Shown here in pieces: positions 1-55,264 of a DNA stretch of 55,264 bases; the first letter of the stretch is position 1; every line of letters starts with the position of its first letter. The DNA lies in IMG/VR virus record IMGVR_UViG_3300042546_000342, positions 1 through 55,264 of that record, one strand, 5' to 3'. The stretch comes from a virus (Duplodnaviria; Caudoviricetes). The notes beneath the pieces are model-generated. The model had not been told where the DNA came from and did not search any database. It saw nothing but the letters and a program-made list of their open reading frames with translations. The translations under genes were made by a program, and so were the position numbers.

Positions 1-2
1 CA

Positions 3-968
3 AAAGGATTGATGATTAACTTGGAAGCGTGGGATAATGTTATGGTGGACGGAAAAATAAAATCCACAGAAGAGTTGTTCCAAATGGCTACCGAAACGGG
101 TATCGTATTATATCGTGGTACTTCTACGATGGACGAGAGCGGGCGGATAACAGGTAAACCTATCGAGGAATTAGACGGTGGACTAGGGCGACAATTTACC
201 GAAATCATAGCAGACTTGGACTACAATATGCGAATGATATACGAGGTAAGCGGTATCAACGAGGTGATGGCGGCAAGCAACCCTGACCCGAATATGTTAA
301 GTGGTGTGGCGAAACAAGCGGTATCTTCTTCGGAGAACTCGTTGGGGAGCATCTTAGACGCAGTTACAAATATCCACGAGAGATTAGCTACGGATATATC
401 ATTGAAGCTACAAATAATGCTTAAGGATAAAACTATTGGCGTATATGACAAAGCATTAGGCAAGATAATAGAGGTCGGTGAAGAAGTAAGCCCTATGACA
501 TTTGGTATTGCATTAGAGCCATTGCCTACCGAACAGCAAAGAAGAAAAATGGAGGAAATGATAATGAGTTCCGTTATCAATCCTAACAACCCTACTACGG
601 GCGGTCTGTTCGTGGACGATGCTATTCCATTGATTACGGAGATATATAGTGGTGTAAATCTTAAAGTAATTATGCGCAAGTATTCTTACTTGTTAAAGAA
701 GCGCAGAGATGAGTTCATGGCGAATGAGCAAATGAAGATTAAGACACAGAGTGACGGCATTGTACAGCAAACCCAAGCGTCAACAGAAGGGCAAATGCAA
801 ATGTTACAATATGAGCGTGAAACAAAACTAGCTGTAATACAAGCGGAAGCCGAAGCGCAAATAAGGGTGTTTAAAGAAACACAACCGTACAGAAACGAAC
901 AAACAATAATAAGGTCGGAAACCAAAAAAGGAGAGAAAGCATTTGAGGCGAGTTTGCCACCGAAATAA
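3..968 (+). CDS. Portal protein, crAss-like (C-terminal part; ORF open at the left edge)
   Basis: Frame open from position 3. SGINEVMAASNPDPNMLSGVAKQA resembles the conserved segment of crAss-like portals. Q/E-rich coiled-coil tail. Lies upstream of the scaffold and capsid genes. Confidence 0.8.
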   Translation, partial: KGLMINLEAWDNVMVDGKIKSTEELFQMATETGIVLYRGTSTMDESGRITGKPIEELDGGLGRQFTEIIADLDYNMRMIYEVSGINEVMAASNPDPNMLSGVAKQAVSSSENSLGSILDAVTNIHERLATDISLKLQIMLKDKTIGVYDKALGKIIEVGEEVSPMTFGIALEPLPTEQQRRKMEEMIMSSVINPNNPTTGGLFVDDAIPLITEIYSGVNLKVIMRKYSYLLKKRRDEFMANEQMKIKTQSDGIVQQTQASTEGQMQMLQYERETKLAVIQAEAEAQIRVFKETQPYRNEQTIIRSETKKGEKAFEASLPPK

Positions 969-1229
969 TTATTCTCCGTTATCTACAAACCTAACACCTA
1001 CAAGCCAAAGAAAACCCGCTAAGTCAGTAGCACAGTTGGCTACTGTATCTTCATCCATATCGGGAAAGTAGTGATGCAAGTATTCATGTATATAAACGTC
1101 AAGTTTACGAACACCTTTCAAACGCTTATCAATATGTATTTCCTCACCATCTTGAAAGTAAAGACCATCGGCTTTATGTTTGCCTAATTTGCGTACAATA
1201 ACTTTTGGAAGTCTTTTAGGTGTTGGCAT
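969..1229 (-). CDS. Small HEXXH zinc-metallopeptidase-like protein (ImmA/IrrE-like fold)
   Basis: 86 aa with G...IHID...YIHEYLH and a downstream E (DEDTV). Overlaps the end of the upstream nuclease gene. Confidence 0.6.
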   Translation of the reverse strand: MPTPKRLPKVIVRKLGKHKADGLYFQDGEEIHIDKRLKGVRKLDVYIHEYLHHYFPDMDEDTVANCATDLAGFLWLVGVRFVDNGE

Positions 1230-2979
1230 CTTTGGATTTTAATAGGGTAAACTCTAACATCTTTAGATAGGTACGATTTGATATTTTGTAGAACTTACGG
1301 CACGAATTACATTTCATGTGGCGTTTAATATACCCCATAGCCGTTGCGTCCGTGTGGGATAGTTGAACATTTTTACTTGCACATTCGGGGCAATGCCATT
1401 TTTCACCACCTTTAAGGACTGCCATATTTGTGTTGTGGTAAATATATGGAGATATAGCGAAGTAAACGTCCTCAAGAACAGCAACATCTTGAACGCAGTA
1501 GTCAATCATTTTCTTTAATGAGGCTTTATTTTTATGTTCGCAAATGTCAATCCACAACTTCATGCCCTCATGGTCAAGTTTGCGCCCTACATTCAAAACT
1601 TTTCCCAAGTAATCTAACTTGTTGCTAGGAAATCTAAAGTATTGTCTTGATTTTTTTAGTGTATCGAGGGTGCGGTAAATGGGAAACATTAAATTGCCCG
1701 TTAAAATAGCTCGTGTGCGCAATTCTTTGATGTCGAATTTGTCGCAGTTGTGCATTGGGTATCCTGCCCCAAAAAATGTTTTGCTACTTGTAGAGAATAC
1801 AGCAACTTCTTTCATCCCAACTTCTTCTATTTTTACAACGGTAGCTACTTCTAAATTCTTACCTTTTAGAAAGCCTAAATTATTCCAATCTATTTTATGG
1901 ATAAATCTGTCAATCTCATATTTCCCAATAACCTCCATTGTTTTGAACTTACCTCCATTGATACCCGTGTATAGTGTATCGCCTTTACCTAATCCACCCG
2001 TTTTTGGTTTTCTTTTTTTGCATAATTCTAAACCTAGTTCATCGCAAATTCTTAATGCTTTATCCCAAGTCACACCTGCTCTTTGGCAAAAATCAATAGA
2101 TAAACCTGCTTCACCTCCCATCTTTAAAGTTCCTTCTCCGCTTATAAATCCACTAATCCAACCGCCATTATATGTGTTATCTCTTTCCCACGGGTTAAAA
2201 TACTTCATAACTCTATTGCCTACTACTAATTCTTGAGAACTTCTCCATCTTTGGTTTCTATCCTTTATTCCTAAACTAAGCCAAAAGTGGTCTTTTGTTG
2301 TAGTAACTTCGTCACCATTATCAAAAGTAACTTTTATACATTCAGCCATTTTTTTAGAGAAGTCAGTAACCTTTGCTTCTTTTAACTTTCTGTATCCATT
2401 ACCATTCCACTTACCGTCCTTATTTCTGCAAGTTGTATTTGGCGGTGTTTTTTCTTCAAAGCCACCAAGAGTATCTCCTTCTTTTAAATCACCTGCTTTA
2501 ACCCATCTAAAATCCGATGTTAGCACGGGCGTATTGACCTCCACGCAATTGTGGGCTACAATCTCGTCAGCGTCCTTAATTACTTGAATAAAATCTTTGA
2601 TTAACTTGGTGTCGTCTTGATTTTCGTCCCACTTTAGAACGTGGACTTTATCTTCGTACTGCCACTTGTAGGCAATGCAGATAATTTTCTTCTCTCTTAA
2701 TATGTTGTCAGGGTTGATATTAACTTTCCAAAATTGAAAGGTAGGCACTAAATAGTAAGACGTTTCAATATCAAAAAATAATCGCTTGATTTCAGATGTC
2801 TGCTTCTTAATATTTGACTTTGCGAGGAACGTCCCTACTCTACGCCTAAAGGTTTCTGCTTTTGTTTGTAGGTTAAATTTTTTCATAACCTCATCCGCAA
2901 TGTGGGTTATGTTCTGTGTGCTTTCGTATCTTACTCTAATGTACTCTTGAATTTCTTTTGTGAGGACTAGGCGAGCCAT
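1216..2979 (-). CDS. DnaQ/RNase H-like 3'-5' exonuclease with C-terminal Zn ribbon, interrupted by an intein
   Basis: ExoI LFFDIET, ExoII AHN|CDKFD split by the intein, ExoIII YCVQDV, CPEC...CNSC. About 320 aa after splicing. Confidence 0.85.
   Translation of the reverse strand: MARLVLTKEIQEYIRVRYESTQNITHIADEVMKKFNLQTKAETFRRRVGTFLAKSNIKKQTSEIKRLFFDIETSYYLVPTFQFWKVNINPDNILREKKIICIAYKWQYEDKVHVLKWDENQDDTKLIKDFIQVIKDADEIVAHNCVEVNTPVLTSDFRWVKAGDLKEGDTLGGFEEKTPPNTTCRNKDGKWNGNGYRKLKEAKVTDFSKKMAECIKVTFDNGDEVTTTKDHFWLSLGIKDRNQRWRSSQELVVGNRVMKYFNPWERDNTYNGGWISGFISGEGTLKMGGEAGLSIDFCQRAGVTWDKALRICDELGLELCKKRKPKTGGLGKGDTLYTGINGGKFKTMEVIGKYEIDRFIHKIDWNNLGFLKGKNLEVATVVKIEEVGMKEVAVFSTSSKTFFGAGYPMHNCDKFDIKELRTRAILTGNLMFPIYRTLDTLKKSRQYFRFPSNKLDYLGKVLNVGRKLDHEGMKLWIDICEHKNKASLKKMIDYCVQDVAVLEDVYFAISPYIYHNTNMAVLKGGEKWHCPECASKNVQLSHTDATAMGYIKRHMKCNSCRKFYKISNRTYLKMLEFTLLKSKDANT
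1747..2547 (-). mobile_element. Intein (267 aa) with LAGLIDADG-type endonuclease region
   Basis: Starts at Cys145 (CVEVNTPVLT, block A). Block B TTTKDHFW, LAGLIDADG-like WISGFISGEG, ends ...YPMHN followed by +1 Cys. Removal restores the HNxxxFD nuclease motif. Confidence 0.92.
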
Positions 2980-3001
2980 AGCTTTATATTTTAATGTATA
3001 G

Positions 3002-3041
3002 CAAAGGTAGTTATTAAATTTGTTAAAAAGTGTTATATTTG
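3002..3041. promoter_or_regulatory. Divergent Bacteroidota-type promoters (-7 box TAnnTTTG)
   Basis: TACCTTTG on minus (3002-3009) toward the nuclease gene; TATATTTG on plus (3034-3041) toward scaffold/capsid. Confidence 0.75.
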
Positions 3042-3058
3042 CATCAAACTTAAATTAT

Positions 3059-4132
3059 ATGTTAGATACAATGCTAGAAGATATGGGTGCTGTACCCGAT
3101 GTTCAACAACAAGTTGACCCCGTTACACCGCCCGTTGAAACAACACAAGTTCAGCAAGTAGTTGAACCTATTGACACCGTTCTTTCAATTAATAATGACG
3201 AACCACAAACGGTACAACCAACCGCTAATAATACGTCAAACCAAGCGTCCGAAATGGATAGAGGTAAGATACTAAATGAGTTATTTGGTATTGACAACCC
3301 CGATACTATTAAGGAAAGACTTTTAGGTTATGACGAATTAAAAGCAAGTTCGGAAGCACCGAAGTACCAAACTAAGTTCGCAGAGTACATTGACCAATTA
3401 GTATCGCAATATGGCGACCCAAAGTCACAAACGGAAGCATTTAAGAACGCATTTGATGTTCTTACCACAGACGTAGCGACAATGGATAGCAAACAAGCTA
3501 TTGCGTTTCAAATGAAGCAAGAGTACCCATCGTTAGGTAGCGAAGAGATTGACTTGCTTATTTCTAGTAAATACAAGTTAAGCGAATACGCTTCTGATGA
3601 TGAGCAGCGTCTAGGTCAAATTCAAATGAAGTTGGACAGCGAGAAAGCAAAGACCGCAATTCGAGAATTGCAAATTAACACTTTGAAGGACGTTCCCAAC
3701 AAAACAAATGAGTTAAAAGCCATCGACACCGAGAAGCGCAACTTGGAATGGAAAACTAAAACAAATGAAGTAGTCGCCAAGATTAATTCTTTTGAGTTTG
3801 AAGTTGACAAAGGCAAGAAAGTTAAATTTGACATCCCACAAGCAGACAAGGCATTGTTGTCCGAAATTGCTTCGCAGGTTGCTCCAAGTTTTTCTCCTGA
3901 TGCTAATGGAATGGAACAAGTACAAAAGATTGTTGAAATGACTTACGTCTACAACAAGATGAGTAACTTGATTTCTAACTCATACAAAAAAGGATTGAGC
4001 GAGGCAAACGCTGAATGGGAAGCTAAAGTGAATAACCCTAGTGGTGGCAAGAACACCGCCCCCGTAGGAGATTTCGCTAAAGCCAAAACAGCAGACGAAC
4101 AATTTGTTGAATTTGTGGCAAATCTTAGATAG
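3059..4132 (+). CDS. Putative capsid scaffolding/assembly protein
   Basis: Acidic, low-complexity N-terminus and helical body, directly before the capsid gene. Start moved to ATG 3059 because the track start (3020) lies upstream of the promoter box. Confidence 0.6.
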   Translation: MLDTMLEDMGAVPDVQQQVDPVTPPVETTQVQQVVEPIDTVLSINNDEPQTVQPTANNTSNQASEMDRGKILNELFGIDNPDTIKERLLGYDELKASSEAPKYQTKFAEYIDQLVSQYGDPKSQTEAFKNAFDVLTTDVATMDSKQAIAFQMKQEYPSLGSEEIDLLISSKYKLSEYASDDEQRLGQIQMKLDSEKAKTAIRELQINTLKDVPNKTNELKAIDTEKRNLEWKTKTNEVVAKINSFEFEVDKGKKVKFDIPQADKALLSEIASQVAPSFSPDANGMEQVQKIVEMTYVYNKMSNLISNSYKKGLSEANAEWEAKVNNPSGGKNTAPVGDFAKAKTADEQFVEFVANLR

Positions 4133-4169
4133 TAAACAATAATTCATAACCCCCTAAAACCAAATAAAA

Positions 4170-5516
4170 ATGGCAGGAGCAGTAACAGCACCAATTAACA
4201 ATACATTGGTGTCCACATTCAACTTACACAAGCCCGAATACTCGAACTTTTTGTTCCGCAAGTACGGCAAACAAGGTTTCACAGCCTTTCAATTTTTGCA
4301 ATCATTAGGTAACGTAACACCTGTTGCTCAAGAAAACTTCTACCACTTCGAGGAGAATTGGATAGCTAGTTCATTTACAACCACAGGCGGTTCAGGTGCG
4401 GCAGGTGCATCAGTAAACCTTACTGTTTCTGCTGCTTACATCGACACATTGGGTAACTACTACCCTCGTTTGAACGACATCTTGATGTTCGCTAACGGTG
4501 TTAAAGCGCAAGTAATTGCAGACAACGGTTCAGGTGTATTAACAGTTCGTCCTTTAAAGCAATCACAAGCAATTTCAGTAGCAGCCGATGAGCAAATCAT
4601 CATCCCAAGCAACTCGTTTGCAGAAGGTACAGGTCAACCTGATGGTCGTGTGTCAGACGTATTCCGTTATGACTTTAATATGCAAATCATCAAAGAAACC
4701 ATTTCTACCACAGGTACTGAATTGACCAACCAACTTTGGGTAAACTCAATTGATGGCACGACTATCAACGCATGGTTCGACAAAGCCAAGTCTATTGACT
4801 TAGATTACCGTATGGCACTTGCTATTGACGGTATGCTTTTGTACGGTACTAAAGCGGACAACACGGGCATCTTGGGAACTACATCAGAAGGTTTGGTAGA
4901 CGCTGTAACTACACAAGGTGGTAACGGTACTTACACTCAAGGTTTGTTCTCTGTTGCATTGTTCGACCAAATGAACCGCTACTTAGACAAGCAACAAGCA
5001 CCTAACGAGTACACAGGTCTATTAGGATACCAAGCGTTCCAAGATGTTGAAAATGCTTTGAGCAATGTGTTCACACAAAACCCAATCATCTTCGCAGGCG
5101 GAAACGGTAAAACATTAGGTCAAATGATGTACGGTGACATGGCTTCTAAGATTGATAGCAGCGTTGACATTGGTTTCCGTTCAATCACTAAGACTGACAG
5201 AACTTTCCACTTGTTGAAATTGGCGCAACTTAGCAACCCTCAATTGTACGGTGCAACAGGCTTTACCGAAGCATCTCGTATGATTTTCGTACCTCTTGAC
5301 AAACCTACACAACCTAAAGGTGGACAAGTACCACGCTTAGGAGTTCGTTACAAAGAGCTTGGTGGCTACTCTCGTAAGATGGAAGCATGGTACACAGGTT
5401 CAGCAGGTAACTTCGGTTTCAAAACTAACGACATCGATAGTGTTCAATTGCATAACAGAACCCACATGGGTGGCGAGCAGTTTGGACTTAACGCTTTCTA
5501 CCAATTTACTACATAG
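4170..5516 (+). CDS. Major capsid protein, crAss-like
   Basis: 448 aa. FRKYGKQ, HFEE, SFAEGT, MQIIKET segments resemble crAss-like capsids. Strongly biased codon use and a strong terminator follow. Confidence 0.85.
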   Translation: MAGAVTAPINNTLVSTFNLHKPEYSNFLFRKYGKQGFTAFQFLQSLGNVTPVAQENFYHFEENWIASSFTTTGGSGAAGASVNLTVSAAYIDTLGNYYPRLNDILMFANGVKAQVIADNGSGVLTVRPLKQSQAISVAADEQIIIPSNSFAEGTGQPDGRVSDVFRYDFNMQIIKETISTTGTELTNQLWVNSIDGTTINAWFDKAKSIDLDYRMALAIDGMLLYGTKADNTGILGTTSEGLVDAVTTQGGNGTYTQGLFSVALFDQMNRYLDKQQAPNEYTGLLGYQAFQDVENALSNVFTQNPIIFAGGNGKTLGQMMYGDMASKIDSSVDIGFRSITKTDRTFHLLKLAQLSNPQLYGATGFTEASRMIFVPLDKPTQPKGGQVPRLGVRYKELGGYSRKMEAWYTGSAGNFGFKTNDIDSVQLHNRTHMGGEQFGLNAFYQFTT

Positions 5517-5540
5517 TAAGTTGTAAGTTTTAAAAAAAAT

Positions 5541-5570
5541 AGATGGCTACTTCGGTAGCCATTTGTTTTT
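5541..5570 (+). terminator. Intrinsic terminator with UUCG tetraloop
   Basis: ATGGCTAC-TTCG-GTAGCCAT followed by TTGTTTTT, just after the capsid stop. Confidence 0.9.
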
Positions 5571-5596
5571 ATATTAAATGTTATTATGTTTGCGCC

Positions 5597-5736
5597 AACA
5601 GTACCTCGATTGCTTCCCGTAAGAACAGCACACTAGCAGAGGTCATTTTCATGCGTAAACGAATAGCCCAAGTGCATAAGTTATGGCAGACCAACGAGGC
5701 AATTAATGGGGACGCTCATTTACCCTCGTTTTTTTA
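5597..5736 (+). ncRNA. Candidate structured small RNA
   Basis: TATGTTTG box at 5585-5592. Stems ACCTC/GAGGT (5603-5643) and AACGAGG/CCTCGTT (5693-5730), then a T run. No credible ORF. Confidence 0.4.
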
Positions 5737-5781
5737 TTTCATAAAATTTGTTAAATTTGCATCAACTTAAATTATAAAAAT

Positions 5782-6735
5782 ATGTTACTCTTAAACAGAA
5801 CACCCGTAGCCCCTGAATGGCTAAAAGACCAATGTAAACTACTTGGTTTAGAACTTAAAAATTTACAAAAACCCACAACCTTCCGATTAGTCGAAAGCTA
5901 TTGGCGCAAGGTGTATCAGATGGAAGTCAATTCTAATCAGATGCGTGAGCGAATGTTCGTTGCGCCCGAATTCCACATTGAGGCGACCTACTTGTACAGC
6001 AATAGACAAACGGGATTAACGGATAACCTAACGTATGTTAGGAATTTCATTCCCGACAATTCGGGTCATAACCAAAACGCTATTGAGCCGATTATCTTCG
6101 AGAGAGGGGTATTGGCGGTGGAAGAGGGGCAAGCGGATTTATTCTTCTTTTTATTGAACTCACCAATTAACAAGAACAACCCTAAATACGCTAACGGATT
6201 ATCTAAGCCTAGCAAACCGTTCCAATTTACGCAGATACTACCCGATGTGGAAGCAAGTGATTTCTTGGATTACGAATTAGCTATTTCTAAAGCGGTGACA
6301 ATGATTGGCGATGCTACTTCTAAGAACTACGTTAATGACGAAGCGGCTATCGCTTTGGCTAAGGCTTATGGTTACGGAAGTATGCTAAACAAAGGCAGAA
6401 AGGACATCAACAAGTTCTTGATTGAGAAAGCTAAGAAAAACCCGACTAAGTTGATTAGCGACTTGACAAGTGCGGCAACGGAAATCAGAGCGATATTGGC
6501 AGACGCTATTGCTCACGGCATTATTGTGCAAGACCTCCCTTACATTAAGTGGACTGACTTGGACAAAGGTAAGAGAAAAGCCAACAACGGTATCATCACT
6601 CAAGTGCCAAGCGGACTAGACCCATTAGACCACTTTGTAAATTGGATGCGAGAGAGCGACAATAGCGGTGTATTCAATCAATTAAAGAAAGACTTGGAAA
6701 ACAAGAAACTTGCTTTAGCTGATACGGAAGCATAG
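5782..6735 (+). CDS. Protein downstream of capsid gene (head-module gene of crAss-like phages), function unknown
   Basis: 317 aa, own TAAATTTG box at 5752-5759, position in the head module. Confidence 0.55.
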   Translation: MLLLNRTPVAPEWLKDQCKLLGLELKNLQKPTTFRLVESYWRKVYQMEVNSNQMRERMFVAPEFHIEATYLYSNRQTGLTDNLTYVRNFIPDNSGHNQNAIEPIIFERGVLAVEEGQADLFFFLLNSPINKNNPKYANGLSKPSKPFQFTQILPDVEASDFLDYELAISKAVTMIGDATSKNYVNDEAAIALAKAYGYGSMLNKGRKDINKFLIEKAKKNPTKLISDLTSAATEIRAILADAIAHGIIVQDLPYIKWTDLDKGKRKANNGIITQVPSGLDPLDHFVNWMRESDNSGVFNQLKKDLENKKLALADTEA

Positions 6736-6755
6736 TCTTACTGAATAAACGGAGA

Positions 6756-6788
6756 AGCCTCACTATAAACGGTGGGGCTTTTTTATTT
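6756..6788 (+). terminator. Intrinsic terminator between convergent genes
   Basis: AAGCCTCAC-loop-GTGGGGCTT followed by TTTTATTT. Confidence 0.8.
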
Positions 6789-6992
6789 AAGAATAGCCGT
6801 ATTTTTCTTGCTATCAATTTGTATTTGGTGTCCATTTTTAGCTAATCTATGTACATACACCTCTGTTGACTTTACTGCAAATACTCCGTCCGCACCGTAT
6901 ATGTATTCGCTAATATCTTTGAACGATTTTTCTTTTTTATCAGAAAGGCATTGTAATATTAGCATTTCTATGTATCGTAACTTATTTGCCAT
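6783..6992 (-). CDS. Small winged-helix protein resembling an OmpR/PhoB DNA-binding domain
   Basis: IYG...KSTEVYVHRLAK resembles the recognition helix pattern. Own TAGTTTTG box at 6997-7004 (minus). Confidence 0.55.
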   Translation of the reverse strand: MANKLRYIEMLILQCLSDKKEKSFKDISEYIYGADGVFAVKSTEVYVHRLAKNGHQIQIDSKKNTAILK

Positions 6993-6996
6993 CTCG

Positions 6997-7047
6997 CAAA
7001 ACTACCAATTAATCAAAAATGATTTCGTTAAAAAGTGTTATATTTGC
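6997..7047. promoter_or_regulatory. Divergent promoters; plus arm identical over 21 bp to 3022-3042
   Basis: TAGTTTTG (minus, 6997-7004) and TATATTTG (plus, 7039-7046). Confidence 0.75.
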
Positions 7048-7064
7048 TTTCAAAAATAAGTCAA

Positions 7065-8903
7065 ATGCCAATCACATCCGCCCAATTATCAAGCGCATTA
7101 CGAGTTAAGAAAGAATTTAATTTGGTCAATGGAGATTTAGACTTGACTGATTTAACAAACTTCGCAGGGCTTGGCGTGATTGCGCCAAACACATGGGCTA
7201 CTTTGGTTAAAATTGTTGACCCAACGGGCGCAGTTGTTTATCAAAATGCAGGATTTGACACCGATAATTACAATTCACCTGACTTTGATAATAACACAAA
7301 TACGTTAGCAGAGAGTATCCCGACAGACGTTTTGGGTAACTACATTACGGGAACATATACTATTGACTTAAAATGCGAAGTAATACAAGGTGATGACACT
7401 ATTTATGGTAGCGCAACGACTACTTCTTTTGTATGTGGTTGCACTACGGTGGTAAGTATTGATGTAGATGTGGACTACGCTACGGCAGTCATTACGACAA
7501 CGGACACCACTAATTATGGTGCTTATGTTTCGTTGACAAGAAGCCACACCATTTACCCGCCACCGATTAGCGGACTACCTAGTCAGTCAACTTCTGCGAC
7601 AACCAATGTGTACACAAATATCGTAACAACTACTTGGTCGGTACAGATTGAAAGCACGATTGTAACCTTAAAAGCAAACGACACATATACTACTTGTGAG
7701 GTAAGCGGAAGCAAAGAGTTCTTGGTAGAAGCCGATACATTGTGTAAGACATTGTGTGTATTGAAAACCTATCGTGCCGACTTGTTCAAAAAGTTTGGCA
7801 AGGTGAATACGGCAGAGATGGAACGTGCTTGGAGTTTGGCTATGGACGAATATGTCTTAGCAATACAAGCAACTAGATGTGGTCGCCCACAAAGCGAGGT
7901 GCAAGGGTATATTGACAAGGCTTATGCTATTTTGGGGCTAGACCCTACTTGTGATTGCGGATGTAGCGCAAATGACAACCCAACTCCCGTAGTACCTACT
8001 TCAATTATAAACGGAGAAGATGGCACGGATGGTGTAACACCCGAATTTCAGAACACGGGAACTTGGATACAAGTAAGTTATAATGAGGGAAGCACTTGGG
8101 TGAACTTGTTTAGCTTGGCGAGTGTGACGGGCGCAACAGGCGCAGCAGGGGCTAACGGATTAGATGGGGCAAGTGGAGCAATCGTACTTCATAATGACAT
8201 AACAAATTCAACAACAACTACTAATGCGCTAGAATTACTAGCCAATAAAACATATCAATTACCCGCAGGAACGATAGCCAATAATGGCGACATACTTAAA
8301 ATTCGTGCAAGATTTACCACATCGCCCGAAGTTGGGGTTAATATTAAAGAGTGCTATGTTTACTTAGGCGGTTCTGCTGTATCTATTTTTTCAGCGTTTA
8401 CAAGAAACCAAACTCTTGCAGAAATTGAAATGTATATCACGAGGACAACCCCGACAGGCGGTATGATAGATGGATATTCAACTCTATCTGTTACAAATGC
8501 ACCGCCTTTACTTTGGGTTTCTCCTTATAATCAAGTTCAGAAGTGGAATTTCCCTCTTGAAACAATAGCACCCACTTGGGCGGGCGCACTAGATATTCAA
8601 ATATATGCAGATGATAATGGATACAATCCTATCACTTGTGAATTATTCCAAGTTGAAGTGGTTAAATACGGAACTCAAGTGAGTGCTTCTGCCGCCATAT
8701 TCTACGGTGTACCATTTACGACAACTAATGCGGTTCAAACTTACCCTAACGTAATCGGTAGCTTTGGTAAGACAATTAGAAGGGTTTACTTAGATGGCGA
8801 GTTGCTAGATACTGCTGATTGGACATACGACAACACTACGGATATATTAACCTTTGTATTAGCAATAAGCGGAGCATCAGAAGTACAAATTGATTACCAA
8901 TAA
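7065..8903 (+). CDS. Virion structural protein with Cys-rich segment and short collagen-like repeat
   Basis: Thr-rich beta regions, CDCGC motif, Gly-X-Y run GATGAAGANGLDGASG. Start taken as the first ATG after the promoter. Confidence 0.6.
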   Translation: MPITSAQLSSALRVKKEFNLVNGDLDLTDLTNFAGLGVIAPNTWATLVKIVDPTGAVVYQNAGFDTDNYNSPDFDNNTNTLAESIPTDVLGNYITGTYTIDLKCEVIQGDDTIYGSATTTSFVCGCTTVVSIDVDVDYATAVITTTDTTNYGAYVSLTRSHTIYPPPISGLPSQSTSATTNVYTNIVTTTWSVQIESTIVTLKANDTYTTCEVSGSKEFLVEADTLCKTLCVLKTYRADLFKKFGKVNTAEMERAWSLAMDEYVLAIQATRCGRPQSEVQGYIDKAYAILGLDPTCDCGCSANDNPTPVVPTSIINGEDGTDGVTPEFQNTGTWIQVSYNEGSTWVNLFSLASVTGATGAAGANGLDGASGAIVLHNDITNSTTTTNALELLANKTYQLPAGTIANNGDILKIRARFTTSPEVGVNIKECYVYLGGSAVSIFSAFTRNQTLAEIEMYITRTTPTGGMIDGYSTLSVTNAPPLLWVSPYNQVQKWNFPLETIAPTWAGALDIQIYADDNGYNPITCELFQVEVVKYGTQVSASAAIFYGVPFTTTNAVQTYPNVIGSFGKTIRRVYLDGELLDTADWTYDNTTDILTFVLAISGASEVQIDYQ

Positions 8904-8915
8904 AAAACTAAAAAA

Positions 8916-9458
8916 ATGGCAATAGAGCAAAATCAGAATTATCTCCATACGGGGGAAGTTGAGTTTCAAGGAGGGGTTAAAATAGTAAATGGCGCAGAAG
9001 GTGTCGGCAAGGTATTGACATCTGACGCAAGTGGTAATGCTTCTTGGACATCAAGTAGTGCGGGTGTTATACTAAGTGCTACTAGAGTAATTACAAGTGC
9101 AGAGTTATTGCAAATACACACAACGCCAATAGAATTAGTTGCCGCACAAGGAGTTGGTACTGTTTTATGCCCTATTCAAGTTGCTATTTCAATAAACTAT
9201 AATACAACACCATACGCAACAGACACAGCATTAAGATTATTTTGGAACAATAACACAACACTATTGATTTCTTTTGGTGCTACGTTAGATAAAACAGCAG
9301 ATTTTTATTTACAAAGAAGTGTACAGACGACTGCATCGTGGACGGGCGCAAATTTAGCCGAAAATGTAAATCTTGCTATTTCTACGGGAATATCAAATCC
9401 AACAGCAGGTGATAGCGATGTTAAAATTACCATACTATACACAGTAATAACAATATAA
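8916..9458 (+). CDS. Putative fibre/decoration protein
   Basis: GKVLTSDASGNASW fibre-shaft-like motif plus a beta-rich C-terminal domain; inside the structural operon. Confidence 0.55.
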   Translation: MAIEQNQNYLHTGEVEFQGGVKIVNGAEGVGKVLTSDASGNASWTSSSAGVILSATRVITSAELLQIHTTPIELVAAQGVGTVLCPIQVAISINYNTTPYATDTALRLFWNNNTTLLISFGATLDKTADFYLQRSVQTTASWTGANLAENVNLAISTGISNPTAGDSDVKITILYTVITI

Positions 9459-9468
9459 AAAAAAGAAA

Positions 9469-10521
9469 ATGAGCAAAGTATTACCGATATATCCAATAAC
9501 TTCACTAGGTGGAACATTCACCTTTGAGTTATCTACCTCCGCAGATGGGTTCTATGTGCAACCCGATGCTAGTCCTACGGTACTATCTGCTAACTTGGTA
9601 TTCAACTTTAGTGGAACGCCTAGCGATAGTCAGCAAGTGGATGTGTATTTCTCAAACATTGATTTAAACGGGAATACGTTTACTATAAATGGCGAAACTA
9701 TAAGCGAAGCAAATGCGTTAAACGGTGCTTTATATAGCTTCTTGTTTATAGACGGTGCTTGGGGGTTATCTGTAACTCAAAACATTTCTTTGCCTAATAT
9801 ATTAGATGGCGATATTCTAATTGACGGCTCAACTCCGATTACTAAACTCGAACCATTGACTTCGGGGCGCATTATAGTCGGTAGTGGCTCAAACGTACCA
9901 ACCGCAGTAGCAGTAACGGGTGACGTTACTATTAGCAACGCAGGGGTAACAGCAATTTCTTCGGGAGTAATTGTTAATGCAGACGTAAACGCAAGTGCCG
10001 CTATTGACAGAAGCAAACTAGCAAACGGAACAGCAAGTCACGTTTTAATTAATAGTGGTGCAGGTGCATTTTCAAGCGAGGCAACCCTTTCGCCCGTGCG
10101 TGGTGGGTTAGGACTAGACGCAAGTGCCGCAACGGGATTTGTAAAAGTGAGTAGCGGTGTAACTTCAATAAGTTCGATTACCGAAACATTGATTGTACCT
10201 GTTAGCTTTGAAACGGGAGAAGTAGGAACTATCTTTGTTGACTTCCCTTACGCTTGTACTATTTCATCGTATCAATTTGTTTGCACAAAAGCGTTAGCGG
10301 GAACAGATGCAGGCACAATTCAATTTGCTGATAATAGTGGAACAAACATGACGGGAGGATTAGCTTCTATCCCCGCTTCAACAGCATTTGGGACTAGAGT
10401 TGGTGCGACAATTACGTCAGGAGGTAGCGTGGCAATAAATGACGACATAAGAATTACCACCGCCAAGACAACGGCAGGGGGCAGAGGGTTTGTTTCAATA
10501 ACTTATACTAGAGTAGGATAA
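9469..10521 (+). CDS. Putative tail or head fibre protein
   Basis: G/S/T/A-rich with VTGDVTISNAGVTAI, ADVNASAAIDRSKL and PVRGGLG fibre-like motifs. Confidence 0.65.
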   Translation: MSKVLPIYPITSLGGTFTFELSTSADGFYVQPDASPTVLSANLVFNFSGTPSDSQQVDVYFSNIDLNGNTFTINGETISEANALNGALYSFLFIDGAWGLSVTQNISLPNILDGDILIDGSTPITKLEPLTSGRIIVGSGSNVPTAVAVTGDVTISNAGVTAISSGVIVNADVNASAAIDRSKLANGTASHVLINSGAGAFSSEATLSPVRGGLGLDASAATGFVKVSSGVTSISSITETLIVPVSFETGEVGTIFVDFPYACTISSYQFVCTKALAGTDAGTIQFADNSGTNMTGGLASIPASTAFGTRVGATITSGGSVAINDDIRITTAKTTAGGRGFVSITYTRVG

Positions 10522-11225
10522 TGAATGTAAATGATGTTTATTTGTTAATTTCCTTCCTAAGCGACAAAAGCCAATCTAGGCAGATTAGTTCGGATGAGTT
10601 CAATATCGCTATGTCTAGTGCTAACTTAGAACTGTTTAAGACAAAAGTAGGCATACCCGAAGAATACCAAGTAGGACAAGCAAAGTCTAGGCAAGAGTGG
10701 CAAGTAACGACTAAAATATCGGATGATATGCGTAAGTTTGTTACCGAAGTGGAGATTAATAAAGTAGGTGGTGTGTTTCCTTACCCAACTGATTACGGTG
10801 CGTTCAGTTCATTAAGATATTCAAGAATATTGAACAACGGTTGCGATACGCCCGATGTGAGAACAAGAACAATTGAATTAGTAACAGACGGTGAGTTGTC
10901 CGATAGATTAGACAACACGGTGGTGTACCCCGACTTCGAGTACCCCGTAGGTGCGTGGTACTCGGCAGGGTGGAAAGTGTTTCCAAAAATAATCGAGAAG
11001 ATTGATTTGACTTATCTTCGCATACCCGTAACGCCCGTTAGAGGATACATACTAGACCCTGCAACGGACTTAACAACATACGACCCATTGACAAGTGTTC
11101 AAATAGAATACCCCGAAACGCTACACATTGACTTCACTTATCGTGTGCTAAAATATTTAGCAATTAACATTCGAGAGGAGCTACTATACGAGATGGCTAA
11201 TCAGCGTCAGATAGCAGGTCAATAG
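10521..11225 (+). CDS. Tail tubular/ring protein (P22 gp4-like)
   Basis: 234 aa with FN...A, PTDY, LTYLRIP and EYPETLH motifs, directly before the muzzle-like gene. Confidence 0.7.
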   Translation: MNVNDVYLLISFLSDKSQSRQISSDEFNIAMSSANLELFKTKVGIPEEYQVGQAKSRQEWQVTTKISDDMRKFVTEVEINKVGGVFPYPTDYGAFSSLRYSRILNNGCDTPDVRTRTIELVTDGELSDRLDNTVVYPDFEYPVGAWYSAGWKVFPKIIEKIDLTYLRIPVTPVRGYILDPATDLTTYDPLTSVQIEYPETLHIDFTYRVLKYLAINIREELLYEMANQRQIAGQ

Positions 11226-11262
11226 ATAAAACAAACTACACCTAATTTGTTATCTTTGCAAT

Positions 11263-14200
11263 ATGCAAGAAAAATTAATCAACGATTTAGTTGGGGGCAT
11301 GGATTTAGACCAATCCGATGTGCGTGTGGCGAGTACCGATTGGAGAACCGCCTTGAACATTGTGAGTGGCGTGGCGTACACGGGTCAACAGAATGTGATT
11401 ACTTCTGTTAAGGGTAACACACTTGAGCCTTACACATTACCGACCAATAGCACAAAAGTAGTTGGAGCGTATGCGGACATTCAAGAAAATACTGTTATTT
11501 ATTTTTTGCACGATTTAACGGGTAGTGGCAAAGACCAAATACTAAGATACGACAAAGACGCATCAAATAAAATTAGTTTGATTGTGGAATACGATTTTGG
11601 TTGGAACGCAGACACCGAGATTAAAGGGGTTACATTGCAGAGCAATAGGTTGCTGTATTGGAACGACCCCAAACCTAGAAAGATAAACATTGAGAAAGCA
11701 CCGATAGCGAACAAGAAAAAAGAGTGGGAAATAGTAATAGCGAAATCCGTAACGGGCGATGACCTTGTGGATTTCAATGTGTACTCGATGAACGGCACGT
11801 TGCTCACCACTAAGCTATTTTTCTTAGACAATGAAGGTGTCGGGGCGAAATTAGAACAACTAGCTGACTTCATCAACGCAGAACTAAGTCAATACTTTGA
11901 AGCCGAATATTGCGACTGCAAGATTACTTTAACCGAGAAGCAAGTAAACCTAGTCTATCCGACTATTGATAACTTTCCTTACTACTTTATTGTACCGACT
12001 AATTGGTACGGCAACGTGCTGACGGATAGAATATTTGACAGAGCGAAATGGCAACCGCCATTAGAGCCATTGGTTGAATTTGCGAAAGACCCAAGTATAT
12101 TGTACAATCGAGTATCGGAAAAGGTGTTTCAATTCCGATTGCAATATTGGTATGACGACAACGAAGGAAGCGACCTCGCACTAGGGTCAATTAGTACCAT
12201 TCCTATTAACAATATGCTGTGCGGTTCGGGAGTGAACGATGCGTATAATTGTATTCAGTTGACCATACCCGATACCTCTTTAGTAACACCTAGTTCAATG
12301 TCCATTATCAAACAAGTACGGATATTGGTGCGTGAGGGCAACGAGGGGATATGGAGAATAGTTGAAAATCTCGACTACTGCCAATGGGTAGATTTAGTTG
12401 ACGGAAATATTACGGCTACCTACACATTCTACAACGACATAGCCACAACTGCTATTGATGATGCAACGGTTAATAAGCCTTACGATGACGTTCCGCTAGA
12501 GTGCGGTGATGGTTTGGTGATTAAAAACCGTGCGGTGCTATCAAATGTCACAAAGGGGTACGACACGCCCGACTGCTTGGAGGTAACGGTTGAACAAGAT
12601 TTTGAGGAAGTAGCTAATTTTGGGTATGACATAACTTTAAATATAAGTATATACTCTCCATATTTGGATTTGAACACACCATCAAATTGGTCTAAGTTTG
12701 GGGAAGCACCTAAATCACTACTTAAAAGAGGATTAGTTGCTATTGATACAACAAGAGAAAATCCCGAAATATACTATGGAGGGCAACAATTAAATGTAGG
12801 TCAGGGTTCATTTCACGTTAGGGCAGGTATGGAAGATGTGTATGACCAAAGATTAGGCGAAGGAGGTTTTGTTGCTTATTTGGCAGGAACGGAAAGATTT
12901 GCAATATCTCAACAACCTACTACAATAAATGGCGTTCCTCATAATCTTCCAACAGCGCAAAGCGGAGCGATAGTAACAACATTATCTACACAAACTCAAA
13001 TAGGTCAATTCTTATTGGCAGGAACGGGGGGGAATACTCCATTTGGATATAATGAAATATCAAGTTCGGTTACTTTTAAAAATGTTCCTAATGGTACATA
13101 TTTAATAAGACTTGCCTCAAATTGGTGTTCTTATGGCGATAAGTTAGACAAAGGGCAAATATATGACTTGTATAATGGTACTGCATATCAGAAAACATCT
13201 ATGCCTTTGCTTGGCGTAATACCGTTTGATACTACATCAAATTCATTTAAGCCTTTTCAGCCATACAAAGAATTGAAAGTAACGGTAAATAATGGCAACG
13301 TATATGCAGGCGAAATAGTAGTTTGTGATTTAGCTGACAGATACGATGGTTTATCAAAAAGTCATGGAGTAGGATATTTATATGACAACGAGGGGGAAAT
13401 AGGCATTGATGAAATTAAATTAGGAGTACCTGTTGAGCAATCCGTTGTTGAAGTATCGGTTGGCGCATGGTTCTCTTTCAATAGCCTTTATTATTTAAAA
13501 CAATCTGTTCCATTAACCCCCGAAGGCAAAATAAGCGATGATGGGAAATCCTATCTTTCCTTAACAGACCATAACGGGTTCTTTTGGTATTGCAGGATAG
13601 ATGGATATGGCGTAGATAGCAATAAAGGAGTTGTTTTAATAAGTGCAGGTGGAACAACATCGAGATTTAGATATTTGACATCTCCATTTTATAGTGGAAG
13701 TATAAATGATTTGTTGTTTGGAAATATAAGTGGAGTTTCAATTCCTTATAGTCCTTACGCAACACAATTCGCTTCCATAGGTGGATATAGTTCAATTTTT
13801 GCAAATAACGACCCTGATAAAGTTGAACAATGGATTGCCCCGACTGCCCTTGCAACATCAAGAGCTGAAAATGCAACATTTATAAAAGGAAGAATTGTTG
13901 AACAAACAACAGGAGAGGGAGTAGTTGGAATTAACGTATGTATGGAATGGGGTCAAACCGTAAAAACAGATGTTAATGGTCAATTTACATTGCGAACTTT
14001 TGGCACTACTTACAAAAATGGATTGTTAGCACCATACCAACAAAGATTTGGCGACTTAGTCTTTATGTCAAATTTTTGCGGAATAGAATATGTGAATGGA
14101 TATACTCTTTATATTGATGTTCAACCAATAGGCGCAAATGCAGGAACAATACCGCCACCATATTCAATAACTGCTATCTATGATATTGGCGATTATTTAG

Positions 14201-16125
14201 CAAATGAAACAAAAGCAACACTTGGAAAAGCCCGAAAACGTGGCGGTTCATACCTATTAGGCGGACGCTTCTACGATGAACACGGAAGATTTTGTTCGGT
14301 GGTACAAGCGTCAGAAGTTTACATACCGTTTATCACAGAAGATTTAAATACTTATTTCCCCGACAAGTACACTGACCCTAACACATACAAATACGGGCGA
14401 CCTACTATCACGGCTACCATTACAACACCACCGCCAAGTTGGGCTAAGTATTTTAGGTTTATGTGGACAAAGAACTTGTATCAAGGCAAGTACCTACAAT
14501 GGTGCGCCAATGAGGTTAAGTACATCACAAGCTACGACAACGACCTAGATACATTCATTGAAACAACTTATCAGAATGGCGATGCCACAATGATAATGAT
14601 TAACATAAGCAACATAGCTACATACGCTAGGCAAAATAACAGCAGTCAAGTGGGTTATGCGTATGAAGATGGCGACAGACTAAGACTGATAGCTGACAGA
14701 GATATTAACTACTTCAACGGACTATTCGACACCGAAGTATTGAGTTATAGAACGGGCGGGTGGTTACTCATTCAAAACAGAGTAAGCCTAAGCGAGATTA
14801 AGTCGGGAACATTCTTCGAGGTGTACAACAACCGCCCCGTAACAGAGGATAAGTTGTTCTTTGAGTGTGGTCAACCGATTAAGATAATCAACGGTGCGTA
14901 TGAAAACAACACCGTAGTGTTTGATAGTGGCGACACATATTGGAGAGGTCGTTCTATTCCTGTGCTAGATGATACCACTAACTTTTCGGCTATCTACCCA
15001 TTGGTAGTTGAGGACAGAAGTATAAGTGATTTCTTTGCAAGTGAGGACGAGGACATCGGGCGAGTAGGGGTAATAGATGAAACATTCAAGCAAATCCACT
15101 ACCCTACAATGATGCAACACTCTAACATATTTATAGAGGGAAGTGCTGTGAATGGGTTATCAAGTTTTGAAACATCAAACTTCAAGATACTAAACGTAAA
15201 CTTTGGAGCGATAACAAGATTAGTCTATGTCGGTAATACTCTTATATCTGTTCACACGAACAAAGTTGTGGCTAATTATATCGAACTACGTTCACTCTCG
15301 GACGCAAACCAAACGGACGGGTTATTGGCAATCTCTGATGCGTACTTTGGGAACGATAGACCTATGCAGTCCGAATACGGGTCGGACAAATACAATTCCA
15401 TTGCGTCATATCAAGGGTTCGTGTACGGACTTGACACCGCCAAAGGGGTAGTATGGAGATACGATAACAACGGTATTGATGCGATTAGTGATAAGTTAGT
15501 AAGGTCTTATATTCGTCAGTTGTGCGCTGACGGGGTAAGTCGGGCGGTAGGGGTATTTGACCCTTACTTTAGAATGTACTTCTTGACCACTACTAATTCT
15601 GATGGTGAAAAATCCACGATAGGATGGGACGAGGACAAGAACAGATGGTCGAGTTTCTATTCATTCACCCCCGAAATGTACTCATACATTCAACGTGATT
15701 TAGTGAGTTTCAAAGACGGACAACTTTGGCTTCACAATACCAACACTCTGTACAACAATTTCTACGGAGTGCAGTACAGAAGCGAGATTACACCGATAGT
15801 CTGCAAGATTGGCGACAAGCAAACATTCCACGCTATATCATTCTATGGAATACAAGGCGACCCACTAAAGAGCGAATGGGAGATTGAGCAAATCACCAAT
15901 AGATACGGTCAGCAGTCGAGGCTTAAAAAAGCTCACTTTAGATTGAAGGAGAACCTTTGGGCGGCTTCGTTCCTACGGGACACTACCGACACTACGGTTA
16001 CTAACCCGATAGTCAACGGGCGCAATCTAAGGGGAGAAGAATTAGTATTAAAGTTTGTTAATTCTAGCCCACTATTTGCGTCAATTCAAACAATATTCAC
16101 TACTATTGTGAAGTCGTTTAGATAA
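11263..16125 (+). CDS. Tail stabilisation/muzzle protein (P22 gp10-like)
   Basis: 1620 aa. N-terminal GGMDLD...ALN...KGN, LYWND..PRKINI; C-terminal WSSFYSFTPE...SFKDGQLW.H...NNFYG. Confidence 0.85.
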   Translation: MQEKLINDLVGGMDLDQSDVRVASTDWRTALNIVSGVAYTGQQNVITSVKGNTLEPYTLPTNSTKVVGAYADIQENTVIYFLHDLTGSGKDQILRYDKDASNKISLIVEYDFGWNADTEIKGVTLQSNRLLYWNDPKPRKINIEKAPIANKKKEWEIVIAKSVTGDDLVDFNVYSMNGTLLTTKLFFLDNEGVGAKLEQLADFINAELSQYFEAEYCDCKITLTEKQVNLVYPTIDNFPYYFIVPTNWYGNVLTDRIFDRAKWQPPLEPLVEFAKDPSILYNRVSEKVFQFRLQYWYDDNEGSDLALGSISTIPINNMLCGSGVNDAYNCIQLTIPDTSLVTPSSMSIIKQVRILVREGNEGIWRIVENLDYCQWVDLVDGNITATYTFYNDIATTAIDDATVNKPYDDVPLECGDGLVIKNRAVLSNVTKGYDTPDCLEVTVEQDFEEVANFGYDITLNISIYSPYLDLNTPSNWSKFGEAPKSLLKRGLVAIDTTRENPEIYYGGQQLNVGQGSFHVRAGMEDVYDQRLGEGGFVAYLAGTERFAISQQPTTINGVPHNLPTAQSGAIVTTLSTQTQIGQFLLAGTGGNTPFGYNEISSSVTFKNVPNGTYLIRLASNWCSYGDKLDKGQIYDLYNGTAYQKTSMPLLGVIPFDTTSNSFKPFQPYKELKVTVNNGNVYAGEIVVCDLADRYDGLSKSHGVGYLYDNEGEIGIDEIKLGVPVEQSVVEVSVGAWFSFNSLYYLKQSVPLTPEGKISDDGKSYLSLTDHNGFFWYCRIDGYGVDSNKGVVLISAGGTTSRFRYLTSPFYSGSINDLLFGNISGVSIPYSPYATQFASIGGYSSIFANNDPDKVEQWIAPTALATSRAENATFIKGRIVEQTTGEGVVGINVCMEWGQTVKTDVNGQFTLRTFGTTYKNGLLAPYQQRFGDLVFMSNFCGIEYVNGYTLYIDVQPIGANAGTIPPPYSITAIYDIGDYLANETKATLGKARKRGGSYLLGGRFYDEHGRFCSVVQASEVYIPFITEDLNTYFPDKYTDPNTYKYGRPTITATITTPPPSWAKYFRFMWTKNLYQGKYLQWCANEVKYITSYDNDLDTFIETTYQNGDATMIMINISNIATYARQNNSSQVGYAYEDGDRLRLIADRDINYFNGLFDTEVLSYRTGGWLLIQNRVSLSEIKSGTFFEVYNNRPVTEDKLFFECGQPIKIINGAYENNTVVFDSGDTYWRGRSIPVLDDTTNFSAIYPLVVEDRSISDFFASEDEDIGRVGVIDETFKQIHYPTMMQHSNIFIEGSAVNGLSSFETSNFKILNVNFGAITRLVYVGNTLISVHTNKVVANYIELRSLSDANQTDGLLAISDAYFGNDRPMQSEYGSDKYNSIASYQGFVYGLDTAKGVVWRYDNNGIDAISDKLVRSYIRQLCADGVSRAVGVFDPYFRMYFLTTTNSDGEKSTIGWDEDKNRWSSFYSFTPEMYSYIQRDLVSFKDGQLWLHNTNTLYNNFYGVQYRSEITPIVCKIGDKQTFHAISFYGIQGDPLKSEWEIEQITNRYGQQSRLKKAHFRLKENLWAASFLRDTTDTTVTNPIVNGRNLRGEELVLKFVNSSPLFASIQTIFTTIVKSFR

Positions 16126-16167
16126 TTTTATTACATTTGCTTATACAAAACATTAAAATAAAAAATT

Positions 16168-16326
16168 ATGAAAGAAATGATAAAACGAAAAGACGGTAGT
16201 GTATCTCAAAGAGGTCTTTATGACAACATTAGAGAAAAGGCTAAACAAAATATTAAGACAGGAGCAAAGCCTAACAAGCCTACAAAAGAAATGAAAAAGC
16301 AAGAAAAAAAAATTAAATCAAAATAA
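16168..16326 (+). CDS. Small basic protein (52 aa), absent from ORF track
   Basis: MKEMIKRKDGSVSQRGLYDNIREKAK...; preceded by TACATTTG (16132-16139) and an A-rich leader; stop 2 nt before the next ATG. Confidence 0.7.
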   Translation: MKEMIKRKDGSVSQRGLYDNIREKAKQNIKTGAKPNKPTKEMKKQEKKIKSK

Positions 16327-16328
16327 CT

Positions 16329-16568
16329 ATGGCTAAAAATGTAAATTTAAGCGTAGGCAGAGGTGAGAAATTACCTGTATCTAAAGGGGCGGGACTAACT
16401 GCTAAAGGTCGTGAAAAATATAATAGAGAAACAGGTTCTAACCTTAAACCACCTGCACCAAAACCTAAGACCGAAGCCGACAAAGCTAGAAAGAAATCTT
16501 TTTGTGCAAGAAGCGAAGGGTGGACAGGAGAAAGAGGCAAAGCGGCTCGCAAAAGATGGGATTGTTAG
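16329..16568 (+). CDS. Small basic phage protein (resembles DUF6321)
   Basis: GLTAKGR.KYN.ETGSNLKPP...RKKSFCAR...RW pattern recalled from aquatic phages. Confidence 0.6.
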   Translation: MAKNVNLSVGRGEKLPVSKGAGLTAKGREKYNRETGSNLKPPAPKPKTEADKARKKSFCARSEGWTGERGKAARKRWDC

Positions 16569-16725
16569 TTATATTGTTTAGCTAAAAAATCTTCTAATAA
16601 ATAAGGCTCAACGCTTCATTGATATGTAATTAGAAATTATGTAAGTTACAATCATATAAAAGAAGCAATATGTATGAAATATAATTCACAAATTATTTAT
16701 TAACTTAAATTATAAAAAATAATGT

Positions 16726-16974
16726 ATGAATACTCCTACAACAGAAAAGCCTAAAAAGCTAGTTAATCTTCGTGCGTATATGTACGAAACCTATCAGCAA
16801 GTAACCAAAGAAGGTGCTAAGTATTTCATCGTGTGGCAAGTAGTTTACGAGGACGGGGTGCTAAAGGGATACGAACTACTTAGGCTATTCAAAGACCAAC
16901 AATTTAAGTTTGTAGAAGCAGAAACTTTTGATAGACTACTTACAAGTGGAGTTATCAGAAAATGGGATGTATAG
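16726..16974 (+). CDS. Hypothetical protein
   Basis: 82 aa ORF with an A-rich leader, on the coding strand. Confidence 0.6.
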   Translation: MNTPTTEKPKKLVNLRAYMYETYQQVTKEGAKYFIVWQVVYEDGVLKGYELLRLFKDQQFKFVEAETFDRLLTSGVIRKWDV

Positions 16975-17012
16975 TCTTTTGTACATAATTTGAAATTAGT
17001 TATATTTGTGGT

Positions 17013-17486
17013 ATGAAAAATCTGTTCCACAATATACTATCAATAGCTCATTTACGCTCAATAGAGGAATTTTTTTTTAACTTAATCATAACTTCATTTT
17101 CATTTATATTAGGGTATAGTCAGTTGATTGTACTAGACAACTCAAATCTATTTATGGGAGTTGTGGTGGTAGTGGTTTCAGATTGGGTCATGGGAACAAT
17201 ACTTGCTTTAAAAAACAAAGTGTGGCACACGAGAAAAGCAATAAAAGTTGTTTATTACATATTTGCATATTCGACTATTTTATTTACGGTGTTGGCGGTA
17301 GAAAAAGCGCATCCATCAGCCTTCTTTTTAAGTGAAACTATAATCATGCCTATTTTGGTGTTTCAGATAATCTCCACATTAAAGAACGCAAGTTTGATAG
17401 GGTTTATCCCGCAAGGGTTGTTGCTGAATATTTTGAACAATATTGATAGCTATAAAAACGCATCAATTAAAAATGAAAACGCATGA
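17013..17486 (+). CDS. Holin
   Basis: Several hydrophobic segments, SDWVMG and STLKNA..IG.IP motifs of holin-4-like families; overlaps the endolysin start. Confidence 0.75.
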   Translation: MKNLFHNILSIAHLRSIEEFFFNLIITSFSFILGYSQLIVLDNSNLFMGVVVVVVSDWVMGTILALKNKVWHTRKAIKVVYYIFAYSTILFTVLAVEKAHPSAFFLSETIIMPILVFQIISTLKNASLIGFIPQGLLLNILNNIDSYKNASIKNENA

Positions 17487-18004
17487 GTGTAAAAAAAGAC
17501 GCATTAACCCTACAAAGGATTGAATTATTACACCCATCAGTAAGGCAAGAAGCCAAAGAGATATACGAAGAAATATGTGAGCGTTTAAATGGTCGAGTGC
17601 TTTGCAGGTTTGCGTTTACACTTCGCACGTTTGCCGAGCAAGATGCCCTATATGCACAAGGTAGAACAAAAGCAGGAGCGATAGTTACAAAGGCTAAAGG
17701 CGGTCAATCATGGCACAATTACGGATTAGCTATTGACATTGTAATGCTTCACGACAAAGACGGCAATGGCACACACGAAACCGCTTCATGGGATAATAAA
17801 ATAGACTTTGACGGTGATGGCGTTGCTGATTGGTTAGAGGTTGTTTATGTATTCAAGTTATTCGGTTGGGAATGGGGCGGTGATTGGGTCAATTTTAAAG
17901 ATACACCACACTTTCAAAAGACTTTCGGTTTAACAATTGCAGAAGCAAAGAAGCGATTTGAAACAAAGCAACTGATTAACGGAACTAACTACATTTGGCT
18001 GTGA
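17483..18004 (+). CDS. Endolysin, M15-family L-Ala-D-Glu peptidase
   Basis: RTFAEQDALYAQGRT, SWHNYGLAID, WGGDW...DTPHFQ. Confidence 0.92.
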   Translation: MSVKKDALTLQRIELLHPSVRQEAKEIYEEICERLNGRVLCRFAFTLRTFAEQDALYAQGRTKAGAIVTKAKGGQSWHNYGLAIDIVMLHDKDGNGTHETASWDNKIDFDGDGVADWLEVVYVFKLFGWEWGGDWVNFKDTPHFQKTFGLTIAEAKKRFETKQLINGTNYIWL

Positions 18005-18107
18005 AAGAATTTAAGCAATACGCATACCTAGTCGCCACGTTTATTATGTTAGTGATTTTAGGTTTGGTATTGTTATCTTTGCAATGTTGCGAAAGCTAAA
18101 TAAAACT

Positions 18108-18473
18108 ATGAAAAGATTTTTAGAACTATATTGGAAGCCTATTGCGATTGTACTTGTGGTATTTTTTGGGTACACGCTAATTATATTATCGGTTGGCAAG
18201 TCAAGAAAGCAAGTTGAACTTGATTTGCTATCCAAGCAGTACGAGATTAAGTTGGCGGAGCAGGAGAAGCGGTTGTCAGCTTTGAAAGTGGAATACAATG
18301 GCGCACAAGAAAAAGTCACAGAAGGGATTTACAAACTTGAAATTTTAACCTACAAATATGATAGTATCACCAATGTACTTAAATCCAAAAAAAGGAAACC
18401 TAGTCGCCCTAATTATGCTAATATCTCTGCTGATAGCCTATCGAAGTTATGGTCAAAGCACGCAAAAAGATAG
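18108..18473 (+). CDS. Putative inner-membrane spanin-like protein
   Basis: N-terminal TM helix then coiled coil, directly after the endolysin. Start could also be 18084. Confidence 0.55.
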   Translation: MKRFLELYWKPIAIVLVVFFGYTLIILSVGKSRKQVELDLLSKQYEIKLAEQEKRLSALKVEYNGAQEKVTEGIYKLEILTYKYDSITNVLKSKKRKPSRPNYANISADSLSKLWSKHAKR

Positions 18474-18822
18474 CACCGTAGTAGCCATTAAGGACATGAT
18501 TACAGTCGTTGAGAAATTGGACGAGTGTGAAGAAATCAAGGACTACAACAAGACGTTAGAGAAAAAAATAGAAATATGTGACGAATTTGTGCGCACGGCA
18601 AAGGTGAGTGTTATTGATATGAACAACTTTATTGCCAAGTCAAACGAAACTATCTTCGCCCAAGACAGCGCGATAATGACGCTCAAGACGCAGAAGAACA
18701 ATATGATGAAGCAGATAAGTTTCCAAAAGGGGCAGACAATTAAAAAGTCTTTAGGGTTTGGAGTAGGTGGATTGCTTGTGGGATTTGGGTTAGGGGTAAT
18801 ATTAGGAATATTTGCAAATTAA
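18358..18822 (+). CDS. Putative second spanin-like/lysis accessory protein
   Basis: Overlaps the previous gene in another frame. Signal-like N-terminus, coiled coil, Gly-rich hydrophobic C-terminus. True start uncertain. Confidence 0.5.
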   Translation: MIVSPMYLNPKKGNLVALIMLISLLIAYRSYGQSTQKDSTVVAIKDMITVVEKLDECEEIKDYNKTLEKKIEICDEFVRTAKVSVIDMNNFIAKSNETIFAQDSAIMTLKTQKNNMMKQISFQKGQTIKKSLGFGVGGLLVGFGLGVILGIFAN

Positions 18823-18882
18823 AATTGTCACAAAAGTTTACTATATTTGCGACATTAATTAACGCCTAAAACTTAGGAAACT

Positions 18883-19389
18883 ATGGCAGCACCATTTATA
18901 GCAACGTCCACCGCAGGTTGGATTGACGTTTTCCCGAACACGCCCGTGCGCTTCGAGGATTTGAACATTGAGAACATTTTACTTGTTCTTGAAAAAACTT
19001 GGATTAACCCCGACACTCAAACTAATTTGGAAGTATTCCAAGTTGAAGTATGCGAGGGCGGAGTGAGCCACTTAAACTTACGCAGAACAACTTACTTGTT
19101 CCCAACCAACGGAGCAACATTAGACCAATTCAAGGCTATCTTGGACGCACAGAGCGCAGGAAATAAGGTAGTGAAGTACACCGATTTGATTGCGATTGGC
19201 AACATTGAGAACACTATCAGCACTCGTGATGTGTTGATTAACGAACACAAGATTATCCGCAAGGTGTATCTACCGAGTGAAGACGTAACCGACATTTATT
19301 GCGATGCGTTTGAACTACAAGCGAAGCAGTTGTTTGTTGATGGCGACCAAACCACAGCAGTAGATTACTACTACGAGTATTACGACTAG
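18883..19389 (+). CDS. Hypothetical protein in its own transcription unit
   Basis: 168 aa, TATATTTG at 18842-18849 and a terminator downstream. Confidence 0.7.
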   Translation: MAAPFIATSTAGWIDVFPNTPVRFEDLNIENILLVLEKTWINPDTQTNLEVFQVEVCEGGVSHLNLRRTTYLFPTNGATLDQFKAILDAQSAGNKVVKYTDLIAIGNIENTISTRDVLINEHKIIRKVYLPSEDVTDIYCDAFELQAKQLFVDGDQTTAVDYYYEYYD

Positions 19390-19409
19390 GCTATTACCTT
19401 TGGACTAAT

Positions 19410-19443
19410 CAACGCCTCGCCTAAAAACGGGGCGTTGTCTTTT
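19410..19443 (+). terminator. Intrinsic terminator
   Basis: CAACGCCTCG-CCTAAAAA-CGGGGCGTTG followed by TCTTTT. Confidence 0.7.
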
Positions 19444-19504
19444 AACATACTTTGTGTTTTATATTTGGGTAACTTGGAGTACATTTGCGGTATAAATAAA
19501 CTAT

Positions 19505-19849
19505 ATGGAATGGATTTCAGTAGAAGATAAATTACCCGAACACGACCAAATGGTTTTAATTTATGCGGGTAATTATAGGCAAAGTAAAAAATACGATGTG
19601 GTAAGATTTGAAAGTGGAATATCGCAAGAAGAACGATTAAAGATGAAAAGTGGGTTATTGGATGATGAAGGCGTAGCAGTGTATTCAAATGGGAAAAGAG
19701 TATTAGCTAAAAGGAGTAGTATGTTTACAGCTTCCGATGAAGAAGGGAATAATACTAAGCCTTATAGTTGGAGTAACCTACCTATGCGATATTTTGGACA
19801 AGATGTAACCCATTGGATGCCATTGCCATCGCCACCCGAAACAATATAG
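19505..19849 (+). CDS. DUF551-like phage protein
   Basis: WISVEDKLP ... VTHWMPLPSPP terminal motifs. Confidence 0.8.
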   Translation: MEWISVEDKLPEHDQMVLIYAGNYRQSKKYDVVRFESGISQEERLKMKSGLLDDEGVAVYSNGKRVLAKRSSMFTASDEEGNNTKPYSWSNLPMRYFGQDVTHWMPLPSPPETI

Positions 19850-19853
19850 AATT

Positions 19854-20111
19854 ATGAACCCAACGCAAAAACAAATCTACGACTGCGCAGTTATGCGTGG
19901 CAAGATAACGCCACAAACTACCCGAAAACAATTTTTAGATGCGATAGCTTCGGAGTTGTTAGAATTAGCAGAAGCTCAAGATACACCTCAAGAAAGGTCA
20001 GAGTTAGCTGATATTGTTTTGATTTGTTATTCGTATGCTGAACATCATTTGTTTGACCTTAAACAACATATTGACAAAAAACATAAGTATAATTTAACAA
20101 GAAAAGATTAA
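19854..20111 (+). CDS. MazG-like nucleotide pyrophosphohydrolase
   Basis: SELLEL.EA...ELADIV...K..YN.TR all-helical pattern. Confidence 0.7.
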   Translation: MNPTQKQIYDCAVMRGKITPQTTRKQFLDAIASELLELAEAQDTPQERSELADIVLICYSYAEHHLFDLKQHIDKKHKYNLTRKD

Positions 20112-20133
20112 CTAAATATAATTCTATATTTTT

Positions 20134-20583
20134 GTGATACCTAGAAAGAAAAAAATATGTGTGTCTTGCGAAAAAGAAAAGTACATATACGCAAAGAAAA
20201 TGTGTATGGGGTGCTATGGTCGGGCGCAAAAGGGGAAAACAAATGAAACGAAGAAAAACAAGAGAGTTGGTTTACTCAACAACGAACTATCCGAAATCGA
20301 CATCTATAACGAAATATGGTCAGAGCGAGTACACCGAAGTGAAGTTAGCGGAGAACCCTTACTCCCAAAAGGACACCCAATGTGGCATTGGTGCTTTAGC
20401 CATTGTATCGGAAAAAAAACTTTCCCGAAATTCAAATACGACAAACGAAACATAATACTAAAAACTCCCGATGAACACATACTTTGGGAGAATTACAAGC
20501 ATAAGATACGGGACAACCCGAAATGGAAATGGGTATTTGAGTTAGAAGAAGCATTAAAGCAAGAGTATTTTCAAGGTAAATAG
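20134..20583 (+). CDS. Zn-finger/HNH-like nuclease upstream of terminase
   Basis: CxxC...CxxC, then FSHCIGK...NIIL....EH pattern; GTG start. Confidence 0.5.
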   Translation: MIPRKKKICVSCEKEKYIYAKKMCMGCYGRAQKGKTNETKKNKRVGLLNNELSEIDIYNEIWSERVHRSEVSGEPLLPKGHPMWHWCFSHCIGKKTFPKFKYDKRNIILKTPDEHILWENYKHKIRDNPKWKWVFELEEALKQEYFQGK

Positions 20584-20610
20584 TTATCTTTGTAGTGTTT
20601 AAATTACATT

Positions 20611-22725
20611 ATGAAGTTTACTGATTACAAGGACTACAACCCTCACGTTGCGTTGTGCGACAACATACCCGAAATAGAAACATATTTTATTACGTTACCC
20701 ACTACCCCGCCACCTATTGAGAAGTTCAAGAACTACGGCAAAGAGGTAATGAAGCAAATCTATTACCGAGATAGAGTTCCCGACAAGCTAATGAAATTAA
20801 ATAGATTGGATAGGGACGAGGCTTTCGCAGTAGCAATGAAAGACAAGGAGTGCGCTGACTTCATAGCGATGGCGTGGGATAAGAGGCTAAACGGGGAGTG
20901 GGTATTGATTAACGGAAATCCACTATACATAACGGGCAGTTACTATTTCTACCTTAACTTCTACCAACTAGATATTGGCTTCCCTGCATTTAGGTACAAC
21001 GACTTGAAGCAATTTTGGTTATGGGATTTTGAAGTAGTAAAGAATAACAGAGTGTACGGTCTTTGTGATTTGAACCGAAGAAGAAGCGGTAAGACATACA
21101 AAGCGGGGAGTATTCTATTAGACTATGTAACTAGAAATGAGAACTCCTTTGCGGGGGCGCAGTCCAAGTCCGATGCCGATGCCGAAAGTCTATTTCATAA
21201 AGCCATTGTAAGCCCATTTAGAAAGTTGCCTTTCTTCTTTAAGCCTACCTATGACAAGGCGGGTAAAATGAAGAAAGACATAGCCTTTACGGACAACGGT
21301 GTAACAGAAGGAACGCTAGAGAGTTGGATTGATTATAGGTCGTCTACCGATACGGCTTATGACGGTGAGAAACTACACAGATACTTTATGGATGAGGGCG
21401 GTAAAATGAAGCCACCCGCAGACCCCGTGAAAATGTGGGACAAAGTGAAGCCGTGCTTAATTGAAGATGATAAGATTATAGGCAAATGTATTATCTCAAC
21501 AACAATCGAGGAGATGGAGAAAGGTGGACTAGAAAAGTTCATCAAATTGTGGGCAGATAGTTCTAGGTTGGAGGCGGATGGAAAGATAAACGAATTGGGC
21601 GAAACCTTATCGGGGCTTATTCCCTACTTCACTCCGTCCTATGAGTGTTATTTGTGGGACAGATTTGGCTATCCGATAATAGATAATCCTAGTGGTTATC
21701 AATTAGAAGACAGAAGAAAGCAATGCTCGGAAGAAGATTTTAAACTAGGCTTGGATAAGCTAGGCGCAAAAGAATATTTGGATTTGAAGTTTAGGTCAAT
21801 CAAAGACCAACGTAAGAAGCAAGACGAGATACGAAAGTTTCCTAGAACGGTTACGGAAGCATTTAGAAGTTCGGCAACGCATTGTCACTTTAACTTAGGG
21901 ATAATCAATGACCGAATGAGCGAGTATTTGTTTGACAAAGAAAAGGGCAAGGTTCGTGGCAACTTCGAGTGGAAAGACGGGCAAGAAGATACAGAAGTGA
22001 TTTGGCGACCAACCCCTAACGGGCGATGGCTTATGGCTTATGTGCTAGACCAAGAACAATCGAACAGAAAAGGGGAGAACGGGGGAAAAAGGATGCCATT
22101 AAACTTCGATAAATTCGTTATTGGCTGTGACCCCTTTAAGTACAATGTAACCACTTCCAACAAACCCTCGCACGGTGCGGGGTATCAATGGATGTACTTT
22201 GACCAATCAATAGACGGACAAAAAGATGAGATAGATTGGCTGACCGATGATTTTGTAGGGGAGTACCTTTATCGCCCCGCCACTACCGACCTATTCGCAG
22301 AGGATATGTTGATGTGGGCTATCTATTCTTCGTGCAAGGTGAACCCCGAAATGAATGCAGATATTATCTCCAAGCACTTCGTCCGCAGAGGGTATGAAAA
22401 ATACTTGCACTACGGAAAGAAATTGGTTAAGAAAGATGGCGTGGTACAGATTAAAGAGAACATCAATTCGGGCGCAACGACACTAGGGGGCGCAATGAAG
22501 GACAGCTTATTTGCGAGTGTGGATTGGTACATTGAAACACACGGTAACAGATGTAAGTTTCCTAACTTCTTGACGGATTGCCGTGAAGTGGGTTACGATA
22601 ACATCAGCCCTTTCGATAGCTTTGTAGCGGGTGCATACACCTTGATGCCTGTTAGAGAGTTAAAGACTAGGACTAAAAAAGAACCCGTATCATTTAGGTC
22701 GTTTATGCAAATGAGAAAGTATTAA
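20611..22725 (+). CDS. terL: Terminase large subunit
   Basis: Walker A RRRSGKT, Walker B YFMDEGGK, ISTT coupling motif, nuclease IGCDP; YITGSYYFYLN typical of crAss-like TerL. Confidence 0.92.
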   Translation: MKFTDYKDYNPHVALCDNIPEIETYFITLPTTPPPIEKFKNYGKEVMKQIYYRDRVPDKLMKLNRLDRDEAFAVAMKDKECADFIAMAWDKRLNGEWVLINGNPLYITGSYYFYLNFYQLDIGFPAFRYNDLKQFWLWDFEVVKNNRVYGLCDLNRRRSGKTYKAGSILLDYVTRNENSFAGAQSKSDADAESLFHKAIVSPFRKLPFFFKPTYDKAGKMKKDIAFTDNGVTEGTLESWIDYRSSTDTAYDGEKLHRYFMDEGGKMKPPADPVKMWDKVKPCLIEDDKIIGKCIISTTIEEMEKGGLEKFIKLWADSSRLEADGKINELGETLSGLIPYFTPSYECYLWDRFGYPIIDNPSGYQLEDRRKQCSEEDFKLGLDKLGAKEYLDLKFRSIKDQRKKQDEIRKFPRTVTEAFRSSATHCHFNLGIINDRMSEYLFDKEKGKVRGNFEWKDGQEDTEVIWRPTPNGRWLMAYVLDQEQSNRKGENGGKRMPLNFDKFVIGCDPFKYNVTTSNKPSHGAGYQWMYFDQSIDGQKDEIDWLTDDFVGEYLYRPATTDLFAEDMLMWAIYSSCKVNPEMNADIISKHFVRRGYEKYLHYGKKLVKKDGVVQIKENINSGATTLGGAMKDSLFASVDWYIETHGNRCKFPNFLTDCREVGYDNISPFDSFVAGAYTLMPVRELKTRTKKEPVSFRSFMQMRKY

Positions 22726-22771
22726 CATTATTTGGCTATTTATATTGGTGTAATCAAATTACATTTGCGAT

Positions 22772-23068
22772 ATGAAACATTTACTAGATTATAATTTACT
22801 GCAAGAATGGGGGTTTATTTGGGCTACTAGAAAAGATTTTGGTAACGGGCTTATTGTTACTTCTTACGAAAAAAGTAGTACAAGCAATACAGACGCTCAC
22901 GGATTTAAAGCTATTCGATTAGGATTAGTTATTCATTTGAATTTTTCACATTTTTATGAACTTAGCTATTCGCCATACACAGGAACTGATGATATTTTGT
23001 TTAGAGGTATAATTAGGAGTAAAAAAACCCTTGATTGTGTGCTTAGAAGTTGTGTCGTTTTTAAATAA
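22772..23068 (+). CDS. Hypothetical protein
   Basis: 98 aa; ATG 4 nt after TACATTTG. Confidence 0.6.
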   Translation: MKHLLDYNLLQEWGFIWATRKDFGNGLIVTSYEKSSTSNTDAHGFKAIRLGLVIHLNFSHFYELSYSPYTGTDDILFRGIIRSKKTLDCVLRSCVVFK

Positions 23069-23114
23069 TAAATCACATAAGAGTATCTAAAGATTATAAA
23101 CAAAAATAAATTAT

Positions 23115-23297
23115 ATGCTTTACGCCAATATTTACTTTACAATATTTTTGCTTCTAATTGCAATGACCTTATTTAGTTATTTATTGGCTCTAAAAGATTG
23201 GCGTAGGTGGGAGATTTGGCTTCACATCTGTTTGATTAGTGCTATCATAGCTTTTGCTATGGTTTTTTGTGGATTTCTTTATGCTATTTGGAGTTAA
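23115..23297 (+). CDS. Small two-TM membrane protein
   Basis: 60 aa, two hydrophobic segments separated by KDWRRWE. Confidence 0.6.
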   Translation: MLYANIYFTIFLLLIAMTLFSYLLALKDWRRWEIWLHICLISAIIAFAMVFCGFLYAIWS

Positions 23298-23307
23298 GTA
23301 ATAAACT

Positions 23308-23712
23308 ATGGGCATATCAACACAAGAGTATCAGAAGCTACTAGAGAACTTGAGTAAGACCAAGAAGCCTACCAAGAAACCGAGTGCGCCAAAGAAGAAA
23401 ACACCAAACTCAAAAGCGGACTATAAAGACCGTATGTGGACGGTGATGAACAAAGTGATTAAAGGATGGCAAACCGAGTTTAAATTCCACCCAAAGCGCA
23501 AATGGAGAGCAGACTATTACCACGAAGGATTGAAAGTCCTAATCGAATACGAGGGCATATACGGTGGCGCATCAAGGCACACCAACGTAACGGGGTACAC
23601 AAAAGACGCAGAAAAATATAACCAAGCGCAAATATTGGGGTATAAGGTATTGAGATACACAGCGTCTAATTGCGCACAACTTGAAGAAGATTTAAAGAAA
23701 TTGGTTATATAG
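23308..23712 (+). CDS. PD-(D/E)XK endonuclease (Vsr/DUF559-like)
   Basis: EFKFHPKRKWRADY...IEYEG...H.....Y..D.EKYN.A...GY.VLRYT. Confidence 0.8.
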   Translation: MGISTQEYQKLLENLSKTKKPTKKPSAPKKKTPNSKADYKDRMWTVMNKVIKGWQTEFKFHPKRKWRADYYHEGLKVLIEYEGIYGGASRHTNVTGYTKDAEKYNQAQILGYKVLRYTASNCAQLEEDLKKLVI

Positions 23713-23752
23713 AAATCGGATAACTTTAGTATCTTTGTAGCAAAAATATAGT

Positions 23753-24529
23753 ATGTTCATTCCTCAATTAGCGGCTTCGGGCTTAGGTTTATTAGCACAA
23801 ATCCCTTCGATGGTTAATCAGTTTCAAGTAGCAAAGGAACAGAAGAAACGTGCGGGGGAGTTGCAACAAGAAGCCAAGAACGTAAAAAAGAGAGAGATAC
23901 GCCCCGAATTTATGACTGCTTTGAATGAAGCAGAGTTGTTAGCGCAGAGTGGTATGCCCACCTACGGGGCGGCAAAGGCAAATATAGACGCTAATTCAGC
24001 CAATGCGCTACGTTCAATTAGAGAAGCAAGTCCTTATGGTGGCGTTACGGCTGATGCTATTTCTGCTGTGTTGGCAAATCAAAATAAAGAATTGGTGAAC
24101 TTAGATGCAACGCAAGGTCAGTTTAAATTGGGCAACAGACAAAACGCTATCCAAGAATTGAAAGGAGTAGGGGCGGAACAAGAGAGATTGACCCAAGAAC
24201 AACTAGCCGAAAAGCGTGCAATTATGGCTAGTGCGGAAGCGTTATTACAATCTAGCACAGCCAACAAACAAACAGCACTAGAGAATGTAGGTTCAACGGT
24301 TACGGGCTTGGGAACGGCTTTAGGCAAGGGAATTAGTGCGGGTGCGGATATTAATACTTTGAAAGCAAAAGGATTGAGTACAAAAGACTTTGATGCTCAA
24401 AGAAGAAATATTTTGTTTGGTACAACTGCAACGGGCGGTTCAAATAGTGGAGTAGATATTGACGCATTATTGGCGGGTAAAACGCCCGAACAACAAATTT
24501 TGATATTAAAGGCGTTAGCTAAAAAGTAA
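23753..24529 (+). CDS. Putative internal virion (ejection) protein 1
   Basis: A/Q/G-rich helical protein with hydrophobic N-terminus; first of three coupled genes. Confidence 0.6.
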   Translation: MFIPQLAASGLGLLAQIPSMVNQFQVAKEQKKRAGELQQEAKNVKKREIRPEFMTALNEAELLAQSGMPTYGAAKANIDANSANALRSIREASPYGGVTADAISAVLANQNKELVNLDATQGQFKLGNRQNAIQELKGVGAEQERLTQEQLAEKRAIMASAEALLQSSTANKQTALENVGSTVTGLGTALGKGISAGADINTLKAKGLSTKDFDAQRRNILFGTTATGGSNSGVDIDALLAGKTPEQQILILKALAKK

Positions 24530-24536
24530 GATTAAT

Positions 24537-26477
24537 ATGCAGATAGTACAGCCAAGTGGAAGTATGTTACCTAACCAAGCAAGTGCGGGGGTAGGGGCGG
24601 TTATATTTGACAAGCCGAAGTATGATGCGCAAGAGATTGGGTTAAAGGTTCAAGCAGACCTAGAGGATTGGGGTAAGCAAAAAGCATTAGCCGACCAAGC
24701 TAAACTAAAAACAGCTAAAGACCTTGTTGCCGATTTGTCTTATGAGCCTAAAGACTTTTTGCCCGAAGGTGCGGCTCAAGTAAAAGCCAAAGCAGACGAA
24801 CTAAAGAAAAAGGCGGCAGAATATGAAATGGCTGTTTATAATGCGGGAGCAGATAGTGAAACAGCTAACCTAAAAAAGAAAGAAGCGGAGATAGCTAAAA
24901 GCGATTTGCAGATATTGGTAAATAACTTAGGGCAAGCATCAAAAATGCTTACAGAATACAAGCCCGATGCGACTACCGACTTAGATGCTCAAAATAAATT
25001 AACTGTTGAATTAAGACAAAGTGCGGGAGAAAATGCTTTAAGTGGTAGATTTTTTAAGGCAATGCAACAATATGGCAAACCTATAAAGCCAAAAGGTATG
25101 ATTGAAGTTACGGATGACTTTGTTAAAAACATACCACTTAAAAAGACAGAAGAAGTAGTAGGGAAGGATGGTAAGATTATAGAAGAAGGTACTTCATTTA
25201 AGTTAAAACCAATCAAATATGACGACAAAGGGGTGATAATTGATGATGGTGATTTCGACTTGGTAACGGGCGCACCCGCTAGTCTTGCATCTACACCCGA
25301 ATATCAAAATGCAATTAAACCTTTTGTTGCTAGGATGTTAGACGCTAGTAAAAGATTGGAAAAAGGCGAGCAGTTGGCAGCTAGTGAAATGACTGACGCT
25401 TCTTTGTATAAATACTATGTAGATGAAGCGGCAAAAGAGAGTAAAAGATTAGGCAGACCGATATCCCCCGAAACAATAATCGCTAGAGGTGAATTAGAAA
25501 GAAGAAATCAAGTAGAAAAAACAGCTTCCTATAAAGAAGAAACTGCCACCACAAAAGAGATGGCTAAAGTCGGTGCAGAACAAAGTGTAAAGAAGAAAGC
25601 TGCAACAGGATTGATTAATTGGTTTATAGAAGTGGATAGAGGAAGCCCCGAAATATACACCAATATGACGATTAGCGATGTTGCGCCTAAGTACGATAGA
25701 GAAGTTTACGCTACTAAAGTATTAAGTCCAATTTCGGTAGGGGAAAAGTTTGAAACAAAAGAAGGGGCGAATGGTGCTATATATAAGATTGCTACACCCG
25801 ACTATGTTAGGTACTTTATGCAAGACAAAGAAACGGGAACTAAGTTCTATGCTAGTCAAAGCAGTATAGACGACTTCAATGACGGCAAAATATCTTCTCC
25901 GTTCAAGCAATACAAGAACATTGCGGAAATAGCAGCACAAGCCACGTTTGTTAATGGTGCTGACCAATCTATTGACAATATGAAAAACTATTGGGCAGAA
26001 GTTGGTAAGGAAAAGAGTTACTCAAAAGAGGACGGAAATGGCATTATCTACAAAGAAGGTAGAGAGATACACCCTTTCACCAAAACAGAACAACAAAAAT
26101 ACGGTGCAAACCTACGGCAGACAATGATTAAAGCGGGTACAACTTTACCTAAATACGAGAAAGGTAAAGTACCTGCTGATTTTTCGGGGCAATATTTGGA
26201 AGTGGAATACAAAGAAGGGGAAAATAAAAAACTTGAGATAATAAAGTCAACCCCTAGAGTGGCGAAACCTACTCCGCAACCGACTGTTGCTGATACCACT
26301 ACACAAACAACAGCAACTCCACCGCAGACCGCCCCGAAAGAGGAAGAACCTAAGAAAGAAGGAAAAACGGTTTCATTGCAAACGATAAAAAGTAAAGTAG
26401 GTACTAAAGGATTTGAAGGATACACCGAGAAAGAATTGGTTGACTATTATACATCACAAGGATATAAAATACAATAA
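24537..26477 (+). CDS. Putative internal virion (ejection) protein 2
   Basis: 646 aa, Cys-free, K/E-rich, P/T-rich linker near the C-terminus; coupled to the next gene (TAATG). Confidence 0.6.
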   Translation: MQIVQPSGSMLPNQASAGVGAVIFDKPKYDAQEIGLKVQADLEDWGKQKALADQAKLKTAKDLVADLSYEPKDFLPEGAAQVKAKADELKKKAAEYEMAVYNAGADSETANLKKKEAEIAKSDLQILVNNLGQASKMLTEYKPDATTDLDAQNKLTVELRQSAGENALSGRFFKAMQQYGKPIKPKGMIEVTDDFVKNIPLKKTEEVVGKDGKIIEEGTSFKLKPIKYDDKGVIIDDGDFDLVTGAPASLASTPEYQNAIKPFVARMLDASKRLEKGEQLAASEMTDASLYKYYVDEAAKESKRLGRPISPETIIARGELERRNQVEKTASYKEETATTKEMAKVGAEQSVKKKAATGLINWFIEVDRGSPEIYTNMTISDVAPKYDREVYATKVLSPISVGEKFETKEGANGAIYKIATPDYVRYFMQDKETGTKFYASQSSIDDFNDGKISSPFKQYKNIAEIAAQATFVNGADQSIDNMKNYWAEVGKEKSYSKEDGNGIIYKEGREIHPFTKTEQQKYGANLRQTMIKAGTTLPKYEKGKVPADFSGQYLEVEYKEGENKKLEIIKSTPRVAKPTPQPTVADTTTQTTATPPQTAPKEEEPKKEGKTVSLQTIKSKVGTKGFEGYTEKELVDYYTSQGYKIQ

Positions 26478-29400
26478 TGGAAGAAAAATTATTGCCACCA
26501 CCGCCAAAGAAAGTAGTTTCGCAAAACGGAGAAAGTGATTTATTGCCACCGCCTCCAAAAAAAAAATTAAACGAACCTACAAGTGGAAGCGTAGAAGTTT
26601 CAAAGACCGTTTCTACGCCTCAATCAGGGCTTTCGCAAGGGAGTGGAACAAAGGATAGCGCACCTACTACATATCAATGGAGTGGTGGCGATGTGAAGAT
26701 GCAACAAAAAGTTGTAACTCCATCGGCTTCCGATAGCCAATCTGCTGTTAATGTTGTTACAAAAGAAATGACTGCGGAAGGAAGATTAGCGGAAGAAAAA
26801 GAAGGTTACGAATTATCGAATAAAAAATCCTTAGCTGAACAAGAGGCAAGTAAATCATTTTCAATAGCAACAGAAAATTATACATACGACCAAGTAAAAA
26901 ATTTAGTTCAGTTGCAATCTTTATTAAATAAAACTATTGAAGATAATAAAGACCCTAAATTAGCAAAACAAACTCAAGACGTTGAAGTAATTAAAAAACA
27001 AATTGAAAATTTAAGAAATCAACAAGTAACTCCAAAATATACATTAAACGCAGAAGGACAAACAGTATCATATATTAAACCTAAATATAAAAATGTTGGT
27101 GAAATGTATGATGAAACTATAATGTTTCAAAATAAGCATCAAAAATTAATTGGGGAAATAGAAAATTACGAAACTAAATTAAACCCAATTATTGAAAAAG
27201 CTAGAAAAAATGCTCAATATACACCAAATAAAAAAGACGAATACGGGAATACTTATTATGATTTAAACCCTATGGAGGCTTTTTTAAATGGAGCGGAAAA
27301 TTCACTAGAAACAACTGCAATAGGGTTAGCTAATATGTTTGGCTTTGACGATGAAGCTAAGAGTGCTGCTCAAATGAAATGGTACAAAGACAATGTAATT
27401 AGTCCAAAAAAAGCAGATGGTTTAGTATCACAAGGTTTTGAAATGCTTGGTGGAGTTGCTCCATTGGTAGCAGGTGGTAGTTTGGCTCAAGGTTCTGTGT
27501 TAGGTTCTGTTATAATAAACTCTCTTTTGTTTGGCGCACAAGATTATGGTGGAACTTGGTATAATTCATACGCATCAAAGAAGGCAGAAGGGATGTCAGA
27601 TGAAGAAGCTAGCAAAGAAGCCAATAGCAATGCTAGATTTGCAGGTGTTAAAGGTATGATTTTGGGAGGTACTATGCCATTGCAAAGTATGGCGGGTAAT
27701 AAGGTAGGTGTTTCACTATTTGTAACAAAAGCTGAACAAAATTCTTTTAGGCAATTTATGTATGGTCAAATAGGTATGCTACCTGCGTTTGGTACATCAA
27801 CTGCTTTGCAGAATTGGTACGAGGGGAAACCTGTTACTGATAATGTCGGAAGAGCCATGATTGATGCGTTCATTATAGGTGGTATGACCCACGCTATTGC
27901 AAATTTGCCAAAGTTACCTGCGGCAACTGCGAGATTATTTGAACACACGATTGCTAAAAATTATAATAAAGTATCTACCGTCATAGATGCTGCTGTTCAA
28001 GATGGAACTATAAACCCTACTGTGGGCGAAAACATAGTAGCTAAGGCTAAAGCGTATGACAAGATAAAGGGAGCGGGGTTAAACGAAGATGTTGAAGTAC
28101 AAGTTACTGAATTACAAGTACAGATTGACAAATTAGAAGCATCAAAAGAAGGTGCTTCACCTGCTGTTATTGCAGAAATTGATAGACAAATAAACGAATT
28201 ATCTACTAAACTAAAAGTTGAAGCAGGGTTTCCTTTAACGCCCGATGAGCGCAAAGAACTTAATCTACTTCAAGCAGCTAGAGATAGCAATAAAGAATAC
28301 GATAAAGAAAAATTAGCGGAACTAGAGCAACGACAAAAGAACAATCAAGACGGGAAAACCAAATTAGTTACAGACCAACCTATCCGTGTAAAGTATAAAG
28401 ACGGTAGAACGGGTCTTGTGTTTGTGAACGCAGAGGGTGATGTAGAGTTTGTTCCCGATGGAAATTCTGCGGGGTTGGTTATAGACAAACAAGCAGGTGC
28501 AAGTTTTAGAAGTTTGGCTAATTTAGGTTTTGAGCAAGTTGTTGGCGAAACGGTTGCTGAACCTAATTCTCAATTACTAAGTGGCGATATAGCTGTCGGG
28601 ACTAATGTTTTATATAAAGGCGGTAAATATCAAATTGCTAGTAGTAAGAACGCCCCCGATGGGGTTAAGCTAGATGCTGACGGCAAGGTGAGAGTAGTGT
28701 ATTTAAAGGGAGAAGATGGCAAGGTAATAGCTGTTGGTGCAGATAGTGCAGACGGGAAAAGAATTATTGACGATGCTAATAGAGTGATAGGTAAAGGCGA
28801 AGCCACGCCTACTGAAACAGCACCCGTTCAAAAAGAAACAAAAGTAGTCGAGGCGCAGAAGAAAACAGATGAAACGGTTGAAGTGGAGTTAGAGCCTACG
28901 GTGACAGAAGAAAAGGTCGAAGCAGTACAAACCCCTACTGAAACAGTAACGGAAGCAGAAGTTGTTACCCCTATTGCGCCCGATGGCGAAGTGGCGGTTG
29001 AAACAGCACCCGAATTTATTGAAAGTACAGAAAAGGTTATCCAAGAAGCACCTAAAGTAGAACAAGTAGCCGAAGTCAAGCCAATTAAAATACTAGAGGC
29101 ATCAAGAAAGTATGTGCCACTAGATACGTTTGATGCAGTAATGAAATATTTTGCCGTTGGTGGTAGAATAAACACCGAAGATTTAAAGTCGGAAACGGGC
29201 TTTGGTTCGCAAAAAGGTGGTGGAAGAATAACAAGTAAGGGGAACGTGATTTCTGAAACTAGAGGCAAGGAAGATTTTAAAAAACGTAGTTGGGTTCATT
29301 CTAGCAAAGCACCAAAGATGGACGATTTGGTTATGAATATTGCAGAAGAAATGACTGCAATGAACCCCGATATGGAGTACGACCAACAACAAATAAGAAG

Positions 29401-32400
29401 CGAAATTATTGAGGTATTAAGTAGATACGATAGTAAACTTGATATACAAGCAGAGTTGGCTAAAAAATATGACGATGCTTCGTTCATTGAGAATTATGGA
29501 ATGACACGCTCTCAATATGAAGCCTATGTTGAAGAAGGTAAATACAAGGCAGAGCAAGAAAAAAAGTGGTACGAAGAAAACGGCTTGAATTGGGAAGAAC
29601 AATCTGAAATGGACGAGTATGCTACTGAACTAGAAGAAAGTGGCATTACTGAAGAAGATATTATCAGAGAAGCAAAAGAGTACGATGAATACCTAAATAC
29701 ATTATCTAACGAAGAAAAACAAAAAGAATTAGACTATGCAAACGCAAAAAACACAACTAACCAACGAGGAGAAAGCGAAACGAATGTTGAAAATCAAGAA
29801 GATGCAAGAGGTAAAAACGAAGAAAGGCTTGCAGAAGCCAAGCGTAACTTCTTAGATGCCGAAAGTGAATACAACAAAGTCACTAAAGCACTAGAAACCG
29901 ACTTAGCCAACAAACAAGGTTCTATGTTTGACGGCAAAGAACAAAAGTTGTTTGACAATAGCGCAGACCTAGCCAAAAAAGCAAAAGACGCTAAACGCAA
30001 ACTTGATGAAGCTAAAGAAGCCTACGACAAGGCACAAGGATTAGTAGATGATAAGTTGCAAGGGCAAATGGAGTTAGGCAAAAATCAAGAAAAGTCTACG
30101 TTTAAAACCCAAGAAGAAACCAAAGTTGAGCAAGCCACCGAAAAGGTACAGAAATTTAAGGACGTATTAGACCAACGCACCGACAAAAAGACGGACAAGG
30201 CACTCAAAGCATTTGGCGAACAAGAGGCAAAAGCAAAAGAGTTAATTGACAACTACGACACTAACTTTAAAAAGCTAGAAGAAAAAGGAGTAGAAGTCAA
30301 GGGTACTAAAGCAGAAATCTTAGCTGATATGCTAGATGGCAAGTACGATGAAGCGTTAAAGAGTGATACTTCTATTCCATCATCTAAGTCAGGTGATAGT
30401 AAATCAGAAGTTCAGAAAGCTAATGAAGAAGTATGGAAAGCCGTACAAGACGTATTAAATGCGGGGGATTTTACTAAGTTAGGCTTTGCAGCTAAAAACG
30501 TAGGAGAAAAGTCGGCAGAAGCGTTAGATAGATTGCATAAAGCGTTAGTCAAAGCGGCAAAGGCTTATTTAAAAACAGGTGGAAATTCGGTAAAACAATT
30601 TGCTAAAAATATTGGCTTGAGTACAAAGAACGCCAAGCAAGCGTGGGACGAGGCAATGGGTCTTACAACTTTCAACAAAGACAACCTTGACTACGACCTA
30701 GCCGATATAGCAAAGGTAGCTATTCGCAGAGGAATAAAGGTGCGTGAGAAGTTACTAGAATACAAAGCAAAGCAAAAGGATGTAGCCAAAGCCATTAAAG
30801 ACTTTATGGATGACGCTGAAATCAAGGGTGCGCTTAGCCCAAGCCAAGTAAAAGCATTGGTAAAAAGAGCCGCTAGTATCACAACGGACGCTCAATTTGA
30901 TAAGTTTATTGATTATGCTGATAAGATAATTAAAGACGCAAATTTAGCGCAAGATTTAGAAGATTTGCGTAGCAACCAAAAGGGTGCAGGAAAGAAACGC
31001 CACAATGAAAAAACGGCTGACGTAAGAAAGTTTTTGGACGCAGAAATATTTGATGAGGACGGAAACTTATTGCTAGATGAAGCCACATTTAGTGAATATT
31101 CAGATGCGGTAGCGGCACTTAATCAAAAAATACCTGACCACTCTTTGATGGAAGCTACTGATGCTTCGGGTAAAACGCTATCGGAAAGAGTTGCCGACCA
31201 ATCACAATCTGCTTCTAATCCGTATATGAATATTAATACGGTACAAGACTTAATGAAGGCTTGGACTGCCCTTGACAATAATATAGTTGATATTGATAGC
31301 TACAAATCATTTACTAGAAATATCAGCAAGATTAAGGCAAGGCTAAAGGATTTAGTCCAATCAGGTACGATTAAACAAGATGATTACGACACCGCTATTA
31401 GTCAAATATACAAGCACGAAAACGGCAAAAGAGTATATGAAGCAAAATATGGCGACCAAATTGGGCAATTAAAATCCGCACAAATAGCCGATGCTCAAGC
31501 AAAAGCAAGATTGGTTGATGATAGTGGGTTCAATAAAATGCAGAAAGAATTGTGGCAAGAGTTCAAGCGCAATATGTCGGTTAATTTTGAGAAGTTTAAG
31601 AAATTGGAAGTTTCTGACTTGGATAAATTGAACACCGTCCTTGACCGAATGGGTAATGGATTTATGCCCGAATATGAGTTCAGACAAGTAATGAACAAGA
31701 TTGAAACACAAGGACAAGGAGTTAAGATAGCTAAACAAGTAGCTAAGATTTCAGATAAGTTTAAAAACAACTTAGATAAACTTCGTGATTTATTTGAAAC
31801 AAATGACCCTGCGAGATACGAAGCAGAACTAGGAATAGCGGGAGATAATTCATTGTGGAATGGCGTGTTAAGTAGAACACAACGTGCGCTAAAAAAATAT
31901 ACTGAAACCACGCATGATATGTATGAGAAGTGGTATGATAGTTTACCTAGCTTCTATAAAATTACGGGTAAAAAACCTGTATTGATAGACAAGATAGATG
32001 CTAAAGATGGTAAGGTAGGCAAAACTGTTGTATCTCAAAGGGAGTATGATATGGTCAAGGTGGGTGTGGTTCGCCACATGATTAACCACGCTGCTGAAAT
32101 GATAGCTAAAGGTAAAGACCCAATAGATGTATTTGGTGAGCAACTAGCTGACATTAAGGAACGTCAAAATTACGCCACAGAAGGTGAGTTAAGTATCTTA
32201 ACTGATGTGTATAACAAATTGAAGTCTAATCCTGATTTATTAGATATTAATGGCGAATTAGATTACAATAAAGTTTGGAAAAGCGTGGAAGCTAATGACG
32301 GTAAAGTGTTGGACGTAAATCAAGCTAAAATAGAAAGTTCATTTGACGGTCTTGACTTAGAAACAGGTGATATGATTACATCATCTAATGCCATAAGAGG

Positions 32401-34063
32401 TGTGAACGCCACTAAAAATCCAAAACACATCAGAAGATATTATGTAGGAACACGAGTTGGCGAAGGTCAGATTAACGAAAGCGAACAGATTGGGGTGAGA
32501 GCAGGTTCATCTTACGCTCGTGCAGAAAAAGATATGCCTAACGGTGCTATGTTATTAAATGCGGAGAAAATCATTCAGCGTCAAATTAAAGAAGCCGCAA
32601 AAGATTACCACATTAATCAAGAATTGGATAAATTGAATGATGTGTTTGAAGAAGCTAAGTTAGCAGCTAACAGAGAAGATATTAATGTGCTAAACGAGTT
32701 TCAACAAGACCAACGTAGGATAATGCAGTATCATTTATCATCGGGCGACATACCTCCTGTGTTTAATAAAATACAAGGTGGGCTTTATGTGAAAATGCTT
32801 ACCACTCCTTACCGTTTGGCAGCAGAAGCGGTATCAAATACCGCTCAAATGATGGTAAGAGGTAGGTCTTTTAGAGGGTTATTAACTGCGTTACCTAGTG
32901 AAAAAGTTAATCCAATGTATCGTGAAATGACCGATATAATGAAAGCTACCGAAAGTACATCGTTAGACCACGCTGAATTTAGGTCAATGAAAAACATTGA
33001 AACTAAAGACGGTCAAATACAGCGAGAGGGGTTATTAAAACGTGGCGTGGATATTATCAACGGTGTGACAAACGCAATGGCGGTGGGCGGTATATGGATG
33101 CCAAACTTTAATAGAAAATTTGCTGAACTTACAGGTGAGAATTATAATAATTCTATGCTGAAAAACCCTAAGTATGTAGATGCTATGCGTGAGGCTTCAT
33201 CTTATGCAGATAGAGAAACAGAAACGGTTATTGGTTCTACGCTAAAGGGAGGTTCAAGAAGAGAAATAGTGCTTACTCCTTTTGGTGGTAAACTAAAAGC
33301 AGATACCGCTTTAGGTAGTTTAGCTAAGTTTTTGAGTAATTATCCTTATCGAGATACAAAAGAATTAGTTAGAGGTATTAATCAAATGGTTACGGGAGTA
33401 AATGAGGGCAGAATAGACGGTGCAGCAAGGTCTATGGGTGTTGTTACTAACATGATGCTTTACACAGGAATGTATGCTATTACTAAGTCTTTGTGGAAGC
33501 AAACTTTTGGCGATGACGATGAAAAAAAGGAAGCAAAAGAAACAATAGACCGATTATCTACAAAAGAAGGATTTGTAGACTTCACTAAACAAGAGGCGTT
33601 ATCAAATGCAGTAAATCTAGCAGGAACTAAATATTCTCAAGCGGGTAAAATGATGACAAGATTGAGTGTGATAGCTTTATATAATTCAAATTTGCTAGAC
33701 GAAACGCAAAAGAAAGACCTTGCCAATTTTGCCGAAGCGCAATTATATATGTACTTTAATAAAAAAAGTTTCCGTAAAAGTGATGCGCAATCCGAATTTT
33801 ACAATGTCATACCTCATTTAAAAGAAGCGTCTGATATATTCTATCGAGAGGTGAAAGGCGAGGAGGGTGTAACAGCATTGCTTAAAGAAGCTAGAGAGAA
33901 AGGCGTAGAGGGATTGACTAAAGACAAACAAGCACAATTATCGCTATTGAAGAACTTTATACATACCACAAATATTTTATTGTATTCGCAAGGAACGCAA
34001 TTGCCGTTCTCTAAAGATTTCGTAAAAAGTTTGGAGGTTCAAATAAAAGAATTAAACAAATAA
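26477..34063 (+). CDS. Large putative internal virion (ejection) protein 3
   Basis: 2528 aa, Cys-free, Gly/Ala-rich hydrophobic region near the N-terminus, long coiled coils, acidic tract. No RNA polymerase motif recognised. Confidence 0.65.
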   Translation: MEEKLLPPPPKKVVSQNGESDLLPPPPKKKLNEPTSGSVEVSKTVSTPQSGLSQGSGTKDSAPTTYQWSGGDVKMQQKVVTPSASDSQSAVNVVTKEMTAEGRLAEEKEGYELSNKKSLAEQEASKSFSIATENYTYDQVKNLVQLQSLLNKTIEDNKDPKLAKQTQDVEVIKKQIENLRNQQVTPKYTLNAEGQTVSYIKPKYKNVGEMYDETIMFQNKHQKLIGEIENYETKLNPIIEKARKNAQYTPNKKDEYGNTYYDLNPMEAFLNGAENSLETTAIGLANMFGFDDEAKSAAQMKWYKDNVISPKKADGLVSQGFEMLGGVAPLVAGGSLAQGSVLGSVIINSLLFGAQDYGGTWYNSYASKKAEGMSDEEASKEANSNARFAGVKGMILGGTMPLQSMAGNKVGVSLFVTKAEQNSFRQFMYGQIGMLPAFGTSTALQNWYEGKPVTDNVGRAMIDAFIIGGMTHAIANLPKLPAATARLFEHTIAKNYNKVSTVIDAAVQDGTINPTVGENIVAKAKAYDKIKGAGLNEDVEVQVTELQVQIDKLEASKEGASPAVIAEIDRQINELSTKLKVEAGFPLTPDERKELNLLQAARDSNKEYDKEKLAELEQRQKNNQDGKTKLVTDQPIRVKYKDGRTGLVFVNAEGDVEFVPDGNSAGLVIDKQAGASFRSLANLGFEQVVGETVAEPNSQLLSGDIAVGTNVLYKGGKYQIASSKNAPDGVKLDADGKVRVVYLKGEDGKVIAVGADSADGKRIIDDANRVIGKGEATPTETAPVQKETKVVEAQKKTDETVEVELEPTVTEEKVEAVQTPTETVTEAEVVTPIAPDGEVAVETAPEFIESTEKVIQEAPKVEQVAEVKPIKILEASRKYVPLDTFDAVMKYFAVGGRINTEDLKSETGFGSQKGGGRITSKGNVISETRGKEDFKKRSWVHSSKAPKMDDLVMNIAEEMTAMNPDMEYDQQQIRSEIIEVLSRYDSKLDIQAELAKKYDDASFIENYGMTRSQYEAYVEEGKYKAEQEKKWYEENGLNWEEQSEMDEYATELEESGITEEDIIREAKEYDEYLNTLSNEEKQKELDYANAKNTTNQRGESETNVENQEDARGKNEERLAEAKRNFLDAESEYNKVTKALETDLANKQGSMFDGKEQKLFDNSADLAKKAKDAKRKLDEAKEAYDKAQGLVDDKLQGQMELGKNQEKSTFKTQEETKVEQATEKVQKFKDVLDQRTDKKTDKALKAFGEQEAKAKELIDNYDTNFKKLEEKGVEVKGTKAEILADMLDGKYDEALKSDTSIPSSKSGDSKSEVQKANEEVWKAVQDVLNAGDFTKLGFAAKNVGEKSAEALDRLHKALVKAAKAYLKTGGNSVKQFAKNIGLSTKNAKQAWDEAMGLTTFNKDNLDYDLADIAKVAIRRGIKVREKLLEYKAKQKDVAKAIKDFMDDAEIKGALSPSQVKALVKRAASITTDAQFDKFIDYADKIIKDANLAQDLEDLRSNQKGAGKKRHNEKTADVRKFLDAEIFDEDGNLLLDEATFSEYSDAVAALNQKIPDHSLMEATDASGKTLSERVADQSQSASNPYMNINTVQDLMKAWTALDNNIVDIDSYKSFTRNISKIKARLKDLVQSGTIKQDDYDTAISQIYKHENGKRVYEAKYGDQIGQLKSAQIADAQAKARLVDDSGFNKMQKELWQEFKRNMSVNFEKFKKLEVSDLDKLNTVLDRMGNGFMPEYEFRQVMNKIETQGQGVKIAKQVAKISDKFKNNLDKLRDLFETNDPARYEAELGIAGDNSLWNGVLSRTQRALKKYTETTHDMYEKWYDSLPSFYKITGKKPVLIDKIDAKDGKVGKTVVSQREYDMVKVGVVRHMINHAAEMIAKGKDPIDVFGEQLADIKERQNYATEGELSILTDVYNKLKSNPDLLDINGELDYNKVWKSVEANDGKVLDVNQAKIESSFDGLDLETGDMITSSNAIRGVNATKNPKHIRRYYVGTRVGEGQINESEQIGVRAGSSYARAEKDMPNGAMLLNAEKIIQRQIKEAAKDYHINQELDKLNDVFEEAKLAANREDINVLNEFQQDQRRIMQYHLSSGDIPPVFNKIQGGLYVKMLTTPYRLAAEAVSNTAQMMVRGRSFRGLLTALPSEKVNPMYREMTDIMKATESTSLDHAEFRSMKNIETKDGQIQREGLLKRGVDIINGVTNAMAVGGIWMPNFNRKFAELTGENYNNSMLKNPKYVDAMREASSYADRETETVIGSTLKGGSRREIVLTPFGGKLKADTALGSLAKFLSNYPYRDTKELVRGINQMVTGVNEGRIDGAARSMGVVTNMMLYTGMYAITKSLWKQTFGDDDEKKEAKETIDRLSTKEGFVDFTKQEALSNAVNLAGTKYSQAGKMMTRLSVIALYNSNLLDETQKKDLANFAEAQLYMYFNKKSFRKSDAQSEFYNVIPHLKEASDIFYREVKGEEGVTALLKEAREKGVEGLTKDKQAQLSLLKNFIHTTNILLYSQGTQLPFSKDFVKSLEVQIKELNK

Positions 34064-34091
34064 TTTAGCTAAAAAACACTACTTTTGAAGT

Positions 34092-34589
34092 ATGAGAAAA
34101 CCACTAATAGACAAGAGTTGCACAAGCAAAATAGAAACCGCAATTAAATACGAACTAGGTCACTTCTACCTATATAAACATCTAGCTATATGTATGCAGG
34201 CGGTGGGGTACTTTGGGGCAATGGATTACTTCTTAGCTGAAAGCAAAGAGGAGAACGACCACGCCTTAAAGCATATTAATTTCCTCAATGATATGGGCGT
34301 GATGGCGAAGTTGCCTTCTCTTTCGCCTGAAAAGGAAGTACCTACTGAATTATACGAAGCATTAGAACTAGCTTTTGAGAATGAAAAAGACCTATTGGAT
34401 TACTACAAGTCATTATACAAAGAAGAAGTGCTAGAGAACCCTGAAATAGCCGAACACTTAAACTTCTACATCAAGACCCAAGTAGAAGCGGTAGGATTTT
34501 ACGGAGATATGCTATCATTGATGGAGAGCGAGAAAGATAACAAAAACGTCTGTATGATTGTGGATAGCAAATTAAAAAAGTTAGCCTAA
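34092..34589 (+). CDS. Ferritin-like protein
   Basis: 165 aa with E....Y.Y, GYFG...YF..ESKEE.DH, ENEK and Q.E, matching the FtnA ferroxidase pattern. Confidence 0.85.
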   Translation: MRKPLIDKSCTSKIETAIKYELGHFYLYKHLAICMQAVGYFGAMDYFLAESKEENDHALKHINFLNDMGVMAKLPSLSPEKEVPTELYEALELAFENEKDLLDYYKSLYKEEVLENPEIAEHLNFYIKTQVEAVGFYGDMLSLMESEKDNKNVCMIVDSKLKKLA

Positions 34590-34623
34590 AAATATTAAAT
34601 TTGCATAGTAAAACCCACATAAA

Positions 34624-36267
34624 ATGAACCCTAATGTACGCACCGTAACAGACTTAACCACTATTCCATTATCTGTTGCTCAAGCAGGTACATTAACCCC
34701 TTTTGCGGGCGATGTTCTCTTACTAGAATATAGTGGAACGGCTGCTGCTTTAGATGCCATTCTTGTACAAGCGGGCGCAAATAAAGAGCAACAAAAAACA
34801 AGTTTATGGGTGTGGGATGGTACAAGCACCGCACCGTTTAATATTACAGCGTGGTTTGGTAAGTTTATTAAAGTGGATAGAGATGCTTCTGCCTACACGG
34901 GCGACTTTAACCTTATTGACAGCAAGTTATTCGGTTGGGAAGTGATTAGCACGGGCGATGGCACGGGTACGGTATCGGGAAGCGCAATAGGGGCATTAAA
35001 TACTATTTCATTTAAGCCTATTACTGATTTCTTTATTGACCCCGTAGTAGTAGAGGGTAACGCAGGGGATAATCTCACGGTGCTAGAGTTCTATAATTTA
35101 CAATCAAATTCAAGTAGCAATGTAAATGGTGTAGTTGCAACAAATATAGTATTCAGTCAACTTGAAACATTAATATCCACATCGCAATTAATAGCAGGAA
35201 GTTGGTATAAAATTACAGATTTCCAAACAGCTCATTATATTCAATTTTCCGATAGCATAGGTGATGAAGAAATACATACAGGAGCAATAGAGCCAATGCT
35301 TGTTCAAGCTGTTTCAAGCTCTGAACTTGCTACGGAAATTTGGTCAACTGTTTATCCAACTGATAAAATTACTTGGAAACCTATTTTTAATGATAGAGAT
35401 TACGATGCCGTACTAGGTCAATCAACAGGAGTTATCACTTCTCGTTACGACACTCTTTTAAAACTTTATAGAGATTACGATTGGAGAAATGTCATCTTTA
35501 GACGTTGGGAAACAGTAAGTGGTAGTGGTGATTATAATAATTATACTGACACAGGTTTTGCATTTCAAGATTTCCCTCCATTTTATTTAATTCTTGATAA
35601 TTTTGATACTTTTGATGTAAGCGTAGGTTCAGGGTTAGAAGGAGGTCAATCAAATCTTGGATTACCTTATCAATTAGATAATGTTGTATTTCAATCTCAA
35701 TGTGCTGTATCAAAAGTTTCAGTTGGGGCTACATCAACATTTCAAGAAATATTTACTGTAAATAATATTGATATATTGATTGACCAATTATGTCAATATG
35801 AATTTACAAACAATAACATTAAATACGTTCTTAGCAACCAATTTGATGGGGAAGTTAGAGATAATACTTTAATGGAGTTAGCTGAAAATGTTATAAGTGG
35901 TGTTTTTTTTGATAATATAGGGGCTTCTTTTGTAGAAAATAATATTGATGGTCAAGTCAGTAGTAATAATTTAGTGGAAGTAGCTGAAAATATTATAAGT
36001 GGTGGTTTTTTTAATAATATAGGAACTATTTTTTTAGAAAATAATATTGATGGCAATTTTATTAATAACAATTTTAGTTTTTTATATCAAAATGTTGTAA
36101 CAGGTGACATTAAAGAAAACTTATTTATGGCAAATATTCAAAGTAAAACATATACATCTACTGCGGGGATGCAGGCAGGTTCACCATCTGTTACACTTCT
36201 TGATGCAGTTGACGGAGATGTTGAGCAAATTTTATCAGGAGGAGTATTATCCTATGTAACATTCTAA
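34624..36267 (+). CDS. Putative tail spike/fibre with beta-helix repeats
   Basis: YKITDFQT...DWRNVIFRRW domain, then Asn-rich ~17-aa repeats. Own TAAATTTG box at 34596-34603. Confidence 0.65.
   Translation: MNPNVRTVTDLTTIPLSVAQAGTLTPFAGDVLLLEYSGTAAALDAILVQAGANKEQQKTSLWVWDGTSTAPFNITAWFGKFIKVDRDASAYTGDFNLIDSKLFGWEVISTGDGTGTVSGSAIGALNTISFKPITDFFIDPVVVEGNAGDNLTVLEFYNLQSNSSSNVNGVVATNIVFSQLETLISTSQLIAGSWYKITDFQTAHYIQFSDSIGDEEIHTGAIEPMLVQAVSSSELATEIWSTVYPTDKITWKPIFNDRDYDAVLGQSTGVITSRYDTLLKLYRDYDWRNVIFRRWETVSGSGDYNNYTDTGFAFQDFPPFYLILDNFDTFDVSVGSGLEGGQSNLGLPYQLDNVVFQSQCAVSKVSVGATSTFQEIFTVNNIDILIDQLCQYEFTNNNIKYVLSNQFDGEVRDNTLMELAENVISGVFFDNIGASFVENNIDGQVSSNNLVEVAENIISGGFFNNIGTIFLENNIDGNFINNNFSFLYQNVVTGDIKENLFMANIQSKTYTSTAGMQAGSPSVTLLDAVDGDVEQILSGGVLSYVTF
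35880..36055 (+). repeat. Intragenic tandem duplication, period 102 nt (34 aa)
   Basis: GCTGAAAAT[G/A]TTATAAGTGGTG at 35881 and 35983; TAGAAAATAATATTGATGG recurs at the same period. Confidence 0.8.
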
Positions 36268-36279
36268 AATTATAAAAAC

Positions 36280-36555
36280 ATGAACATAGAAACACAAATA
36301 GCAAAAGAAAATACAGGAATGTTGCTTACATTTTGGGGAACAGTTTTTACATTTAAAGAACTATCAAGGAATAAACTATTCTCTAAATACATTATTAAAT
36401 CAAAAGAAACACCTATTACTCCTGATGGATGGGAACTAGGAAGCTACACTTTTTCTGAACCTAAGAAGGTTAAGATTAAAAAAGGTGAAAGCATTGATAA
36501 GGTAACAGATGAACTTGGAAATGTTTATTACGAAGTTACCTCAATAATAGTTTAA
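36280..36555 (+). CDS. Hypothetical protein
   Basis: 91 aa directly after the spike gene. Confidence 0.6.
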   Translation: MNIETQIAKENTGMLLTFWGTVFTFKELSRNKLFSKYIIKSKETPITPDGWELGSYTFSEPKKVKIKKGESIDKVTDELGNVYYEVTSIIV

Positions 36556-36637
36556 CATTTTTTTGCAAAGAATTATTTGATAATGTTTGTTGGTATTACA
36601 TTTAGTACCTACATTTGTGCAACCAAACGAACATTAC

Positions 36638-36856
36638 ATGGAAAAATACAATCAACTAAGAAAGCAATTTGAGAACGACATCAAGAAGTTGTTTCCGCTT
36701 TCTACCAACCTCGACATATCTATTACGATAGACCAAGTAAATGTTGAGGAATTGAAGTCGCTTAATCAGCCACTAGAGAAACGTAACTTATTTGGTGCTA
36801 TGGACTACATAGTAGCGAATGTGAGTAACGATGAGTTTCAGTCAGAGATTTTGTAA
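36638..36856 (+). CDS. Hypothetical protein, first gene of the replication operon
   Basis: ATG 36638 chosen because TACATTTG (36610-36617) lies inside the longer track ORF. Confidence 0.55.
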   Translation: MEKYNQLRKQFENDIKKLFPLSTNLDISITIDQVNVEELKSLNQPLEKRNLFGAMDYIVANVSNDEFQSEIL

Positions 36857-36873
36857 CCAATAAAATAATATTT

Positions 36874-37101
36874 ATGATTAATCTAACAATTGGCGAACAC
36901 GAGCCACAAGAAATCAAGCCTTTCCCTAAACTTATGATTACTAAAGAAGGTTTGATAGTTTTTTTTGTTCAACCTAAAATTGGGGCGGTAATTGCTGCAA
37001 AAAGAGAACCAAAAGATGAAGCGATTTTAAGTTTTGCGAATGATTGGATAATGAGTTCTTTTGCCGATTATAATGGAGAAATAACGCTTAAAAACGCATA
37101 A
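36874..37101 (+). CDS. Hypothetical protein
   Basis: 75 aa, tightly packed operon. Confidence 0.6.
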   Translation: MINLTIGEHEPQEIKPFPKLMITKEGLIVFFVQPKIGAVIAAKREPKDEAILSFANDWIMSSFADYNGEITLKNA

Positions 37102-37104
37102 CCT

Positions 37105-38133
37105 ATGAATACAATAACCGACTTCTCAATGCGTGACGTATGGAATATGGCTTCCTTACGCCCCGACAGACCCCTAGTAGAACGTGACTACCTTTGGGCA
37201 TCACAACTCAATCAGCCTACCGTAGATAATTTTCTTTCGATGAAGGGAGAGAAACCTACCAACCCACCTAACGCACGTTCACGCAGAAAGTTCTTAGCGG
37301 GAAACATTTGGGAGGAGATACACTCTATACCTTTTAAGGCTATGGGTATTTATGTTAATTCACAAGAAGAAGTGTGGACGCACGGGCGCATCAAGGTAAA
37401 GGGTAAGCTAGATTTATTGGTTCACGGGAAACCCGACTACGAAAGGGCTAGATACCTTATATCTAATTTATTTTTTGAAGGTACAGTAAAGGACTATTTA
37501 TTAAATGTTGTTGATAGGTTCAATAATATGTATGGGGATAGTGATTTTGCGCCTATGGTCAGAGAGTGTAAGTCTTGTTCTTCTTATGTTTTTAATAAAG
37601 TTCATACAGGTGGACGAATTATAGGACACGAACTACAACTCTACCACTATTTAAAAGGCTTGAATTTACCACTAGGCTACGTTGACTATATTTCTAAGGA
37701 TGATACATTAATGGAAGAAGTCCGAGTTGAATACCCTAACAATGACTTGGAGATGCGCTACGAAAGAACTATTGACGAGTTGTACGATTACTTGGTACAC
37801 AACGAAAGACCGCCCGTATCACCTTTAATTGTTTGGGAAGGAAAATTTAACAGAAATTTTTATGTAGAATACAGCAATTACTTAACTTTGCTGTACGGAT
37901 TTGAAACACCCGAAGATTATAGGGCTTTTGTAAGCAAGACGGTCACATCGAGAAACGCTGTGTTAGCTAGATTAAAAAAGATTGAGAAAGGCGAAACGAC
38001 CCCAACGGGCAAACCGATAGTGCTGACTGATAAGAACAAGATAGCCCTAGAAGAAATCGAGAAAGCAGGGTTCAACGTAAAGGAACTCGTGGCTGATATG
38101 ATGGATATTGAAGAAGAAGAAGTAAACAATTAA
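37105..38133 (+). CDS. Cas4/RecB-like PD-(D/E)XK exonuclease
   Basis: G...E, KGKLDLL, RECKS, QLYHY motifs; next to the SSB-like gene. Confidence 0.75.
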   Translation: MNTITDFSMRDVWNMASLRPDRPLVERDYLWASQLNQPTVDNFLSMKGEKPTNPPNARSRRKFLAGNIWEEIHSIPFKAMGIYVNSQEEVWTHGRIKVKGKLDLLVHGKPDYERARYLISNLFFEGTVKDYLLNVVDRFNNMYGDSDFAPMVRECKSCSSYVFNKVHTGGRIIGHELQLYHYLKGLNLPLGYVDYISKDDTLMEEVRVEYPNNDLEMRYERTIDELYDYLVHNERPPVSPLIVWEGKFNRNFYVEYSNYLTLLYGFETPEDYRAFVSKTVTSRNAVLARLKKIEKGETTPTGKPIVLTDKNKIALEEIEKAGFNVKELVADMMDIEEEEVNN

Positions 38134-38144
38134 ATTAAATAAAA

Positions 38145-38519
38145 ATGGCAGAAAAAGTAACAATCACAGAAAGCTCGTTTCAAAAAGAAGTAGATTTGAA
38201 ACACGGAAAGTTTTATTCCTTTAACATCAAGATTAAGGGTCAGCCTCACAGCTACAACTACTTGAGCAAGTCTAACCCACAAACCAAGTTTGTAGTAGGA
38301 CAAGAAGTAGAAGCGGAACTTACCCAAAACGACAAAGGCTATTGGAACATCAAGCCCGTTCAGTCAGGCGGTGGTTTCGGTGGAGGCGGTGGCGCAAAAT
38401 GGGACGACATGAAAAAAGGTTTCGCCTACTTGGGTGCTATGACACTACTTGCTAACGACAAAATAACTAAAGAACAAGTTGACGCTACAATTAAAGCGGC
38501 ACTAGAAAGATATTTATAG
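38145..38519 (+). CDS. Putative single-stranded DNA-binding protein (OB fold)
   Basis: Beta-rich with FVVGQEVE and a Gly-rich linker; replication context. Confidence 0.55.
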   Translation: MAEKVTITESSFQKEVDLKHGKFYSFNIKIKGQPHSYNYLSKSNPQTKFVVGQEVEAELTQNDKGYWNIKPVQSGGGFGGGGGAKWDDMKKGFAYLGAMTLLANDKITKEQVDATIKAALERYL

Positions 38520-38585
38520 GGTAGGCGCAGGAAAAAATGAAAGTCAAAGCATCACAGACTACCATAACACTTGCTATATTTGAAA

Positions 38586-38720
38586 TTAAGGTTACTTCGA
38601 GTATGTTCTTAACCCCCATCTTTTGATAGGGTATAGTATAGGTAAACCCCGTGCGCTGTAATCATTCATACAGGAATGGTAGTTAGACCGCTTGTTGGGT
38701 GCGAGAACCCAACGCTTTTT
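38586..38720 (+). ncRNA. Candidate structured RNA or leader ending in a terminator hairpin
   Basis: TATATTTG at 38575-38582, several short hairpins, then GTTGGGT-GCGAGA-ACCCAAC plus GCTTTTT. Confidence 0.4.
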
Positions 38721-38731
38721 AAAATTATATT

Positions 38732-39121
38732 ATGAGCCTAATAATTTCAAGCAACGACTTAAAAGTGTACGTTGAACAAGTACAGCAGATACTCACCTTA
38801 CAGCTATCATCGGACAACGTGGATGCGCTACGAGAACACATAATGGACGTATGCAACGTGGCTTCTAACATCCCTTTGATGCAAGCTAGTGCTAAATACT
38901 ACTTGGAGCAAAAGAAAAAAGAAGTGATACCCGAAGCGGCTGAAAAGGGCTACACGCCATTGGTCACTAAGGAATACATCAACTCCCTTTGCGCCCCCGA
39001 ACTATCCATCTACGAGTTAATCAAGGAACAAGGTAGCGAGTTGGACAAGCGCAGACAGAGTATAGTGACTTTAATCAGTTACGAAAAGAAATTAATTGAA
39101 GCATCAATGCAAACACGATAA
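38732..39121 (+). CDS. Hypothetical helical protein
   Basis: 129 aa in the replication operon. Confidence 0.65.
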   Translation: MSLIISSNDLKVYVEQVQQILTLQLSSDNVDALREHIMDVCNVASNIPLMQASAKYYLEQKKKEVIPEAAEKGYTPLVTKEYINSLCAPELSIYELIKEQGSELDKRRQSIVTLISYEKKLIEASMQTR

Positions 39122-39130
39122 AACTAAAAA

Positions 39131-39377
39131 AATGGAACTAGAACTACCAATTTTTCACTACGGTGAAGACACTTTGAAACTTGTTGAATTAGAACTTGAA
39201 GTTGACTTAGAGGATTTAGAACTCAAGCCTATCACCTTCTACCACATAGACGGCATTGGCTCTTATTTTGAGGGTGACACGGAATATTCTGTGGTGTTTT
39301 CATCGGGAAAAGAATTTCTTTGTCCATTTAATTATATGGAATTGAAAAAATTTGTTAAAGAGGCAAGAACTCTTTGA
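39131..39377 (+). CDS. Hypothetical acidic protein (start approximate)
   Basis: MELELPIFH... after the A-rich leader AAACTAAAAAA; track ORF 39096-39377. Confidence 0.55.
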
Positions 39378-39422
39378 GAGTACAAAACTATTCATCAATA
39401 TTGCACTACTAAAAAATAATCT

Positions 39423-39629
39423 ATGAAAACTCCGCAAGAAAGACTACAAAAAGACTTAACAGACTATGTTAAAGCAATGCACACTCAAGAAGAATGTGCG
39501 GGATTTATTGATGGGTACGAACAAGCGTGTAGATACTATCCATTTGAGTTTATATGTATAGGTATTGTAATAGGTGTCGCCATTTCTATTTTTTCTTTCT
39601 TTGTACTAATATCATTTTTAATAAACTAA
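39423..39629 (+). CDS. Small membrane protein
   Basis: 68 aa with a C-terminal hydrophobic helix. Confidence 0.6.
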   Translation: MKTPQERLQKDLTDYVKAMHTQEECAGFIDGYEQACRYYPFEFICIGIVIGVAISIFSFFVLISFLIN

Positions 39630-39632
39630 CCT

Positions 39633-39905
39633 ATGAAAAGCTACCAAGACCACCTATTCACATCCAACGGCAAAACCTACTCCGCAGACTTCAACCTATA
39701 CGATGATGCCGATATTTATATCATAAGAATAGCGGTAGAAAACGAAGAGGACGAGTGCTTTGACACGCTCATTGAGGAAGAATTAATCGACAATATTGAC
39801 GAACAACTCAAGAGGAGATTAATTGAGAGTATTCAGGAAGAATACGATGCGGTGGTCGAAGCGCACGAAATGGATTTGCAGATTAGAAAAACCTTTGGAA
39901 GATGA
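39633..39905 (+). CDS. Hypothetical acidic protein
   Basis: 90 aa, D/E-rich; ATGA overlap with the next gene. Confidence 0.6.
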   Translation: MKSYQDHLFTSNGKTYSADFNLYDDADIYIIRIAVENEEDECFDTLIEEELIDNIDEQLKRRLIESIQEEYDAVVEAHEMDLQIRKTFGR

Positions 39906-40267
39906 AAAACAGATTAGAAATATTGTACGACAAAATGCCATTCACATTCTGTGTGGTAGTAACTAGAAATATGTGGGGCAAACATTCAGCTATTATCGCT
40001 GACTTCAAGCAACTAAAGAAATTTTACTACGAAGCAAGCGAGGGAAGGATAAACTTTGAACTCCGATTGAGCCGATTTAATAAGTTGTATCCCATTATCA
40101 ACACGATTGGCGAACTCGAAATGACAGAGGACGAGCAAGAGTGGTTGCTGAAAAACAAGAGTAAGTTCAAGGAGATTAATACTAAGCATGGTACTATCTA
40201 CGAAACACCAAACATATCATTCAGAGATAATTACCACGCAATAAACGGGAGGGTAGTAGCATTATGA
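39902..40267 (+). CDS. Hypothetical protein
   Basis: 121 aa, ATGA-coupled on both sides. Confidence 0.65.
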   Translation: MKNRLEILYDKMPFTFCVVVTRNMWGKHSAIIADFKQLKKFYYEASEGRINFELRLSRFNKLYPIINTIGELEMTEDEQEWLLKNKSKFKEINTKHGTIYETPNISFRDNYHAINGRVVAL

Positions 40268-42165
40268 CGTTGATAGAAGCAGGTAGGATATATTATAATT
40301 GGGGTTACTCGGTAGCGTTCTGCGATGACAAGAAAAAGCCTCTAGGAAGTTGGAAGAAAGCTCAAGAGAAACTAATCGAACCCAAAGAGAAGGACGCTTT
40401 CGGGGCGCACGGGGTGGGGATGATATGCGGTAAGGTAAGCGGAAACCTAGAAGTGATAGACATTGATTTAAAATACGATGTTACGGGTACGCTATACGAC
40501 AGAATTAAGGGAGAAATTAAGTCGTTGCCATTCGCTCACAACTTTCTAGTAGAAACGTCAACTAACAAAGGCATCCACTTTTACTACAAGTGCGAGGCGG
40601 TTGAGGGGAACATCGCCCTATCAAGAAGGTACGCCACAGAAGAAGAACTAAAGGTCAATCCAAAGGAGAAGGTGAAGGTGCTGATTGAAACACGAGGCGA
40701 GGGTGGGTACATAGTCTGCGCCCCGACACAAGGGTATCAGATTACTAGCAAGAAATCAATCTCATTCAAGGACGTACCGACCATCACGCCAAAAGAGAGA
40801 GAACAACTCCACAACATTTTAAAGAAGTTCGACCAAACAAATCTTTGGACAAAGAAGGAAGTTCTAGCACCGATAGCACGGGGCAAGAAGTTAGCCTCGT
40901 CCCCTTTTGATGCTTTCAATATGGACGGTGACGTTCCTAGACTACTCGAAGAAGCGGGATGGACTTATGTGGAAACAGAGGGGAATAATATGAGGTTCAG
41001 ACGGGCGGGGCAAACGGATAGCAGAACGTCAGCAGATTGGCACACAGATAAGAGGATATTCTTCTGCTTTACTTCATCAAGTGAGTTTGAGCCTAGTCGT
41101 GGTTACAACCCCGTACAAGTGTTTGTTATGCTCAAGTACGGCAGTCTTAACAAAGAAACTTACTCGGAAGCGGCTAAAGAGTTGATGAAGATGGGCTACG
41201 GAGATACCATGCCCGAATTGGATGCGATAGATAAGCAGATTGAAGCCGACACAACGGGAACTTACCTAGCAGACGACAGCGAAGCAGACGAGTTCTTGGA
41301 AGCATATCGCAATGATAACTTACAGATGGGTGTTGGTATCGGTATGCCATCGCTAGACCATAATTGGGTATTCAAACCCGCTTCATTTAATATGATTGGT
41401 GGTATGGCGAACATCGGAAAGACCGATAGTTTTCTGTGGTGGCTGACTATGTTAAGTAAAAGACACGGCTTCAATTGGATGGTGTGTTCGATGGAGAACG
41501 ATATTGGAGAGATATTCAAAGTGATAATCGAATACTACTTGTCCAAGCCCATTAAAAAGATTGACAATAACGAATACATCCAAGCTAAGGCGTGGGCTAA
41601 GAAGCATTTTACGGTGTTCTCCAACAAAAGAATATACACCTACCACGATGTACTCAACTCGGCTATAAAGGAGGCTAAGAAAAAGGCTTATGCAGGTTTG
41701 TTGATTGACCCATTGTCCGCCCTTGAGTACGATGTCAAAGAGTTGAAGTTGTACGGAGAGTACCGCTACAACTACCGAATGGCTACGGAGTTCCGCTTGT
41801 TCACCAAGAATACTAAGATAAGTGTGTTTGCTTTGGCGCACCCGAACACAGAAGCAAACAAGAGAATGAAGAACGGATACCCCGAAGCCCCTTATGCGGC
41901 TGATATTGAATACGGCAGTATGTGGAACAATCGTTGCGATAATTTCCTTACTTTGCACAGAAGAATTAGCCACCCTACGGAGTGGTTTATTACCGAGTGG
42001 CACGTCAGAAAGATTAAGAGTAAATTTTCGGGCGGTAACATCACGAGCGAACCGATTAGACTAGAAAGAAACGTGAACTGCTACTACACCGACCTTTACG
42101 GGGCTGTTGGAGAAGTATCTTATCACAATGAACCGCAAAGCGAAGAAGAAGAAGCACCATTTTAA
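40264..42165 (+). CDS. Prim-Pol (AEP) primase fused to DnaB-like helicase
   Basis: VIDID, KGIHFYY, ETRGEGGYIV.AP (Prim-Pol); Walker A GMANIGKT, SMEN, LLIDP, AHP (SF4 helicase); acidic ...EAPF tail. Confidence 0.88.
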   Translation: MTLIEAGRIYYNWGYSVAFCDDKKKPLGSWKKAQEKLIEPKEKDAFGAHGVGMICGKVSGNLEVIDIDLKYDVTGTLYDRIKGEIKSLPFAHNFLVETSTNKGIHFYYKCEAVEGNIALSRRYATEEELKVNPKEKVKVLIETRGEGGYIVCAPTQGYQITSKKSISFKDVPTITPKEREQLHNILKKFDQTNLWTKKEVLAPIARGKKLASSPFDAFNMDGDVPRLLEEAGWTYVETEGNNMRFRRAGQTDSRTSADWHTDKRIFFCFTSSSEFEPSRGYNPVQVFVMLKYGSLNKETYSEAAKELMKMGYGDTMPELDAIDKQIEADTTGTYLADDSEADEFLEAYRNDNLQMGVGIGMPSLDHNWVFKPASFNMIGGMANIGKTDSFLWWLTMLSKRHGFNWMVCSMENDIGEIFKVIIEYYLSKPIKKIDNNEYIQAKAWAKKHFTVFSNKRIYTYHDVLNSAIKEAKKKAYAGLLIDPLSALEYDVKELKLYGEYRYNYRMATEFRLFTKNTKISVFALAHPNTEANKRMKNGYPEAPYAADIEYGSMWNNRCDNFLTLHRRISHPTEWFITEWHVRKIKSKFSGGNITSEPIRLERNVNCYYTDLYGAVGEVSYHNEPQSEEEEAPF

Positions 42166-42174
42166 ATTATATAT

Positions 42175-42846
42175 ATGAAAATAGCACTATTATCATCAGT
42201 ATTCGGAGGACACGACACCTCGAAAGAAGTACCCGCCCAAGAAGGGTTTGAGTACAAGACTTTTTTCTTTAACGAGGACAACAGCAGACCGTTTCCCAAT
42301 CTTAATGACAGACTAAAGTCCAAGTATTACAAGTGCCAATCGCACAGAGTGGAAGAACTCAAGGAATACGACCTACATTGTTGGGTGGACGGTAGCGTAC
42401 AAATAACAAGCCCGTTGTTCCTAAAAGATATGGCTACTAGATTACTAGAAAGCGGTGGGGATATAGTTATTGGCAAACATAATCAACGAGAATGTATCTA
42501 CGATGAATTAGACGTAGTTATTAACTCTAAAGACGAGTATTTGACATCAAGGTACGCCAATCAGCAGTTACCCCTTGAACGAGCGTTCTATGTGGAGCAA
42601 GGACACCCGCCTAAATGGGGGCTATGGTCGTGCGGAATATGGATGAGGCACAACGGAATAAAAATGAACGAAGCCTTCGACCTTTGGTGGGATATTAACA
42701 TCACATATTCATACTTTGACCAACCCGCTTTTTGTTACTCTATGCGGAAGCACGGAATTAACATAGTCCAAGCACCGTATATCGAGAAAGGCGATGTATT
42801 TAAGAACGATTATTTTTATAGACTAGAACACAATAAAATAGCATGA
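42175..42846 (+). CDS. Glycosyltransferase-like protein (TOD1/MUCI70, DUF616-like)
   Basis: VFGGHD, WVDGS, H..RECIYDE, DQPAF.Y motifs. Confidence 0.75.
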   Translation: MKIALLSSVFGGHDTSKEVPAQEGFEYKTFFFNEDNSRPFPNLNDRLKSKYYKCQSHRVEELKEYDLHCWVDGSVQITSPLFLKDMATRLLESGGDIVIGKHNQRECIYDELDVVINSKDEYLTSRYANQQLPLERAFYVEQGHPPKWGLWSCGIWMRHNGIKMNEAFDLWWDINITYSYFDQPAFCYSMRKHGINIVQAPYIEKGDVFKNDYFYRLEHNKIA

Positions 42847-43184
42847 ACCAAGAAGAATTAGCCAAAGAACTATCGCAGAGTTTATTCAGACAGACTTACT
42901 TAATGAAGATGCTACACATCGAGCATCAGACTTTCTTGAAGTTTAAGGGGTTGAATAGCGGATTTAAAAACACCCTAGCTATGCTCGTGAACGGATTTAA
43001 GAACGGAATTGAGCGATTAAAAGACTATATGCCTAACTCTAGGAAAGCCTTTGAGCAGGAGATGGCTATGAGCGAAGAAAAGATGATGGCTTTGTCCAAT
43101 ATCTTCTCGGTGCTTATTCTGCTACCTTTGGAAGATGTGGAAAAGATTGAAGAGCAATGTAACGACATAAAAAAATCAATATGA
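42843..43184 (+). CDS. Hypothetical helical protein
   Basis: 113 aa, ATGA-coupled between the glycosyltransferase genes. Confidence 0.65.
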   Translation: MNQEELAKELSQSLFRQTYLMKMLHIEHQTFLKFKGLNSGFKNTLAMLVNGFKNGIERLKDYMPNSRKAFEQEMAMSEEKMMALSNIFSVLILLPLEDVEKIEEQCNDIKKSI

Positions 43185-43831
43185 CAATAGCCATCCCGAC
43201 CTACTACAAGGACAGCCGAACACTAGATAAGCTAGACTTACTATTCAAGTCCATATCCGCACAAAAGAATGTGGATTTTTCGGTTTTGGTCAGCGATAAC
43301 TCCGAACTCGACCATATTGAGAACCTTTGCGCCCGATATGGGTTCAGCCATCAGTATTGCGATAGAAAAGGAACTTCTGCCAACACTAACGCTTTACTCG
43401 ACCAACTAGACGGTAAGATAAAGATAATGTACCAAGATGACCTCTTTATGACCGACACGGCACTAAAGGAGTTCAGCGATGCCCTAGATAATTACAAGTG
43501 GGTAGTATCTACGTCAACTTTAATTGACGAGCGAGGACTGCCTATGTGGGGAGTTAATAATCCTCATTTCCACCACCGCCTAACCCACTCTAATACAATC
43601 GGTATGCCATCTGTGGTCGGGCTGTGGGGAACGGACGTAAGAATGGACACTAGACTGATTACTTTATTGGACACCGACTTTTACAACAAGCTAGTAAAAA
43701 AATATGGGCTTCCGTACATAATACAGAAACCCATTATTGGTCAAAGAGTTTGGAGTGGAAGCGTATCAGCTAGCTTGAGCCAAAGCGACAAGATTAATGA
43801 CCTCGCTATTCTCGCATCCGATTTTTCTTAG
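43181..43831 (+). CDS. Glycosyltransferase family 2-like
   Basis: IAIPTY, LVSDNS, YQDD, IGMPSVV, LLDTDFY motifs. Confidence 0.8.
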   Translation: MTIAIPTYYKDSRTLDKLDLLFKSISAQKNVDFSVLVSDNSELDHIENLCARYGFSHQYCDRKGTSANTNALLDQLDGKIKIMYQDDLFMTDTALKEFSDALDNYKWVVSTSTLIDERGLPMWGVNNPHFHHRLTHSNTIGMPSVVGLWGTDVRMDTRLITLLDTDFYNKLVKKYGLPYIIQKPIIGQRVWSGSVSASLSQSDKINDLAILASDFS

Positions 43832-44269
43832 CAGAGTGTTTAAATTTTTCAACACCGCTTGGTTTTTCTCGCCCGTGATGGCGTACAGTCTTACCAATTC
43901 AGAGTAAGCGTCCGATACAAAGTCAGAATAATTCTTTTGGCGCAACAAAGGTTCTGCGTAGTCAGAAACCATGCTCACCGCTTGAGCGACTTGTAGTCTT
44001 ACCTCCTCGTCACTATCGCATAAGTCTTGGAGTTCTTGGAGTGAACTTAGGATGGTAGAGTGGTGACGACCACCGATTTCTTTTCCTATGTCTTTTAGAG
44101 TGAACGGGTACATCCCGTCCAAGTAATGCTTGCGTAGCATATAGCAGAATAAGTGTCGTGCTTGAGCGATAGGTCTTAGCCTACTCTTTGATTTGATTTG
44201 TTCTTGAGTGATACCTGTTAAGGTGTACACAATCATAAATGCTTCGTTGATTTTTTCTGTTCTGTTCAT
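43766..44269 (-). CDS. Protein with DnaA C-terminal (domain IV) HTH
   Basis: KSR...IAQARHLFCY..RK...LKDIGKEIGGRHHSTIL; no AAA+ domain. Confidence 0.85.
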   Translation of the reverse strand: MNRTEKINEAFMIVYTLTGITQEQIKSKSRLRPIAQARHLFCYMLRKHYLDGMYPFTLKDIGKEIGGRHHSTILSSLQELQDLCDSDEEVRLQVAQAVSMVSDYAEPLLRQKNYSDFVSDAYSELVRLYAITGEKNQAVLKNLNTLLRKIGCENSEVINLVALAQAS

Positions 44270-45666
44270 ATGTATCTAGTTTTAGTTGATGGTATTGAAA
44301 TATAATTCGGTGTTCCACTTGCTATCCATTCTTCGTCCTCGTATCGTGTACCCACTTTCGGTGCGTCCAATCTTCTGATATAATTTGTCCTAGACCACCA
44401 AAAGTTCCCTTCGTAGAAGCCTATCCAATTCACACCGCAAGTATCGTAACCATTTCTGATATGTGCAATGCAGTCACGCCAATTTAACAAAACTTGTGTA
44501 TTCATTTCATCCCTCCATTCCGCCACGTTGTCCGCCACTTTACTAGCTCCCTTAGTGTGGAAGTATAGAATGATACTCGGCACGGTTTGAGATAGCTCGT
44601 GCATAAGGGTGATGGTAGGTCTTTCGTAGCCTTCCACTCCCCAATAGTGGAACTTAAACTTATCTCCGTCTAGTATGTCAATCAAGTCCTTAGTATCCTC
44701 TTGCGCCCCAATCACCCCTACATGGATTTCTTGTAGTTCGTAGTACAGACCCGACCTTTTCATAATCTCGTATTGTTCGGTCACGATGGACTTCCAAGCG
44801 TTTTTCATATAAACATGATAGTAGCCAATTATCCGTTTGTTGTCGGCTAGCTTCGGGGTGTAGGTGAACTTCTCTTTGAAGCCTGCCATATCAAAATAGT
44901 AGGACACGAAGTCGTTGTATATTTTGATTATGTCTGTGCTTTTCACTTCTGTGCCAATGATGGACAGACCTATGTACTTATCAATGATGTACTCTTTACT
45001 GCGCCAATCGTTCAGTATGTGTAGGTAGATAGGTCGCCACGACTTTTTGTGAGGAAGAACACCCGTGATAGCACACGCTATGTTGAAAGCTAGTTCGTCA
45101 GGGAATTGTTCTCGCCAAGTTTCTGCTTTAAAGCCCGATTTCAGCACCTTTCTAGCTTCGCAGAATACTGCCTTAGCTTTATCGTTATTAAGCCAAAGAA
45201 TAACGGACGAGTTTACTTGCGGTATTTTTGTGTCAAGTGGTAGGTTGAAGAACTTAGCTATGTCCTCATACTTCGCCCACGCCCGATACTTGGGGGACGG
45301 TTCGCCCGATAAGGGGGAGATACCAATATTGAACATCGTAAAATCACTACTCTGCAAGAACATCTCATCAACTGAATGTGACGGATTGATAATCGTATCA
45401 GCGTCTAGGAATAAAGTTTCATGGTAAGGGGTCATCAAGTCTAGCGACACCTTGAGTTCCATTACTTGCTTGTTGGGCGTTACATTGTCCTCGATTAAGA
45501 TGTGGTGGTCGAACACGGCTAGATAGTCTTCTAGTCCCTTAAATGCCGACTTAGAATAGATAATTCCTATCGGTGTTCGGCTGTTCTGTTTTATGGACAC
45601 CGCTAGTGCGACAGCCATCCGCCCGTATAGGGGTTCTCCTACGGCTATTGTTAGTATTCCTTTCAT
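44266..45666 (-). CDS. Two-domain glycosyltransferase-like protein
   Basis: N-terminal GT8-like domain (FLDADT, VNSSVI, PDE.AFN). C-terminal domain with YE.PT, YFHTKG and GNFWW motifs. Confidence 0.7.
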   Translation of the reverse strand: MKGILTIAVGEPLYGRMAVALAVSIKQNSRTPIGIIYSKSAFKGLEDYLAVFDHHILIEDNVTPNKQVMELKVSLDLMTPYHETLFLDADTIINPSHSVDEMFLQSSDFTMFNIGISPLSGEPSPKYRAWAKYEDIAKFFNLPLDTKIPQVNSSVILWLNNDKAKAVFCEARKVLKSGFKAETWREQFPDELAFNIACAITGVLPHKKSWRPIYLHILNDWRSKEYIIDKYIGLSIIGTEVKSTDIIKIYNDFVSYYFDMAGFKEKFTYTPKLADNKRIIGYYHVYMKNAWKSIVTEQYEIMKRSGLYYELQEIHVGVIGAQEDTKDLIDILDGDKFKFHYWGVEGYERPTITLMHELSQTVPSIILYFHTKGASKVADNVAEWRDEMNTQVLLNWRDCIAHIRNGYDTCGVNWIGFYEGNFWWSRTNYIRRLDAPKVGTRYEDEEWIASGTPNYISIPSTKTRYI

Positions 45667-45681
45667 GGTTATGTTCGATTT

Positions 45682-45903
45682 TTAAAATGGACAATTTTGT
45701 TTTGGTATTAGTTCTATTTCGCTTTTTAGTTTTTCTAGGCTGACAAAATTGCGGTTAATGTAATATCCTGCTTTGCCTCCTTTTATGGTTTTCTTTATTT
45801 CTTTACTCGTTTTTAAGTTAATCAATTTTTTACATTCAGTCCAAACATAATGATGGAATACCTTGTGCCTCCACTTTGATTTGTAACTACATAAAACATT
45901 CAT
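45682..45903 (-). CDS. Small basic hypothetical protein
   Basis: Track ORF 45682-45927; ATG 45903 preferred over the TTG start. Confidence 0.5.
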   Translation of the reverse strand: MNVLCSYKSKWRHKVFHHYVWTECKKLINLKTSKEIKKTIKGGKAGYYINRNFVSLEKLKSEIELIPKQNCPF

Positions 45904-45952
45904 AATCAAATTTATTTTAATGGGCAAAGTTGCACATATTTACGAGTTATGG

Positions 45953-46162
45953 CTAATTGCCTTGCGACACGAATACTTTTAGCGTTCTGCCATTATCTTG
46001 CACCCGTAATTCCGTTCTGTTTGTTGGTTTCCAATTAACATAGCTTCTGCCTTTTTCGTCAATCACTTCAACTCTGTTAATCATTGCAGTCGGCAACATA
46101 GCCATAACATCGGCTATGCTCAATGCATTACCTTCTGCATTAAATAATCCTGTGTTTTCCAT
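45953..46162 (-). CDS. Cassette-associated hypothetical protein reading through a repeat arm
   Basis: 69 aa; LSIADVMA is encoded by the arm at 46099-46123 and the stop lies in the 45946-45955 arm. Confidence 0.65.
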   Translation of the reverse strand: MENTGLFNAEGNALSIADVMAMLPTAMINRVEVIDEKGRSYVNWKPTNRTELRVQDNGRTLKVFVSQGN

Positions 46163-46294
46163 ATCAAATTTTTTTTTTAAAATTAGCTTAGTATTTCAAA
46201 TACGGCACTAAGCATAGCCGTTTACCGTTATAAAACATTGAAACGATTTTATAACACCAAATAGGCGTAAGGCTTAGTTTCGTTCTTTGTATTA

Positions 46295-46462
46295 TCATTT
46301 CGTTTCAAAAATTATTTTTCTATCGCTTCGTTCTTCAAATTTTCGTATGCAACTTTCTAAATCGTGGTCATCTGTTATTCCACTTAAATAATCTCCAGCT
46401 TCACCACTTATTATATCAAATAGTAGTTGCAACTCTTCTTTTGTAAATTTTGTTTCTTCCAT
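46295..46462 (-). CDS. 55-aa acidic protein inside the loop of an attC-like site (absent from ORF track)
   Basis: MEETKFTKEELQLLFDIISGE...IIFETK*, between arms 46257-46269 and 46516-46528. Confidence 0.55.
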   Translation of the reverse strand: MEETKFTKEELQLLFDIISGEAGDYLSGITDDHDLESCIRKFEERSDRKIIFETK

Positions 46463-46546
46463 AAAATAATTTTTGTTTAGTTCTTTGTATAAAGTTTATA
46501 GATTAATAATCGCCCTACGCCTATTTGGATAACGTTATAACCAATG

Positions 46547-46822
46547 CTAACAAGCAGTAGTCATATAATCAAAATTTTCGGACTTGCTGAACAAATCAAT
46601 AACCGCTTCTGTTGAAATTGGTATAATGTGATATGTTTCACTATTCCGTTTTTTAATGTATAATTTAGGCTTGTCAAGTTCTCCACTCGTTACGCAAACC
46701 ATTTGGTTTTTATTTACTTTTTTCTCTAAAGCAAATCCGTGATAGCCTGTTTGTTTAAACTCGACATTACAACTCATATCGGTTCTTTCAAATCCTAAAT
46801 CAATGTATTTTTGGTATTCCAT
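46547..46822 (-). CDS. Cassette hypothetical protein
   Basis: 91 aa filling the interval between 15-bp inverted repeats; TAG stop overlaps the arm. Confidence 0.7.
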   Translation of the reverse strand: MEYQKYIDLGFERTDMSCNVEFKQTGYHGFALEKKVNKNQMVCVTSGELDKPKLYIKKRNSETYHIIPISTEAVIDLFSKSENFDYMTTAC

Positions 46823-46935
46823 ATTGTTATTTTTTTAAGTTAATTAATCAAAAGCACTGGTTATAACAGCACATAAGCAAAAGCCCAAATTCCACCGCAC
46901 AAAGCCGACACACAACTGCGTATAGCTGCATCACG

Positions 46936-47109
46936 TTACCTAATTTCCATTTTCAAAATATAATTACCGCCATATCGGATGCTACGGAGTTCGGTTTTTA
47001 AATTCTTTTCTTGAGTTTTTTGTAGTTCGGTTTGAACATAATTAACCCATGCAAGATACGACAAATTTTCGGGGCGTTCAATAGTTTTTGAGATTTTTAC
47101 TTCTGTCAT
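46936..47109 (-). CDS. 57-aa hypothetical protein (absent from ORF track)
   Basis: MTEVKISKTIERPENL...KMEIR*; its TAA is the TAA of the TAAC core at 46935-46938. Confidence 0.55.
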   Translation of the reverse strand: MTEVKISKTIERPENLSYLAWVNYVQTELQKTQEKNLKTELRSIRYGGNYILKMEIR

Positions 47110-47112
47110 GGT

Positions 47113-47220
47113 TTAGTTTTTTGAATGAGTTAAATTGAATACAATTCTGTCTAGTATAACGTACACGGGTACTCCCTCTTGTGCCGCTTGCTTCTCTAGG
47201 TCTTGGATGGTTAGTGCCAT
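47113..47220 (-). CDS. 35-aa microprotein
   Basis: MALTIQDLEKQAAQEGVPVYVILDRIVFNLTHSKN*, fills the gap between neighbours. Confidence 0.5.
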   Translation of the reverse strand: MALTIQDLEKQAAQEGVPVYVILDRIVFNLTHSKN

Positions 47221-47221
47221 A

Positions 47222-47488
47222 TTAGTTGGTTGCTTTTTGGATTACTGCTTCAAATAATTCGACCAAAGCGGGGTTTGTGTCGTAAACGTGGGCGTGGTCA
47301 ACTGCTTCTCTCAATACAGAAAGCATATCGGGCGCATTTGCAATTAATTTTGCGTTTGCTTCGGCTTCATCTTCAAAAAGTGTATTTATTGTGCAAACTG
47401 TACCCATCATTGTATTTCTTGCCCTTACTTTTAATTCGTTGTTATGGTTACTTACAAACCATTCGCCTTGTGTGTGTTTAGTTTCCAT
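47222..47488 (-). CDS. Small phage protein, KHT.G.W...EANAKLIA.APD family
   Basis: Same motif pattern as 51804-52085. Confidence 0.7.
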   Translation of the reverse strand: METKHTQGEWFVSNHNNELKVRARNTMMGTVCTINTLFEDEAEANAKLIANAPDMLSVLREAVDHAHVYDTNPALVELFEAVIQKATN

Positions 47489-47627
47489 TGTTTTCAGTTT
47501 TAGCTTGTTGAGATAATTTTAATACTTGCAAGATGTACCCGTGTAGCGTTCTGCCGTCTTTCTTTGCGGAGGATTTGAGTTTCATTTTTAGTTCCTCGTC
47601 TAGTTTAATGCTCGTTGGCTTTTTCAT
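47478..47627 (-). CDS. Ribbon-helix-helix (Arc/CopG-like) protein, 49 aa (absent from ORF track)
   Basis: PTSIKLDEELKMKLKSSAKKDGRTLHGYILQVL fits strand-helix-G-R-T-helix. Confidence 0.7.
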   Translation of the reverse strand: MKKPTSIKLDEELKMKLKSSAKKDGRTLHGYILQVLKLSQQAKTENNGN

Positions 47628-50000
47628 TGTTGTAGTTTTATGATTAAAATAGTTAGTTCGTTGTCGGTCATTGTAGCCTTTAGTTCTTCGGCTAGGTTGA
47701 TGATTTCTTGTGGTGTCATGTTTATATATTTTCGGTGAAGTAAATATCGAAACATTTTTCTTGGAAACATACCCCTATCCTCGCCCCGTGTTTCTCCGCT
47801 TTTTGGATTGTTTTTATTAAGTTGGTGCTATTTATCCAAAATTGTTTTCTTGGGTATGCTCTATAAAAAAATCCTCCGTTTATATACTTTGATGTCGAAA
47901 GGTGAGGGGTGTAGTTGTCCCCGAAGATGTTCTCAATGATTTGTAGCTTGTTCATATTTTAGTTTTTAGGATTTGAGATAATTGGTATCGGTACTTCATA
48001 AGTAATACTCCGCAAAGTGAAGCAATAAAAATTAGTTTTACAAGTAGTTTTGTCATTTTAACAGTTTTTAGATTGTTTGATATTTCAATATTGCTTCTTT
48101 CTGCTCCCAATGTTCTAAAATATAGTCCCATTGTGGGGCGTTGAGTATGAAGTTTGCAGACACTAGGAACGCAAAGTTTTCATAGTTACTTCCAAAAAGA
48201 AATTCTTTTGGGTACATAGGGTAGATTATTTTGTAGAATATATCTTCCGTGCTATTTGAGTAGTCAAATTTTTTGATGGTCATAGTTTTCAGTTTTTAAG
48301 ATGAGAAAATCGCAATGAGTAAAATAATGACTAGCAAGAATAGCGTGTAGTCTGTCGTTGGTTTGGTTTTCATATCTAGTTTTTAGGGTGAATAATTTTT
48401 GATGCTGTGATGTACCCATGAAGCCAATGGTTCATGTTGGTGTAGTCGAGTGTCGGGCTGATGGTGTTTTTACCTAGCTGTGCGAAGTATTTAGACAATT
48501 TTTTGCGCCTGTCGGTGCTGATACGCTCGTGAATGGATAGGCTGACGGAGGACGCTGCGTTTTGGAGTGTTTCTAGTTCGGTCATATTTTTAGTTTTTTG
48601 AGATTACATTTTGACCAAGTGTATTGACTTTCTTCGGTTTCCACGTTATCGTTGCTATTTACTCGAATAACGGTTTGAGTGTCGCCACTTGCTGTTAATA
48701 CTTTGTCGCCTTTTTCTAGTTTTTGGTTCATACCTGCAACGGAGGCGGAATAAGGGATTAATGTTTTCATGTCTAGTTTTCTATTAGTTTTATGGCTTCT
48801 CTAATAAATTCGACTACTTCTTTGCCCCCGATTAGGTAGTTGCCGTCAGCGTCATAAATGTACGCTCTGAATTTAGTCGTTACCGAGTTAGTGAGTTGAA
48901 ATTCTTTTTCTTTCTCGAAAATGTAGTCAATAATGGCTTTTTTTAGTTCTTTTCTCATGGTTTTTAGTTTTTGGGATTTAAAATGAAATTTCTTTCAAGA
49001 AAATAATTTAATTCTCTGTTGCTTAACTCCCTGTTTAATTCAAAAAATTTAGAGCGTTTGCTTTGGCTGTATTCTTTCATAATGTCTATTGAAAAACGCT
49101 TAAAGCCTCCCGCATTTTGTAGTTTTTCTACTTCTTTTAATTCGGTTTTTGTTAAATGCAAAACAGAATTGTCTTTCTTTGTAGTGTTTGCGCTTAAAAT
49201 GATTTCGTAGATTTTCATAGTTTTAGTTTTTAGTAGTTCAAATATTTTTTAGGTGTTTTATTGTACATGATTATATTATGTCCACTTTGCCAAGAATTTA
49301 TGAAAAACTCTTTTATAATTGTAGTTTTTTTGTCTTTAGCTGTGCATATTACTATCCCCAATCCTAGTACACCCTCTTCTATTGTGGTCACATTTCCTCC
49401 TATTTCTATGTATTTGGAAATTAGTTTTTCGCAATCTGATAATGAATAATTTGAGTTTTTCATGGCTGTTTTTAGTTTTTATAAGTTAAAAATTTTGCGT
49501 AGGTCAATTTGTTGTGGGGCTTCTGCTTTTTCAATATTCAGTTTTACCCATTTGAACGCCTCGTCTGCCGTTGTGTTTTCGCTCAATCTTGTGCCAAATA
49601 AGGGCATTTTGTCTTTGTTTCGATAGATACTAAGGCTTATGGTTTTATCGTCTTCATTAGCCTTCTTTTTTACCGTGTAAACGGCTGTTAATGTTGTGAT
49701 TTTCATAAATTGGTATTTTTAAGGGTTTGCAAATATTTTTTGTGACTTCTGCGCTTGATTATGTCTAAATTATAGCCGATGTTTTCGAGTTCAGTTTTTA
49801 GGTCTAAATACTCGGACGGTGAGGCGGGGCGGGTAAAGGTGTTTATTTGCCAAGTTGCTCCGCTGTGTTGTCCGTTATGCGCATAGCTTAGAACAGTATT
49901 TCTGCCCTCTATTTCGTACGGGAAGACGGCTATAATCTCGCCTTTTAGTTTTCTAAATTGTACGGCTGTTTTGTGGGTGTCTTTCATGGCTTTTGTTTTT
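47624..50000 (-). other. Cluster of tightly packed small hypothetical genes
   Basis: Track ORFs 47722-47955, 48068-48283, 48376-48585, 48582-48770, 48773-48958, 48964-49218, 49230-49463, 49479-49706, 49703-49987, plus microORFs 47624-47719, 47952-48056, 48296-48373. All on minus with A-rich leaders or ATGA overlaps. Confidence 0.7.
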
Positions 50001-50016
50001 AGGTTTATAAAATAGC

Positions 50017-50058
50017 ACGGGGAGGAGTTTCGCTCTCCTACGGCTTGCCCGTCCCCGT
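50017..50058 (-). other. GC-rich branched hairpin after ardA
   Basis: ACGGGGA/TCCCCGT closes two inner hairpins (GGAG/CTCC and CGG/CCG). Confidence 0.55.
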
Positions 50059-50063
50059 TTTGT

Positions 50064-50630
50064 TTAGTGATTAAGGAAAAAATAAATAGTTCCGTCCTCG
50101 TCTGTTGCTGTGTTGTAATCGTAACGGAGGGAGCAATTCCAAGAAGCGTCCCAATCTATACAAATCCAATTCGGGAGATTTGCGGGAATTTCTCCGCACT
50201 CTTCTGCCATACGTTGCGCAAAATCTGCTTCGCTGTCTGCTGTGCCGTGAAAAGCGTCTTGAGCGTCCGAAAGTTCAATGTCTGAAATATTGTAGCCCGT
50301 TGCATCTGCGTACATTTCAACAATTTTTTGGTCGTGTTCGTCCATGTTTATAAATTCAAAAAGTTTTTCTATTGTTTGTTTGTCGTAACTTTCGCAATAA
50401 AAACACTTCGGGAAGTCCTCAAAATCGGTAAACATTATCTCCTCTCTAGGGCTGTCTAGTGGACTTTTTTTGTCTGCTTCTGCGAAATGGTTTTCGATGT
50501 ACTCAAAAAATTCATCTGCGTTTGAAAATTGGCAAAGGTCAACCCAATGCCCAAACTCAAATTGAGTTCCATTGTTATAGCTTGCATAATCAGTTAAAAA
50601 TAGTTTTGGTTCTGTTGTTGTTGTGTTCAT
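50064..50630 (-). CDS. ardA: Antirestriction protein ArdA-like (DNA mimic)
   Basis: YASYNNG...GHWVDL, E..FTDFEDFP, G.ADSEADFA, IP..L...IDW; very acidic; first gene after TATATTTG (minus, 50686-50693). Confidence 0.85.
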   Translation of the reverse strand: MNTTTTEPKLFLTDYASYNNGTQFEFGHWVDLCQFSNADEFFEYIENHFAEADKKSPLDSPREEIMFTDFEDFPKCFYCESYDKQTIEKLFEFINMDEHDQKIVEMYADATGYNISDIELSDAQDAFHGTADSEADFAQRMAEECGEIPANLPNWICIDWDASWNCSLRYDYNTATDEDGTIYFFLNH

Positions 50631-50720
50631 GGTTTTTGTTTTTAGTAGTTTTAAATAGTGTATAAAGTATTACTTTTTGATGATGCAAATATATGTTTTA
50701 ATAATTCAGACTTCCAAACA

Positions 50721-50802
50721 TATACCACAAAAAGATTTGTTAAAAATTATTTAGGCGAAAAATAGCTTGATTATCAATACTTTGTGAAGCTATACCACAA
50801 AA
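50721..50802. repeat. 12-bp direct repeat TATACCACAAAA, 70 bp apart
   Basis: Copies at 50721-50732 and 50791-50802, upstream of the ardA promoter. Confidence 0.6.
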
Positions 50803-50918
50803 TAAAAATGTTCAGCAAACGTGAACAAGCGCAAAAAGTGAACAAAGATAGTCAAGGGAGGGAGGACGAGCGAAAAGGGAGCAATAAAAAAATAAACGAA
50901 ACGAAAAGTTAAAAAATG

Positions 50919-51374
50919 TTAATTTCCGTCAATGTATTTCAATCGTGCGTTCTTCGCTTGTTTCTGGGTGTCCTTCACTAGGTAACTATATGAGGAAATC
51001 AATTTTCGCCCTTTGTCCGTCAATTGGTGACACTTGCTAATTTTTCGGACGGTGTGCGTCAACATTGGGTTAAAGTCTACATACTCGATGAGCCCTTTTT
51101 CTCTTAATTCCTTAAATTGACTTGCCACATGGGATTTATGCAATAGCTCATAAAAGGCGGAGGGACGGGCGGGAATAAGGGACAAATTAAGTTGATGGAT
51201 TGAATAAAGCAGAGTAAATTGAATAATACTAATTTCAAGACGGTTTAAGGCAAAAAGGACGGCAAACAAATCTAAACCCAACGGCACTTTGTTTGACGTA
51301 GGAAACGCCCGAAAAGGGGTTTTATCATTATACAGACTTCTTATGTCCTTTACTATTCCTCTTCTCCCTCTCAT
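50919..51374 (-). CDS. Putative MarR-like winged-helix protein
   Basis: FKELREKGLIE...QLTDKGRKL wing motif. Confidence 0.55.
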   Translation of the reverse strand: MRGRRGIVKDIRSLYNDKTPFRAFPTSNKVPLGLDLFAVLFALNRLEISIIQFTLLYSIHQLNLSLIPARPSAFYELLHKSHVASQFKELREKGLIEYVDFNPMLTHTVRKISKCHQLTDKGRKLISSYSYLVKDTQKQAKNARLKYIDGN

Positions 51375-51469
51375 ATATATCTATAATTGTTCTATTATCT
51401 GTTTGTAAACGTTTGTTGTCGTTTATTTGTTGATTTCAATGGGTGTGTCATTACCTCACAAAAATAGCT

Positions 51470-51676
51470 TCAATTGCCTTGTTTTTGGTCATTTTCGGTT
51501 AAAAATAGGGTTATTTGTAGTATTTCGAGGAGTTTTTCCATATCCTTTAAAGATGTGAAGACGGTTTCTCCTTGCTCGAAGCGGTTATATTTCGCCCGTG
51601 TGAAGCCTAGTTTTTGGCTTATTTGTTCTTGCGTGTATCCTAGTTTTTTTCTTTGTTGCTTTATTTTTGTACGCAC
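51470..51676 (-). CDS. XRE/Cro-like HTH regulator
   Basis: IKQQRKKLGYTQEQISQKLGFTRAKYNRFEQG; GTG start lies inside one repeat copy. Confidence 0.85.
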   Translation of the reverse strand: MRTKIKQQRKKLGYTQEQISQKLGFTRAKYNRFEQGETVFTSLKDMEKLLEILQITLFLTENDQKQGN

Positions 51677-51744
51677 TGCTATTACATTTTGAGCAAATAT
51701 AGCGAATTAATCTAAATTTTGTACGCACTGCTATTACATTTTGA
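51665..51744. repeat. Perfect 28-bp direct repeat flanking the HTH promoter box (probable operators)
   Basis: TTTTGTACGCACTGCTATTACATTTTGA at 51665-51692 and 51717-51744; the 24-bp gap contains TATATTTG on minus (51694-51701). Confidence 0.85.
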
Positions 51745-51755
51745 TTGACGGGCAT

Positions 51756-51784
51756 AAAAAAGCCCCACTTTTTAGGGTGAGGCT
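51756..51784 (-). terminator. Intrinsic terminator
   Basis: Minus strand AGCCTCAC-CCTAAAAA-GTGGGGCT followed by TTTTT. Confidence 0.8.
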
Positions 51785-51803
51785 GTCTGGTTTGTGGCTT
51801 GGT

Positions 51804-52085
51804 TTACTTTGTGGCTTTGTCAATTGCTTGTTGGATTATCTCTCTAACCGTTAATGCGTCTTTGCGCTCTTGGTTGATTAATTTTCTTGCTGCTTTCAAC
51901 GCTTCGAGCAAGTCGGGCGCACTAGATATGAGTTTTGCATTGGCTTCGTTCTCCTCGCTTGGTTCGCCCCGTTTGGGGTCAATTAAAGCTATTATTTTAC
52001 GGCTGTCTTGTGTGTCGGTTACTTTGTGAGCGTATATTGTTAGCCCACTGTATTTCCATTGTCCGTCTGTGTGTTTTGTTTTCAT
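51804..52085 (-). CDS. Small phage protein, paralog of 47222-47488
   Basis: MKTKHTDGQW...EANAKLISSAPDLLEAL. Confidence 0.7.
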   Translation of the reverse strand: MKTKHTDGQWKYSGLTIYAHKVTDTQDSRKIIALIDPKRGEPSEENEANAKLISSAPDLLEALKAARKLINQERKDALTVREIIQQAIDKATK

Positions 52086-52135
52086 GGTTTTGTTGGTTTA
52101 TTGGTTAAAAATATTGTTCCCTTTAGCGGGCGGGC

Positions 52136-52375
52136 TTATATGTTATTAAGTAGATTTTGAATTACTCTAATACAGTTCTCAAGTTCAGAAGATGTTTTGA
52201 AATTGCCAATTGTGGACACTATTCGCCCCGTCCCTACTTCTGAAAGATAGATTGTATTTGATACGTTGCGCCCGAATGAATAACCAATTTGGAGTTTATG
52301 TCCTTTGTTGGCTAATATACGGTTAATGTCTGATTTGTATTGACTACAAATTGAGTTTAGTTCTTTAGTGTTCAT
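52136..52375 (-). CDS. Hypothetical protein
   Basis: 79 aa after TATATTTG (minus, 52410-52417). Confidence 0.65.
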   Translation of the reverse strand: MNTKELNSICSQYKSDINRILANKGHKLQIGYSFGRNVSNTIYLSEVGTGRIVSTIGNFKTSSELENCIRVIQNLLNNI

Positions 52376-52801
52376 AGTTGTATTGTTTTTAGTGGTTAAT
52401 TAATGAGTGCAAATATAGGACATTCAAACATAACTAGGTAATACTTTTTGTTAATGAATGTTAAAGCATTTGTTAAAATTTAACGTAGTAAATATTGGAC
52501 AGTCAATGTAGTGTGTACCTTTTGCGCCCGTCTATCTTCGTCCGCTTCAATATCCTTGTGGCTTATATGCTGCGAATAGTTTACGGCTTTGCGCTTTTAG
52601 TTTATCATCTGTGCATATTCGGACGGCAAAAAATCAAAGCAAAATAAGGGATTGTTTAAACTTTCGGAGGGGTGTGGGTTCAGAAAGTTTGACTTGGAAA
52701 ATTCGTGCGCATGGGTATAGGAAAACATATCACTCACACAGACCTCCAACATATCGTAATTTTTAATTATACTCCCATATATAACTTTGTTTGTTCAATG
52801 G

Positions 52802-53062
52802 TTATGCTTTGGCGATTACCTTTCTTATTCGGTTATGGTGGAGTTCTATTTTGGTGTAGGTCTTTTCGTAGAACCCTGTGTGGGCGTTTATCTCGTAGTA
52901 TGGGTGTTTGTAGGATAGGATAGTTCCCAAGAATAGTTGGTTGTTGTATTCAAAGCTGACTATTGATTGATTGGGGATGATTTCCTTTTCGGGCGACTTG
53001 GTTCGGGCTATTACGACTATTGCTAGTATGGCTAGGATTGCTATGTAGATTAGTAGTATCAT
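52802..53062 (-). CDS. Membrane-anchored hypothetical protein
   Basis: N-terminal hydrophobic helix, 86 aa. Confidence 0.6.
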   Translation of the reverse strand: MILLIYIAILAILAIVVIARTKSPEKEIIPNQSIVSFEYNNQLFLGTILSYKHPYYEINAHTGFYEKTYTKIELHHNRIRKVIAKA

Positions 53063-53109
53063 TTTTCTCTAGGATTTTTGGATGGGGGTGGGTAAATAAA
53101 GATGGTAGG

Positions 53110-53361
53110 TTAGTCTTTTCTGTGTATGGGTGGCGGTGTAATGTAGGGGGTGCTATTGTCTTTTCCCGTGCGTGTCCTATTTTTTAGCCACTCGCTTCCT
53201 TGTTTGTTGGCTAGGTCGCAGAGTTTATCGGCTCTCTTAATCTGCTGATGCCAAGCTAGGGTGTCATTTTGGAAATCTTCGAGGAACTCGGATGCGAGGA
53301 AGAAGTCCCGTTCGCATAGCCATTCTGCTACTGCTTCTATTTGTTCTTGGGTTAGTTGCAT
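53110..53361 (-). CDS. Hypothetical protein
   Basis: 83 aa overlapping the upstream stop. Confidence 0.55.
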   Translation of the reverse strand: MQLTQEQIEAVAEWLCERDFFLASEFLEDFQNDTLAWHQQIKRADKLCDLANKQGSEWLKNRTRTGKDNSTPYITPPPIHRKD

Positions 53362-54014
53362 CCGAATAGTTGTTTAAGTTGTTGCCAATAGGTTAGTTCC
53401 TCTTTCCCCGCCTCTAGGTCGGTCTTTAAAAAAGAAATGACCATATCTTGATACTCTTTTGTTTTTACTTGGAGAGCAGTAAACTCTTCCAACAAAGTCA
53501 ATTTTTCTATTGACAATACTTCATTTCTTATCTCTAACGCCTCGCACCTTGCTTTTAGTTCGGTGTTTTCGGATAGCAACTTCATATTGGCATCACCAAG
53601 TTCAACCCTACGTTCCATACTTTCTTGATTGGCTTTTAATAAAGTTTTATGACGCTTCTTAAATTCAGCATTTTCTTTTTCAAGTTCTTGGTTTTCATTA
53701 AAGAACATTACTGCTAGTTCAATCTTGTCTTCTTTAGATTTCTTTTTCTTTTTTGGCGCAACCTTTCCATCATCTATCCATTCAAGGTCGGTTAGGATTT
53801 CGGCTTCACGACCTTTATAATCACAAGCTAACTCCCAAACAAACTCCCAAAACTCGCCACCCAATTCTGCGTCACTCCAATTTAACCACAATATAGCACT
53901 ACTAAGGTTTTTTATTTTCACGTTAGTGTTTATCCCTTGCCTCTCGCACTCCTCAATAAAACATAGTTTAATGTCCAATGGCAGATACTCCGCCCATTCT
54001 TTAGCTGTTTTCAT
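53352..54014 (-). CDS. Coiled-coil hypothetical protein
   Basis: Track ORF 53352-54056; ATG 54014 (MKTAKEW), just after the upstream stop, preferred. Confidence 0.6.
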   Translation of the reverse strand: MKTAKEWAEYLPLDIKLCFIEECERQGINTNVKIKNLSSAILWLNWSDAELGGEFWEFVWELACDYKGREAEILTDLEWIDDGKVAPKKKKKSKEDKIELAVMFFNENQELEKENAEFKKRHKTLLKANQESMERRVELGDANMKLLSENTELKARCEALEIRNEVLSIEKLTLLEEFTALQVKTKEYQDMVISFLKTDLEAGKEELTYWQQLKQLFGCN

Positions 54015-54016
54015 AG

Positions 54017-54265
54017 TTACATATTTTGGTCTAGAAGTTTTAATACGCCTAACCAATTTTCTTTGGTTTTGAAATAAACCTCCATTGTGGTCGCTCCTCC
54101 CTTCTCGTTCATTAGGTAGATGTCTAGTCCGTATAAGTTCACATCGTCTTTGTACGCATAGTATCCCTTAAAGTCTATTTGATTGAAGCAGAACATCACA
54201 TATCCGTCCACATAAACCTTTATGCGCCCGTTGTAAGTTGTAAATTCGTATTTGTGTGGTTTCAT
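54017..54265 (-). CDS. Hypothetical protein
   Basis: 82 aa, ATGA-coupled. Confidence 0.6.
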   Translation of the reverse strand: MKPHKYEFTTYNGRIKVYVDGYVMFCFNQIDFKGYYAYKDDVNLYGLDIYLMNEKGGATTMEVYFKTKENWLGVLKLLDQNM

Positions 54266-54792
54266 TTCTTTACTATGTTTAAGTGTTCAAGTAAGTCAAA
54301 GAATATTGATTGCTCCTTTTTCGGGGCGGGTGTCGCCATCTGCGTCAATGTTTTGATTGTTTCTTCTTGTAGCCTAATGGTTTCTTCTAGGTGGAATATG
54401 TCCGACTTTAAAACTTCGTTCTCCGCTTTGAGTGTTTTGATTACCTTAGAGTTTGTTGAAGATTTTTTTTCTTTTGGTGCTTCAACTAACTCTCCCCATT
54501 TTGGGGCATCTAGTACACTAGCTTCGGTCTGCCCCAACTCGTCAAGTACAATCGGTTTGGCGTTAGCACTAGGCGCAACAAGTTTATTTGGGATATAAAA
54601 ATACTCATCTAAATTTGATGTATCAAAAAAATGTTGACATTTTTGGTCATCAATAACCATAAACTCCCCACCAACGCTAGACTTTACGGTATAATATTTG
54701 CCGATAGTTAAAGATGGTTTAAAGTCAGAGGTCATCACGCACTCGTCTTTTGCCAACAATACATCACCAACTTTTAATTTGATTTTCTTCAT
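54262..54792 (-). CDS. Hypothetical protein (small beta domain plus coiled coil)
   Basis: LTIGKYYTV...VIDD...HFF N-terminal domain and heptad-rich C-terminus. Confidence 0.6.
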   Translation of the reverse strand: MKKIKLKVGDVLLAKDECVMTSDFKPSLTIGKYYTVKSSVGGEFMVIDDQKCQHFFDTSNLDEYFYIPNKLVAPSANAKPIVLDELGQTEASVLDAPKWGELVEAPKEKKSSTNSKVIKTLKAENEVLKSDIFHLEETIRLQEETIKTLTQMATPAPKKEQSIFFDLLEHLNIVKK

Positions 54793-54975
54793 AGTGTCTG
54801 ATTTAACCTATCAATTAATTTATCTGTGTGCTTCACGGCTTCCTCGTGTATGGTGTCGGTTGCGTAGCCTTGAGTTATCATTGCTGATAGGATAGTTGCC
54901 GCCATCATGCCTCTGTCGTAAGCAACTAATTTATCAAAAGTGTTAGTAGTTGTGTATGGGTATTCTATTGTCATC

Positions 54976-55191
54976 TCATTCTGATTTAAAGGTTTCGTTG
55001 TAGTAATTTTCTGCATCTTCATTACACCCTTGATTAAACTCGCCTTTATCATAAGCATCAATTATCTGCTCCTTTTCCATCTGTTTGGCTTGTCCAAATA
55101 TTAAATACCAATTAAACTTATCTTTAGGTGTTTCCCACAATTTCTCAAATAACCACTCTACTGCTGTTTGTTCAAGTGTTTTTTCATTCAT
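54976..55191 (-). CDS. Small phage protein, QTAVEWL...AK.MEKEQIIDAY family
   Basis: Motif pattern recalled from Bacteroidota phages; TACATTTG on minus at 55212-55219. Confidence 0.65.
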   Translation of the reverse strand: MNEKTLEQTAVEWLFEKLWETPKDKFNWYLIFGQAKQMEKEQIIDAYDKGEFNQGCNEDAENYYNETFKSE

Positions 55192-55264
55192 GTAATTTGA
55201 ATTTTATAACGCAAATGTAGGCATTAATCTTCTACCGTATCCTTAATTTTTGTTAATTTCTTTG

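Follow-up and report, generated by a model that had tools for sequence, protein, structure and literature searches.

Can a small phage gene take its translation start from one source and its coding body from another when the joint between the two is itself translated? The question is raised by ORF69, a gene of 69 codons in a 55,264-nt IMG/VR record (IMGVR_UViG_3300042546_000342; completeness rating 46%), the whole of which was analyzed and is referred to below as the window. A first-pass annotation had suggested that this gene is read through a putative recombination site, and that exchange at the core of the site would create new fusion proteins. The window is that of a lytic-type phage with portal, terminase, DNA polymerase, primase-helicase and lysis genes on its plus strand, and from ~45.7 kb onward it carries a block of small genes on its minus strand that includes ORF69 and an ArdA-like anti-restriction gene (50064..50630, minus strand; phrog_2059, E 5e-22).

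Several other features of the window were recorded. A gene with a DnaA C-terminal helix-turn-helix domain (43766..44269, minus strand; PF08299, E 5e-15) lies at the switch of transcription direction, and a 2528-aa ORF with no PHROG match (26477..34063, plus strand) adjoins a 1620-aa virion structural protein. Two paralogous small genes on the minus strand, 47222..47488 and 51804..52085, both match phrog_1273 and stand 4.5 kb apart in an early-type block. A contig of sequencing run X8 omits 271 nt of the window (47226-47498) and has 3 other letters instead, which takes out almost exactly the 88-aa gene 47222..47488 and resembles a cassette-like indel in a close relative.

Lake water was the main origin of the sequencing runs containing the ORF69 stretch, and RNA sequencing runs contained 5-9% of its words. 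An ORF69 96% identical to that of the window was found on a 10-kb contig (L119) binned with an uncultured Chitinophagales genome; this is probably a phage contig and a hint at the host group, and together with the lake-water origin it makes a member of the Bacteroidota the likely host of the window phage. The same contig also has four elements of the type described below, all on one strand, together with genes for a phage lysozyme, a DNA methylase and an ERF-type annealing protein. Among cultured phages, a blastn search with window positions 45000-48000 against a phage collection gave no match and a tblastn search with ORF69 gave a single weak one (44% identity, a Ruegeria phage), leaving ORF69 without an annotated relative there.

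The folded site around ORF69

The gene and the parts of the site through which it is read are listed below.

45953..46162, minus strand: ORF69, 69 aa; residues 1-24 form the front module and residues 25-69 the body.
46227..46232, minus strand: 5' box TATAAC (TAAC = 46230->46227), the upstream limit of the unit common to other phages.
46204..46220, minus strand: 5' arm (C) of a long-range helix, from inverted repeat I16 and covariation.
46127..46203, minus strand: loop with a local hairpin, an A-rich leader, the start codon (46160-46162) and codons 1-12.
46111..46126, minus strand: 3' arm (C'), encoding A-L-S-I-A and the first base of the D codon.
46092..46111, minus strand: 20-nt core, encoding DVMAMLP; the joint of front and body, containing GTTA (46108->46105) and arm D (46108->46092).
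45946..45961, minus strand: arm D', complementary to D; encodes G-N, the stop codon (45953-45955) and the next TAAC (45949->45946), and is the downstream limit of the shared ORF69 unit.
46226..46256, minus strand: small local hairpin (GTTATAAAA and its inverted copy), from folding, between the ORF55 unit and the ORF69 unit.

The arms of the long-range helix correspond to repeat I16 (46111-46126 and 46205-46220; 16 nt, 88% complementary, 78 nt between them), and as both mismatches are G.T wobbles on the gene-sense strand, 16/16 positions pair there. Six nucleotides separate TAAC from the 5' arm and two separate the 3' arm from GTTA. The local hairpin of the loop (46213-46206 with 46193-46186) overlaps the 5' arm and competes for it; it is 75% paired and has weaker support than the long-range helix. 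The start and first codons had been assigned to the loop by the first-pass annotation, and they do lie there: the ATG is at 46160-46162, codons 1-12 follow within the loop, and codon 13 opens the 3' arm, which consists of codons 13-18, so that the 3' half of the site is coding sequence for ALSIADVMAMLP. The annotation's assignment of LSIADVMA to arm and core likewise stands, with its coordinates (46099-46123) corrected by one base to 46100-46123. The span that it gave to the site, 45953..46220, takes in the gene and the repeat and falls short of TAAC 46227-46230 and of the partner arm 45946-45961.

Comparison with homologs supports the translation start at 46160-46162 in the loop. Both the ATG and the A-rich leader upstream of it align in close relatives of ORF69, and the frame from the loop ATG is conserved and open in every context examined, as opposed to a start inside the cassette, which had been named as the observation that would count against translation across the site. 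ORF69 has 218 relatives, mostly of 69-71 aa and covering 94-100% of the query, and 760 cluster representatives at E <= 0.001 in a large protein collection. A profile search matched residues 26-66 to phrog_10600 (E = 1.3e-6), a family without assigned function, and Pfam gave no match for ORF69 or the neighboring genes. The predicted structure is poor (pLDDT 66, pTM 0.33); the model has a short helix over the joint (residues 16-22, its best-modelled stretch) and beta strands in the body.

A scan of the window for TAAC, a 16-nt arm, a complementary arm and GTTA returned two matches with 16/16 pairs (46230->46105 and 46537->46252), both on the minus strand, and none in 30 shuffles of the window. 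The 20-nt core occurs once in the window at <=3 mismatches and in 0 of 100 shuffles. When 46880->45930 was folded as RNA, four serial long-range helices formed (-217.8 kcal/mol, z = -5.4), with 0/20 shuffles as stable, and DNA parameters returned the same helices (-107.7 kcal/mol, z = -4.9); the antisense strand adopted the same fold with 18 kcal/mol less stability (z -4.3). The isolated 161-nt ORF69 site folds into local hairpins instead (z about -2), which means that thermodynamics alone does not settle the pairing and that the long-range pairing rests mainly on covariation.

The site belongs to a family of elements of ~137 nt in which TAAC, a spacer, a variable arm, a loop with a start codon, the complementary arm and GTTA follow one another. 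With G.T allowed, a scan of 31 related viral loci (216 kb) for TAAC-arm-arm-GTTA identified 11 cases, each in the sense of its gene, and no case in one shuffle of all 31 loci. In 8 of the 11, TAAC and GTTA are 117-119 nt apart, and both the arms and the genes behind them differ. Sixteen elements (4 found by complementarity, 12 via the core or the protein) were aligned. AAC and GTT are invariant in 16/16, 13/17 pairs of the C/C' helix change on both sides, 91.5% of cells pair as compared to 29-39% with the partner slid, and the covariation score was reached by 0/500 shuffles, with the proviso that cell counts overstate the number of independent events because the aligned elements are related. 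The 204 cells of the 12 elements not picked by complementarity comprise 148 Watson-Crick pairs, 38 G.T, 3 A.C and 15 others, and counted by position G.T appears somewhere at 9 pairs and A.C at 3. The excess of G.T over A.C on the gene-sense strand indicates that this single strand folds.

A covariance model built from the 16 elements found one strong copy in the window (136 bits; next best E 0.9), 2-5 copies in each of five related records and four more in L119, where a Pfam-confirmed DNA methylase lies behind a match. Within each record the copies occupy one strand and tend to cluster, the exception being a weak reverse-strand echo in G001 (E 0.04). Of the 7 elements in two related loci, L002 and L003, 6 carry an ATG at offset 60-77 of ~137 nt, and the ORF beginning there, 69-251 aa long, continues through the 3' arm; translation across the site is thus the rule in the family and no oddity of ORF69. 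One of these ORFs is DNA methylase-like, with a DPPY motif. At L003 5264-5400, the methylase-like gene has its start within the loop and acquires additional N-terminal sequence. At L012 3731-3928, the loop holds a separate small ORF and a methylase-like gene begins just after GTTA; by eye the two methylase-like genes look homologous. A further pairing, of sequence upstream of TAAC with sequence after the GTTA of the same site, was considered and set aside, with weak support on the flanks by eye.

A folded strand of gene sense could be messenger as well as DNA, and every strand-specific feature of the site would equally fit mRNA structure. The helices may thus form a clamp around the start or the small gene that insulates it, stabilizes it or marks it for processing, with shuffling as a by-product of exchange by relaxed homologous recombination or template switching at short stretches conserved for RNA reasons. 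We regard this explanation, the main rival to the integron-like interpretation given below, as rather unlikely, and it accounts for a good deal of what was found. Wobbles as G.U are confined to the transcribed sense strand (38 against 3 A.C) and one G.U pair is invariant in 16/16 elements, the ATG keeps a constant offset in an A-rich loop, the element is always oriented as its gene, and the RNA fold is unusually stable (z = -5.4). Rfam speaks against it in that the site gave only a sub-threshold match to a miRNA-like hairpin (E 0.13) and no known RNA family, and since codons 13-18 make up the 3' strand of the helix, its cleavage would destroy the message.

Natural chimeras joined at the core

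The 20-nt core, exact apart from one free position, was found in 17 viral contigs, where at least 6 different front ends precede it and seven different bodies follow it; by BLASTP among these bodies, only a group sharing NRVEVID and one weak pair are alike. Recombination at the core, the annotation had argued, would join the start of one site to other cassette bodies, and fronts and bodies are indeed found in varied combinations. In the large protein collection, a 24-aa front end (88-96% identical) is attached to at least 8 bodies unrelated to one another, and the front end with its leader recurs on unrelated bodies at 94% protein identity and 85.5% identity over 152 nt of DNA. All 55/55 front-end pairs are alike as compared to only 2 clearly similar body pairs. 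Viral contig L016/L036, for example, carries the front end of the window on a body without a BLASTP match to that of the window. The L036 protein has full-length relatives of its own, and more than 60 proteins of the ORF69 family match only its first 35-36%; its body also stands behind at least 5 different front ends, two of which are domains of about 50 aa. The NRVEVID body has several front ends and is found 95.6% identical behind an unrelated 49-aa front end in L047. Among the best 150 of the 760 representatives, a hand tally placed the beginning of the match at query residue <=9 in 35, at 10-16, the beginning of the 3' arm, in 25 and at 17-28 in 90. All joints lie at the peptide (A/S)DVMA(M/L)LP, which is the 20-nt core. 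Unrelated N- and C-terminal parts are thus combined at the DVMA linker, with TAAC/GTTA-bounded complementary arms in the DNA, as the first-pass annotation had anticipated, and the opposite pattern, homologs always made of the same two halves, was not what was found. By sequence comparison, these genes are natural chimeras joined at the core; the exchange that would produce them is discussed below. Against Pfam and PHROGs, 11 chimeric proteins gave no match except one below the Pfam threshold.

The shared stretches measure 8-20 nt, below the k-mer length normal in final assembly, and several chimeras recur on several contigs, for which reasons neither the chimeras nor the junctions described below are thought to be assembly artefacts. 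The far end of the body is also conserved: arm D' (G-N-stop) stands at the stop codon in 14/16 core-carrying genes. D and D' are conserved and do not covary as C and C' do: a compensatory change was seen once, in L036, single mismatches occur several times, L094 has four, and L044 lacks the D' arm. The DNA from core to stop measures 130, 136, 142 or 148 nt (L033-L057), with bodies that have no mutual BLASTP similarity, and body length was seen to vary in 6-nt steps within a narrow range.

A constant front end on changing bodies is also what would be expected of a protein-level signal, such as a targeting or packaging peptide, with the DNA identity reflecting recent spread and the repeats being secondary; the capsid-targeting sequence of T4 internal proteins is a model. 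The similarity of the front end across at least 8 unrelated bodies fits this explanation, as do the changes among six close homologs, whose codons 1-17 vary synonymously at 6 sites and non-synonymously at 4 when counted by eye, the predicted helix at residues 16-22 of an otherwise poor model, and the core peptide itself, which shows conservative variants such as DVIAMLP and EILALLP across the wider set of proteins. The codons, however, are held as well as the residues: 17/18 ORF69-family genes in viral contigs use the same core codons apart from the free position, and a search with all synonymous codons for the core peptide gave 44 matches and added one true family member, with one synonymous change. 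(What this degenerate-codon search added was otherwise discarded, being in unrelated contexts and, by a rough estimate, about the number expected by chance.) Nor would a signal explain the covarying non-coding 5' arm, the junctions at TAAC, the same architecture before unrelated genes of 132-251 aa that include a DNA methylase, or bodies that take quite different front ends. As a full account a signal peptide is therefore improbable, and it may coexist with either an integron-like or an mRNA reading of the site.

Inverted repeats flank both the start and the body of the gene, and shufflons and phage tail-fiber inversion systems read genes across their crossover sites, so the repeats might instead be the ends of invertible segments that act as an on-off switch for a gene or exchange its C-terminus inside a single genome. 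We consider this very improbable. The window and each locus hold one core per genome, a search with the D' arm gave 16 matches of which 9 were relevant and 7 in unrelated contexts, with 0/9 inverted, and among the joints listed for the assembled contigs none changes strand within 45.9-46.9 kb. No invertase was found in the related records, and the G.T asymmetry would be unexpected for sites that act as duplex.

Movement of whole units and candidate mechanisms

Two further units adjoin that of ORF69 in the window, and the loops of the three are 78-304 nt long.

46249..46541, minus strand: ORF55 unit; arms 46528->46512 and 46273->46257 enclose the whole 55-aa ORF (46295..46462).
46534..46867, minus strand: ORF91 unit (I18); arms 46867->46853 and 46548->46534, bearing GTTATAAC, enclose the 91-aa ORF (46547..46822).

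The ORF55 arms (I5; 17 nt, 94%) pair at 16/16 positions in the box-arm scan, and ORF55 has no relatives among viral contigs. A compact, cargo-free hairpin site of the TAAC...GTTA type lies directly upstream of the ORF91 unit (46864-46937, minus strand). Over its 5' half (46892-46938) it shares 93.6% identity with 47 nt of L002, and many contigs of other runs break inside it.

Whole units are shared between otherwise different phages. The L002 and L003 loci (~8.2 kb, drawn from 82-kb and 69-kb contigs) have only 46232..45946 in common with the 8.5 kb of the window compared by blastn. In nine loci the sequence upstream of TAAC is different in each, and after the closing TAAC of the ORF69 unit the core-carrying genes continue differently from one another. 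The ORF91 unit is common to 16 contigs at 93-99% identity up to GTTATAAC (46534), and from the base right after its TAAC there are 15 different continuations in 17 sequences, which have 4-8 nt in common. So short a shared stretch disfavors ordinary homologous recombination at TAAC, and the fact that joints have formed repeatedly and independently at a single base points to a process that recognizes a site or a structure. The mRNA explanation, with its relaxed exchange, is likewise at odds with 15 continuations from the very base after TAAC. At the intragenic core the situation differs, since the 20 nt shared there make homologous recombination possible. Contigs assembled from other runs depart from the window at 45949 (run X8 contigs), 46224 (a run X3 contig), 46263 and 46861/46863, and one run X8 contig holds 46232-46524 alone; these are assembled contigs, and window stretches that they do not cover carry no evidence. 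No excised circle, empty site or joint was seen among these assembled contigs.

By a modest margin over doubt, we favor the interpretation that ORF69 is a composite gene in an integron-like phage cassette array with folded single-strand sites. It is suggested by the attC-like layout, by a fold that is conserved and strand-specific, and by the exact joints at TAAC. The loop of a site would carry a leader, a start codon and ~20 codons, the 3' half of the site would be coding, and the body would follow, closing with a conserved arm that bears the stop codon as well as the next TAAC. Whole units would move between phages by recombination at the TAAC/GTTA boxes, and exchange at the GTTA-side core would fuse the translation start of one site in frame to the body of another unit. 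The folded molecule would presumably be DNA, cut by a structure-specific recombinase acting in trans from the host or another phage. Judging by complementarity, a single-stranded circle of the ORF69 unit, excised at its two TAACs, would collapse into a rod in which D', TAAC and C face C', GTTA and D, forming a central helix of ~33 bp that is closed by a loop on either side.

Parts of this integron-like interpretation fit poorly. The boxes, typically (T/C)ATAAC and GTTATGG, share only AAC/GTT with the integron consensus RYYYAAC ... GTTRRRY, and the gene-sense strand folds, whereas integrons fold the strand antisense to their cassette genes. The conservation of D and D' without covariation and the variants of the core peptide outside the viral contigs also tell against it. 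A tyrosine recombinase (PF00589) was found in 0/10 records (the window and 9 relatives, two of them rated 100% complete), with controls for the search matched in 14/14 genomes, and a serine recombinase (PF00239) in 0/5 related phage records; as the recombinase, RNase III and ERF searches include partial records, absence from fragments proves little. The mRNA explanation, which would call for no such enzyme, gains from the lack of a recombinase in these phage records, from the identical 20-nt core, which could support annealing, and from the ERF-type annealing protein encoded in L119. It is weakened by the finding of no ERF in 5/5 records including the window, and of an RNase III gene in 0/5 phages, where a host enzyme would do.

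On the integron-like interpretation, a broader proposal can be put forward tentatively, as something less probable than the array itself: phages of Bacteroidota may possess a system resembling exon shuffling, in which the loops supply a ready-made leader, start and N-terminal peptide, the single-stranded circle folds as a rod, and the recombinase acts in trans. Every capture at the GTTA-side box would then express the incoming body as an in-frame fusion, and the recombination sites would double as coding sequence and expression adaptor.

Relation to known systems and meaning

The rows of small accessory genes in one orientation seen here are similar to integrons and CALINs, and like a CALIN the phage array stands without an integrase. 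Strand-specific folding and the recurrence of the same unit in many contexts, with junctions at the box, are shared with integrons. The attC sites of integrons differ in sequence but keep their structure, contain R and L boxes with an unpaired spacer, and are bound as a folded strand (PMC9024848, PMC8618304). The present elements match the attC site in keeping a fold under variable sequence, with an outer box, an unpaired spacer, an inner stem and invariant AAC/GTT, and they fit the definition of an imperfect inverted repeat with boxes and an unpaired spacer (PMC9024848). Unlike integrons, the 10 phage records hold no IntI or other tyrosine recombinase, the strand that folds is that of the gene, and both ends of the site act as junctions. 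Where an integron or CALIN has an ORF between sites and a compact hairpin downstream, starts or whole ORFs lie inside the loops here, and since translation runs through the site, fusion proteins result at the joints; the carrier, moreover, is a lytic-type phage. Integron cassettes of aac(6')-Ib that lack their own start reportedly borrow one from upstream (attI starts), giving variable N-termini. In such cassettes too, translation crosses the cassette boundary and the N-terminus depends on upstream sequence, but this is an occasional accident there, as opposed to a start at a fixed place in 6/7 elements and a coding 3' half here.

Shufflons (R64 Rci/sfx) and the Gin, Cin and Min systems have inverted site copies and alternative segments in one genome, together with their own recombinase. 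A gene read across a short conserved crossover, with a constant N-terminal part and alternative C-terminal parts, is common to them and to ORF69; in contrast to them, the core here is single in each genome, neither inversion nor a recombinase was seen, and the alternatives are distributed over different phages.

The PeSLs of T4-type phages are the precedent for the mRNA explanation, being regulatory cassettes that mediate shuffling. They are structured repeats between small non-essential genes that act as exchange points for ORFs, and intergenic promoter and terminator units with local stem-loops, homology recombination and whole-ORF swaps (PMC2839356, PMC4122927). PeSLs resemble the present elements in that short structured elements cause the insertion, deletion or replacement of ORFs between close relatives. 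They differ in that the arms here are long-range, compensating and partly coding, the junctions share 4-8 nt, and exchange is also intragenic. The hosts of these phages probably use promoter types other than the sigma-70 type of PeSLs.

The analysis adds that front ends and bodies are joined combinatorially and in frame at the 3' box, and no description of such a cassette system was found in the literature on phage integrons, attC and integron-like elements, or gene-flanking inverted repeats. As the sites are short and have many natural partners, and as circles and junction variants are predicted, the system lends itself to testing. For annotation, the N-terminal 20-25 residues of many such proteins should be treated with caution, as they may lie outside the functional domain. 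If the integron-like interpretation is true, the integron idea would be widened to sites that enclose cargo and are themselves translated, and to arrays that have no integrase of their own. It would explain why homology between such phages stops at exact bases, and the odd peptides that their proteins share (L.I.DV..LP near the start, GN at the end) would be translated recombination or structure boxes. Small phage proteins would then diversify by exchange of entire genes, by point mutation and also by combining front and back halves at a fixed nucleic-acid joint, a counterpart of exon shuffling in prokaryotic viruses.

Follow-up and report, generated by a model that had tools for sequence, protein, structure and literature searches.

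Why the accessory genes of phages form mosaics, and how orphan genes reach unrelated phages, are old open questions. Several kinds of small repeat have inverted ends and spread both inside a genome and from one genome to another, among them MITEs, Correia-type elements and the MPMEs of mycobacteriophages, the last being phage-genome elements of ~440 bp that carry a small ORF. In rRNA operons, complementary flanks form a long processing stem around the gene product, and RNase III sites lie between the early genes of T7. The hyperplastic regions of T4-type phages contain PeSLs, which are stem-loop repeats of ~100 bp between small orphan genes (Arbiol et al. 2010, PMC2839356), and for which the same paper proposes mini-circles. 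Predicted attC clusters that are recombinable by IntI1 have been described in virulent phages, including a Polaribacter phage (Qi et al. 2023, PMC9892861), where the R''/R' consensus is quoted as RYYYAAC ... GTTRRRY.

The locus described here belongs to a viral record of 55,264 nucleotides, the whole of which was analysed and is called the window. It contains a 55-aa gene, ORF55, lying between two complementary arms, and a first-pass annotation had presented it as a complete gene inside an attC-like site. One part of that description stands, namely a selected gene between arms of attC-like geometry, but the site is not a classical attC and not part of a classical integron.

The ORF55 site

The features of the site, in the direction of the gene, are as follows.

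46534-46537, minus strand: TAAC box, where the ORF55 module has its 5' junction and the upstream 91-aa module its last four bases; homology to L003 starts at 46537
46512-46528, minus strand: 5' arm (gene sense) of the long stem, pairing with 46257-46273 at 17 of the 19 positions tested
46472-46490, minus strand: internal direct repeat, copy 1 (~16-19 nt, leader-type motif), upstream of the ATG; family D6 (19 nt, 89%)
46463-46475, minus strand: leader half of the inner 13-nt perfect inverted repeat (I11), ending one base before the ATG; paired in RNA and DNA folds
46295-46462, minus strand: ORF55, 55 aa, ATG start, an acidic two-helix protein
46306-46318, minus strand: partner of the inner inverted repeat, within the 3' end of ORF55; paired in RNA and DNA folds
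46274-46292, minus strand: internal direct repeat, copy 2 (D6), directly after the ORF55 stop codon
46257-46273, minus strand: 3' arm of the long stem, from arm pairing and covariation
46227-46255, minus strand: GTTA foot (46252-46255) and 29-nt tail, which can form its own 9-bp mini-hairpin and ends in the next TAAC box (46227-46230)

ORF55 is a real gene, as judged by its substitution pattern, its remote homologues (P0003 and P0004) and an AF2 model with a confident two-helix fold (pLDDT 87). A dN/dS check had been proposed earlier for this ORF, and comparison with the copy in L005 gave dN 0.058 and dS 0.292, a ratio of ~0.2. The protein matches no Pfam or PHROG family, and neither a single-protein search nor a 4-sequence profile retrieved relatives in viral contigs.

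The two arms (46257-46273 and 46512-46528) are 17 nt long, 94% complementary with one G·T, and 238 nt apart. Their perfect core is the 13-mer CCAAATAGGCGTA, found at 46257-46269 on the plus strand and at 46516-46528 on the minus strand, 246 nt apart, and at these two places only in the 55,264-bp record; the coordinates confirm the first-pass observation of 13-bp perfect arms ~246 bp apart around a minus-strand ORF of 55 aa. Outside the arms, the TAAC box at 46534-46537 is able to pair with GTTA at 46252-46255, and from TAAC to GTTA the site spans 286 nt with the gene inside. Perfect inverted-repeat pairs of at least 13 nt, 20-300 nt apart, number three in the window, compared to a mean of 0.4 (sd 0.72) in dinucleotide shuffles, and two of the three are nested around ORF55. 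In the inner inverted repeat (46306-46318 and 46463-46475), the leader just before the ATG pairs with the 3' end of ORF55. The long stem is closed in the minimum-energy folds of both RNA (z -3.2) and DNA (z -4.3), with no equally good fold among 100 shuffles in either case.

Between the window and L005, five stem positions have changed on both sides with pairing kept, one double change breaks a pair, and one single change leads to G·T; in L004, an A-to-G change likewise leads to G·T. This covariation of the arms, together with membership in a large repeat family (see below), is stronger evidence than the chance count.

A mobile single-gene module

The minus-strand segment 46226-46537 is a self-contained mobile module with a single gene and a TAAC box at both ends. 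Sequences matching the window were found in three metagenome contigs, L003 (100% over 312 nt), L004 (97.8%, 319 nt) and L005 (86.5%, 274 nt), which resemble it only within 46226-46545, their flanks and neighbouring ORFs being unrelated. Homology to L003 runs from 46537 down to 46226, and precisely the segment 46226-46537 is also contained in a 360-nt contig of a different lake metagenome, where the sequence to either side is not that of the window. The module breaks at the TAAC box in every copy, and the same boundaries recur in four contexts.

The hairpin repeat family

A very large repeat family of the form TAAC-stem-loop-stem-GTTA includes the ORF55 arms as a member with a long loop. The family layout is TAAC followed by a spacer of ~5 nt, a base stem of 14 bp, a distal stem that covaries, the loop and GTTA, usually within 70-135 nt. 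The sites point the same way as the genes, immediately follow stop codons and adjoin the 5' side of single small genes, in the accessory-gene arrays of Bacteroidota (Flavobacterium-type) phages and prophages. A right-arm pattern of 19 specified bases has matches in at least 120 viral contigs and in at least 120 Bacteroidota genome contigs, and for 112 of 125 right arms a left arm is present 20-90 nt upstream. In an alignment of 40 sequences, the TAAC/GTTA foot is conserved and pairs in 94% of cells, and double changes at six stem pairs occur in 98 cells against 37.7 in shuffles, none of 500 shuffles reaching 98. Two details of the ORF55 site recur in the family: the loop of the mini-hairpin in its 29-nt tail resembles the TCGTTTTAATG loop of short members, and its internal direct repeat pair is also present in non-coding members.

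A covariance model of the family, R1, gave 223 matches in 41 loci (494 kb), and 33, 16, 1, 3 and 6 matches in five phage records. In a cultured Flavobacterium phage, 11 matches were found at E <1e-7 and one more at E 0.008. The loop of the ORF55 site is too long for R1, which therefore misses this site in the window. Rfam has no match in the window at the gathering threshold, and in five loci it returned chance-level microRNA and snoRNA matches only (E >=0.06). Gene callers annotate parts of the repeats as small 'hypothetical proteins', and gp019 and gp006 of Flavobacterium phage filifjonk9-1 lie within elements.

Across the window, neither YTAACGK (22 versus 33 expected) nor TTATAAC (10 versus 16.7 expected) is enriched, so that the window phage is not itself rich in family sites; six of the ten TTATAAC matches cluster in 46227-46867. 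A blastn search of window positions 45600-47600 against GenBank phages and a tblastn search with the capsid-like protein of the window phage gave no match, and we infer the host of this phage from the repeat family alone.

That the arms are a chance inverted repeat, or an ordinary terminator, around an unremarkable ORF can be given hardly any probability. A perfect 13-nt inverted repeat within 300 nt is possible in an AT-rich window of 55 kb, and two of 100 shuffles did reach three such pairs, but chance accounts for neither the compensatory changes in the arms, nor the identical boundaries in four contexts, nor the family membership, and there is no U-tract. The shared boundaries, the covariation and the count of family signatures refute it.

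Neighbouring modules

The neighbours on either side carry related features.

46860-46938, minus strand: element W, a chimeric family member whose TAAC box overlaps the stop codon of a 57-aa ORF; missed by R1
46547-46822, minus strand: 91-aa ORF, the body of the upstream module, with 94-99% identity in 16 viral contigs with differing neighbours
46101-46232, minus strand: element Y, an ordinary family member (R1 40.9 bits, E 4e-8)
45946-46162, minus strand: 69-aa ORF (45953-46162) and the TAAC box that ends its module (45946-45949); block 46232 to 45946 is shared with L154-L157
45668-45927, minus strand: ORF 45682-45927, which has no hairpin and ends at a further TAAC box (45668-45671)

The 91-aa and 69-aa neighbours are TAAC-bounded modules too. 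The shared 91-aa block ends at 46532-46534 in 13 of the 16 contigs, the match continuing to 46518-46528 in the other three by way of a similar follower, and at least 12 different sequences come after its TAAC. Element W combines a 5' arm of one lineage with a loop and 3' arm of another, and pairing between its arms has been lost. On the other side, the TAAC box closing the ORF55 module is also where element Y begins; the 69-aa ORF has its ATG in the loop of Y, and the 3' arm of Y is coding sequence. The 69-aa module (block 46232 to 45946) has TAAC at its start and end, and recurs in L154-L157 at 87-94% identity between unrelated flanks. The ORF at 45682 had been suggested earlier as another possible loop passenger, with its left arm lost, but neither arm is present; instead, it lies between the TAAC boxes at 45946-45949 and 45668-45671, as does a 38%-identical homologue in L036.

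Long-loop sites

A complete gene enclosed by the loop is uncommon, although such sites exceed the chance level. Twelve long sites with the family signature and 16 or more pairs were counted, along with 297 short signature sites, compared with none of either kind in the reversed-sequence control. A generic count (any TAAC...GTTA with at least 17 pairs and a span of 171-1100 nt) gave 31 sites and 31 in the reversed-sequence control, so it is only the family signature, and not a generic pairing criterion, that separates long sites from the control. Complete genes of 54, 76, 90, 145 and 197 aa are held by other family sites. There are six distinct complete-gene modules, one of which is an endonuclease VII homing-type insertion, and with these numbers the proposal of two alternating gene slots, cassette body and site loop, is overstated.

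Junctions and folding strand

Modules are joined at the TAAC end of the site, and the site moves together with the gene downstream of it. Among 112 block breakpoints near an element, taken as the BLAST ends of blocks shared between contigs and subject to ascertainment problems, 57 are at TAAC, 33 inside the element and one at GTTA. Breakpoints at TAAC can be due in part to the fact that contexts differ in the coding sequence upstream. The 33 internal breakpoints, and the joining of chimeric element W in its loop, indicate that ordinary homologous exchange between repeats also occurs. A target-site duplication was considered and rejected, as the bases before TAAC vary (TA, GC, CA, GA, GG, CC and others) and the 3' flank is constant.

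The folding strand appears to be the gene-sense strand. Across all elements, G·T exceeds A·C by 628 to 262, a tally that is not independent because the consensus stem itself has two G·T and one C·A; the count was for this reason repeated on 181 divergent unique arm pairs, giving 418 G·T and 138 A·C on the gene-sense strand. The G·U excess, the sites directly after stop codons and the starts in loops are equally compatible with an mRNA element.

Possible mechanisms

The mechanism could be site-specific exchange or a regulatory hairpin resembling the PeSLs. The best explanation overall, to which we give about an even chance of being right, is a TAAC-bounded mobile module with structure-guided exchange at the foot of the hairpin. 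The hairpin would fold on the gene-sense single strand, and modules would be exchanged by a site-specific reaction, guided by this structure, that cuts and rejoins DNA at TAAC, where the hairpin has its foot; the site would work much like an integron attC but mirrored relative to the genes and without an integron integrase. ORF55 would travel inside the site, since both arms flank it, and the hairpin may also control the expression of its own gene. A candidate enzyme is a Xer-like recombinase, found beside two of five arrays (in G001 and G004, 1-1.6 kb away from the closest element), or a host enzyme. Several results count against this reading: PF00589 is present in two of five phage records and absent from three, the two recombinases score below the integron-integrase cut-off, Pfam detected no recombinase among the 34 window ORFs tested (the longest of 101 ORFs of at least 70 aa), and ORF 45682-45927 forms a TAAC-bounded module although it has no hairpin.

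A regulatory reading, with PeSLs of T4-type phages as precedent (PMC2839356), seems to us possible rather than probable. The hairpin would be an mRNA element in the 5' untranslated region of the gene, acting as a processing or stability stem, an insulator or in translational coupling, and shuffling would be a by-product of homologous or microhomology recombination between repeat copies, with homing endonucleases perhaps stimulating it and selection for intact expression units filtering the products; at ORF55, the stem would pair the ends of the message. This agrees well with elements that are always gene-sense and move with the downstream gene, with the 3:1 excess of G·U over A·C on the sense strand, with an upstream stop TAA that is shared with TAAC at 71 of 280 sites and a downstream start codon that lies in the loop at 88 of 280 short sites, and with an RNA fold that puts ORF55 inside both nested stems with its leader buried. 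The breakpoints inside elements and the chimeric W also fit, as do the genes of endonuclease VII type and HNH type in or beside elements, and the repeat shares with PeSLs an intergenic position in plastic regions, with flanking genes that differ between relatives. Homologous exchange does not, however, explain the junctions, because the same four bases are used in many independent contexts, including those where the sequence to the right of TAAC contains no element and is not homologous. Furthermore, the sequence of the base stem and foot is conserved across Bacteroidota classes, beyond what a bare RNA stem would need; no promoter or terminator consensus was identified, no -33/-7 consensus being visible by eye in the element and no U-tract following the stem; and RNA-library sequence, in the form of one contig over the 91-aa module, covers 46534-46930 only and not ORF55, its ends and strand being unreadable since these are contigs.

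In two further readings, a known kind of enzyme would act on the sites in trans. In the first case, they would be true attC sites of CALINs used by an integron integrase from the host community, the ORF55 site being an attC with an oversized variable loop. Integron-like features are the AAC/GTT foot, the spacer, a stem that covaries, a loop that varies, and one gene per unit in the arrays, and a Polaribacter phage is reported to have CALINs with methyltransferase cassettes, one site of which was recombined by IntI1 (PMC9892861). Between two methyltransferase genes of the same phage lies a TAACGG...GTTAGG hairpin whose loop motif is that of short family members, but R1 finds nothing significant in Polaribacter phage P12002L (best 15.8 bits). 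None of five bacterial genomes with arrays contains an integron integrase above the TIGR02249 cut-off, and the two phage recombinases reach 155 and 168 bits against a cut-off of 265, each in two stretches, their best match being a Xer family. The junction is at the TAAC end (57 of 112, versus one at GTTA) when the canonical crossover, G|TT, is at the other end, and the folding strand is gene-sense, opposite to that of canonical cassettes. An integron origin is on this evidence very improbable. For the ORF55 site itself, a classical attC or integron identity was rejected on the junction at the TAAC end and on the integron integrase search, which found none among the 34 window ORFs, in five phage records or in five bacterial genomes.

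In the second case, a HUH (Y1) enzyme of the IS200/IS605 or REP/RAYT type would read the hairpin and cut 3' of TAAC by single-strand transposition, and the module would be non-autonomous, inserting beside TAAC. Strand specificity, a hairpin adjoining a fixed tetranucleotide, the same tetranucleotide at both ends, the lack of target duplication and the variable base before TAAC would all suit such a system. Against this, most modules have a hairpin at one end only, and dense arrays with one site per gene are untypical of these transposons, so that we consider it very improbable.

Significance

In these arrays the unit of exchange can be read directly, as TAAC-to-TAAC modules that are each led by a structured repeat. 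A broader and more tentative proposal, less probable than the exchange mechanism itself, is that phages of Bacteroidota carry their own integrase-independent, integron-like cassette system, in which hundreds of sense-strand hairpins with a TAAC crossover box would allow single-gene cassettes (methyltransferases, orphan genes, homing endonucleases) to be swapped between unrelated phages by a structure-specific enzyme, the gene sometimes being inside the site. Should exchange be site-specific, phages would possess a counterpart of integrons that has mirrored sites and does not depend on IntI; should the element be regulatory, a structured element missing from Rfam would be widespread in the transcripts of Bacteroidota phages. 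As the family reaches a cultured Flavobacterium phage-host pair, the mechanism is testable at the bench.

Comparison with known systems

The family differs from MITEs, Correia-type elements and MPMEs in lacking a target-site duplication and in having TAAC at both module ends, shared with the neighbouring module. It is also strictly co-oriented with genes, with one element per gene in arrays, and its covarying stems would be unexpected in recent transposon copies. As in rRNA operons and at RNase III sites, the sequences flanking a gene can form a long stem in the transcript, or cistrons are separated by hairpins, but the conserved foot and the DNA-level TAAC junctions are features of the family and not of such stems. 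The likeness to PeSLs, as these are described in PMC2839356, consists in a beginning at the stop codon of the preceding gene and a link to the insertion, deletion and replacement of genes. According to that description, PeSLs combine a sigma-70 promoter with a terminator stem and undergo homologous recombination in their AT-rich part, whereas family members have no promoter consensus (by eye), a stem of at least 20 bp, a conserved foot, and junctions on four bases.

With attC sites and CALINs, the family has in common an imperfect inverted repeat of 70-135 nt with an AAC...GTT foot, an unpaired spacer, a stem conserved in structure and a variable loop, as well as co-oriented arrays of one small gene each, stop codons extending into the site, an abundance of orphan DNA methyltransferases among the cassettes, and occurrence in many contexts. 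The boxes fit RYYYAAC/GTTRRRY in part, since TAAC is preceded by variable bases and GTTATA shows a pyrimidine where the consensus has a purine. Typical members are within the size of attC sites (~55-150 nt, non-coding), and the ORF55 site, at 286 nt and coding, is outside that range. Unlike attC sites, the family is without an integron integrase in the window ORFs, phage records and bacterial genomes searched, its unit is a site plus the downstream gene rather than a gene plus the downstream site, and it favours the gene-sense strand for folding. Its spacer is asymmetric (~5 nt versus 1 nt), its base stem is strongly conserved in sequence, and some of its sites enclose a whole gene or the start of one.

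The arms around ORF55 and their folding

The first-pass annotation had described perfect arms around a 55-aa ORF on the minus strand (ORF55), and the record bears this out: the perfect 13-mer of the arms has just two occurrences in the whole record, both in these arms. The site is built as follows:

46257-46273 / 46512-46528, outer arms, 17 nt, complementarity 94%
46295-46462, minus strand, ORF55, 55 aa, enclosed by the outer arms
46306-46318 / 46463-46475, inner perfect 13-nt inverted repeat, by which the leader up to the ATG pairs with the 3' end of ORF55
46274-46292 and 46472-46490, direct repeat of about 19 nt, copies on either side of leader and ORF55

Perfect inverted-repeat pairs of at least 13 nt, spaced 20-300 nt apart, number three in the window, two of them nested around ORF55; shuffled sequences gave a mean of 0.4 and attained three in 2 of 100 cases. 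Both stems close when the gene-sense strand is folded, as RNA (-63.2 kcal/mol, z -3.2) and as DNA (-36.1 kcal/mol, z -4.3), and none of 100 shuffles was as stable in either form. Comparison of copies shows the arms to be under selection for pairing. Between the window type and that of contig L005, which carries a diverged copy, five stem positions have changed on both sides with pairing kept (four exchange one Watson-Crick pair for another, the fifth gives G·T), one double change disrupts a pair, and one single change produces G·T; a third copy, in contig L004, has an A-to-G change that also gives G·T. Of 19 stem positions, 17 are paired in the window, 17 in contig L003, 16 in L004 and 15 in L005.

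Elsewhere in the window, a 16-nt inverted repeat (19840-19855 / 20118-20133; 94% complementary, 13 nt perfect) encloses an 85-aa ORF (19854-20111) of the plus-strand structural and lysis region and is without the TAAC signature described below. A perfect 13-nt inverted repeat (51571-51583 / 51900-51912) has its halves within two separate coding regions; the interval between them holds, at 51680-51760, a terminator-like hairpin together with a motif of about 26 nt, AAAATGTAATAGCAGTGCGTACAAAA, repeated directly in two operator-like copies.

ORF55 and the phage that carries it

ORF55 is a gene. Relative to the 89%-identical L005 copy, 31 synonymous sites carry 7.5 changes and 134 non-synonymous sites likewise 7.5 (dS 0.29, dN 0.058; Fisher p 0.002-0.009, according to rounding), so that dN/dS, which the first-pass annotation had put forward as a check, is about 0.2. 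The protein is small and acidic, and its AlphaFold2 model, from a 4-sequence alignment, is a two-helix hairpin (mean pLDDT 87). It has no family in Pfam or PHROG, and its close relatives form two clusters only among 5.8 billion proteins (98% and 89% identity). An exhaustive HMMER search further linked it to P0003 (117 aa, E 1.3e-7) and P0004 (81 aa, E 2.7e-6), remote relatives with a conserved motif in common.

The window, an entire linear IMG/VR virus record of 55,264 bp with a completeness of about 46% (CheckV), encodes a capsid-like protein, a holin, an M15 endolysin, a primase-polymerase and ArdA, and from about 43.8 kb on its minus strand carries a long series of small ORFs. Pfam searches of its 34 longer ORFs gave no recombinase, and GenBank phages gave no match to the ORF55 region or to the capsid-like protein. 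Other features include:

50064-50630, minus strand, ArdA antirestriction protein (PF07275, E 6.6e-15), in the small-gene block
43766-44269, minus strand, protein with a DnaA C-terminal helix-turn-helix domain (PF08299, E 4.7e-15), in the small-gene block
47478-47627, minus strand, 49-aa ORF, weakly Arc/ribbon-helix-helix-like, in the small-gene block
11263-16125 and 26477-34063, plus strand, giant ORFs of 1620 and 2528 aa, no Pfam match at E <=0.001

A mobile single-gene module

A single metagenome scan yielded three contigs encoding the ORF55 protein. Compared by blastn with the entire window, each gave one matching piece and nothing more.

Table. Matches of the three contigs to the window (contig; window positions; identity; length)
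L003; 46537-46226; 100%; 312 nt
L004; 46545-46229; 97.8%; 319 nt
L005; 46521-46249; 86.5%; 274 nt

Their flanks are unlike the window and mutually unlike, save for one gene common to L003 and L005 in different placement, and the ORFs adjoining the module differ in every contig. An HNH/NUMOD4 endonuclease gene lies two genes upstream of the module in L004, and L005 encodes the C-terminus of a cytosine-methyltransferase. In the alignment, the common block begins at a TAAC box in all four sequences, the TAA of which is the upstream gene's stop codon in L003 and L004, and in the window and L003 it stops immediately 5' of the next TAAC. A 360-nt contig from another lake metagenome contains 46226-46537 exactly, with zero differences and with different sequence at either end. 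These comparisons show the ORF55 unit to be a mobile single-gene module, bounded by TAAC.

A large family of hairpin elements

The arms of ORF55 are members of a very large hairpin family that is gene-linked and strand-specific. L003 also contains a 126-nt non-coding element with L005-type arms and with the TAAC ... GTTA foot and internal direct repeat of the ORF55 site. A pattern of 19 specified bases, taken from the right arm of this element, matched at least 120 viral contigs; among the matches listed, the left arm lay 20-90 nt upstream in 112 of 125 occurrences, 246 nt in one (L005) and 549 nt in two, and was missing by this distance test in 10, some of them cut by contig ends. The consensus element (70-134 nt) comprises TAACG, a 4-nt spacer, a 14-bp base stem (CGGGCTTGGCGAAG with CTTTTGCCAAACCCG; two G·T and one C·A included), a distal stem of 5-6 bp, a loop of 20-85 nt, one unpaired base and GTTATA. 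In an alignment of 40 sequences, pairing holds in 92% of cells, against 32-51% in slid controls, and double changes at six distal pairs occupy 98 cells against 37.7 in shuffles, none of 500 being as high.

A covariance model of the family (R1) gave, at E <=0.01, 223 matches in 41 loci (494 kb), about 50 of which are weaker reverse-strand shadows of the same sites; genuine sites form same-strand arrays with a spacing of 350-1000 bp. Five whole virus records have 33, 16, 1, 3 and 6 sites, and in the 169-kb record with 33, every site is on one strand, at 77-115 kb. In GenBank, the element matches 13 Flavobacterium phage records of the genus Muminvirus (91.5%). One of these, filifjonk9-1, has in 8.1 kb of its sequence (locus L129) 11 same-strand R1 sites at E <1e-7 and one at E 0.008, lying between annotated CDS or overlapping them; the TAA of TAAC is the CDS stop for five, and three methyltransferase genes begin inside element loops. 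Its 'hypothetical proteins' gp019 (L129 688-855, 55 aa) and gp006 (L129 6457-6561, 34 aa) lie almost entirely inside elements and may be annotation artefacts. Among bacteria, the right-arm pattern matched at least 120 contigs, nearly all Bacteroidota, of several classes, among the matches listed, and R1 found co-oriented arrays in 20 loci, e.g., eight sites in 7.7 kb of Flavobacterium silvisoli. Rfam has no corresponding family, a term search of the paper describing the Muminvirus phages (PMC7077304) returned no use of hairpin, intergenic, palindrom- or stem-loop, and we found no description of the family in the literature at the level of titles and abstracts.

Placement against genes and the folding strand

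Among 280 short sites with at least 16 pairs each, the TAA of TAAC serves as stop codon for the long ORF upstream in 71; this stop lies 12 nt upstream in 38, and is within 27 nt in most of the remainder. An ORF of at least 40 aa starts in the loop at 88 sites and no further than 75 nt past the site at 144. In several loci (L012, L027, L057, L074, L075, L099 and L129 4077-4868) the conserved 3' arm encodes the N-terminus (...PFCQTRVI...) of DNA methyltransferases whose genes begin within the loop; in most of the remaining copies this frame meets a stop a few codons past the arm, leaving micro-ORFs of 17-23 codons. A unit of about 17 nt, A/T-rich ... GAA..AC..AAAC in form, is present in two to four copies in long loops (e.g., L008 1003-1134; window 46274-46292 and 46472-46490) and also 10-20 nt 5' of many start codons; it might serve these phages as a translation or promoter signal.

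With sites detected under equal treatment of G·T and A·C, the gene-sense strand of 181 unique arm pairs (at least four differences from the consensus left arm) has 418 G·T and 138 A·C; a cruder count of all elements, dominated by the consensus, gives 628 and 262. This excess of G·T favours folding of the gene-sense strand and fits equally mRNA and a displaced or lagging-template DNA strand. In the main rival to site-specific exchange, the hairpin would act first of all in the mRNA, with shuffling as a by-product, as in the PeSLs of T4-type phages. We regard the rival as possible but less likely, and the two readings are not mutually exclusive.

Neighbouring modules and breakpoints

In the window, R1 with filters off finds one good site, at 46101-46232 on the minus strand (40.9 bits, E 4e-8), the ORF55 site being invisible to it because of its overlong loop. 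This site starts at the TAAC box closing the ORF55 module, the ATG of a 69-aa ORF (45953-46162, minus strand) is in its loop, and its 3' arm is part of a coding sequence. TAAC-type motifs show no enrichment across the window as a whole and cluster at 46227-46867; the window therefore holds a small patch of modules and no large array.

Sixteen viral contigs carry, at 94-99% identity, the block with a 91-aa ORF (46547-46822, minus strand), which spans about 46855/46909 to 46532-46534. It ends at 46532-46534 in 13 of them and is extended in L132 (46528), L134 (46518) and L144 (46522), because the follower there resembles the start of the ORF55 site. In the junction alignment the follower changes after TAAC in all 16, with at least 12 distinct followers, some of them not family elements. 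The 5' boundary is variable, within the upstream element W (46860-46938, minus strand), which in the window is a chimera whose arms are no longer paired. The 69-aa block (46232 to 45946), 87-94% identical in L154-L157 with different neighbours on either side, begins at its own element's TAAC box and ends at another. The first-pass annotation had suggested that ORF 45682-45903 may be a loop passenger with a lost arm; this idea is unsupported, since ORF 45682-45927 has no arms and is flanked by TAAC boxes. Such boxes also flank its 38%-identical homologue in L036.

Exchange units extend from TAAC to TAAC. Comparison of all loci with one another by megablast (identity at least 90%, length at least 200 nt) gave 253 distinct internal block ends, with the provisos that BLAST ends are not crossover points and that copies related by descent are counted repeatedly; for 141, the nearest detected site is over 200 nt away. 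Of the remaining 112, 57 fall within -5 to +8 of TAAC (24 block 5' ends, expected there wherever upstream genes differ, and 33 block 3' ends), 33 are inside the site, one is at GTTA and the others are scattered. The information lies in the 3' ends: homology of the upstream gene halts at TAAC, without passing through 'its' downstream site, and the exchange unit is therefore a site plus the downstream gene.

Genes inside sites

A generic search for long sites (any TAAC ... GTTA, at least 17 pairs, span 171-1100 nt, arms outside short sites) found 31, against 31 in a reversed-sequence control, and so proves nothing. With the family signature (TAACG then G/T, 5' spacer 3-6 nt, 3' spacer 0-1 nt, GTTA then T/G), there were 297 short sites against 0 in the control and 12 long ones (at least 16 pairs) against 0. 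Three of the 12 are copies of the ORF55 module (L005 has 15 pairs); five hold other complete ORFs (L026, 54 aa; L057, 90 aa; L121, 76 aa; L102, 197 aa; L088, 145 aa); and in four an ORF begins inside and continues through the 3' arm.

The 145-aa ORF encodes a recombination endonuclease VII (PF02945, 80.7 bits). Its gene interrupts the 3' arm of an element that is complete in other respects and is accompanied by an 8-nt duplication; the insertion is identical in two loci:

L048, about 3790-4330, minus strand, endonuclease VII insertion
L088, 8830-9419, endonuclease VII insertion

A similar gene in L134 and L135, upstream of the 91-aa module, substitutes for the left half of another element. These genes look like free-standing homing endonucleases targeting the repeats, and the insertion is of the homing type, a separate route to a gene inside a site.

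Recombinases and comparison with known systems

PF00589 occurs in two of five phage records, each 1-1.6 kb past the nearest element and adjoining methyltransferase genes. These Xer-like tyrosine recombinase genes (L126 3177-4073 in virus record G001; L127 3787-4620 in G004) lie past the last hairpin site of the array and adjoin two or three adenine methyltransferase genes; none was found in the three other site-bearing phage records. The two proteins score best on an XerA-type model (206 and 199.5 bits, cut-off 220), and against TIGR02249, the integron-integrase model, their scores are 155 and 168 bits (cut-off 265), in two stretches, with the middle of the model unmatched. No match in five array-bearing bacterial genomes passed the TIGR02249 cut-off. 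Thus the enzyme that defines integrons is missing in every place examined, and of the proposal of a complete gene nested in the loop of an attC-like site, the form stands (the arms enclose a complete ORF55) and the membership of the attC family does not.

According to Qi et al. 2023 (PMC9892861), 17 attC clusters without integrase occur in phage genomes, one of them, with two methyltransferase cassettes, in Polaribacter phage P12002L, where one of two tested sites was recombined by IntI1. In the P12002L genome we found a TAACGG ... GTTAGG hairpin between two methyltransferase genes, a candidate counterpart of the published sites. Short members of the hairpin family share its loop motif, TCGTTTTAATG, and the 29-nt tail of the ORF55 module has it with one change; R1 gave nothing significant on P12002L (best 15.8 bits).

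The closest functional analogues are the PeSLs of T4-type phages (PMC2839356). These repeats, about 100 bp long and containing a stem-loop, begin at the stop codons of upstream genes and mediate the shuffling of modules. As to how modules are exchanged, we infer, at roughly even chances, a site-specific exchange that would take place at the foot of a folded single strand; such exchange between hairpin sites would resemble that of integron attC sites, but mirrored and without IntI.
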